From: Chlamydiota bacterium | GTDB taxonomy: Bacteria; Auribacterota; JACPWU01 | DNA: 27,389 bases | Reading direction: 5' to 3' | Assembly (NCBI GenBank): GCA_016196885.1 | Contig: JACPWU010000013.1 | Location: 1-27,389 of the forward strand | In this document: positions 1 through 27,389 of the stretch, in pieces | How the letters are laid out: each line of letters opens with the position of its first letter | How positions within the stretch are numbered: position 1 is the first letter of the stretch | Notes under the pieces: model-generated | The model's database searches: none | What the model was told of the DNA's origin: nothing | The model's input: the letters and a program-made list of their open reading frames with translations, nothing else | Made by a program: the position numbers and the translations under genes

Positions 1-300
1 ACGGGGAGGGATTCTGGCCATGAATCTGAAGACCGCCCTGGCCAGAATATGAAAAAGTAAATTAAAGGTATTGTCCAGAACAAAAAATAAATGCTCTGAA
101 TTTTTCTAAAACGATCGAAACCTTTTATCAGCAGACCCTACCTAGCCCAAGGACTTAACTCGTCACAAGCTCAAAATCTCCTAAGTGGATATCGTAGGTT
201 ATCTTGGTATTTTATACCTCATCCTCAGGAGTTGTTTACTTAAAGGATCATGGGTACCTTGTAACAGGTTGTGTGATTGTCCCTGCCTGAGCTATCAGTA

Positions 301-346
301 AGAGAAGCTGAGTCTGGAAAACGTTCAGGCTCAGCTTCTCTTTTTA
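301..346 (+). terminator. Rho-independent terminator-like hairpin (16-bp stem with one G-T wobble, 9-nt loop) followed by a T-run on the + strand
   Basis: AGAGAAGCTGAGTCTG (301-316) pairs with CAGGCTCAGCTTCTCT (326-341), followed by a T-run ending at 345. It lies 14 nt beyond the stop of the minus-strand protease gene and may act bidirectionally. The U-tract exists only for a + strand transcript. Confidence 0.6.
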
Positions 347-359
347 TACGAAGATTCTC

Positions 360-1481
360 CTATTCTGAGCAAATTCCATAAATAGCTTGAACGCCCGCGG
401 TATCACCTGTATAAAGCGTGTTATTCTTGCATTGTCCGGGCTGTGCATACCCAAACATGGTTTCGCGAAAATAGGTGTAGTCGTAGATGTCGTCTAGGCA
501 AAGCCAGTGGCCAAACTCATGAGTTGCGATGTTTTGCAAGTCTACAGTTTGGTAGTAATAATAATAGAAACCGCAAGCCGGGACACCAAATTTGTAGGAT
601 TGTTGAAACACGACGTCAACTTCAGCGGTGGATAATGTATCTGACCAGTACCATTGGTAAGTTGATGCATATGCATCTTCATTTGCTGTTCCGAAGGTAA
701 GGGTGTTCTTATAGTCTTGAACAGCTGTTGTCAGGTTTGGGTCATTTGAGATGGAGACATAGGCACCAAATGACCAGCAGGCTCCTGCTGAATCCCAAGC
801 ATTTGCCGCATCTTGAAATGCGGATATGACTTGATCATCTGTGAGCCCGTCATCATTGTTATTATTGATATACCAGCCGTCCACAGGATGATACTCTCCA
901 TTCGAATAGCTCCCACTCGTTTCCACCCAGTCCAATGAGTCGTCTTCGACACCATCTCCATCTAGATCAAAAATGCACAGTTGATAGGTCGAAGACTGTT
1001 CGATCTGGTATCGCAAATCAGCAAGTCCTGTCGACCCCTTGATCATTCGACGCAGAAGGTCCTGCTCGGAAATATTCCACTCAATCGCCTTTCCTGCCCT
1101 AAGTGAAATTTTGCCTTGTGGACCCCCCATGATCGTGAAAAATCCGTCAGAATGGGCCCTTAGGAAGAATAGAGCACGATCTCCCCTGGGAAGAGGAGGG
1201 GTATCTGAGACCTTTAAACCTCTTCCGTCAACAACACCGCCGGGTTGTTCAATGATCAGCAGCCCAGAGGGGTTTCCTTTGAACTTTTTCTCTACGGCGA
1301 CGGAGATTTTTGTAACGATGAGGTTATCTTCCCAATGGGAAAATCGATCTGCGACCCTGCCGATGACAATGACATTCGCCTCTTCGTACAGCTTTGAAGG
1401 CTCTTTTTCAAGATAGGACGCTTCTGCACTGAATGTTAGAACGCTAAGAAATACAGCTAGAATGGAAAGAGATAAACGCAT
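360..1481 (-). CDS. Secreted matrixin-like (metzincin) zinc metalloprotease, 373 aa
   Basis: The ORF track gives 360..1514. I start at the internal ATG at 1481 (MRLSLSILAVFLSVLTFSAEA signal peptide), which is preceded by AAGGAGG. The C-terminal catalytic domain has HEFGHWLCLDD (HExxHxxGxxD-type zinc site with Asp in the third-ligand position), a candidate Met-turn (ETMFGY), and LYTGDTAGVQAIYG resembling the matrixin DDxxGIQxLYG tail. A DxDGDG calcium-type motif is also present. Confidence 0.75.
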   Translation of the reverse strand: MRLSLSILAVFLSVLTFSAEASYLEKEPSKLYEEANVIVIGRVADRFSHWEDNLIVTKISVAVEKKFKGNPSGLLIIEQPGGVVDGRGLKVSDTPPLPRGDRALFFLRAHSDGFFTIMGGPQGKISLRAGKAIEWNISEQDLLRRMIKGSTGLADLRYQIEQSSTYQLCIFDLDGDGVEDDSLDWVETSGSYSNGEYHPVDGWYINNNNDDGLTDDQVISAFQDAANAWDSAGACWSFGAYVSISNDPNLTTAVQDYKNTLTFGTANEDAYASTYQWYWSDTLSTAEVDVVFQQSYKFGVPACGFYYYYYQTVDLQNIATHEFGHWLCLDDIYDYTYFRETMFGYAQPGQCKNNTLYTGDTAGVQAIYGICSE

Positions 1482-1610
1482 AAATACCTCCTTTATTTGA
1501 TCAGTTTTGAACAAAAAAGGCGCTTTCTCCAGTGGAAAGTATGCCCCTACCTTTATTACTGACCCGAGGGAGCTGCAAAAAGTAAAAAACTTTTTTAAAG
1601 AATCAACAAA

Positions 1611-1646
1611 TATATATATATATAACGTCGCATAATATATATTATG
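1611..1646. repeat. (TA)7 microsatellite (1611-1624) followed by a perfect 16-bp palindrome CATAATATATATTATG (1631-1646), inside a very AT-rich tract
   Basis: Read directly from the sequence. It lies in the upstream region of the protease gene. Confidence 0.9.
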
Positions 1647-1747
1647 TTAAATTTAAGATATAATAAAAATGGAATTAAAATTATATAACTTATTGGTATT
1701 AGGTTGATTATGATTTTTATGGCTTTGACTGTGGATAACCTGTTGAT

Positions 1748-1805
1748 GAGTGCTTAAGTGCTTAAGTTGGTGAGTGCTTTAAGCACTCAAGCACTTAAAG
1801 CACTT
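1748..1805. repeat. Array of an approximately 8-nt unit: three direct AGTGCTT(A/T) copies, then three inverted AAGCACT(C/T) copies, centred on the perfect hairpin GAGTGCTT-T-AAGCACTC
   Basis: GAGTGCTTAAGTGCTTAAGTTGGTGAGTGCTTTAAGCACTCAAGCACTTAAAGCACTT, read directly. It can fold into a long, slip-capable stem-loop. Confidence 0.85.
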
Positions 1806-1855
1806 AAAAAAAACCGTGCAGGAAATAGTGAGAAAAAATAACTATCTCCTGCACG
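1806..1855 (-). terminator. Rho-independent terminator of the lipoprotein gene
   Basis: CGTGCAGGAAATAGT (1815-1829) pairs with ACTATCTCCTGCACG (1841-1855): 15 bp, one mismatch, 11-nt loop. On the minus strand it is followed by T8 (1806-1813). It begins 14 nt after the stop at 1869. Confidence 0.8.
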
Positions 1856-1868
1856 ATTTGGGTTGGGT

Positions 1869-2210
1869 TTATTGTACAGTGAAGGTGCTGTTATCAATGG
1901 GACAACGGACTTGACTGCCTGACGCATAACCAGTCACGTCCACGTCATGGCCTTGAGGACATTGTTGAACGCGGTGTGCGCTTTCATTTTTTCTTTCCTC
2001 GGAATTGCCAATTAATCCACCAATAACTCCCCCACCTACAGCCCCAATGGCAGCACCTGCGCCTGTATTACCAGATTGATGCCCAATGATGGCTCCGACA
2101 GCGCCACCTGCCAAGGCTCCACCCGTGGCTCCTTCTTCAGTTTGAGTGCAACCGCTCGTCGCAAGAGCGATGCTCACAAGACCCAGCATAACCCATGTGT
2201 TTTTCTTCAT
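1869..2210 (-). CDS. Glycine-zipper outer-membrane-type lipoprotein (SlyB / 17-kDa antigen-like), 113 aa
   Basis: Signal peptide with lipobox (LATSGC). Long Gly/Ala zipper (GGALAGGAVGAIIGHQSGNTGAGAAIGAVGGGVIGGLIG). GGAGAAACA RBS-like sequence upstream. Terminator downstream. Confidence 0.8.
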   Translation of the reverse strand: MKKNTWVMLGLVSIALATSGCTQTEEGATGGALAGGAVGAIIGHQSGNTGAGAAIGAVGGGVIGGLIGNSEERKNESAHRVQQCPQGHDVDVTGYASGSQVRCPIDNSTFTVQ

Positions 2211-2290
2211 TGATGTTTCTCCTTTTTTCTATGCCTTTTAAGATTTCATTATATCATTATATCCGTGGGTTCAAAAAGAAGGATTTTTTA

Positions 2291-2311
2291 CGACTCACGA
2301 CTGAAGACTGA
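2291..2311. repeat. Three tandem heptamers CGACTCA-CGACTGA-AGACTGA just downstream of the GH57 stop
   Basis: Read directly. Confidence 0.6.
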
Positions 2312-2313
2312 AT

Positions 2314-4503
2314 TTACCGAGATGTTACAGAGAATTCAATGGAGGCTTCGAAAGGAATTTGAGGAGATAATAAGGTTTTCCAAAGTAAAAGAATGCAAGA
2401 GCCTTGATAAGTTCTTTCAAAACCGCTTTCCGACTGAGAGATGGTTTCCAGAGGGAAATACCAAACGGTTGTGGGTGGAGAAGATGAGATTTGGATTGTG
2501 AAATGGTCTTCATCGTTCACCATTTCGACCCTTTCACAAGTGGCCATTTCTCCTTTGGCTCCCAGTAAGACATGAGGTTTTTGGGAATTGAAACGATAGT
2601 AGCGTTTCGCATCATTTCCGCAAAGAAGCGTGAGATTGAGTTCTGTCCCGAACCAGATTTCAGCCGTTTGGTTTTCTGAAGATGTAACACGATAATGGAT
2701 TTGAAAAGAGTCATGGGATTTTGAATCATGGCTGAAGGTTTTTCGAATGGTTAAAGGATGGGGAGGAAATCCTTCTCGAAAAAGATGTCCTTCCCTTTTT
2801 AGGGCGATAGAGACCTGATTTTCCCTTTTTTCGATTTTCTCCGTCGTATAGGGTTGGTTGACGAAATCGCCTTCCTCTCGGAAGCGGCACTCATAAAATT
2901 GTTGAAGTGTGGTTGCAGGATGAATCAAGTGATCTAAAAATGAGAAGCGGGTGTACCAATCATAGAATAAAAATTGCTCCAGACCCTCCTCCTTGACTGT
3001 GCTGATGTCATGAATGGATTTGGGTTGGCCACCCCCCGTCTGTTGTTTTTCTTTTTCAGCATGGGCGATTTTCTCGTGATAGCTTTCTTCTCGACGGGTC
3101 AAGACATTGGTAAGATTGAAATGTTTGGGCCGATAATCGAGCTCACAAACAGAGCCCCCCTCATGGGGCTGCAAATAGAGGTTAAAGTTTTTTGTAGATA
3201 AAAGGATTTCATCTTTTCCATCGCAATTGTAATCTAGGTTCTCAAGATGAAGCCTTCCTTTGTGAGTTTTTAGCGCGATGTCTTCTGCCTTGATGAGATG
3301 GGTGTAATTGGCATGGCGTAGATAATTTAAATAAAGCCCTCCAAAAAGCCCATGCCAATAAGGGCAATTACACTCCCCCTTCCAAAGTTCTTTCTGAGCT
3401 TTCTCCTTTTCTTTTGCATCGTGAATTTTGGAAACCATACGGCTTACATGCGTCATCTTCTTATGCATGAGGTTGCTTTCAGGGTATTTGGAAAAAAAGT
3501 TTCTCCAGAATCCCCCGCGTAAAAAAGGTCTCAGGGCTTCATACCTCCCGGAGTTCTTGAGATCCTGAAGGGTCCCTTCATAAAGCTTTTGAGCTTTTGT
3601 GGGAAGCGACCATTCCATCATTTCTTCATAAGAGGCATTGGGAAGATAGGTTCTCCCCATAGGAGGATGGGTTTCGAGATATTCAGAAAAGGGGGTCATT
3701 TTAATCCAGTGGGCATTTTCTTCGAGGAGGTTGAAGAGACGATCTAAATATTTTTCCTCAAAAACCCATTTGTAAGTTCCTGGCCAAAGACCTAATTTTT
3801 CTCCGTCATCTCCTAAGGTGATCCCCCGATCTCCCAAATGACTGGAGACACTTGCCAGGAACTCAATTGTTTTTTCAGGCGTGTTGAAAGGGATCAAGTA
3901 GCGTAATCCTTTATGAATTGGGAAAACAGATAAGGTTTTTCCTTTGTCTTCTGTGACATAGTGACCGAACATGTCTTTTTCTTGAAGGCCCGCATAATAA
4001 AAATGGGTGTCGTCAAGGAGTGTATATTCAATCCCGCTCTGATGGATGATGGAGGCGAGCTGCGGTTCCCAGACCCGCTCCGCAAGCCACATGCCTTTGG
4101 GTTTTTTTCCAAATTTTTCAAAGAGGTATTGATTCATCATTTCAATCTGGCCAAGCGCGTCTTCTTCAGAAAGGGTTGAAATGAGGGGTTCATAAAAAGC
4201 CCCTCCCATGAGTTCGATTTGATTTCGGTCTGAGAGATTTTTCAATTTCTTAAGATAATCTGGCCTGTTCTCTTCCAGCCATTCCAGAAGAGAACCTGTG
4301 TGATGAAGGGTTAGGCGGATTTTTGGATGACGGCTCAGGGTATCCAGAAAAGGTTCGTAGCAATACTTAACAGCATCGTTAAAAACCCATTCAAAGTTTC
4401 CGACGGGCTGATGGTTGTGAATGGCAAAAAGAAAATGGATCGGGTTCACTTGATTCTCCAAGAATTTTAAATGCCCAATTTTAATTGGACATTCATTTGT
4501 CAT
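2314..4503 (-). CDS. Glycoside hydrolase family 57 protein, 4-alpha-glucanotransferase / alpha-amylase-like, 729 aa
   Basis: GH57 signature regions are present: HNHQPVGNF near the N-terminus, WLAERVWEP (nucleophile-Glu region) and GDDGEKLGLWPG (acid/base-Asp region). Confidence 0.85.
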   Translation of the reverse strand: MTNECPIKIGHLKFLENQVNPIHFLFAIHNHQPVGNFEWVFNDAVKYCYEPFLDTLSRHPKIRLTLHHTGSLLEWLEENRPDYLKKLKNLSDRNQIELMGGAFYEPLISTLSEEDALGQIEMMNQYLFEKFGKKPKGMWLAERVWEPQLASIIHQSGIEYTLLDDTHFYYAGLQEKDMFGHYVTEDKGKTLSVFPIHKGLRYLIPFNTPEKTIEFLASVSSHLGDRGITLGDDGEKLGLWPGTYKWVFEEKYLDRLFNLLEENAHWIKMTPFSEYLETHPPMGRTYLPNASYEEMMEWSLPTKAQKLYEGTLQDLKNSGRYEALRPFLRGGFWRNFFSKYPESNLMHKKMTHVSRMVSKIHDAKEKEKAQKELWKGECNCPYWHGLFGGLYLNYLRHANYTHLIKAEDIALKTHKGRLHLENLDYNCDGKDEILLSTKNFNLYLQPHEGGSVCELDYRPKHFNLTNVLTRREESYHEKIAHAEKEKQQTGGGQPKSIHDISTVKEEGLEQFLFYDWYTRFSFLDHLIHPATTLQQFYECRFREEGDFVNQPYTTEKIEKRENQVSIALKREGHLFREGFPPHPLTIRKTFSHDSKSHDSFQIHYRVTSSENQTAEIWFGTELNLTLLCGNDAKRYYRFNSQKPHVLLGAKGEMATCERVEMVNDEDHFTIQISSSPPTTVWYFPLETISQSESGFERTYQGSCILLLWKTLLSPQIPFEASIEFSVTSR

Positions 4504-4538
4504 TGGTGATTGGTGACTGGTAATGGGTTATTGTTTTT
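4504..4538. repeat. Degenerate tandem heptamers TGGTGAT-TGGTGAC-TGGTAAT-GGGTTAT-TGTTTTT filling the entire spacer between the two GH57 genes
   Basis: Read directly. The 7-nt phase continues into the first codons of the downstream gene (ATTCATT-TGTCATT). Confidence 0.6.
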
Positions 4539-4539
4539 A

Positions 4540-6705
4540 TCACGCACTCCACATTTCCATTTCAAAATCTTTTGTTGGAACTGTGAAACTGATCCATCCA
4601 AATTTGGGATGGATTTCCTGAACCATATCGCCTTGTGAAATTGAAACTCGAAATTTGACCTCGTCACTTTCCTTGAGATTTAAATCAGTAAAAGGAATGG
4701 CAAATTCAAAGGTATCTTCAAAGGCAGCAGTGTTTGATTCCTTGCCCTTTTGAAAAATGATGCCATCCTCGCTTGAATAGAGCGTGAATTTTTTCTTTTG
4801 AGCCTTTTTGAAGGCGTGGGGGATCACTATCTTATACTCATGGGGCTTTGTCAAGGAGATGTTCATCTGAATGAGATCCAGGTGTTTCAGATGAGACAAT
4901 TTGAAGGGATCAATCCTGAGATAGAGGGTATGCAGATCAAAACCGAAGAAGATTTTGTTGATGTACTTCTCAGAACGATGCATGGCCGTTTCTGTCGGCG
5001 CAAGGAAAAGACCTGCCTCATGCCATTCATAGAAGTGAGAATTCTTGCCGTCTATTGCGGGCTGGATAAAACCGATGGGCTTTTGGGTAGCGACTTCTGT
5101 CTTGATCCCCAGAATGGATTGACTGAGGTATTCTGGAATTTCTTGGCGGGCCATTTTGTAACAGGCCTCAAGGTGAAGGCGGAAGAGGCGGTCGAATTCT
5201 TCATCATTGTCTGTAGAAAAGTCGTCTCCGTACCACCAAAACCAATCGCTTCCTTGCGCAATATAAATTTGCTCTAGAATTTTTTCTTTCTCTTCATCTG
5301 AAATGTTTTGAAGGCGTTTGACAAATTCCCGCGTTTTCCCTAAATATTCCCAGGCAGTATTTTCTTCTTCAGAACCAATCCAAATGTCAAAATCATGATG
5401 GATCCAAGACCCTGTATGAAGATGAGGAAGGATTTTTCGTTTCGTGGATTTTTTTAAGTAATCTGTGAAGGTGGTTGGGATGAAGTCTCTATCTTGGGAC
5501 AACGGATCATAAATTCTTCTCAAGAAACCCTCTCCCCCGTCAGGATAATGCTCCCACGCGTTCTCTCCATCTAAAATGATAGGGACGATGACCTCCTCCC
5601 CTCCGCCTGTATATTGTTGGATTTGATGAAGGTGTTTCAAAAAATCTTCGGCCGACCGCTGCGGAGAATTTTGAGAATAAGTGAAGCCGATCAAATCTGA
5701 AAGACCTCGATCGCGAAAGAAGATATTGACAGAGTTTTGATCTTGAGAAACTTCATAAGCTTTAAAGAGGTCTGTTCCCTTGTCATGCAAAGGGACGGAA
5801 TGACTTAAAATCTCTTCGTCTGTCGCAATCCATTGAATGCCAGCCTGCGAGAGGAGAGGGATGAGTTCTGGACAGACAGATCCCTCTGAGGGCCACAATC
5901 CTGTGGGTTTACGGTGAAAGACCTTTTCAAAATATTGAATGGCTTTTTGAATTTGGGCTTGGGCATCCTCGGGGAAGCTGTATTTTTTGGGCAAGGGAGA
6001 TTGAGGAAGACATCTTTTTGCAAAGTCGGTGTTGTAAACCAAAGGGAGGATGGGGTGATAAAAGGGGCTCGTCGTTAATTCAATTTTGTCTTTTTGCCAG
6101 GCCTCTTGGTAAGAAGGAATGACCTGACGGATGATCTCTTTTTGAAGAGCGATGATACGTTGAATGTCTGGGTCCGTGAAATCCTTTCCCTTTTGAATGA
6201 GTTCTGTGATTTCAGGAAATTTCTTCTTAGAGCGATAGCCAAACCAGGCAAGATTGGCCCAGGCTTGAAGGTCTCTGAAATCTTTTGTCTGAAAAAATTT
6301 TGAGGTTTGATGAAGATCCACGGATTCCATTTTAAAGCCTCGCTTTACCAATAATTCCCAGTAGCGGGGATGGGGCTTGATCATGTTGCTCCAATGGGCC
6401 ATGAAGAAATTATACAGCATGTCATACTTTTGAGAAGGTGTGAGATCCCCCGCCGGAATGAGGGTTAAGTCTAGGAAAGGATCTGACACTTCATTTTCAG
6501 CATAGTCGAGAAGTTGCTTGATTAAGGAAGGGACCAGGTTGAAAGCTACTTTCATCTCAGGGTATTCTTGCAAAAGGTCAATCATGTCAAAATACCCTTT
6601 GATGGCGTGGAGTCTTACCCAGGGCATGAGAAAACGATTTTTCAAATTGTCTTTGTAATAGGGCTGATGCATGTGCCAGAGAAAAGCCACATGGAGCGGT
6701 TTCAA
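4540..6705 (-). CDS. Glycoside hydrolase family 57 protein, amylopullulanase / alpha-amylase-like, 721 aa
   Basis: FLWHMHQPYY, GLWPSEGSV and ILDGENAWEHY match GH57 conserved regions. The apparent TTG start (6705-6703) overlaps the galT-like TGA stop (6704-6702), implying translational coupling. Confidence 0.85.
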   Translation of the reverse strand: MKPLHVAFLWHMHQPYYKDNLKNRFLMPWVRLHAIKGYFDMIDLLQEYPEMKVAFNLVPSLIKQLLDYAENEVSDPFLDLTLIPAGDLTPSQKYDMLYNFFMAHWSNMIKPHPRYWELLVKRGFKMESVDLHQTSKFFQTKDFRDLQAWANLAWFGYRSKKKFPEITELIQKGKDFTDPDIQRIIALQKEIIRQVIPSYQEAWQKDKIELTTSPFYHPILPLVYNTDFAKRCLPQSPLPKKYSFPEDAQAQIQKAIQYFEKVFHRKPTGLWPSEGSVCPELIPLLSQAGIQWIATDEEILSHSVPLHDKGTDLFKAYEVSQDQNSVNIFFRDRGLSDLIGFTYSQNSPQRSAEDFLKHLHQIQQYTGGGEEVIVPIILDGENAWEHYPDGGEGFLRRIYDPLSQDRDFIPTTFTDYLKKSTKRKILPHLHTGSWIHHDFDIWIGSEEENTAWEYLGKTREFVKRLQNISDEEKEKILEQIYIAQGSDWFWWYGDDFSTDNDEEFDRLFRLHLEACYKMARQEIPEYLSQSILGIKTEVATQKPIGFIQPAIDGKNSHFYEWHEAGLFLAPTETAMHRSEKYINKIFFGFDLHTLYLRIDPFKLSHLKHLDLIQMNISLTKPHEYKIVIPHAFKKAQKKKFTLYSSEDGIIFQKGKESNTAAFEDTFEFAIPFTDLNLKESDEVKFRVSISQGDMVQEIHPKFGWISFTVPTKDFEMEMWSA

Positions 6706-7721
6706 ACTTCAGCCTCCTGTAAAAATTTCGAGGCTTCTTCAGGAATGGTGGGGTTGATGTAGAAGCCGCTTCCCCATTCAAAGCCGGCCACCTTCGTGAG
6801 ACGGGGCATGATTTCGACATGCCAATGATAATCTTGGTCAATGGTGGTCCAATATCCTCTCCTCTTCCATCGGATGGGGCCTGTGTGCAAAACGAAATTA
6901 TATTGAGGTTTGTTAAGGGCCTTCGCCAATTTTGCAAGGGTTACGCGCATGACATCTGAGAAACCTAGGATTTCATTGGAAGAGAGGGTGTGAAAATCCG
7001 GGTCGTGGCGTTTGGGAAGAACCATGATTTCAAAGGGAAATCGAGATGCAAACGGGCAAAAGGATAGAAAATGTTCATTTTCATAGACGGTTCTTAATTT
7101 TGCTCGTTGTTCTTCTACTAAAATGTCACAGAAAACGCATCGGTCCTTGTACTCAAAATATTGTTGAGCCCCCACCAGCTCTTCCTTCACCCGTTTAGGG
7201 GTGATAGGAGTGGCAATCAACTGAGAATGCGGATGGGTCAGCGAGGCCCCTGCCGAAGAACCTTCATTTTTAAAAATAAGAACATATTTCAAGCGAAGAT
7301 CATTTTCCAAATCTTTGATGCGGACCCGATAGGCCTCAAAAACTTTTGCAAGGCTTTCAATGGAATGCATCTCCATTTTCTGATCGTGGCGGGGAGTTTC
7401 GATAATCACTTCGTGGGCCCCAATTCCGTTCATGCGGTCATAGATTCCAACGCCCATTTTTTCCATCTCACCTTCAATCCGCAGGGCGGGAAATTTGTTG
7501 GGAACCACACGAACCTCCCAGCCGGAGGTGTTGGCATGCGTATGGGGATTTCGAATGGCAAAAATTTCGGAAGGGGTTTTCCCCTCGCTTCCCTCGCAGA
7601 AGGGACAACCTTCTTTTGAGAGATCATCCGCTTCCGTTCTAAAATCAGTGGGTCTTTTACCACGCTCGGTTGCAATGATCACCCACCGCCCCACAATTGG
7701 ATCTTTTCGGAGTTCTGGCAT
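6702..7721 (-). CDS. galT: Galactose-1-phosphate uridylyltransferase family protein (HIT superfamily; possibly an ADP-/UDP-glucose-hexose-1-phosphate nucleotidyltransferase or phosphorylase), 339 aa
   Basis: CPFCEGSEG zinc motif and the HPHSQL (His-Pro-His) active-site motif are present. I start at the ATG at 7721 (MPELRKDP), which is preceded by AAGGGTG, rather than at the GTG at 7730. Confidence 0.8.
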   Translation of the reverse strand: MPELRKDPIVGRWVIIATERGKRPTDFRTEADDLSKEGCPFCEGSEGKTPSEIFAIRNPHTHANTSGWEVRVVPNKFPALRIEGEMEKMGVGIYDRMNGIGAHEVIIETPRHDQKMEMHSIESLAKVFEAYRVRIKDLENDLRLKYVLIFKNEGSSAGASLTHPHSQLIATPITPKRVKEELVGAQQYFEYKDRCVFCDILVEEQRAKLRTVYENEHFLSFCPFASRFPFEIMVLPKRHDPDFHTLSSNEILGFSDVMRVTLAKLAKALNKPQYNFVLHTGPIRWKRRGYWTTIDQDYHWHVEIMPRLTKVAGFEWGSGFYINPTIPEEASKFLQEAEV

Positions 7722-7761
7722 TTTAAACACCCTTTATTTCAAATTCAAAACCTCACAGTTG

Positions 7762-9222
7762 TCATTTTTTTAAGGCCCTGTTGTAAACTTCTTCGTAACG
7801 CCTTGCGGATTTTTCCCATGACAAATCGTCTTTCATTCCATTTTTAATGATTTCTTTGAAGAGGCTGGAGTTCCGGTAAATCTCCAGAGCCTCTTTGGTT
7901 TTTGCGAGAAGGGCTTCAGCGGAGTAATCTTTGAATTTAAAGCCATTTCCCTGGAGTGTCTTAGGATCAAAATTTTCAATTGAATCGTCGAGTCCTCCCG
8001 TTGCTCTCACAATGGGTACGGTGCCATACTTAAGACTGTAGATTTGATTGAGACCGCAGGGCTCGAAGCGGGATGGCATCATAAGAAAATCACATCCGGC
8101 CTCAATTTTATGTGAGAGCGGGATGTCGAAATCCAGTTTCAAGCCTACCTGCTGGGGGTATTTTGCCTGAAGTTCTTGGAAGAATCTGTGATATTTTTCT
8201 TCTCCTCTTCCCAAGAGGATAAACCCTGCATTTTCGGCAAGGATGGGGGCGATCGCCTCGCTTAAAATGTCCAATCCCTTTTGGTCTGTCAGACGAGAAA
8301 TCATTCCGATCAAGGGACGTCCGGGATCGAGATTTAGTTTGAACTCCTGAATCAGATTTTTTTTGCACTCTATTTTACCCCGAAGATCGTTCACGGAATA
8401 CCGGTTTGAGATAAAGGTGTCTTTCAATGGGTTCCATTCTTCCTCATCTACCCCATTCATGATTCCGTAAAGGTCTTTGGATCTTTTCACGAGGACGCCT
8501 TCTAATCCACAGCCGTATTCAGGGGTCTGAATCTCAAGACTATATTTTTGGCTGACAGTGGTAAGGATGTCGGAATACACAAGCCCGCTCTTCAGCAAAT
8601 TCATCTTTCCGTAGAATTCGATCCCTTCCGGGGTGAACACCTCCCACGGTAAATTGGTCATGTGCATATCGTAATGCCAAAAGAGTCCTTGAAAGGCAAG
8701 ATTATGGATGGTAAAAACCGTGCGGGTTTTTGAAAAGAAGGGATTATTGATTTCAATATTTTTAAGCAAAGCGCTGACCAGTCCTGTTTGCCAATCGTGC
8801 AGATGCAAAATATCGGCTTTTAATTCTAATTCCTCGAGGGTCGAGAGAATGGCCTTTGAGAAAAAAATGAATCGTTCAGCGTTGTCTCTAAAGTCTCCCT
8901 GAGGGGTCTGATACAGATCGTCGCGATCGTAGTATTCGTCTTTAACAACAAAAAGAACCTCCAGATTTTCTGCAAGTTTCGTTGTCGCGATGTCTCCTTC
9001 GATCACCCGGTCTCCCAATTGCACAAAAACCTTTTTTGAGAATTTTTTAATGTCAAGATTTGCCTTTTTAGTTTGCCTGTAAAAAGGTGTGATGATTTTG
9101 ACATCATGTCCTACCCTAGCAAGGGCCTTAGGAAGAGCACTCAAGACATCTGCAAGCCCTCCTGTCTTTGAAAAGGGAGCTATCTCGCTTGAGGCAAAAA
9201 CAATCTTTAGTTTTTTAGCCAT
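7762..9222 (-). CDS. glgA: Glycogen/starch synthase (ADP-glucose type), 486 aa
   Basis: N-terminus KIVFASSEIAPFSKTGGLADV (KTGGL motif). I start at the ATG at 9222 (MAKKLK), preceded by AAAGGAGA. The longer track ORF (to 9315) reads through a repeat array. Confidence 0.9.
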   Translation of the reverse strand: MAKKLKIVFASSEIAPFSKTGGLADVLSALPKALARVGHDVKIITPFYRQTKKANLDIKKFSKKVFVQLGDRVIEGDIATTKLAENLEVLFVVKDEYYDRDDLYQTPQGDFRDNAERFIFFSKAILSTLEELELKADILHLHDWQTGLVSALLKNIEINNPFFSKTRTVFTIHNLAFQGLFWHYDMHMTNLPWEVFTPEGIEFYGKMNLLKSGLVYSDILTTVSQKYSLEIQTPEYGCGLEGVLVKRSKDLYGIMNGVDEEEWNPLKDTFISNRYSVNDLRGKIECKKNLIQEFKLNLDPGRPLIGMISRLTDQKGLDILSEAIAPILAENAGFILLGRGEEKYHRFFQELQAKYPQQVGLKLDFDIPLSHKIEAGCDFLMMPSRFEPCGLNQIYSLKYGTVPIVRATGGLDDSIENFDPKTLQGNGFKFKDYSAEALLAKTKEALEIYRNSSLFKEIIKNGMKDDLSWEKSARRYEEVYNRALKK

Positions 9223-9243
9223 GAATTCTCCTTTTAAAGCGGT

Positions 9244-9320
9244 ACATCGAACATCGTACCTCGCACTTCGAACATCGAACATCGTACTTCGAACGATGTA
9301 CGATGTCCGAAGCACGATGT
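9244..9320. repeat. Eleven tandem heptanucleotide units in the glgC-glgA spacer
   Basis: In a strict 7-nt register: ACATCGA ACATCGT ACCTCGC ACTTCGA ACATCGA ACATCGT ACTTCGA ACGATGT ACGATGT CCGAAGC ACGATGT. ACGATGT is the reverse complement of ACATCGT, so the array is direct plus inverted and can form hairpins. It contains C(UUCG)G-type loops on the mRNA strand. Confidence 0.9.
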
Positions 9321-9326
9321 ACTGTT

Positions 9327-10568
9327 TTATGACTCTTCCATCCGTTCAAATTTTGTCTTCTTAGGGACAATCACAATTCCTTTTTCAGTAACCACAAAAC
9401 GCTTTCGGTCTTTTTCTAAATCAAATCCTATCCTTGATTTTGGCGGAATGTCCACGTCCTTGTCAATGATAGTTCTTCGAACTTGGGCGTATCGGCCAAT
9501 GTTAACCCCGTCAAAGAGAATAGATTCTTCAACTGAAGAAAAACTGTTGATGCGAACCCCCGGAGATAAAACAGAGTGATCCACCTTTCCACCGCTCACG
9601 ATGCAGCCTTCTGTGATGAGGGAGTCGGTTGCATATCCTACCCGTTGTTCTTCGATATTTGCAAAGACAAATTTTGCCGGTGGTAAATGGGAAGAAACCG
9701 TTCTGATAGGCCACTGTTGATTGTACAGGTTGAGTTGGGGAGATACATTGACCAAATCCATGTTCGCCTCCCAATAGGCATCTAAGGTTCCGACGTCTCT
9801 CCAATAGCCTTTTTCCTTTTCTTCAATTCCCGGGACATTGTTAGATGAAAAATCATATGCAAAAACTTTTAATGATTTGAGTGCATCGGGGATCACATTT
9901 TTCCCAAAATCATGATCGCTTTCTTTTTTGGCATCTCTTTTAAGTGCTTGAATCAAGATGTCTCGATTAAAAATGTAATTCCCCATGGAGACAAGCGCAA
10001 AATCGGATCTGTCGGGCAGGGGCTTCGGAGATTTTGGTTTTTCTTGAAAACCAATCACACGCAGGCTTGAGTCAACCGCGATAACGCCAAAGTTAGAGGC
10101 TTCCGTCGTGGGATAAGGAACCGCTGCGATCGTAATATCCGCACCCTTTTCCAAATGCTGTTTTTCCATTTGCCGAACATCCATTTTATAAATGTGATCT
10201 CCGCCAAAAATGAAAACGAGGTCTGGATTTTCATCTTCGATGATGTTGATATTTTGATAAATTGCATCCGCCGTTCCCTTAAACCAAGTCTCCCCTGTTC
10301 TCATTTGCGCTGGAACGCAATCAATATAATGTCCCACGGTGGGAGAAAGATGCCAGCCTGTGGTGATGTGTTTATTCAAAGATTCAGACATGAATTGGGT
10401 TAAAATTTTAATGTTAAAATAACCAGAATTGACAAAGTTACTTAAGGCAAAGTCAATGATTCGGTAATGCCCTCCAAAAGGAACCGCCGGCTTTGCCCTG
10501 TCCCGGGTCAAGGGATAGAGCCTGCGTCCCTCACCCCCCGCTAAAATCATGACCAAGCTTTTATACAT
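9327..10568 (-). CDS. glgC: Glucose-1-phosphate adenylyltransferase, 413 aa
   Basis: ILAGGEGRRLYPLTRDRAKPAVPFGG N-terminal signature, plus a C-terminal left-handed beta-helix-like region. I chose the ATG at 10568 (MYKSLVMILAGG); the upstream part of the track ORF looks non-coding. Confidence 0.9.
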   Translation of the reverse strand: MYKSLVMILAGGEGRRLYPLTRDRAKPAVPFGGHYRIIDFALSNFVNSGYFNIKILTQFMSESLNKHITTGWHLSPTVGHYIDCVPAQMRTGETWFKGTADAIYQNINIIEDENPDLVFIFGGDHIYKMDVRQMEKQHLEKGADITIAAVPYPTTEASNFGVIAVDSSLRVIGFQEKPKSPKPLPDRSDFALVSMGNYIFNRDILIQALKRDAKKESDHDFGKNVIPDALKSLKVFAYDFSSNNVPGIEEKEKGYWRDVGTLDAYWEANMDLVNVSPQLNLYNQQWPIRTVSSHLPPAKFVFANIEEQRVGYATDSLITEGCIVSGGKVDHSVLSPGVRINSFSSVEESILFDGVNIGRYAQVRRTIIDKDVDIPPKSRIGFDLEKDRKRFVVTEKGIVIVPKKTKFERMEES

Positions 10569-10657
10569 TTGAAGAATCCTATAAGAAACCAACTCCCCCC
10601 AACCCCTCTTTCCCACGGGGACTATAACCTCTTGAAATAAGAGGGGAGTCGGAGGGG

Positions 10658-12067
10658 TTATGATACCGATCCGTTTGTAGATGAATTATAAGCGCTGTCT
10701 TGAAACTCTTCAAATGAATTTCTGATTTTTTCAATGATCTGAAAATCTGAGGCCTCGATCATGAGGACTCTCCCTTGATGTTGGGCCAGGAAAATAGTCA
10801 CGTCTTGCGCCTGCCAAAATTGAAATGAGTCCGGGTTGATTTTTGAGACAGCTCCTGGGAATTTCTTAAGGACAAGTTCGCTGTAAGCCATGAGAAATTG
10901 TTTTGCGTCATTCGATGTATCCCAAGAACTGATCCAAACAAGGACAAGCGTGTGATTATTTTTTTCTTCCCACAATTGATAGGTATCCCCTCCCCATCCC
11001 GACGAGGCTTGGGAATAGGACTTTTGTTTCATCCATTTTCTAAAAAGAAGTTCGATATTGAATTCTCCCAAAATATTTTCCTCAATTAAGAAATAGGAGG
11101 AGGAAAAGGAATCTGGAAAGTGTGGGAAGACCATTTTTTGAGGAGGATCGTCGTCGGCCAAATATTTTTCAGGATGCAGTATTTCCTCTGAGGAAGAAGG
11201 GGGTTTTTGAAAACACGCATTGATACCGTTCCATCCTTTTCTTTGATAGATGTAATGGATAAAGTTCATGCCATGGATGTAAGGGAAAAGCATGTTTTCT
11301 TGAAGTACCATGGGGGCTTTTTTAAATTCTTTTTGATCCACAAAAAAGTAGGACAAGAGATCCCAAAAGACGGAGATGTTAATAGAATTCATGTAATACA
11401 ATTGTGTTACAAAGGTTGCATCTCCCTCGATCAGGGCCTGATGCGCCAATTCTTGATCGTCGTTTTTTGAAGAGGGATCCATCAAGTTGTTGATTCTGAA
11501 ATGTTGATCTTGCAAGGTATGAGTGAGTTCATGCGCCAACAAGGTGTTTTGAAGACCCTTGGCAAGCGGCAGCCCTTGAATGGTGAAAAGTGCCTTTTCA
11601 TCCACATCGTAATAGGCTCCAATTTGCTCCCCATAAAGAGAGACCATCTGTTGATCTAGATGATAGTCGGGAGTTAAAAAGCCAAATTTGATTAAAACTT
11701 TTTCGGTTTTTGCAAGGCCATCTGGAAATTCCTTTTTCATTTCTTCAAGGAGTTTGGAATGTAATTCTCTGCGGTTCACTTCTCGATAGACCGGTTCCTT
11801 AAGAAACGGGAGTTCTCTGAGGCGGGAGACCTTCAGTTCAATTTCTGAACGAAGGGCCTCATATTTTATACTTAAAAGGTTTGAGGAGAGAGAGGCATTT
11901 TCTTCTTCAAGCGTCTTTATTTTTTCTTCCAGGAACTCTCTTTGATGATGGAGGGAATAGGTTTTGAAAAGGATCAAGATGTTAGAAAGAGCAAGGAAGA
12001 GTGCAATGACGAAAGACAAATGTTTCGTGCTAAGAGACATGCGACCTTTTAATTTTTTCAAAACCAC
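10658..12067 (-). CDS. Membrane-anchored putative zinc metallopeptidase (MA-clan / gluzincin-like), up to 469 aa
   Basis: N-terminal TM helix, then a coiled coil, then HELTH (HExxH), and about 25 residues later EGDATF (candidate third-ligand Glu, as in the Peptidase_MA_2-type HExxH...EGxA pattern). The start is either the GTG at 12067 or the ATG at 12040. Confidence 0.6.
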   Translation of the reverse strand: MVLKKLKGRMSLSTKHLSFVIALFLALSNILILFKTYSLHHQREFLEEKIKTLEEENASLSSNLLSIKYEALRSEIELKVSRLRELPFLKEPVYREVNRRELHSKLLEEMKKEFPDGLAKTEKVLIKFGFLTPDYHLDQQMVSLYGEQIGAYYDVDEKALFTIQGLPLAKGLQNTLLAHELTHTLQDQHFRINNLMDPSSKNDDQELAHQALIEGDATFVTQLYYMNSINISVFWDLLSYFFVDQKEFKKAPMVLQENMLFPYIHGMNFIHYIYQRKGWNGINACFQKPPSSSEEILHPEKYLADDDPPQKMVFPHFPDSFSSSYFLIEENILGEFNIELLFRKWMKQKSYSQASSGWGGDTYQLWEEKNNHTLVLVWISSWDTSNDAKQFLMAYSELVLKKFPGAVSKINPDSFQFWQAQDVTIFLAQHQGRVLMIEASDFQIIEKIRNSFEEFQDSAYNSSTNGSVS

Positions 12068-12152
12068 ACCCCCTCATTCTACTCTGAAATTCACAAATGT
12101 CAATATTTTGGAATTGGTTATAAAAAGTGTTCATGTTATTCTTAAAAACAGA

Positions 12153-14264
12153 ATGATCAACCCAGAGAATATTCTTAAGATTTTTGAGAAAGGGAATCAT
12201 CTTTCACTGACGGTGAAGGAAATCAAATCCCGTTTGAAAGTTCCTTCCCATGAAGTCCCGCTTCTAAGACGATTGCTTCGCCAGATGACAGCTTTAGGTC
12301 AGTTGATTTGCCTTCACAAAAAGGAATATGCCCTTCCTGAGAGTTCAGGGCTTATTTCAGGCATCTTAAGAATGAACCCAAAGGGATTTGGATTTGTAGA
12401 ACCTTTTATAAAAGAGAGTCCGGATGGAAAAGAAATCGAGGATATTTATATTCACCGAGAGAATCTTTCTTCCGCAATGCACGCGGATGAGGTTCTCGTG
12501 AACCTTGTGAACGTCGAGAGACGTGAGGGACACATTGCTAAAATTCTAAAGAGGGCCAACGAAAAAGTAGTCGGGACGTTGGAAAAAGAACGTAAATTAT
12601 TTTTTGTCATTCCAGACAATGCCAAGTTGATTTATGACATTGTCATTCCTCAAAATGTTCTCAGGGGCGCTCGGCCTCAGGACAAGGTGATGGTTAAAAT
12701 CACCGAGTGGCCGAGCAAGCATTTGAGCCCTCAAGGTGAAGTTCTCGAAATTTTAGGGAAGGCGGATGATCCTAAATTAGATTCTCTTGTGATTGCAAAG
12801 GCCTATGGCCTCCCCCTCGAGTTTCCAAAAGAGGTTGAAGACGAAGCTCGAAAATATTCTGAAATGGTTCCTGAGGAGGCTTACCATTCTAGATGGGATT
12901 TGACTTCCCTTCTTACATTAACCATTGATCCCATCCATGCGCGAGATTTTGATGATGCGATATCAGTTGAGAAAATAGAGAAAGGTTGGAAGTTGGGAGT
13001 CCATATTGCCGATGTTTCTTATTATGTTCCCCGCCACTCTAAAATAGATCGAGAGGCTTTTGACAGAGGATGTACGGTTTATTTTTCGGATCGAGCCCTT
13101 CGGATGTTGCCAGAGAAATTGTCTCGGGAGATTTGTAGCTTGGATCAGGGGGAAAATCGTTTGGCAAAATCACTTTTGATTGATTTGGATGAAGAAGGAA
13201 ATGTGACTCGATGGGAACTTGGCCGCAGCGTGATTCGTTCTCGTAAAAGATTTGCCTATGAGGAGGTCACACAGCTATTGGAACATGCGGAGTGTCGTTC
13301 AACGCTTCCCGCCGATGTTATGAAAAGTTTGTTAGATCTTGAACAGTTGACGAGTATTCTTTTTATGAACCGTTTAAAGAGGGGTGCTTTGGAGTTGAAT
13401 ATTCCTGAGTTGGAGGTCAAGACCGACTCTCAAGGGAGAACCGTTCGACTAGAGCTTCGTTCGAAAGAGGTTTCTCACCAGATGGTTGAAGAGTGTATGC
13501 TCTTGGCAAATGAATGGGTCGCATGTTTTTTGGAAGAAAAAAAATTACCCGGGATTTATCGTATTCACCCAAAGCCTTCAAAAAAAGATCAAGAAGATTT
13601 TAAAAATTTTATTCAAAAATTAGGTGTATCGCTTAAAAATATTTACAATGTCAAAAGTTTGCAAAATCTCATGAGTGAATTAAAAGGCAAGCCTCTCTCC
13701 TATCTTGTGAACATTGCCCTTTTGAGATCCTTAAGGGTTGCGCAGTATTCTCCCAAAAATCTGGGCCATTTTGCACTGGCCCTGGATTCTTATACCCATT
13801 TTACTTCCCCTATTCGTCGTTACCCAGATCTTTATGTGCACCAGGTGTTGGATGAATATTTTGAAAAAAACCATCACGAATTAAAAAAAGAAGACCTTGA
13901 AAAAATCGCACAACATTCTTCTGAAATGGAAAGAAAAGCAGATGAAGCGGAAGATGAATTTAACAAGCTGAAGCGACTCCGGTTTTTTAAGAACGAGCTT
14001 GATCAGGGCCGTTTGGGTTCTATAAAGGTGATGATCAGTGAGGTGAAGGAATTTGGAATTTTTGTGGAAGATCCAAAAACTCTGGCACGAGGACTGGTGA
14101 GAGTCTCAGAATTGGGAGAGGACTTTTACATTTATGACCCAGATCATTTATGCTTTTGGGGCCGTCGAACAAAAAAGAAATTTAAAGTGGGTGATGAAAT
14201 TTGGGTCAAGATTGTAAAAGTGGATCTTCATCAGAAGCAAATGGATTTTAAGATGGTAAAGTAA
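12153..14264 (+). CDS. rnr: Ribonuclease R (RNase II/R family 3'-5' exoribonuclease), 703 aa
   Basis: N-terminal wHTH-like segment, cold-shock-like region, RNB domain motif DPIHARDFDDAISV, and a C-terminal S1 domain with a Lys-rich tail. I start at the ATG at 12153. The longer track ORF overlaps the divergent gene and is unlikely to be real. Confidence 0.85.
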   Translation: MINPENILKIFEKGNHLSLTVKEIKSRLKVPSHEVPLLRRLLRQMTALGQLICLHKKEYALPESSGLISGILRMNPKGFGFVEPFIKESPDGKEIEDIYIHRENLSSAMHADEVLVNLVNVERREGHIAKILKRANEKVVGTLEKERKLFFVIPDNAKLIYDIVIPQNVLRGARPQDKVMVKITEWPSKHLSPQGEVLEILGKADDPKLDSLVIAKAYGLPLEFPKEVEDEARKYSEMVPEEAYHSRWDLTSLLTLTIDPIHARDFDDAISVEKIEKGWKLGVHIADVSYYVPRHSKIDREAFDRGCTVYFSDRALRMLPEKLSREICSLDQGENRLAKSLLIDLDEEGNVTRWELGRSVIRSRKRFAYEEVTQLLEHAECRSTLPADVMKSLLDLEQLTSILFMNRLKRGALELNIPELEVKTDSQGRTVRLELRSKEVSHQMVEECMLLANEWVACFLEEKKLPGIYRIHPKPSKKDQEDFKNFIQKLGVSLKNIYNVKSLQNLMSELKGKPLSYLVNIALLRSLRVAQYSPKNLGHFALALDSYTHFTSPIRRYPDLYVHQVLDEYFEKNHHELKKEDLEKIAQHSSEMERKADEAEDEFNKLKRLRFFKNELDQGRLGSIKVMISEVKEFGIFVEDPKTLARGLVRVSELGEDFYIYDPDHLCFWGRRTKKKFKVGDEIWVKIVKVDLHQKQMDFKMVK

Positions 14265-14269
14265 TGCTT

Positions 14270-14483
14270 AATGACAAATGACCAACATCAATTTCAATGA
14301 CCCTTTTGGGGGGTCATCGTGTGCGATGAAAGTTCTCCCAATCATGCTTTTTTTGTAGTCGCCCGATTCATCGGGCAGCCCCATAAATGGGGCGACTACA
14401 AATTAATCCTCAATTCTCCAATGATCCATTAGACATTCGTAATGGGTTATTCATTTAACATTGGAAATGAGTCATTTGTCATT
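14270..14483. repeat. 13-bp inverted repeats, AATGACAAATGAC (14270-14282) and GTCATTTGTCATT (14471-14483), bracketing the whole convergent rnr/PMM spacer
   Basis: Read directly. The left arm starts 5 nt after the rnr stop. The right arm abuts the PMM stop codon. Confidence 0.6.
14355..14399. repeat. REP/BIME-like doublet: two inverted GTAG-headed palindromic units
   Basis: GTAGTCGCCCGATTCATCGGGC (14355-14376) and, inverted, GCCCCATAAATGGGGCGACTAC (14378-14399). Each unit is a GTAGTC head plus a GC-rich hairpin. The same units recur at 21535-21621. Confidence 0.8.
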
Positions 14484-15814
14484 TATGAGTTTTGAATGAT
14501 GCTCAACAATTCTTCCGACTTTTCTTTAAGCATCTGAGGCGTTTTTGCCTCCACATTTAATCTTAAAAGAGGTTCTGTATTTGATTTTCGGAGATTGAAC
14601 CACCAGTCTTTGAATTCAATGGATAAACCATCCAGATAAAAAGTTTTTCCGTCCTGAAATTTTTTCTCAATGTGCTGAATAATTTGATCAGGATCTTTCA
14701 CTTTTGAGTTCAGCTCGCCTGTTGCGTGGTACCTTTTTAAGGGATGTATCAATTTTGAGAGTGGAACGCCCGCCTGAGAAAGCACATTCAACATCATCAC
14801 AAATGCAATCGCCGCGCTGTCACAAAAAGAATTATCCCTAAAGTAATAATGTCCTGAAAGCTCTCCTGCAAAAACACCATTCGCCTCTCTCAAGGCCTGC
14901 TTGATGAAGGCATGTCCCACCCGACACATTTGGGCCTTGCCGCCATTTTTCTCAACTTCTTCCCGAACCGTCCAGCTCGATCTCAGGTCATAAAGAATCG
15001 TCCCTCCTGGACGCTGGCGTAAAAATTCTTTCGCAATCAGGGTTGTAATAATATCCGCTGAGACAATTTGGCCTTCGTTATCCACAAACATCACACGATC
15101 CGCATCACCGTCAAAGGCTACTCCCAAATCCGCCTCATGCTCAATCACCGTCTTCATCAGGTCATGCATGTTATGCGACTCTAAAGGATTGGCGTCATGA
15201 TGAGGGAAAGTGCCGTCCAGTTCAAAATAAAGAGGGATCACTTCGCCGGGCAAAAACTCAAAAAGTTTTGGGGCAATCAGGCCACCCATGCCATTGCCCG
15301 CATCGATCACTATTTTGAACCTTTTAATTTTTTTAGAAAATTTTAGAACATGTTGAATGTAATCATCTAAAACATTTTTCGTTTCAATTTTTCCTTTTTT
15401 CCCTGTGTGCTTAGGGACATCAAAATTACGAACTTTATCTTCAATTTCGGCAATGCCGGTTTCATAGCTGATAGGGTAAGCACCCCGCTGACACATTTTA
15501 ACGCCGTTGTATTCTTTAGAATTGTGACTGGCCGTGACCATCACCCCGCCATCATAATCATAATGGGCTGTTGTGAAATTAATCATGGGTGTAGAAATGA
15601 GTCCGACGTCCACAATATTGAGTCCTCCATCGGTCAGACCTTCCGCCACTTGTTTAAAAAGAGAGGGCGAGGAAGTTCTCATGTCCCGCCCCACAGCGAC
15701 CGTTCCTTTTCCGATCACTTGCGAAATTGCATAGCCAATTTTATAGACAATCTCTTCGTTGATTTCTTGAGGGTAAATCCCCCGAATGTCGTAAGCCTTA
15801 AAAATGCCTGCCAT
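14483..15814 (-). CDS. Phosphomannomutase / phosphoglucomutase (alpha-D-phosphohexomutase family), 443 aa
   Basis: Phosphoserine loop TASHNSKEYNGVK, metal-binding loop FDGDADRVMF, and sugar-binding GELSGHYYF. AGGAGAG RBS. Confidence 0.85.
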   Translation of the reverse strand: MAGIFKAYDIRGIYPQEINEEIVYKIGYAISQVIGKGTVAVGRDMRTSSPSLFKQVAEGLTDGGLNIVDVGLISTPMINFTTAHYDYDGGVMVTASHNSKEYNGVKMCQRGAYPISYETGIAEIEDKVRNFDVPKHTGKKGKIETKNVLDDYIQHVLKFSKKIKRFKIVIDAGNGMGGLIAPKLFEFLPGEVIPLYFELDGTFPHHDANPLESHNMHDLMKTVIEHEADLGVAFDGDADRVMFVDNEGQIVSADIITTLIAKEFLRQRPGGTILYDLRSSWTVREEVEKNGGKAQMCRVGHAFIKQALREANGVFAGELSGHYYFRDNSFCDSAAIAFVMMLNVLSQAGVPLSKLIHPLKRYHATGELNSKVKDPDQIIQHIEKKFQDGKTFYLDGLSIEFKDWWFNLRKSNTEPLLRLNVEAKTPQMLKEKSEELLSIIQNS

Positions 15815-15902
15815 AATCTCTCCTGAATTTTTTGAAAGAATAGCAAAAATAAGTGCTTTAAAACAATGGCTATCTCATGAAAAGGAGGTTGTCTAAATAC
15901 AT

Positions 15903-17234
15903 CTATCTTTTCTCCAATATCATCTTCATCCCATATTTCGGTCGAAGGGTGATGCCGGGTTGGAGGCCGATAGGGTGTCCGGGGGCAAGGCGCATTTTCC
16001 ACTTTTGAGCGAGGGTTGCCATGAGTAAAATTTCCTCCATCCAGGCAAAGTGCTCCCCGATGCAAACTCTTCCCCCTGCCCCGAAAGGAAAATAGGCGAA
16101 TTTAGGTCTTTGAGCTTGGGCCTCCGGTGTCCATCGCATGGGATCAAAACGCCAGGAATCAGGATAATATTTTTCGCTGTGGTGTATGACAAATGGGCTC
16201 ATGGCAACAATGGAGCCTCGCGGAACTCTGTATCCTCCGAGTTCGCATTCGTCAATGGCTCTTCTTCCAATGGCCCAGGCGGGAGGATAAAGGCGCATGG
16301 ATTCTGAAAAAACCATATAGAGATATTTCAATTTTTCCATGTCTTCATAAGTGGGAAGTCTATCGCCAAGCACCTCCTTTAATTCTTGGTGGAGTTTGGC
16401 TTCTGCCTGCGGATTTTGGGAGAGAAGGTACCAAGTCCAAGTGAGGGCATTGGCCGTGGTCTCATGACCTGCCAAGAAAAGGGTCATGGCCTCGTCACGC
16501 ACTTGTTGATCGTTCATGCCCTCCCCATTTTCTTGGGCAGAAAGAAGCAGCGAAAGTAAATCCCAAGAATCATGTCTTTCTTTTCTTCGTTCCTCAATCA
16601 TTTTCTGAATAATTTTATCCAGCGTCTCGCGGGCCTTCAGGGCCTTGTGAATTCCAGGAAGCGGCAGCTTCTCTAATAAGTCAGAGATGGGAAGAAGCAT
16701 CATTCTAAAGGCATTCACCAAGGTGGTCATTGCCTCGCCAACCTCTTTCGCTTCTTGATCCACGTCTCGGTTGAAGAGGGTTTTCCCAACGACCAAGAGA
16801 GTCAGCCTTGCCATTTCCTGAGACATGTCCAGGATCGAAGCATTTCGCCATGCCTCACGTATGCGTACGCCATATTCCACCATGATAGAGGCATAGCGCT
16901 CAATGTTCTGTCTGTGGAGAATAGGTTGAATCAGGCGCCGCTGTTTGAGATGAAGCTCTCCCTCGCTGGTTAGGAGGCCTTCTCCCAACAATTGCTTGGT
17001 CCGTTCCAGCGCTTCACCCTTGATGAAATTTTTCTGATGCGTGACAAGAATATCTTTGATTTGTTCGGGGTGATTTGTAAAAAAAACATGCCGAGGGCCT
17101 GCCTTAAAATGAATGAGGTCTCCGTATTTCGTAACGGACTTCATTAGGAAACTGATGGGATCTCGAAGCAATTTAATCAATCCGCTTCCGGGAAAAAGAA
17201 ATTTGGGACCGGGAGGAAATTTTGGATTGGACAT
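15903..17234 (-). CDS. Cytochrome P450 monooxygenase, 443 aa
   Basis: Heme-binding loop FPFGAGGRVCIGEHFA (FxxGxRxCxG), I-helix LAGHETT, and K-helix ESMR (ExxR). Confidence 0.85.
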   Translation of the reverse strand: MSNPKFPPGPKFLFPGSGLIKLLRDPISFLMKSVTKYGDLIHFKAGPRHVFFTNHPEQIKDILVTHQKNFIKGEALERTKQLLGEGLLTSEGELHLKQRRLIQPILHRQNIERYASIMVEYGVRIREAWRNASILDMSQEMARLTLLVVGKTLFNRDVDQEAKEVGEAMTTLVNAFRMMLLPISDLLEKLPLPGIHKALKARETLDKIIQKMIEERRKERHDSWDLLSLLLSAQENGEGMNDQQVRDEAMTLFLAGHETTANALTWTWYLLSQNPQAEAKLHQELKEVLGDRLPTYEDMEKLKYLYMVFSESMRLYPPAWAIGRRAIDECELGGYRVPRGSIVAMSPFVIHHSEKYYPDSWRFDPMRWTPEAQAQRPKFAYFPFGAGGRVCIGEHFAWMEEILLMATLAQKWKMRLAPGHPIGLQPGITLRPKYGMKMILEKR

Positions 17235-17271
17235 GTTTCACCCCTCAAGTGAAATTAGGATTTCTCACTCC

Positions 17272-17300
17272 GAGCACCCCGACATAACGTCGGGGTGCTC
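17272..17300 (-). terminator. Strong GC-rich hairpin (12-bp perfect stem) downstream of groEL; terminator-like but lacks a U-tract
   Basis: GAGCACCCCGAC (17272-17283) pairs with GTCGGGGTGCTC (17289-17300). Confidence 0.4.
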
Positions 17301-17330
17301 TTCGTTCGAAATGACACTATCAAGGGGTTT

Positions 17331-19004
<1,674 letters not shown>

Positions 19005-19019
19005 TTAGACCTCGAAGGG

Positions 19020-19053
19020 TCGTCCCGAGGAACGATCGCTACGCTCGGGATGA
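19020..19053 (-). other. Stem-loop in the unusually long (89-nt) groES-groEL spacer
   Basis: TCGTCCCGAG (19020-19029) pairs with CTCGGGATGA (19044-19053): 10 bp including one wobble. The loop contains the CGATCG palindrome. Flanking mini-hairpins are GACC..GGTC and ATGAC..GTCAT. Confidence 0.4.
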
Positions 19054-19066
19054 CATGAAACGAAGG

Positions 19067-19354
19067 TCATTTCACAACTGCTAAAACTTCTTCTTCTCGA
19101 AGAATTAAAAATTCATCGTCGCCGACCTTGACTTCTGTTCCAGAATATTTTCCGATGAGAACCTTGTCCCCTTCCTTCACTTGAAAGGGAATGGCTTTCC
19201 CTTCATCGGACACCTTGCCGTGCCCCAAAGCCACCACCTCAGCCTCCATTGGCTTTTCCTTGGCTGTATCTGGGATAATAATTCCACCCTTCTTGACTTC
19301 CTTCTCTTCAACCCTCCTGACGAGAATTCGATCTGCTAAAGGTTTGACCTTCAT
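19067..19354 (-). CDS. groES: Co-chaperonin GroES (Hsp10), 95 aa
   Basis: [19 protein letters not shown]...[23 protein letters not shown]. The gene starts 20 nt after the dnaK stop. Confidence 0.95.
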
Positions 19355-19374
19355 TGTTTAACTCCTTTCATTGA

Positions 19375-21303
19375 TTATTTTTTCTTTTTCTTATCATCCA
19401 CCACTTCGAAATCCGCATCAATGACATCTTCTTTTTTCTCATCCTTCTTCTCTTCGGCTTGAGAATTTTGCTCGTGAGGTTGTTGCTGGTCATGAGCGGA
19501 GGAAGATGCCTTTTGATACAAATCTGTGGAAATCTCCTGCCAAATTTTCATCAATTCATCGGTCTTTGATTCAAGCTCACCCTTTTCATCAGAGTTTAAG
19601 ATGTCCCTTAGGCTCTTAATCGCATTTTCAAGACGCTCTTTATGTGCATCTGAAATTTTATCCTTTTGTTCTTTGACGAATTTCTCACTTTGATAAATGG
19701 CATTGTCGGCCTTGTTTCTCGCTTCAATCACTTCCCTTTTCTTTTTATCTTCGCCAGAGAATTTCTCTGCATCCTTCACCATGTTCTTGATTTCATTCTC
19801 TGTCAAGCCGGAGTTAGCCTGAATGGTAATTTTTTGTTCCTTCCCTGTCCCCAAATCCTTGGCAGAGACATGAAGAATGCCGTTGGCATCCAGGTCAAAA
19901 GTGACTTCGATCTGAGGAACCCCTCTGGGAGCCGGCGGAACACCGACCAATTGAAATCGGCCGATGGTTTTATTGTCTCTGGCCATTTCACGCTCTCCTT
20001 GAAGCACGTGAATCTCTACACTGGTCTGGCCGTCGGCCGCCGTGCTAAAAATTTCACTTTTCTTCGTGGGGATGGTGGTATTGCGATCAATGAGTTTTGT
20101 CATGACGCCACCCAGTGTCTCAATTCCCAAGGAAAGCGGAGTCACGTCCAAAAGAAGAACATCCGTCACTTCGCCCTTCAGAACACCTGCCTGAATCGCG
20201 GCACCCACTGCTACCACTTCATCTGGATTCACGCCCTTATGGGGTTCTTTCCCAAAAAGCTCTTTCACAATTTCCTGAACTTTGGGCATGCGGGTTTGTC
20301 CGCCGACCAAAATGACCTCATTGATATCTGAGGGTGTCTGCTTCGCGTCTTTCAAGGCCTGCTTCACAGGAGCAATGGTTCTTTGAATGAGGTCATCTAC
20401 CAATTGCTCAAGCTTAGAGCGGCTTAATTTAACGCTCAGATGTTTAGGGCCCGAGGCATCGGCCGTGATAAAAGGTAGATTGATCTCGGATTCCTGAGCA
20501 CTTGAAAGCTCGCATTTCGCCTTCTCGGCTGCTTCTTTGAGTCGCTGCAAGGCCATCGGATCTTTTCTTAAATCAATGCCATTTTCTTTTTTAAATCCAT
20601 CGGCCAGCCAATCCATAATTTTCTGATCAAAGTCATCACCGCCCAAATGAGTATCTCCATTGGTGGATTTTACTTCAAAAACACCTTCACCAATTTCAAG
20701 AATGGAAATATCAAAGGTTCCGCCTCCCAAATCATACACGGCAATTTTCTCGTCCTTCTTTTTATCTAAGCCATAAGCCAAGGAGGCAGCCGTGGGTTCA
20801 TTGATGATGCGAAGTACTTCTAAACCTGCGATGCGTCCTGCATCCTTGGTTGCTTGGCGCTGGCTATGATTGAAGTATGCAGGAACAGTGATCACCGCTT
20901 GGGTGATTTTTTCTCCCAAATAGGCCTCTGCATCGGCTTTTAATTTCTGGAGAATCATAGAAGAAATTTCGGGCGGAGAATAAACCTTGTCCGTAATTTT
21001 GACATGGGCGTCGTTGTTGGTGGCACTCGCCACTTGATAGGGAACCAATTTGATTTCGTTTTGAACCTCGGAGAATTTTCTTCCCATGAAACGCTTGATG
21101 GAAAAAACGGTATTATTGGGATTTGTGACAGCTTGTCTTTTGGCTGTAAGTCCCACGAGGCGTTCTCCCCCTTTAGTGAAACCAACCACGGAAGGCGTTG
21201 TTCTCCCCCCTTCTGAATTTGGAATCACCACCGGCTCTCCACCCTCTAAGATGGCCACGCAAGAATTGGTTGTTCCAAGATCTATCCCAATAACTTTACC
21301 CAT
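19375..21303 (-). CDS. dnaK: Molecular chaperone DnaK (Hsp70), 642 aa
   Basis: [22 protein letters not shown], and an acidic/Lys-rich C-terminal tail. I start at the ATG at 21303. The track ORF begins at a TTG that lies inside the promoter motif. Confidence 0.95.
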
Positions 21304-21367
21304 AACTTTTTCCTTTTTGTTTGGAGAATTTCTTTCACCCGATGCAGAATGACTCAAACGGATAGTA

Positions 21368-21383
21368 AGCAATATATATGCCA
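21368..21383 (-). promoter_or_regulatory. Sigma-54 (RpoN) -24/-12 promoter candidate for dnaK-groES-groEL
   Basis: The minus strand reads TGGCAT-ATATA-TTGCT, against the consensus TGGCAC-N5-TTGCW. GG and GC are at the exact spacing. The site is about 65 nt upstream of the dnaK ATG and correctly oriented. Confidence 0.65.
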
Positions 21384-21476
21384 ATATTTAATTAAATCGT
21401 AATCTCTTGAAGATAAATAGGTTATATCCATAACTTGTTTTAGATTTTTTGCATCGCCATTGAGAAAGAGCCAAAA

Positions 21477-21504
21477 TGTCTCTATTTTATTGAGACACTC
21501 TGTC
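21477..21504. promoter_or_regulatory. Inverted repeat TGTCTC-N9-GAGACA plus an adjacent TGTC; candidate enhancer (UAS) for a bEBP
   Basis: TGTCTC (21477-21482), 9-nt AT spacer, GAGACA (21492-21497), then CTC and TGTC (21501-21504). It lies 93 nt upstream of the -24 element, and the intervening DNA is AT-rich. Confidence 0.4.
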
Positions 21505-21534
21505 CCTGTAGAATCCGTCATGTTCTTTTTTATT

Positions 21535-21621
21535 GTAGCCGCCCGATTGATCGGGCAATCGTAGTCGCCCGATTCATCAGGCAAATCCATGCAAGGACGG
21601 CCCCATAAATGGGGCGACTAC
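21535..21621. repeat. REP/BIME-like cluster: two direct units plus one inverted GTAG-headed palindromic unit
   Basis: GTAGCCGCCCGATTGATCGGGC (21535-21556), GTAGTCGCCCGATTCATCAGGC (21561-21582), and inverted GCCCCATAAATGGGGCGACTAC (21600-21621). The last unit plus the flanking AAATT is identical to 14378-14404. Confidence 0.8.
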
Positions 21622-21725
21622 AAATTCTTCAAAAGCGCTTGCAACGTAAGTAAAAAGCCATTTAAAAGTCTTTACATTCCCTAAATTAGGCTTAAAACAG
21701 GTATTAGGATCACTATTTTAGGCCT

Positions 21726-22532
21726 ATGAAATATCAAAGACTGCTAAAAAAAGAGATTTCTGAAAGATTTTTTTCGGGTAAAGCTATCATTGTTACCGGA
21801 GCCCGGCAGAAAGGGAAAACCACCCTTGTCCAGGAAATCATCTAAGAAGTTGGCGTAGAAAAGTGTAGAGTTTTTAACTGCGACAACCCATCAGAGCGCT
21901 CTCTTTTGACCGATAGAGATCTCGAATTTCTCCTTCAAGTGATTGGAGATAGCAAACTTATTTTAAGGAACTCCATGAAAGTTATCTCTACAAAGACATT
22001 TTAGAATTCCAGAAAATTAGAAACTCCGAGACAGTTTTTAAACTTGTAAAGGCGCTCTCGCTCCAAATAGGTTCCGAGGTTTCTTATACTGAATTATCAA
22101 GTTTGATTGGCATAGATAAAAGATCCATCGAGCATTCTATTGATCTCCTAGAAAAATGCCATGTTGTTTTTCATCTTGCTCCTTATGCGAAGAACAAGCG
22201 AAAGGAAATCTCAAAACTCAAAAAAATCTACTTCTATGATTTAGGAATTCGAAACGCACCGAAACGACGCCGGTGCATTATGGGAAAACTACGTGATTTT
22301 AGAAAGACTTAAATTTCGAAATTACCATCGCATCGAAGCCGATCCCTATTTCTGGAGAACTTATGATGGCAGTGAAGTTGACCTTGTTAAAGAAAGGGAA
22401 GGAAATCTTTTTGGTTACGAAATAAAATGGTCTGGACGCCCTCGTCTCCATCCTCCCTTAAAATGGCAGGAATACCCCAACAGCTCTTTTCATCTCATTG
22501 ATAAAAACAAACTTGTAGATTTTATTTTGTAG
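21726..22532 (+). pseudogene. Decayed AAA+ ATPase gene (AAA_14 / DUF4143-type)
   Basis: The N-terminal fragment MKYQRLLKKEISERFFSGKAIIVTGARQKGKTTLVQEII (Walker A GxxxGKT) ends at a stop at 21843-21845. Family-like segments then continue in other frames: ...NCDNPSERSLL...VIGDSKLI; ...YLYKDILEFQKIRNSE...GSEVSYTELSSLIGIDKRSIEHSIDLLEKCHVVF...KIYFYDLGIRNA; ...GALWENYVILERLKF...YFWRTYDGSEVDLV. The total span is about 0.8 kb. From memory, intact members of this family are about 1.2 kb. So the gene carries frameshifts, stops and internal deletions. Confidence 0.75.
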
Positions 22533-22561
22533 AAGGGACATCTCTCTCCCACCTCAATTTA

Positions 22562-23173
22562 TTAACTTTCGTTAACGCACTTAATTTCCTTCTTCAAACG
22601 AGCGAGGTGATGTGCATTCAAACCTAATTCTGGAATTTCCTGGTATGTATTGAGAAGTGTTCGGAACGTTAAAACCGCTTTGGTAAGCCCGTATGTTTTC
22701 ATCAAATCAGTGGCCTCCCCCAGATGAGAAACCCCAGATTGGAGAAGGGCTAGACAATCAATGAAATCCTTCTCTCCCTTTGAAGTTCGAGCCCGCTCTG
22801 ATAAAGCATATAATTTAAGTGCCAACAAGTAATCAGCATCTAAAAGTGTATACCCTTCGATTTCTCGCTTTTTGTCGTAAAGGATGTGGACAGGAATGCC
22901 GAGTTCGGAAAAATGCGGGAGATAAATATCAATCTGGACGTTTCCCTTCACGGCTTCGTATTTCTTAAGGCGTTCATTTTTAATGAGCTGATAATGCTTC
23001 GCAACGTTGGGAAGTTGATCGAAATTGATGATGATATCAATGTCTTTGGATTTTAACGCCTTCGTGTATAGATAAACGGCCCATCCCCCTATTAAGATAA
23101 AATCTAGTTTTTTCGAAAGCGTTTGCAGTTCTTCCCAACTTTGCTGAGTGACGAGATCATGATAATAGGCCAT
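22562..23173 (-). CDS. Nucleotidyltransferase-fold protein, AbiEii/DUF1814-like candidate toxin, 203 aa
   Basis: IGGWAVYLYTKALKSKDIDII fits the minimal NTase motif hG[GS]-x9-13-Dh[DE]h. A second acidic strand is VQIDIY. KLYALSERARTSKGEKDFIDCLAL resembles the Pol-beta/AbiEii motif III (KLxAxxxR....D..D). AGGAGA RBS. The gene overlaps the upstream gene by 17 nt. Confidence 0.55.
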   Translation of the reverse strand: MAYYHDLVTQQSWEELQTLSKKLDFILIGGWAVYLYTKALKSKDIDIIINFDQLPNVAKHYQLIKNERLKKYEAVKGNVQIDIYLPHFSELGIPVHILYDKKREIEGYTLLDADYLLALKLYALSERARTSKGEKDFIDCLALLQSGVSHLGEATDLMKTYGLTKAVLTFRTLLNTYQEIPELGLNAHHLARLKKEIKCVNES

Positions 23174-23756
23174 TCATTTTCTCCTGTAGCGCTTGAGTAA
23201 AATCCCTGCCGTACCAGTCACTCAGGCTCCAAATATCAACAAAGGTTTGAGCAAGGGTTGTCCAAGAACCGTATTCTCTCATCTCAGGTGCCATTTTAAG
23301 AGCAAATGTGTTTCGAGGCTCCTTCAAAGAAGGAGGAAACCGGCGTTGGAAAGCCGATAAATCACTGGGTGAAACGTAAAAGTAGACGCGACTGTAGTCC
23401 GCTGGGGACTCTCCAAGCCATTGCCTAGCAGCACGGTAGGTCGCGTAAATACTGCCAGGAATAGCCATCCCTTCAATTTCTCTTGTGGACTGATTCAGAG
23501 TTGTAGAATAGAGAATATCTCGGTTGAGAGATCGAATGCTGGCCCAGAAATAGAGGAGTTTCCTAAAATCGTGCAACACGAAAAACTTCCCGGCCTTGCG
23601 GATAGCCCCCATTTGGCTTGGAGCCTCAAGGGCGTGATGAACCGTGCTTAAAGAGTAACGAAATTTTCGGGCCAAATCTTGCTGGGTATGTTGGAATCTC
23701 TCATGTGTCAGAGCTTCGTGTAAAACATAATGCCAAATTGTTTCGATTTTTTTCAT
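23157..23756 (-). CDS. Winged-HTH DNA-binding protein, AbiEi-like candidate antitoxin/regulator, 199 aa
   Basis: HTH-like segment TQQDLARKFRYSLSTVHHALEAPSQMGAI followed by a C-terminal domain of about 120 aa. I start at the ATG at 23756, because a consensus promoter lies inside the longer track ORF. Confidence 0.5.
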   Translation of the reverse strand: MKKIETIWHYVLHEALTHERFQHTQQDLARKFRYSLSTVHHALEAPSQMGAIRKAGKFFVLHDFRKLLYFWASIRSLNRDILYSTTLNQSTREIEGMAIPGSIYATYRAARQWLGESPADYSRVYFYVSPSDLSAFQRRFPPSLKEPRNTFALKMAPEMREYGSWTTLAQTFVDIWSLSDWYGRDFTQALQEKMNGLLS

Positions 23757-23765
23757 TATTTTATG

Positions 23766-23794
23766 ATTATATTTCGATAAAGATCGAAAGTCAA
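23766..23794 (-). promoter_or_regulatory. Near-consensus sigma-70 promoter with an operator-like inverted repeat in the spacer; apparently leaderless transcript
   Basis: The minus strand reads TTGACT (23794-23789), a 17-nt spacer, then TATAAT (23771-23766). The spacer is essentially the inverted repeat TTTCGAT-CTTT-ATCGAAA (23772-23789). Only 9 nt separate the -10 box from the ATG, and there is no Shine-Dalgarno sequence. Confidence 0.65.
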
Positions 23795-23815
23795 TATCTT
23801 TGTTCTTGTGCTGCA

Positions 23816-25159
23816 CTAGAGAGAATATTCTTTAATCTTTCGGTGGAGCGTTCTTCGGCTGATACCCAGAAGATGGGCGGTTTTGGTTTTATTAAAATGG
23901 TTGGCATTGAGGGTTTGTAGGATCAATGTTTTTTCTGCCTCTTTGATGGGAAGTCCAGGGCTTAAAAAATGAGCGGATCCCTTGTTCAGATTTTTTAAAT
24001 GAGGAGGAAGATCCGAGGTCCCAAGTTCTTGCTTTTTCGCCAGCACCACCATGCTCTGAATACAATTTCTCAGTTCTCGAACATTACCAGGCCAGTCGTA
24101 CGCCATCAGGGCTTCTATCACTTTTGGAGAAATGACCGAAACATCTTTGTTATTCTCACGAGCTGCCTCTTTTAAAAAATGTTGAATGAGAAGTGGGAGG
24201 TCCTCTTTTCTTTCCCTGAGAGGAGGCACTTGAATAAAGACCACATGAAGACGGTAATAAAGGTCTTCTCTGAACAAACCCCCTTTTACTTTCTCTTTTA
24301 ATTCTCGGTTGGTGGCAGAAATAACGCGCACATCGGTCTTGAGTGTTTCAAGCCCCCCGACCCTTTCAAATTCTCCCTCTTGAAGCACCCGCAGCATCTT
24401 CACTTGAATGCTGGGACTCACCTCTGAAATTTCATCTAGGAAAAGCGTTCCTCCATCGGCTCTTTCGAATCTTCCGATGTGCCTTTCATGAGCACCCGTG
24501 AAGGCACCCTTCTCATGCCCAAAAAGTTCACTCTCCAAAAGATTTTCAGAAAGGGCCGCGCAATGAACGGCCACAAAGGGCTTATTTTTTCGGGGGCTCA
24601 ATTGATGAATCGCATGGGCGATGAGTTCTTTTCCCGTTCCGCTTTCTCCTTGAATGAGAACCGTCGCCTTGGTGGGAGCCACTTGCTGTACCAGCTCATA
24701 AATTTCCTTCATTTTTGTGCCTTCACCAATAATATTTTCAAAGCCTGACTTTTTATTGAGCTCTTCTTTCAAGAGACGATTTTCATTCTCCATTTTTTTA
24801 ACTTGCAAGGCTCTTGCGAGAATGATTTCAAGCTCGTCTAAATTGACCGGCTTTGAAAGGTAATCATAAGCCCCTTTTCTCATGGCTTGCACGGCGGTTT
24901 CAATGGAACCATAGGCTGTGAACACCACCATCTTAAGATTTTCGTCTTCTTTTTTTGCCTCTTCAATCAATTGAAGTCCCCCCATCCCTTTCATTCTTAG
25001 GTCCGTGAGCATGAGATCCATGGAGTTTTCTTTTAAAATTTTAAGAGCTTCGAGACCTGTCTGGGCAAGAAAGACCTCATACCCCAAGGGACGCAAAGCC
25101 CTTGCCAATCCCTCTCGAGTGTTGATCTCGTCATCCACAATTAAAATTTTAGAGTTCAT
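23816..25159 (-). CDS. Sigma-54-dependent response regulator (NtrC family bEBP: REC + AAA+ + Fis-type HTH), 447 aa
   Basis: REC domain (ILIVDDE...DLMLTDLRMKGMGG), Walker A GESGTGKE, the sigma-54 contact loop GAFTGA, and the C-terminal HTH KTAHLLGISRRTLHRKIKEY. I start at the ATG at 25159, with AGGTGGA upstream. The gene overlaps the kinase gene by 11 nt. Confidence 0.9.
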   Translation of the reverse strand: MNSKILIVDDEINTREGLARALRPLGYEVFLAQTGLEALKILKENSMDLMLTDLRMKGMGGLQLIEEAKKEDENLKMVVFTAYGSIETAVQAMRKGAYDYLSKPVNLDELEIILARALQVKKMENENRLLKEELNKKSGFENIIGEGTKMKEIYELVQQVAPTKATVLIQGESGTGKELIAHAIHQLSPRKNKPFVAVHCAALSENLLESELFGHEKGAFTGAHERHIGRFERADGGTLFLDEISEVSPSIQVKMLRVLQEGEFERVGGLETLKTDVRVISATNRELKEKVKGGLFREDLYYRLHVVFIQVPPLRERKEDLPLLIQHFLKEAARENNKDVSVISPKVIEALMAYDWPGNVRELRNCIQSMVVLAKKQELGTSDLPPHLKNLNKGSAHFLSPGLPIKEAEKTLILQTLNANHFNKTKTAHLLGISRRTLHRKIKEYSL

Positions 25160-26336
25160 TATTTTTTCCACCTTGTTCTGGGAGTAATTTCATTTTCCTT
25201 TTCATTCCCATCGGCAGGAGGATAGAGACGGTTGTTCCTTTTCCAAATCGGCTCGTCACATCAATTTTTCCACCGTGGTCTTTCACAATACGATAAGAGA
25301 TCATGAGCCCCAGGCCAGAGCCGCTTGTTTTTGTTGTAAAGTAGGGCTCAAAAATTTTAGGAAGAATCTCCTTTGGAATTCCCTCTCCATTGTCTTCGAA
25401 TATGATTTTGACCTTTTCATCATCTTGAGTAAGCAAAACTTTAAGAATTCCTCCATGGGGCATGGCCTCTATGGCGTTCTTGATAATGTTAGAAAAGGCC
25501 TGCTTCATTTGGAATTCGTCCACACTCACCTTGGCAATTTTCTCGAGGAAGGATTTTTTTAAAGTAATTTTGTTCAGCACAAGTTCCTCTTTCATAAATC
25601 GCAAAGTCTCTTCAAGAATTTTAGCGATGTCGCTCCCCTGAAGATTGGGTCGAATAGGCCTGGCGGTGACTAAGAAGCTCCGGACCGTATGGTCCAAACG
25701 CCGGATTTCACTTTTGACAATCTTCAGGGACTCCAGCAAATTCTTGGAGGACGAAGTTGGGAGTTTATGCACATCCCTTTCCAAAAGCTGGAGGTGAATA
25801 TCAATCGAATTGAGAGGATTTCCAATTTCATGCGCAATGCAGGAAGCCATGAGGCTCACCGTTTGAAGCTTCTCAGAACGCATTTGATCGAGTTCTTCCT
25901 CTTTTCTTTTGGTCACATCGGTCAAAATCAGGACAAGACCGAGGTAGGCATTTCCAGAACTCACCAAGGGAAAAACATTCAAATGAAGGATGCGTGGAAT
26001 CGGATGAATCATTTGAATGTCCCGGTGAATGAGTTTCCCCCAATCCGTTTTGATCAGGGCTGCCAATTCTTCAAGCTCGAGAGACTCAAGGTAACGGGTG
26101 AGGTCTTGCCCCTCCATCTCTATGTCTTTAGCATCTAAAAACTCCTGGGCGGCATGATTGATAAAAATAATTTTCTGTGCTCTATTGGTTACAACAATGC
26201 CCTCCAGCATGCTGTTGAAAATACTTTCCAAGAGTCCTTTCTCTTGGGCCAATTGAACAAGATAATTTTCGACATGCTTGTGGTCCAGTCGTTCAATACG
26301 CGTGATTAACTTTTCTAAAAAAGTCGTTTTAGCCAT
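25149..26336 (-). CDS. Soluble PAS-domain sensor histidine kinase, 395 aa
   Basis: No TM segment. N-terminal PAS-like region (LEGIVVTNRAQKIIFINHAAQEFL). H-box SCIAHEIGNPLNSI. N-box IIKNAIEAM. G-boxes EDNGEGI and GSGLGL. Confidence 0.9.
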   Translation of the reverse strand: MAKTTFLEKLITRIERLDHKHVENYLVQLAQEKGLLESIFNSMLEGIVVTNRAQKIIFINHAAQEFLDAKDIEMEGQDLTRYLESLELEELAALIKTDWGKLIHRDIQMIHPIPRILHLNVFPLVSSGNAYLGLVLILTDVTKRKEEELDQMRSEKLQTVSLMASCIAHEIGNPLNSIDIHLQLLERDVHKLPTSSSKNLLESLKIVKSEIRRLDHTVRSFLVTARPIRPNLQGSDIAKILEETLRFMKEELVLNKITLKKSFLEKIAKVSVDEFQMKQAFSNIIKNAIEAMPHGGILKVLLTQDDEKVKIIFEDNGEGIPKEILPKIFEPYFTTKTSGSGLGLMISYRIVKDHGGKIDVTSRFGKGTTVSILLPMGMKRKMKLLPEQGGKNNEL

Positions 26337-26862
26337 GGTTGGGATGTTCTTCTTTTTTCTTTTTGATATAGGTGTCTATTGGATTAGACGGTTCAACCTG
26401 AGAAGCGGCAGGTATAGGCTTATCAAGATCTTCTTTTTTGAGACCACAATTCCAGCAAATGACAGAAAAAACCATTTTGCTTGAGCATTTTGGGCATTTC
26501 CAACCTTCCTCAAAGTCTTCATGAATGTAAAAGCGCGGCTGGTAAAATTCATTCATTTTTTTGGAGGAGAAAAGCGACAGACCATAAACCAAATAAAGAA
26601 AGGTGAAAGACAAACTGCTTAAGACTCCAATCAGTTTTGACACTTCCTCGATATTTAAGCTTAAAACGAAACCCGCGATCACTCCAAGTACCCCCAATCC
26701 CATCAAGATCAGGATAGAAACTCTTGCCCATTTTTTCTTCGGGATGAGAAAAAGGTTGAGAAAAGCAAAGGCTGAAAATGCCGGATGCACGAAAACAGTC
26801 AAGAGAACAGTCGAAATTAAATTCATACCCATTAAGATGATATGAATACTTTTAATTTTCAT
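26329..26862 (-). CDS. Four-TM membrane protein with a C-terminal cytoplasmic zinc ribbon (CPKC-x10-CWNC), 177 aa
   Basis: Four hydrophobic helices, then WKCPKCSSKMVFSVICWNCG. Its stop overlaps the kinase start (ATGGCTAA, an 8-nt overlap). Confidence 0.7.
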   Translation of the reverse strand: MKIKSIHIILMGMNLISTVLLTVFVHPAFSAFAFLNLFLIPKKKWARVSILILMGLGVLGVIAGFVLSLNIEEVSKLIGVLSSLSFTFLYLVYGLSLFSSKKMNEFYQPRFYIHEDFEEGWKCPKCSSKMVFSVICWNCGLKKEDLDKPIPAASQVEPSNPIDTYIKKKKEEHPNHG

Positions 26863-26923
26863 AATATATTTCTATCCAATATGTTATAAATAAAAATGAG
26901 TCTTTATGTCCCACTCTTATTTA

Positions 26924-26952
26924 ATTATAAGATTTTAAATGAGCGCGGTCAA
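26924..26952 (-). promoter_or_regulatory. Near-consensus sigma-70 promoter for the TM-protein/kinase/regulator operon
   Basis: The minus strand reads TTGACC (26952-26947), a 17-nt spacer, then TATAAT (26929-26924). It lies about 60 nt upstream of the ATG at 26862. A single TGTCTC half-site (26973-26968) lies just upstream of the -35 box. Confidence 0.6.
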
Positions 26953-26987
26953 TAAAAATAGAAAAGTGAGACAAAAAGATACTTCTT

Positions 26988-27284
26988 TTAGTTCTCCTGA
27001 TAAAGATAATAAAGCAGCGAAAGAATCTGATCATCGTCCAGTTTGGGGGTGGGCATTTTGACACCCGACTTCATGGCTTGAGGGTTTTTGATCCACGCCC
27101 TGGCGAAGCCAGGATTGGTTTGGCGAAGTTTATCAAGGGAGGTTCCGAAGGGCTTTCCCTTGTTTTCAAAGAGATGACAATTGATGCAGCCGGTTTTTTG
27201 AAAAAGAATTCGGCCCTCTTCAATTCTTGAATTTCGTACGATCTCGTCAATCGAGGTAGGACGGCCAGTTGCCCAGCCGCCCCC
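26988..27284 (-). pseudogene. 5'-truncated class I c-type cytochrome fragment (99 codons, no start codon)
   Basis: My own translation: ...GRPTSIDEIVRNSRIEEGRILFQKTGCINCHLFENKGKPFGTSLDKLRQTNPGFARAWIKNPQAMKSGVKMPTPKLDDDQILSLLYYLYQEN*. It has the CxxCH heme motif (CINCH) and a distal Met-Pro. The frame is closed by TGA at 27285-27287, and no ATG, GTG or TTG or signal peptide lies upstream. It is absent from the ORF track for that reason. Confidence 0.65.
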
Positions 27285-27292
27285 TCACAGAT

Positions 27293-27319
27293 CCCGACGT
27301 GCGAAATTATCGCATCGGG
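27293..27319. other. Bulged 10-bp hairpin at the point where the cytochrome c frame breaks
   Basis: CCCGA-(CG)-TGCGA AATTA TCGCA-TCGGG, read directly. The remaining 70 nt to the contig end have stops in all three minus-strand frames. Confidence 0.5.
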
Positions 27320-27389
27320 CTCTTCAGAGATACTCGCCTACGCATTTAGGCCAGTTGTCAGAGCGTGTAGATGGCTTGTGGTTTTGTCC

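Follow-up and report, generated by a model that had tools for sequence, protein, structure and literature searches.

A tandem heptanucleotide array with a predicted hairpin in the glgC-glgA spacer of an Auribacterota-like bacterium

What is a tandem array of seven-nucleotide units, partly direct and partly inverted, doing between the glgC and glgA genes of an uncultured bacterium, and is it there for the sake of glycogen metabolism? The question is raised by positions 9223–9326 of the window, by which we mean the whole stretch of DNA analyzed (27,389 nt of contig JACPWU010000013.1). A previous reading made from the letters and their translations had proposed an RNase processing or stability element setting the GlgC:GlgA ratio, a translational attenuator or slippage-prone contingency DNA, and had named the heptameric STRR repeats of heterocystous cyanobacteria as the closest analogue. 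After analyzing the array, its predicted RNA fold, the orthologous operons and further spacers, we regard it as probably a lineage-specific, hairpin-forming heptanucleotide simple-sequence repeat of the STRR-like kind, which is tolerated as a by-product rather than maintained as a dedicated glycogen regulator.

The glgC-glgA junction and its array

Both flanking genes lie on the minus strand, and the mRNA is therefore the reverse complement of the letters given for this stretch. The glgC gene (9327..10568, 413-aa gene call), coding for ADP-glucose pyrophosphorylase, was identified by Pfam matches to NTP_transferase (1.1e-65), Hexapep_GlmU and LbH_GLGC as well as by the source names of its homologues; its stop codon TAA occupies 9329–9327, and the reading frame is extendable to a GTG at 10616. 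The glgA gene (7762..9222, gene call) for glycogen synthase matches Glyco_transf_5 (3.1e-82) and Glycos_transf_1 and starts with an ATG at 9222–9220, at the same M-x-K-K-L-K-I motif with which homologues named glycogen synthase GlgA begin. A mechanical ORF call runs glgA 31 codons further, through the repeat. The intercistronic spacer on the minus strand (9223..9326, 104 nt) is almost filled by the array, which ends about 20 nt before the ATG. A Shine-Dalgarno (SD) sequence AAGGAG (9228..9233, minus strand) lies 5 nt before the ATG, outside the predicted hairpin; on the mRNA, the array precedes it by about 10 nt.

Read on the plus strand, positions 9244–9320 consist of 11 heptamers (77 nt) in strict 7-nt register. 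Seven direct units (9244..9292: ACATCGA, ACATCGT, ACCTCGC, ACTTCGA, ACATCGA, ACATCGT, ACTTCGA), which form the 3' side on the mRNA, are followed by four inverted units (9293..9320: ACGATGT, ACGATGT, CCGAAGC, ACGATGT), the reverse complements of the direct ones with the variants in mirrored order (ACTTCG opposite CGAAG). The inverted pair found by the repeat search measures 30 nt and is 83% complementary. Tandem Repeats Finder (TRF) returned period 7 for the direct part (9244–9294, 7.3 copies, score 60) and for the inverted part (9293–9322, 4.3 copies, unit ACGATGT), and its additional calls of period 14 and period 21 redescribe the same array. The direct half further contains a higher-order direct duplication of 28 nt (9244–9266 vs. 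9272–9294, 91% identical). The array as described by the sequence-only reading, in register, direct plus inverted and filling the spacer, was thus re-read exactly.

As a control for chance, we shuffled the whole window 200 times with dinucleotides preserved. The highest score for period 7 was 60 in the actual sequence, compared to a maximum of 40 in the shuffles, and four period-7 arrays were observed in the window, compared to a shuffle mean of 0.81 ± 0.86. With up to one mismatch, ACATCGNACATCG occurs six times in the window, each time within the array (0.09 expected). The array exceeds the length expected by chance, as do heptanucleotide repeats counted among the long simple-sequence repeats (LSSRs, 5–11-nt class). 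The ACATCG unit is confined to this one locus of the 27-kb window, and the other arrays of the window use other units. Because its units are imperfect and no more than two identical ones follow each other, the array is not actively slippage-prone at present.

Predicted RNA fold and regulatory signals

Folding with ViennaRNA predicted one main mRNA hairpin (9261..9317, minus strand) of 17 bp, one 1-nt mismatch, 7 bp and a 7-nt loop, amounting to a near-continuous duplex of about 25 bp which begins 9 nt past the glgC stop codon and is predicted to form as soon as it is transcribed. The minimum free energy (MFE) of positions 9215–9335 was −47.4 kcal/mol (z −5.48, none of 200 shuffles being equally stable), that of the sense RNA of the spacer alone −42.9 kcal/mol. 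The stable folding that had been anticipated is thereby borne out in prediction (−43 to −47 kcal/mol, z −5.5), and the idea of several alternative long stem-loops holds in a weak form only. A 'third arm' GGUACGAUGUUCGAUGUACC (9241..9260, minus strand) is a second copy of the first two units in arm 2 and forms a small 6-bp hairpin in the MFE structure; its best alternative pairing with arm 1 reaches −23 kcal/mol vs. −42.9 kcal/mol for the main hairpin. A switch between alternative folds via the third arm was rejected on the basis of this difference of 20 kcal/mol.

The array hairpin contains six G-U pairs in the sense and two in the antisense orientation, and the sense fold is more stable by 5.9 kcal/mol. 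When sense and antisense stabilities were compared over eight hairpin arrays, no consistent advantage of the sense strand was found: two of the eight favoured sense and six antisense, five of the latter by 1.0–3.2 kcal/mol and the array of the Omnitrophota glycogen locus L012 by 5.9 kcal/mol.

The two genes are co-directional and closely spaced with their synteny kept, and in the predicted fold the upstream cistron ends in a stable stem-loop inside the operon, which is the structural arrangement of SRPS- and REP-type elements. In the same fold, the mean unpaired probability was 0.65 for the SD sequence, 0.64 for the AUG and 0.22 for the array. With SD and AUG mostly unpaired, the proposed translational attenuator acting by SD sequestration finds no counterpart in the predicted structure. 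No terminator-like sites were found in 8900–9700, and no U-tract comes after the hairpin, where the sequence continues with GGUACGAUG..., or after the array, where it continues with CCGCUUUAAAAGG, so that the hairpin is not a canonical Rho-independent terminator, as had been stated before. A canonical hairpin with eight T is present elsewhere in the window (1806–1855). The terminator scan over the whole window was uninformative in that it returned fewer terminator-like sites than the shuffles. The promoter scan gave no promoter-like site in the glgC-glgA spacer, and no sigma-54 promoter (GG-N10-GC) was seen by eye on the sense strand of the spacer. Rfam yielded no match at gathering thresholds in the whole window; a sub-threshold match of the hairpin to Drosophila rox1 (30.8 vs. 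58 bits) is a chance match.

The junction in related operons and period-7 arrays in other spacers

The nearest named relatives of the host are Candidatus Auribacterota and Candidatus Theseobacter, and the sister MAG carries the NCBI label 'Chlamydiae bacterium'. The host is therefore not a cyanobacterium, in agreement with the sequence-only reading; in addition, the translation of one gene of the window shows features of a sigma-54 (NtrC-type) activator. Five related loci (L002, L003, L020, L021 and L142) have the DUF8575-glgC-glgA-galT-GH57 synteny in common, with a glgC-glgA gap of roughly 0–13 nt and no array. The sixth of the closest orthologous operons belongs to a sister MAG (contig L018), which grouped with the window in 198 of 200 bootstraps of a neighbour-joining tree on GlgC and GlgA. 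Its glgC-glgA spacer of 137 nt contains heptamer hairpin arrays with the unit AGTTYAA, unrelated to the ACATCG unit. They are laid out in three arms, with a T-run after arm 2 followed by the third arm, and this element is identical in two records of the sister genome which may share reads, namely the NCBI MAG contig and the Logan assembly L019 of run SRR12113417. The absence of the window's element from five of the six closest operons, with an unrelated array in the sixth, speaks against the proposed dedicated role in setting the GlgC:GlgA ratio, and by sequence comparison the array does not appear to be a conserved glg regulator. Strain-level variants were absent from the collections, in which this GlgA occurs only on the present contig and in a duplicate of its record; the relative that comes next is 75% identical.

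Period-7 arrays cover 30% of the intergenic bases of the sister contig and 9% of those in the gene-called part of the window, where all of them sit in spacers. In the sister contig, they occupy 8 of the 13 spacers longer than 30 nt and number 16 compared to 0.6 expected; none were found in L020 or the other relatives. In this intergenic preference and in their presence as several arrays, they conform to the heptanucleotide LSSR class. The strong enrichment in intergenic spacers of the window, and especially of the sister contig, makes the STRR analogy apt, and together with orthologous spacer lengths varying from roughly 0 to 137 nt it shows, by the refutation criteria of the sequence-only reading, that the array is not a one-off accident.

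A second period-7 array of the same operon (4502..4533, ATTGGTG type, 4.6 copies by TRF) lies in the spacer between the GH57 gene pair; all its units have direct orientation, and no hairpin is formed (−2.5 kcal/mol, z −0.8). A third short-unit array (1749..1808) found by TRF consists, on the minus strand, of three copies of AAGTGCTT followed by three copies of AAGCACTT, with a unit of 8–9 nt. It has a direct-plus-inverted layout like the glgC-glgA array, a predicted fold of −28.5 kcal/mol (z −5.46) and a position directly after the terminator behind a gly-zipper gene. A CIRCE/HrcA operator was ruled out for it, as the whole window gave no CIRCE match with up to three mismatches.

Hairpin arrays built from units other than ACATCG also fill spacers of Omnitrophota glycogen loci, namely a 7-mer array after glgC in L012 (−57 kcal/mol) and a 10-mer array before glgA in L007 (−87 kcal/mol, z −11). 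A scan with ACATCGNACATCGNACNTCGNAC found ACATCG-type heptamer arrays in at least 120 unrelated metagenome contigs, among which period 7 dominates (253 arrays with 104 distinct units); there was no close relative among these contigs, tblastn with the window proteins giving at most 50% identity. For Omnitrophota and Auribacterota, our literature search found nothing specific on heptameric or tandem repeats.

Some features of the sister contig recall mobile elements. The elements in its glgC-glgA and GH57-GH57 spacers can be aligned colinearly, with the T-run and the termini (AAGACAGT...ACTGTCTT) included, and a second pair (1480–1634 and 7160–7240) has about 50 nt in common, so that the arrays there represent two-copy families with conserved non-repeat parts. 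The window array has its 5' edge AACAGT and its 3' ...CTTTA in common with these elements. The sister contig also codes for a Y1_Tnp protein with a weak match to REP_Tyr_transpos (53.9 bits vs. a curated cut-off of 80), and no heptamer arrays flank its gene. No RAYT was found in the window and no clean target-site duplication at the array. A separate, classical REP-like family of GTAGTCGCCC palindromes is present in the window with five cores at two loci.

Known repeat systems and competing explanations

Heptanucleotide repeats are the most abundant LSSR class in many bacteria, with polymerase slippage as the proposed cause (PMC4679880, PMC4692102), and prokaryotes show a general excess of heptanucleotide LSSRs according to Mrazek et al. 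2007, as reported in PMC4692102 and PMC4679880. The cyanobacterial STRRs resemble the window array in consisting of tandem 7-nt units at intergenic or intercistronic sites, often hairpin-capable within an operon, and resemble the present arrays in occurring several times per genome; for the STRR hairpins between hupS and hupL, roles in transcript stability or translational coupling were suggested (PMC2670836). However, STRR hosts are heterocystous cyanobacteria and the present host is an Auribacterota-like, PVC-related MAG. The units STRR1–3 differ from ACATCGW, and STRRs fall into few genome-wide unit families, whereas each array of the window has its own unit and the sister contig contains two two-copy families. 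The STRR unit sequences are said to come from Mazel et al. 1990.

The heptamers of Xanthomonas and Nostoc (GGGAATC / GGGGAYT) are likewise intergenic repeats of period 7, some of them within an operon (pecE-pecF) and some as inverted pairs able to form stem-loops, and like the present spacer they vary extensively in length and sequence between related genomes at the same site. They are G-rich and proposed to form G-quadruplexes, whereas the present array, from another taxon, lacks G-runs and would form an ordinary duplex. The TAACTGA repeats of marine Beggiatoaceae, cyanobacteria and Bacteroidetes are intergenic heptamer tandems just upstream of start codons, too, and a role in translation was suggested for them (PMC4679880). 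They have one conserved unit, with a single inverted case in 170 sets, and end 1 nt before the start codon, in contrast to the many units, the direct-plus-inverted layout and the end about 20 nt before the ATG found here. The REP/BIME elements of E. coli (malE-malF) and the SRPS stem-loops of the cip-cel operon have in common with the present predicted hairpin that a stable stem-loop follows the upstream cistron inside an operon. REPs are palindromic units of 20–40 nt in hundreds of near-identical copies linked to RAYTs, unlike the present stem of tandem heptamers, which is single-copy in the window and whose processing is putative. The REP work behind this comparison reportedly goes back to Newbury et al. 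1987. The effect expected of REPs and SRPS is a shielding of the upstream mRNA from 3' exonucleases and a differential expression of the cistrons, and the intercistronic stem-loops of the cip-cel operon of Clostridium cellulolyticum do set transcript ratios (PMC4423207).

From the anatomy of the array, we infer that it probably expanded within a glgC-glgA junction that had once been very short. Slippage during replication would have multiplied the 7-nt units and produced the 28-nt higher-order duplication, and an inverted duplication or template switch would have created the complementary arm with its mirrored unit variants. This would be one instance of a genome-wide habit of the two-genome clade, in which gene spacers become filled by heptamer arrays of many units. 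On the polycistronic mRNA, the predicted duplex of about 25 bp just past the glgC stop codon would separate the translation of glgA from that of glgC, with glgA keeping its own exposed AAGGAG sequence. As judged from the modelled fold, the hairpin would probably be a passive obstacle to 3'-to-5' exonucleases, a site of RNase III-type cleavage or both, like REP elements and intercistronic stem-loops; its effect on expression is most likely modest at most. Some observations count against this reading. The array in its present imperfect state is not actively slippage-prone. Hairpin arrays in the same spacer of both sisters and the sense-strand excess of G-U pairs could reflect selection on RNA structure, and the two-copy families of the sister contig suggest a copy-and-paste spread instead of purely local slippage.

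That the array is a selected RNA element, i.e., an RNase III or exonuclease-barrier site setting the ratio of glgC to glgA transcript or protein by selective RNA processing and stabilisation, seems unlikely to us, even though the strong predicted hairpin is located exactly between stop codon and SD and leaves the SD free, the two arms carry complementary unit variants, and the sense strand has an excess of G-U pairs. Although its sequence has turned over completely, this spacer also contains a hairpin array in the sister genome, and the cip-cel operon (PMC4423207) and the hupS-hupL STRR (PMC2670836) provide precedents. However, five related operons with near-zero spacers do without the element, and the eight hairpin arrays revealed no consistent advantage of the sense strand. 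Moreover, the arrays of the sister contig occupy most of the long spacers whatever the function of the genes, and their co-occurrence at one spacer is therefore expected by chance. A quite improbable alternative is a mobile origin, with the array as one copy of a hairpin element dispersed in the manner of REPs, REPINs or MITEs, perhaps through a Y1/RAYT transposase, and with arms made of heptamers by coincidence. The colinear element pairs and common termini in the sister contig, with the edges recurring in the window, would fit such an origin, as would the weak similarity of its Y1_Tnp protein to REP-associated tyrosine transposases. Against it, the ACATCG unit was found at one locus only in the 27 kb tested, not in the many copies typical of REP or REPIN families, a clean target-site duplication is lacking, and different spacers contain different units. 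The link to a RAYT or Y1 transposase amounts to a sub-threshold match with no arrays at its flanks, and the GTAGTCGCCC family would be the better RAYT substrate.

The chances are poorer still for a binding array read in 7-nt units by a protein on RNA or single-stranded DNA (e.g., of the cold-shock/OB-fold type) as a lineage-wide post-transcriptional layer, which we consider very unlikely. The periodicity of 7 nt is strict despite sequence variation, published speculation places one CspB protein on each heptamer of the TAACTGA repeats (PMC4679880), and a partner was proposed for Nostoc heptamer repeats affecting recF and recO expression (bioRxiv 10.1101/2022.06.06.494920). The units differ wholly between spacers and genomes, which argues against a sequence-specific reader, they are mostly in duplex (mean unpaired probability of 0.22), and no candidate protein is linked to them. 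Only a slim chance, and hardly a better one, is left for transcription termination, for attenuation of either transcription or translation, or for phase variation through a contingency tract. A strong predicted hairpin inside an operon, the attenuator-like order of T-run and third arm in the sister elements and the ability of tandem repeats to slip agree with such functions; the missing U-tract and terminator-like site at the junction, in a window which has its canonical hairpin with eight T elsewhere, the largely unpaired SD and AUG and the weakness of the alternative fold disagree. The contingency DNA of the sequence-only reading is disfavoured by the imperfect units, at most two identical ones being adjacent, and by their location after the glgC stop codon and before the glgA SD, where they belong to no coding frame or promoter spacing and where no promoter-like site lies. 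Finally, an artefact of assembly in a low-complexity, palindromic region, as may arise from mis-joins in a short-read MAG contig, has next to no probability: the flanks run colinearly with the conserved glgC-glgA synteny, a typical read is longer than the whole array (81 nt), and the sister element is identical in both of its records.

A more far-reaching interpretation, which we put forward as speculative and rather doubtful, would unite the Auribacterota-like heptamer hairpins and the 7-mer and 10-mer hairpins of Omnitrophota in a distinct class of self-propagating intergenic elements with conserved termini (AAGACAGT...ACTGTCTT in the sister, AACAGT...CTTTA in the window) and fast-evolving tandem-heptamer arms, which colonise operon spacers. 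If true, translationally coupled gene pairs would have been turned into hairpin-separated cistrons, some copies (arm 1, arm 2 with T-run, arm 3) might be conditional terminators, and the arrays would be a lineage-wide layer of operon remodelling instead of inert slippage products.

As a probable lineage-specific simple-sequence repeat, the array brings uncultured PVC-related candidate phyla (the Auribacterota-like clade and Omnitrophota) into the range of the STRR-type phenomenon. Cyanobacteria, Xanthomonas and Beggiatoaceae are the groups in which heptamer spacer arrays had mainly been described. Annotators are warned by it that repeat-filled spacers should not be taken for conserved regulators of the neighbouring genes. 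One conserved glycogen operon with either a near-zero junction, a 104-nt ACATCG hairpin or a 137-nt three-arm AGTTYAA element offers a natural comparison, and this set of three junction states is suited to tests of how heptamer hairpins affect mRNA processing, stability and cistron ratios.

Sequence and predicted fold of the glgC-glgA array

The window contains a co-directional minus-strand cluster of DUF8575, glgC, glgA, galT-like, GH57, GH57 (4-alpha-glucanotransferase type) and gly-zipper genes. The best sigma-70-like match within the first 20 kb (TTGACA-16-TAGAAT, 11/12) is located at 12076-12103 on the minus strand, just upstream of the DUF8575 gene heading the cluster; going by the consensus match alone, it is a plausible operon promoter. 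Because the TAA of glgC is at 9329-9327 and the ATG of glgA at 9222-9220, both on the minus strand, the spacer comprises 104 nt (9223-9326, minus) and includes a Shine-Dalgarno sequence (SD), AAGGAG, at 9233-9228 (minus), 5' of the ATG. A mechanical ORF list lengthens glgA to a GTG at 9315 (7762-9315, minus), adding 31 codons through the heptamer array. According to the homologues and the SD, the true start is ATG 9222, and the extension is an annotation trap.

The plus strand from 9244 to 9320 matches exactly the eleven heptamers listed in the sequence-only reading. The array was thereby confirmed; the strand needed correction, as the transcribed one is the reverse complement of that written. 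Tandem Repeats Finder (TRF) recorded two period-7 arrays, one at 9244-9294 (7.3 copies, score 60), the other, of the inverted unit, at 9293-9322 (4.3 copies). A repeat search also detected direct repetition at a higher order (28 nt) and an inverted pair of 30 nt with 83% complementarity. When the window was shuffled 200 times with dinucleotides preserved, the period-7 score never exceeded 40. The ACATCG unit was found nowhere else in the 27 kb of the window.

Read in the sense direction, the spacer consists of AACAGU, the units ACAUCGU, GCUUCGG, ACAUCGU and ACAUCGU (arm 1), then UCGAAGU, the units ACGAUGU, UCGAUGU, UCGAAGU and GCGAGGU (arm 2), ACGAUGU, UCGAUGU and AC, and finally CGCUUUAAAAGGAGAAUUC. 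The predicted stem (9261-9317) pairs arm 1 with arm 2 over 17 bp and 7 bp, with one mismatch between them and a 7-nt loop, and a third arm, arm 3 (9241-9260), repeats arm 2's first two units. The predicted fold of 9215-9335 reaches -47.4 kcal/mol (z -5.5), which none of 200 shuffles equalled in stability; the spacer alone gave -42.9 kcal/mol. The main hairpin is predicted to form at once on transcription, and the best alternative using arm 3 reaches only -23 kcal/mol. The arm 1 variant GCUUCGG faces UCGAAGU of arm 2, and the unit variants are therefore mirrored between the arms; the sense strand accommodates the two discrepancies between them as G-U pairs.

Sequence and site scans of the spacer revealed no U-tract, terminator-like site or promoter-like site, so a terminator lacks its defining feature here, as had already been argued. 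Rfam returned no family at gathering score, its sole match being a sub-threshold chance match on the hairpin. The SD and AUG have a predicted unpaired probability of about 0.65, compared to 0.22 for the array, which speaks against the suggested translational attenuator acting by SD sequestration. The suggestion of contingency DNA is likewise disfavoured because the array lacks a defining feature of such loci.

The junction in related operons

GlgA relatives were taken from representative genomes and, via a protein search, from assemblies. The synteny DUF8575-glgC-glgA-galT-GH57... is common to the loci L018/L019, L020, L021 and L142, and L002 and L003 have at least the glgC-glgA junction in common with the window. 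The glgC-glgA gap measures 5 nt in L002, 9 nt in L003, 13 nt in L020 and 12 nt in L142, and L021 shows either an ATGA overlap (gene call) or a gap of 8 nt (tblastn); in L143, 27 nt separate glgA from an upstream gene fragment not assigned to glgC. No period-7 arrays were found in these short-spacer loci. Among the compared relatives, only L018 has a long spacer (137 nt). This locus is contig JACOUC010000017.1 of GCA_016178055.1, identical in sequence to its Logan assembly record L019, and is the sister of the window in a neighbour-joining tree of GlgC+GlgA (198/200 bootstraps). Because the related loci have short gaps without arrays and only the window and L018 have a long spacer, the ancestral junction was almost certainly short, as judged from these sequences.

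The L018 spacer is likewise built of heptamers, and its unit AGTTYAA/TTRAACT is unrelated to that of the window. It has three arms: the first is succeeded by an inverted arm 2, to which ATTTTTTT is attached, and then by another inverted arm. The composite element recurs in the L018 spacer that separates its two GH57 genes, and the two copies align colinearly, T-run and termini (ACAGTT...AACTGTCTT) included; the glycogen operon of the sister genome thus carries two paralogous elements of ~140 nt each (9857-9985 and 14682-14819). Their arm order resembles a terminator/anti-terminator pair, and the MFE structure pairs arm 1 with arm 3. The window array has only AACAGT at the 5' edge and CTTTA at the 3' edge in common with them. 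By this comparison, the long spacer is confined to the two-genome clade, and its content is wholly turned over between window and L018. An assembly artefact is unlikely, since the flanks are colinear with the conserved synteny and the sister element is identical in both records.

Period-7 arrays beyond the spacer

Calculated from the gene calls supplied with the loci, period-7 arrays account for 30% of the intergenic bases in L018, touching 8 of 13 spacers of >30 nt, for 9% in that part of the window for which genes were called, and for 0% in L020; the shares in L018 and the window uphold the earlier likeness to cyanobacterial STRR repeats. Period-7 arrays were also in excess over shuffled sequence in both contigs, with 16 arrays in L018 vs. 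0.61 ± 0.77 in shuffles and four in the window vs. a mean of 0.81 in 200 shuffles. The unit differs from array to array within the window. An ATTGGTG-type array of 4.6 copies in the GH57-GH57 spacer (4502-4533) is direct only and has no predicted structure; we take its unit to be loosely like the cyanobacterial STRR2 TTGGTCA. At 1749-1808, directly after a hairpin plus eight T (~1806-1855) downstream of the gly-zipper gene, there is a direct and inverted array of 8-9-nt units (minus strand: AAGTGCTT three times, then AAGCACTT three times; -28.5 kcal/mol, z -5.5). These units look like CIRCE half-sites, and no CIRCE matches were found anywhere in the window. Further L018 arrays with other units (908-996, 1480-1634, 2073-2130, 7160-7240 and 17584-17605) occupy most spacers of the contig, and at least two array families are present in two copies each. 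The second such family consists of 1480-1634 and 7160-7240, which have ~50 nt in common (…ATCAAAATGACAATGTAAAAYTTAAAATG…), and one of its copies overlaps a gene end and the start of the next gene.

The same hairpin-array design with other units was observed in more distant glycogen loci of Omnitrophota. CGGTTCT x7 followed by an inverted ACCGAAC-type array fills the glgC/galT-like spacer of L012 (2796-2896; -57 kcal/mol), and the 10-mer AGGTTGTCTG x6.5 followed by its inverse x6 fills the gap (GAPDH)/glgA spacer of L007 (3838-3998; -87 kcal/mol, z -11). L008 (GAAACCC x4.7), L013 and L014 also have plain heptamer arrays. A metagenome scan with three ACATCG-type units matched at least 120 contigs. 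Among the matches listed, the contigs with ACATCG arrays are unrelated to the window organism and range from 34 to 72% G+C; they contain 253 period-7 arrays built from 104 different units, and no other period is nearly as common. An inverted partner was seen close to ~9% of the ACATCG arrays. In L046, L053, L055, L113 and L134, an AACATCG/AACGTCG array is embedded in a recurrent conserved context, ...TTTTGAAAGATGAACGTCGAACATCGAACATCGAAC..TCGAATGAAAA..., and its flanks are alike in several unrelated contigs. This context could be a leader under conservation, an RNA or a small ORF.

Nature and possible effects of the array

Both sisters have hairpins in the same glgC-glgA spacer, and this, together with the sense-strand G-U pairs, would fit a dedicated regulator of the glycogen operon kept as an RNA element. 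However, the element is absent from five related operons, and arrays are present in most of the sister contig's long spacers, whatever the flanking genes. Moreover, eight hairpin arrays showed no consistent sense-strand advantage in stability: the sense strand is favoured in the window array (5.9 kcal/mol) and L007 (17.4 kcal/mol), the antisense strand in L012 (5.9 kcal/mol) and the other five (1.0 to 3.2 kcal/mol). We therefore regard such a regulator as unlikely. That the array is a mobile element appears distinctly improbable, although L018 contains two-copy families with common termini and a Y1 transposase gene (18835-19830, minus; 331 aa with a DnaA-C-like tail). This Y1_Tnp protein matches the REP-associated tyrosine transposase only sub-threshold (53.9 vs. 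80 bits), and no heptamer arrays flank its gene, which follows the gly-zipper gene as an insertion, at the place taken in the window by the 8-mer hairpin array. The window also has a separate family of classical, G+C-rich REP-like palindromes with the core GTAGTCGCCC (14355-14399 and 21535-21621; five cores vs. 0.43 expected), which is absent from L018. One of its units separates the genes for RNase R and phosphoglucomutase, which are convergent, and others are clustered upstream of dnaK (TRF: 26-nt x1.9 at 21535-21584). A cytochrome P450 gene (Pfam p450; 15903-17234, minus) is present between groEL and the phosphoglucomutase gene of this small-genome candidate-phylum MAG.

Because the evidence fits the known kind of heptanucleotide long simple-sequence repeats, the window array is most likely a lineage-specific, STRR-like member of this kind. 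It would have arisen through slippage of its 7-nt units, including a higher-order duplication of 28 nt, together with an inverted duplication. The duplex of ~25 bp, starting 9 nt past the glgC stop, would uncouple glgA translation from glgC and, by analogy with REP elements and RNase III substrates, may also hinder 3' exonucleases or recruit RNase III. Intercistronic stem-loops act in this way in the cip-cel operon (PMC4423207). Passages in PMC4679880 and PMC4692102, citing Mrazek et al. 2007, describe heptanucleotide repeats as intergenic and as the most abundant long-SSR class in many bacterial genomes, and propose polymerase slippage as their origin. Like the window array between glgC and glgA, STRR heptamers of filamentous cyanobacteria form an intercistronic hairpin, between hupS and hupL, with suggested roles in transcript stability or translational coupling (PMC2670836), and deleting heptamer repeats altered recO reporter output in Nostoc (bioRxiv 10.1101/2022.06.06.494920). 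Some Xanthomonas heptamer arrays form inverted pairs, and length and sequence vary strongly at the same intergenic site between related genomes (passages in PMC4692102). In the literature searched, we found no prior description of heptamer or tandem repeats specific to Omnitrophota or Auribacterota; the repeat kind is already known and, to our knowledge, apparently undescribed before in the Auribacterota-like clade and Omnitrophota. The part worth pursuing is the broader pattern, in which much of the spacer DNA of the Auribacterota-like clade consists of heptamer hairpins, with analogues in Omnitrophota.

What the first reader, a model, noticed from the sequence alone, without database searches (positions are those of the whole stretch)
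21304..21510. Sigma-54 promoter and enhancer-like inverted repeat in front of the core chaperone operon, with an NtrC-type two-component system just upstream
The minus strand from 21383 to 21368 reads TGGCAT-ATATA-TTGCT. This is the sigma-54 -24/-12 consensus TGGCAC-N5-TTGCW, with the invariant GG and GC at exact spacing and one C-to-T deviation.

- Position: it sits about 65 nt upstream of the dnaK ATG in the correct orientation.
- Uniqueness: it is the only full match I found when scanning both strands for TGGCA/TGCCA.
- Chance: a pattern this specific is expected roughly once per 10^6 positions, so chance placement in this promoter region of about 300 nt is unlikely.
- Enhancer candidate: 93 nt further upstream lies TGTCTC-N9-GAGACA (21477-21497) with an adjacent TGTC. 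This is the distance typical for bacterial enhancer-binding-protein sites, and the DNA between it and the promoter is very AT-rich and bendable.
- Missing classical signals: no CIRCE (TTAGCACTC-N9-GAGTGCTAA) and no convincing correctly oriented sigma-32 promoter is present.
- Candidate activator: the only bEBP gene in the window (23816-25159, with GAFTGA and a Fis-type HTH) and its PAS kinase sit 2.5 kb upstream on the same strand.

Core Hsp70/Hsp60 genes are classically under HrcA/CIRCE or sigma-32 control. Enhancer-dependent sigma-54 control through a dedicated phosphorelay would be an essentially uncharacterised proteotoxic-stress circuit. The closest precedent I recall is HsfA/HsfB activating lonD in Myxococcus xanthus.
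Basis: partly seen in the sequence, partly recalled or inferred. Interest (0 to 1): 0.85.

Follow-up and report, generated by a model that had tools for sequence, protein, structure and literature searches.

The report
Sigma-54 switch for core chaperone genes
In this uncultured chlamydia-related bacterium the main protein-folding genes (dnaK-groES-groEL) sit behind a sigma-54 promoter. Two conserved upstream binding sites most likely serve a neighbouring two-component regulator, and the same layout recurs in related phyla that include Akkermansia.

Summary
TGGCATATATATTGCT (21383-21368, minus strand) is the only exact sigma-54 -24/-12 match in the window. It lies 65 nt before the dnaK ATG.

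- **Promoter conservation.** The element is conserved in all six dnaK-bearing loci from relatives with DnaK 82-89% identical. It is also present in 33 of 53 dnaK-groES-groEL loci from Verrucomicrobia, Lentisphaerae and Kiritimatiellia, against 0 of 53 on the opposite strand.
- **Enhancer.** They centre at about -142 and -118 and are conserved in the relatives.
- **Link to the regulator.** The same palindrome sits just downstream of a sigma-70-like promoter in front of the membrane-protein/PAS-kinase/NtrC-type regulator operon. This ties the motif to that regulator. In four relatives the operon directly abuts dnaK. In the window a toxin-antitoxin pair and a decayed ATPase gene were inserted between them.

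Sigma-54 control of chaperone genes is not unprecedented. Start sites are mapped in Flavobacterium, promoters are predicted in Planctomycetota, and hrcA-grpE belongs to the Chlamydia trachomatis CtcC regulon. The new parts are the cognate regulator, its DNA motif and the breadth across these phyla. All evidence is computational.

The parts
26329..26862 (-). First gene of the regulator operon. It encodes a 177-aa multi-pass membrane protein with a C-terminal CxxC...CxxC motif.
   Evidence: ORF. No Pfam or NCBIfam hit. Homologues of 30-37% identity occupy the same position in L162-L167.
26924..26952 (-). Sigma-70-like promoter of the regulator operon (TTGACC-N17-TATAAT).
   Evidence: Sequence. 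TTGAC...TATAAT aligns in 7 relatives.
26898..26912 (-). Palindrome GGGACAtaaAGACTC just downstream of the -10 element. It is the probable autoregulatory operator of the regulator.
   Evidence: Equivalent sites are GAGACAtaaAGTCGC (L162), GAGACAtttTGACTC (L163), GTGACAtaaTGACTC (L165), GGGACAttaTGGCGC (L166), GGGACAtttATACTC (L167) and GCGACAaaaAATCAC (L161).
26968..26982 (-). Weaker second site (GTATCTtttTGTCTC) upstream of the -35 element.
   Evidence: L163 and L165 have GATACAaaaTGACTC at the same place. The left half is poor, so confidence is low.
25149..26336 (-). Cytoplasmic PAS histidine kinase (395 aa). The phospho-His lies in HEIGNP at residue 169.
   Evidence: Pfam PAS, HisKA and HATPase_c. 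Best NCBIfam model is AtoS, below its cut-off. Relatives are 62-70% identical.
23816..25159 (-). NtrC-family enhancer-binding response regulator (447 aa). Features are D53, Walker A at 171, GAFTGA at 218, Walker B at 239 and an HTH with GISRRTLHRK at 432.
   Evidence: Pfam and motif positions. 100% identical to NCBI 'MAG: Chlamydiae bacterium'. Best NCBIfam model is AtoC, below its cut-off. Top solved-structure hits are NtrC-family 4l4u and 1ny5.
22562..23816 (-). Inserted pair: an AbiEii-like nucleotidyltransferase (22562-23173) and a 219-aa partner (23157-23816). Not part of the circuit.
   Evidence: Pfam AbiEii. Absent from the regulator-dnaK junction in L162, L163, L164 and L167.
21726..22532 (+). 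Decayed AAA_14/DUF4143-type ATPase gene, split into several short ORFs. It is part of the same insertion.
   Evidence: Fragmented ORFs with a P-loop (GARQKGKTT). An intact homologue of 389 aa is in L161.
21532..21623 (.). Three REP-like palindromic units (GTAGYCGCCC...GGC) at the insertion boundary. They contain the sigma-32-like CCCCAT.
   Evidence: Further copies at 14355-14399.
21492..21506 (-). Upstream activating site 1, palindrome GGGACAgagTGTCTC, centred at about -142.
21468..21482 (-). Upstream activating site 2, palindrome GAGACAtttTGGCTC, centred at about -118. It is 24 bp centre-to-centre from site 1.
   Evidence: The paired arrangement recurs with 22-24 bp spacing in L162, L163, L164, L166 and L167.
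21412..21424 (-). Possible IHF-type bending site (TAACCTATTTATC) within the AT-rich spacer. Weak evidence.
   Evidence: 'ATAA' is invariant in alignment A1. L163 has an exact YAA-N4-TTGATW at this place. This is inference only.
21368..21383 (-). Sigma-54 -24/-12 promoter TGGCAT-ATATA-TTGCT. The predicted transcription start is near 21357.
   Evidence: TGGCA and TGCT are invariant in 6 relatives.
19375..21303 (-). dnaK (642 aa).
   Evidence: Pfam HSP70, E-value 6e-274.
19067..19354 (-). groES, starting 20 nt after the dnaK stop.
   Evidence: Pfam Cpn10.
17331..18983 (-). groEL.
   Evidence: Pfam Cpn60_TCP1. The dnaK-groES-groEL order is shared with 53 fetched PVC-type loci.

Best explanation
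The dnaK-groES-groEL operon of this chlamydia-related MAG is transcribed from an enhancer-dependent sigma-54 promoter.

**Proposed mechanism**
1. The cytoplasmic PAS kinase, possibly helped by the co-transcribed membrane protein, phosphorylates Asp53 of the NtrC-family regulator.
2. The regulator assembles on two tandem 15-bp palindromes (GnGACA-N3-TGkCnC) centred about 142 and 118 nt upstream of the start site.
3. It contacts the sigma-54 holoenzyme, held as a closed complex at TGGCAT-N5-TTGCT, by looping the AT-rich spacer.
4. It uses ATP hydrolysis through the GAFTGA loop to open the promoter.
5. The same regulator binds one palindrome just downstream of the -10 of its own sigma-70-type promoter and thereby limits its own synthesis.

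**Status of each step**
- Shown by sequence and comparison: the promoter, the palindromes, their conservation, the synteny and the domain content.
- Inferred: that this regulator binds these sites, that binding at its own promoter is repressive, and that the signal is proteotoxic or heat stress. That signal is guessed only from the target genes.
- Also inferred: that the system is the DNA-binding-competent counterpart of the chlamydial CtcB/CtcC (AtoS/AtoC) pair.
For: **Promoter**
- It is the only exact match in the window.
- TGGCA/TGCT is invariant upstream of dnaK in L162, L163, L164, L166 and L167, while the surrounding intergenic DNA averages 58% identity. DnaK in these loci is 82-89% identical.
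- Among 53 dnaK-groES-groEL loci, 33 score at least 19 of 20 within 250 nt upstream on the coding strand, against 0 on the opposite strand.
- Only 17 such matches occur anywhere else in those loci. None had an upstream half-site pair, and several fall inside coding sequence.

**Upstream sites**
- Two palindromes sit in the same place in the relatives.
- Unbiased 6-mer counting finds TGTGCC/GTGCCA at 49 occurrences against 4.1 expected, plus GTGACA, upstream of the PVC promoters.
- Palindrome density is 3.04 per kb in the -220 to -40 zone against 0.062 per kb elsewhere. Centres cluster at -110 to -180.

**Regulator link**
- The kinase-regulator operon directly abuts dnaK in L162, L163, L164 and L167. 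A 51%-identical regulator abuts dnaK in L022.
- The same palindrome follows the TTGAC...TATAAT promoter of the regulator operon in all seven relatives. This includes L161, where dnaK is elsewhere.
- The regulator has intact REC, AAA+ with GAFTGA, and HTH domains.

**Missing rivals**
- No CIRCE.
- Sigma-70-like matches are no more frequent than chance.
- The 5' UTR has no significant fold.

**Literature context**
- AtoC is conserved across PVC, and HrcA is absent from Verrucomicrobia and Lentisphaerae (PMC4989314).
- hrcA-grpE is induced by CtcC in C. trachomatis.
Against: - There are no experimental data of any kind: no mapped start site and no binding assay.
- rpoN could not be looked for in the rest of the MAG.
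- The half-site consensus carries little information (about 8 fixed bases per palindrome). The PVC-wide density test uses a pattern derived from those same regions.
- In most PVC loci no enhancer-binding protein lies within 6-7 kb of dnaK, so adjacency is clade-specific.
- In L161, the closest relative of the regulator at 79% identity, the system is not next to dnaK.
- Of three Verrucomicrobia/Kiritimatiellia homologues examined, only L168 had a palindrome upstream. L170 had half-sites only and L169 had none.
- clpB next to the operon in L164 shows no sigma-54 promoter, so a broad heat-shock regulon is not demonstrated.
- Orthology to chlamydial CtcC was not tested with a tree.
Confidence: 0.7

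Rival explanations
1. The sigma-54 promoter is real, but a different enhancer-binding protein activates it, or an activator acting from solution as proposed for the DNA-binding-domain-less chlamydial CtcC. On this reading the palindromes are operators for an unrelated transcription factor that controls both dnaK and the two-component operon.
For: - Most PVC dnaK loci have no enhancer-binding protein nearby.
- L048 has a GAF-type enhancer-binding protein next to dnaK instead.
- The motif is of low information.
- A shared motif at two promoters does not say which protein binds it.
Against: - The regulator is conserved directly next to dnaK in four relatives and in L022.
- The motif is present at the regulator's own promoter even where dnaK is elsewhere (L161). 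This is the classical signature of an autoregulated cognate factor.
- The palindromes sit at -118 and -142, positions typical of enhancer sites rather than repressor operators.
Confidence: 0.13
2. dnaK is transcribed mainly from a sigma-70/sigma-66-type or sigma-32-type promoter. The sigma-54 element would then be a secondary or tandem promoter, as reported for hrcA in C. trachomatis, or it would act as a brake by holding a closed complex.
For: - A sigma-32-like TTGAA-N13-CCCCAT lies at 21632-21609 in the correct orientation.
- A weak sigma-70-like TCTACA-N17-TAAAAT lies at 21512-21484.
- Essential chaperones need basal expression, which a strictly activator-dependent promoter might not give.
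Against: - The sigma-32-like -10 is part of a REP-like repeat also found at 14355-14399.
- It lies in DNA brought by the insertion, and it is absent from the relatives' dnaK upstream regions and from within 400 nt upstream of dnaK in the collection-scan loci. The expected count is 0.23 per window.
- Chlamydiae are reported to lack sigma-32 (PMC8762339).
- Sigma-70-like matches (2 found) do not exceed chance (1.6 expected) and are not conserved.
Confidence: 0.12
3. The circuit is as described, but the signal is not protein misfolding. As with the chlamydial sigma-54/CtcBC system, it could be a developmental or energy/redox cue sensed by the PAS domain, with chaperones being one output.
For: - The kinase is a soluble PAS protein with no evident unfolded-protein sensor.
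- In C. trachomatis the sigma-54 regulon is linked to late development.
- atoC is a late gene in Waddlia.
- clpB beside the operon in L164 lacks the promoter.
Against: - dnaK-groESL was the only sigma-54 promoter target found in the DNA examined, namely the window and the relatives' loci.
- Verrucomicrobia and Lentisphaerae reportedly lack HrcA, which leaves this as the obvious candidate heat-shock control.
Confidence: 0.3
4. Chance resemblance: neither the -24/-12 match nor the repeat is functional.
For: 7% of shuffled windows contain an exact match somewhere.
Against: - The element is conserved in position and orientation across six relatives and in 33 of 53 PVC loci, against 0 of 53 on the control strand.
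- The palindromes are enriched 49-fold.
Confidence: 0.02

Closest known systems
Chlamydia trachomatis CtcB/CtcC (AtoS/AtoC) with sigma-54
   Same: - Same superphylum, and the window is annotated as a Chlamydiae MAG.
- Both have a PAS kinase paired with a REC-AAA+ activator whose best model is AtoC/AtoS. CtcC is likewise reported as closest to E. coli AtoC.
[quoted passage not shown]
   Different: - CtcC lacks a DNA-binding domain and no enhancer is known. Here an HTH_8 domain and conserved palindromes are present.
- In Chlamydia the chaperone operons are mainly under HrcA/CIRCE with sigma-66 promoters. Here there is no CIRCE, and dnaK is fused to groESL in one operon.
- Orthology was not tested by phylogeny.
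NtrB/NtrC at glnAp2 in enteric bacteria (textbook knowledge)
   Same: - A two-component enhancer-binding protein.
- Two tandem dyad sites about 110-140 nt upstream of a -24/-12 promoter.
- The regulator also binds over sigma-70 promoters of its own operon for negative autoregulation.
   Different: - The targets are chaperones, not nitrogen assimilation.
- The site consensus GnGACA-N3-TGkCnC differs from TGCACC-N5-GGTGCA.
- The NCBIfam NtrC model scores below its cut-off.
HsfB/HsfA phosphorelay activating lonD in Myxococcus xanthus
   Same: An NtrC-type two-component system drives a heat-shock gene from a sigma-54 promoter. The system is named in PMC9109919; the details are from memory.
   Different: - The target there is a Lon protease, not Hsp70/Hsp60.
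- No sequence comparison was made here.
- The phylum is different.
Sigma-54 promoters at chaperone genes in Bacteroidota and Planctomycetota
   Same: - -24/-12 promoters are mapped at groESL, dnaK, grpE-dnaJ, htpG, clpB and lon in Flavobacterium psychrophilum (PMC9723704).
- The GroEL, GroES, DnaK, DnaJ, GrpE and IbpA COG families are enriched for predicted sigma-54 promoters in Planctomycetota and Bacteroidota (PMC12316311).
   Different: - Neither of those two papers assigns an activator or enhancer motif to these promoters.
- Verrucomicrobia, Lentisphaerae, Kiritimatiellia and chlamydia-like lineages are not reported there for chaperones.
HrcA/CIRCE and sigma-32 heat-shock control
   Same: They control the same target genes.
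   Different: - No CIRCE is present.
- The only sigma-32-like match lies in a repeat element and is not conserved.
- The logic here is activation by an ATPase, not repression or sigma replacement.

Membership tests
Sigma-54 (-24/-12) promoter | GG and GC doublets exactly 10 bp apart within TGGCAC-N5-TTGCW. | tested here: met
   TGGCATATATATTGCT at 21383-21368.
Sigma-54 (-24/-12) promoter | Conserved in position and orientation in orthologous upstream regions. | tested here: met
   Six of six dnaK-bearing relatives' loci. 33 of 53 PVC loci against 0 of 53 on the control strand.
Sigma-54 (-24/-12) promoter | rpoN present in the genome, and a start site 11-13 nt downstream of the GC. | not testable with these tools
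   Only one contig of GCA_016178005.1 is available. An intact enhancer-binding protein with GAFTGA implies rpoN, but this is inference.
NtrC-family response-regulator enhancer-binding protein | A REC domain with phospho-acceptor Asp, an AAA+ Sigma54_activat domain with Walker A/B and GAFTGA, and a C-terminal Fis-type HTH. | tested here: met
   Pfam PF00072, PF00158, PF25601 and PF02954. D53, GESGTGKE at 171, GAFTGA at 218 and LFLDE at 239. Solved-structure hits 4l4u and 1ny5.
Upstream activating sequence (enhancer) of an enhancer-binding protein | Dyad-symmetric sites about 80-200 bp upstream of the promoter, conserved and bound by the activator. | tested here: inconclusive
   Position, symmetry and conservation are met. 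Binding is not testable. The link to the regulator rests on synteny and on the shared site at its own promoter.
E. coli-type AtoS/AtoC (NCBIfam equivalogs NF008468 and NF008469) | Score at or above the curated cut-off. | tested here: not met
   AtoC scores 495 bits against a cut-off of 714. AtoS scores 249 against 646. They are the best-scoring models but not equivalogs.
Chlamydial CtcB/CtcC | A REC-AAA+ activator without a DNA-binding domain, encoded with a PAS kinase, and the only enhancer-binding protein of the genome. | tested here: not met
   The kinase-plus-activator pairing is met. The absence of a DNA-binding domain is not met, because HTH_8 is present. Uniqueness in the genome and orthology were not tested.
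HrcA/CIRCE regulon | A CIRCE inverted repeat TTAGCACTC-N9-GAGTGCTAA at the promoter. | tested here: not met
   No match with up to 3 mismatches in the whole window.
Sigma-32 heat-shock promoter | CTTGAA-N13-17-CCCCAT upstream of the gene, conserved in relatives, and rpoH in the genome. | tested here: inconclusive
   One match at 21632-21609. It lies inside a REP-like unit and is not conserved. rpoH presence is not testable.

The most novel reading that the evidence does not exclude
An AtoS/AtoC-type two-component system with sigma-54 is the ancestral master regulator of the core chaperone operon across Verrucomicrobiota, Lentisphaerota, Kiritimatiellota and deep-branching chlamydiae. These lineages are reported to lack HrcA, and the system would take the place held elsewhere by sigma-32 or HrcA. 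The developmental CtcB/CtcC-sigma-54 system of pathogenic Chlamydia would be its descendant, having lost its DNA-binding domain after HrcA took over. The sigma-54 promoter at hrcA-grpE-dnaK would be a relic of that history.
Probability: 0.4. Interest if true: 0.75.

Novelty: new variant of a known kind. Interest (0 to 1): 0.62.

Why it matters
- **A candidate answer to an open question.** How Verrucomicrobia, Lentisphaerae, Kiritimatiellia and deep chlamydial lineages control their core chaperones has not been worked out. HrcA is reported absent from the first two. This locus offers a complete, testable circuit: sensor kinase, activator, 15-bp binding motif, sigma-54 promoter and the dnaK-groES-groEL operon.
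- **It can be tested in culture.** The same promoter and upstream motif occur in an Akkermansia locus (L010), so the hypothesis can be tested in a culturable, medically relevant organism.
- **A link to pathogenic Chlamydia.** The locus suggests what the enigmatic chlamydial sigma-54 activator CtcC originally did. It would also explain why hrcA-grpE still responds to CtcC.

Tried and rejected
- **Collection scans with DnaK.** Scans of the genome and metagenome collections found no close relative; the best hits were 72-78% identical. They were still useful as a phylum-wide panel. Close relatives came only through homologues of the regulator and contig look-ups.
- **Rfam.** Nothing was found in the window.
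- **RNA thermometer in the 5' UTR.** Rejected. The fold is -6.4 kcal/mol with z = 0.72.
- **CIRCE.** None.
- **Sigma-70 promoter.** Two weak matches against 1.6 expected.
- **Sigma-32-like promoter.** It is real as a string but lies in a REP-like unit and is not conserved.
- **Wider regulon.** A search for other sigma-54 promoters with upstream sites in the flanks of 53 PVC loci found none. clpB next to the operon in L164 has none.
- **Own-promoter sites in three Verrucomicrobia/Kiritimatiellia homologues.** Suggestive in L168, half-sites only in L170, none in L169.
- **Covariation between HTH residues and half-site variants.** Uninformative, because GISRRTLHRK is invariant across the family.
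Full report
**1. The observation**

The minus strand from 21383 to 21368 reads TGGCATATATATTGCT. It is the only exact match to TGGCAY-N5-TTGCW on either strand. Shuffles give 0.08 expected matches per window, and 7 of 100 shuffles contain at least one. No extra site appears when one mismatch is allowed.

The long ORF that runs through the motif from a TTG is an artefact. The canonical DnaK N-terminus [14 protein letters not shown] begins at the ATG at 21303, behind AAAGGA. The promoter therefore ends 65 nt before the start codon. The predicted start site is near 21357, which gives a 54-nt leader.

TGTCTC-N9-GAGACA is exact at 21477-21497. No CIRCE exists in the window, even with three mismatches.

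**2. The window and its gene layout**

The regulator protein is 100% identical to a protein of NCBI 'MAG: Chlamydiae bacterium'. The window is the whole contig JACOUD010000057.1 of GCA_016178005.1.

Read on the minus strand, the layout is as follows:

| Coordinates | Feature |
|---|---|
| 26329-26862 | 177-aa membrane protein |
| 25149-26336 | PAS histidine kinase |
| 23816-25159 | NtrC-family enhancer-binding response regulator |
| 23157-23816 and 22562-23173 | 219-aa protein and AbiEii-like nucleotidyltransferase |
| 21726-22532 (plus strand) | fragmented AAA_14/DUF4143 ATPase gene |
| 21304-21725 | intergenic region |
| 19375-21303 | dnaK |
| 19067-19354 | groES |
| 17331-18983 | groEL |
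| 15903-17234 | cytochrome P450 |
| 14483-15814 | phosphomannomutase |

**3. The promoter is conserved**

Two collection scans with DnaK returned 160 loci. None was closer than 72-78% identity, but they serve as a phylum-wide panel.

The dnaK-groES-groEL gene order marks 53 of these loci. Where the records are named, they are Verrucomicrobia, Lentisphaerae/Victivallales, Kiritimatiellia and Akkermansia.

- In 33 of the 53 loci a near-consensus -24/-12 element (score at least 19 of 20) lies within 250 nt upstream of dnaK on the coding strand. On the opposite strand of the same regions the count is 0 of 53.
- At a score of at least 18 the counts are 43 against 3.
- Only 17 comparable matches occur anywhere else in those loci. 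None had an upstream half-site pair, and several fall inside coding sequence.
- Deltaproteobacterial, Ignavibacteria, Zixibacteria, Nitrospirota and Omnitrophota loci lack the element.
- Gemmatimonadota loci, a Poribacteria locus (L001) and some other loci have it.

**4. Close relatives**

Homologues of the regulator at 66-79% identity led to contigs L161-L167. Their DnaK is 82-89% identical and their GroEL 91-92% identical to the window's.

In L162, L163, L164 and L167 the order is membrane protein, PAS kinase, regulator, then 200-240 nt, then dnaK. In L162, L163 and L164 groES and groEL follow; L167 ends inside dnaK. L166 has an 867-aa ORF inserted after the regulator. In L161 dnaK is elsewhere.

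The window's toxin-antitoxin pair, ATPase pseudogene and REP-like repeats are therefore an insertion into an ancestral regulator-dnaK junction.

Every dnaK-bearing relative has the promoter:

| Locus | Promoter sequence |
|---|---|
| L162 | TGGCACATATATTGCT |
| L163 | TGGCATAGAAACTGCT |
| L164 and L165 | TGGCATAAAACATGCT |
| L166 | TGGCATGATTATTGCT |
| L167 | TGGCATGTATATTGCT |

In the MAFFT alignment of the six upstream regions the mean column identity is 58%. TGGCA and TGCT are invariant.

**5. The enhancer, re-read**

Aligned on the promoter, the relatives show two 15-bp palindromes of the form GnGACA-N3-TGkCnC, 22-24 bp apart centre to centre.

| Locus | Site 1 | Site 2 |
|---|---|---|
| Window | GGGACAgagTGTCTC (21506-21492) | GAGACAtttTGGCTC (21482-21468) |
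| L162 | GAGCCAgttTGTCCC | GAGACGtttTGTCAC |
| L163 | GAGACAaaaTAACCC | GAGACAaatTGTCCC |
| L164 | GGGACAaaaTGGCCC | GCGACAaatTGACTC |
| L167 | GATGCAtaaTGTCCC | GAGACAgttTGTCCC |

The 'adjacent TGTC' belongs to the outer half-site of the first palindrome.
- Relative to the predicted start site, the window's sites centre at about -142 and -118. In the relatives they centre at about -150 and -125.
- The same kind of element recurs across the wider panel. Unbiased 6-mer counting in the 200 nt upstream of the promoters finds TGTGCC/GTGCCA 49 times against 4.1 expected, with ACTGTG, TGTGAC and GTGACA also enriched.
- The palindrome pattern occurs at 3.04 per kb in the -220 to -40 zone against 0.062 per kb in the rest of the loci. 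Centres cluster between -110 and -180. This last test is partly circular, because the pattern was derived from these regions. The rest-of-locus control remains valid.
- An invariant ATAA in the AT-rich spacer may mark an IHF-type bend. L163 has an exact YAA-N4-TTGATW at that place. This is weak inference.

**6. Which protein binds?**

Three lines of evidence point to the adjacent regulator.

1. **Synteny.** The operon abuts dnaK in four relatives. A 51%-identical REC-AAA+-HTH regulator abuts dnaK in the unrelated locus L022.
2. **A shared site at the regulator's own promoter.** The operon has a sigma-70-like promoter, TTGACC-N17-TATAAT at 26952-26924 in the window.
   - It is followed within about 12 nt by the same palindrome, GGGACAtaaAGACTC at 26912-26898.
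   - Equivalent sites occur in all seven relatives, including L161 where dnaK is not adjacent.
   - A site over the start of a regulator's own sigma-70 promoter is the classical arrangement for negative autoregulation by NtrC-type proteins. This comparison rests on textbook knowledge.
3. **An intact protein.** It has D53 in the receiver domain, Walker A at 171, GAFTGA at 218, Walker B at 239 and a Fis-type HTH. Its closest solved relatives are the NtrC-family proteins 4l4u and 1ny5.

Binding itself remains untested.

**7. Rival promoters**

- The consensus scan finds two weak sigma-70-like matches against 1.6 expected. Neither is conserved.
- Its -10 is part of a REP-like unit (GTAGTCGCCCCATTTATGGGGC) that recurs at 14355-14399.
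- It sits in the inserted DNA. The expected count is 0.23 per window. Neither the relatives' dnaK upstream regions nor the 400 nt upstream of dnaK in the collection-scan loci contain such a string.
- Chlamydiae are described as lacking sigma-32 (PMC8762339).
- The leader RNA shows no significant structure, with z = 0.72, so an RNA thermometer is unlikely.

**8. Comparison with what is known**

Mechanistically this is a standard NtrC-type circuit. It has tandem dyad sites about 120-140 nt upstream, a -24/-12 promoter and autoregulation. The unusual part is the target.

Sigma-54 control of chaperones is not new.

- Start-site mapping in Flavobacterium psychrophilum places -24/-12 promoters at groESL, lon, dnaK, grpE-dnaJ, htpG and clpB (PMC9723704).
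- A 2025 survey finds the chaperone COG families enriched for predicted sigma-54 promoters in Planctomycetota and Bacteroidota (PMC12316311).
- The HsfBA phosphorelay of Myxococcus, which controls lonD, is a further analogue.

I found no description of three things in the searchable literature: the cognate two-component system, its DNA motif, or the conservation of the promoter-plus-enhancer across Verrucomicrobia, Lentisphaerae and Kiritimatiellia.

De Barsy et al. report that AtoC is conserved throughout the PVC superphylum. They also report that HrcA is absent from Lentisphaerae, Verrucomicrobia and Planctomycetes (PMC4989314).

- The window's kinase and regulator score best against the AtoS and AtoC models, although well below the equivalog cut-offs.
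- Verrucomicrobia and Kiritimatiellia encode a co-linear kinase-regulator pair. The kinase is 38-41% identical and the regulator 58-59% identical.
- Those homologues share an identical recognition-helix sequence, GISRRTLHRK.
- One of the three homologues examined, L168, has a palindrome upstream of its operon. L170 has two TGTGCC half-sites and L169 has none.

This makes it plausible, though unproven, that the system is the DNA-binding-competent counterpart of chlamydial CtcB/CtcC.

**9. Verdict**

- The promoter is very probably functional (about 0.9).
- Assignment of the palindromes to the adjacent regulator is likely (about 0.7).
- The nature of the signal is open. Proteotoxic stress is inferred only from the targets, and a developmental or redox cue is a live alternative.
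- The finding is a new variant of a known kind of system. It has real value as a testable model for chaperone control in an understudied superphylum, and as a clue to the origin of the chlamydial sigma-54 system.

Noticed in passing
window 21532-21623 and 14355-14399: REP-like palindromic units (GTAGYCGCCCGATTSATCRGGC and GTAGTCGCCCCATTTATGGGGC). Three copies lie at the insertion boundary upstream of dnaK, and two lie between the convergent RNase R and phosphomannomutase genes. One copy creates a sigma-32-like -10 (CCCCATTTA).
   Followed up: partly
window 22562-23816 (-) and 21726-22532 (+): An AbiEii-like nucleotidyltransferase with a 219-aa partner that has no family hit, and a decayed AAA_14/DUF4143 ATPase gene. 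These are inserted between the regulator gene and the dnaK enhancer. Relatives L162, L163, L164 and L167 lack them.
   Followed up: partly
window 15903-17234 (-): A cytochrome P450 gene sits between groEL and the phosphomannomutase gene. In relatives L163 and L164 groEL is followed directly by phosphomannomutase, so the P450 looks like a lineage-specific insertion. G+C is higher here (0.49-0.50) than elsewhere in the window (about 0.42).
   Followed up: no
L025, L035, L045, L066, L067, L078 (Gemmatimonadota and others), about 70-160 nt upstream of dnaK: dnaK loci without groESL also carry -24/-12 elements (CGGCAC/GGGCAC...TTGCW). Their upstream dyad is different, CTGCCA-N4-TGGCAG, which suggests a parallel sigma-54 chaperone circuit outside the PVC group.
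   Followed up: partly
L010 (uncultured Akkermansia sp.), 79 nt upstream of dnaK: TGGCACAATCGTTGCT with TGTCACactGTGACA about 150 nt further upstream. The same architecture therefore occurs in a genus with culturable, medically relevant members.
   Followed up: partly
window 2314-10616 (-): A glycogen gene cluster with two GH57 enzymes, a GalT-like protein, GlgA and GlgC. glgC is listed in the C. trachomatis sigma-54 regulon (PMC7482065), but no -24/-12 match is present here.
   Followed up: partly
L166 6567-9170: An 867-aa ORF with no recorded family is inserted between the regulator and dnaK in one relative. The sigma-54 promoter and palindromes remain directly upstream of dnaK.
   Followed up: no
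L117 (DnaK 78% identical), upstream of dnaK: This closest DnaK in the metagenome scan has a sigma-70-like TTGACA-N17-TATATT and no -24/-12 element. The sigma-54 arrangement is therefore not universal among near relatives of this DnaK.
   Followed up: no
window 10658-12067 (-): A 469-aa ORF with no Pfam match lies between glgC and the RNase R gene.
   Followed up: no
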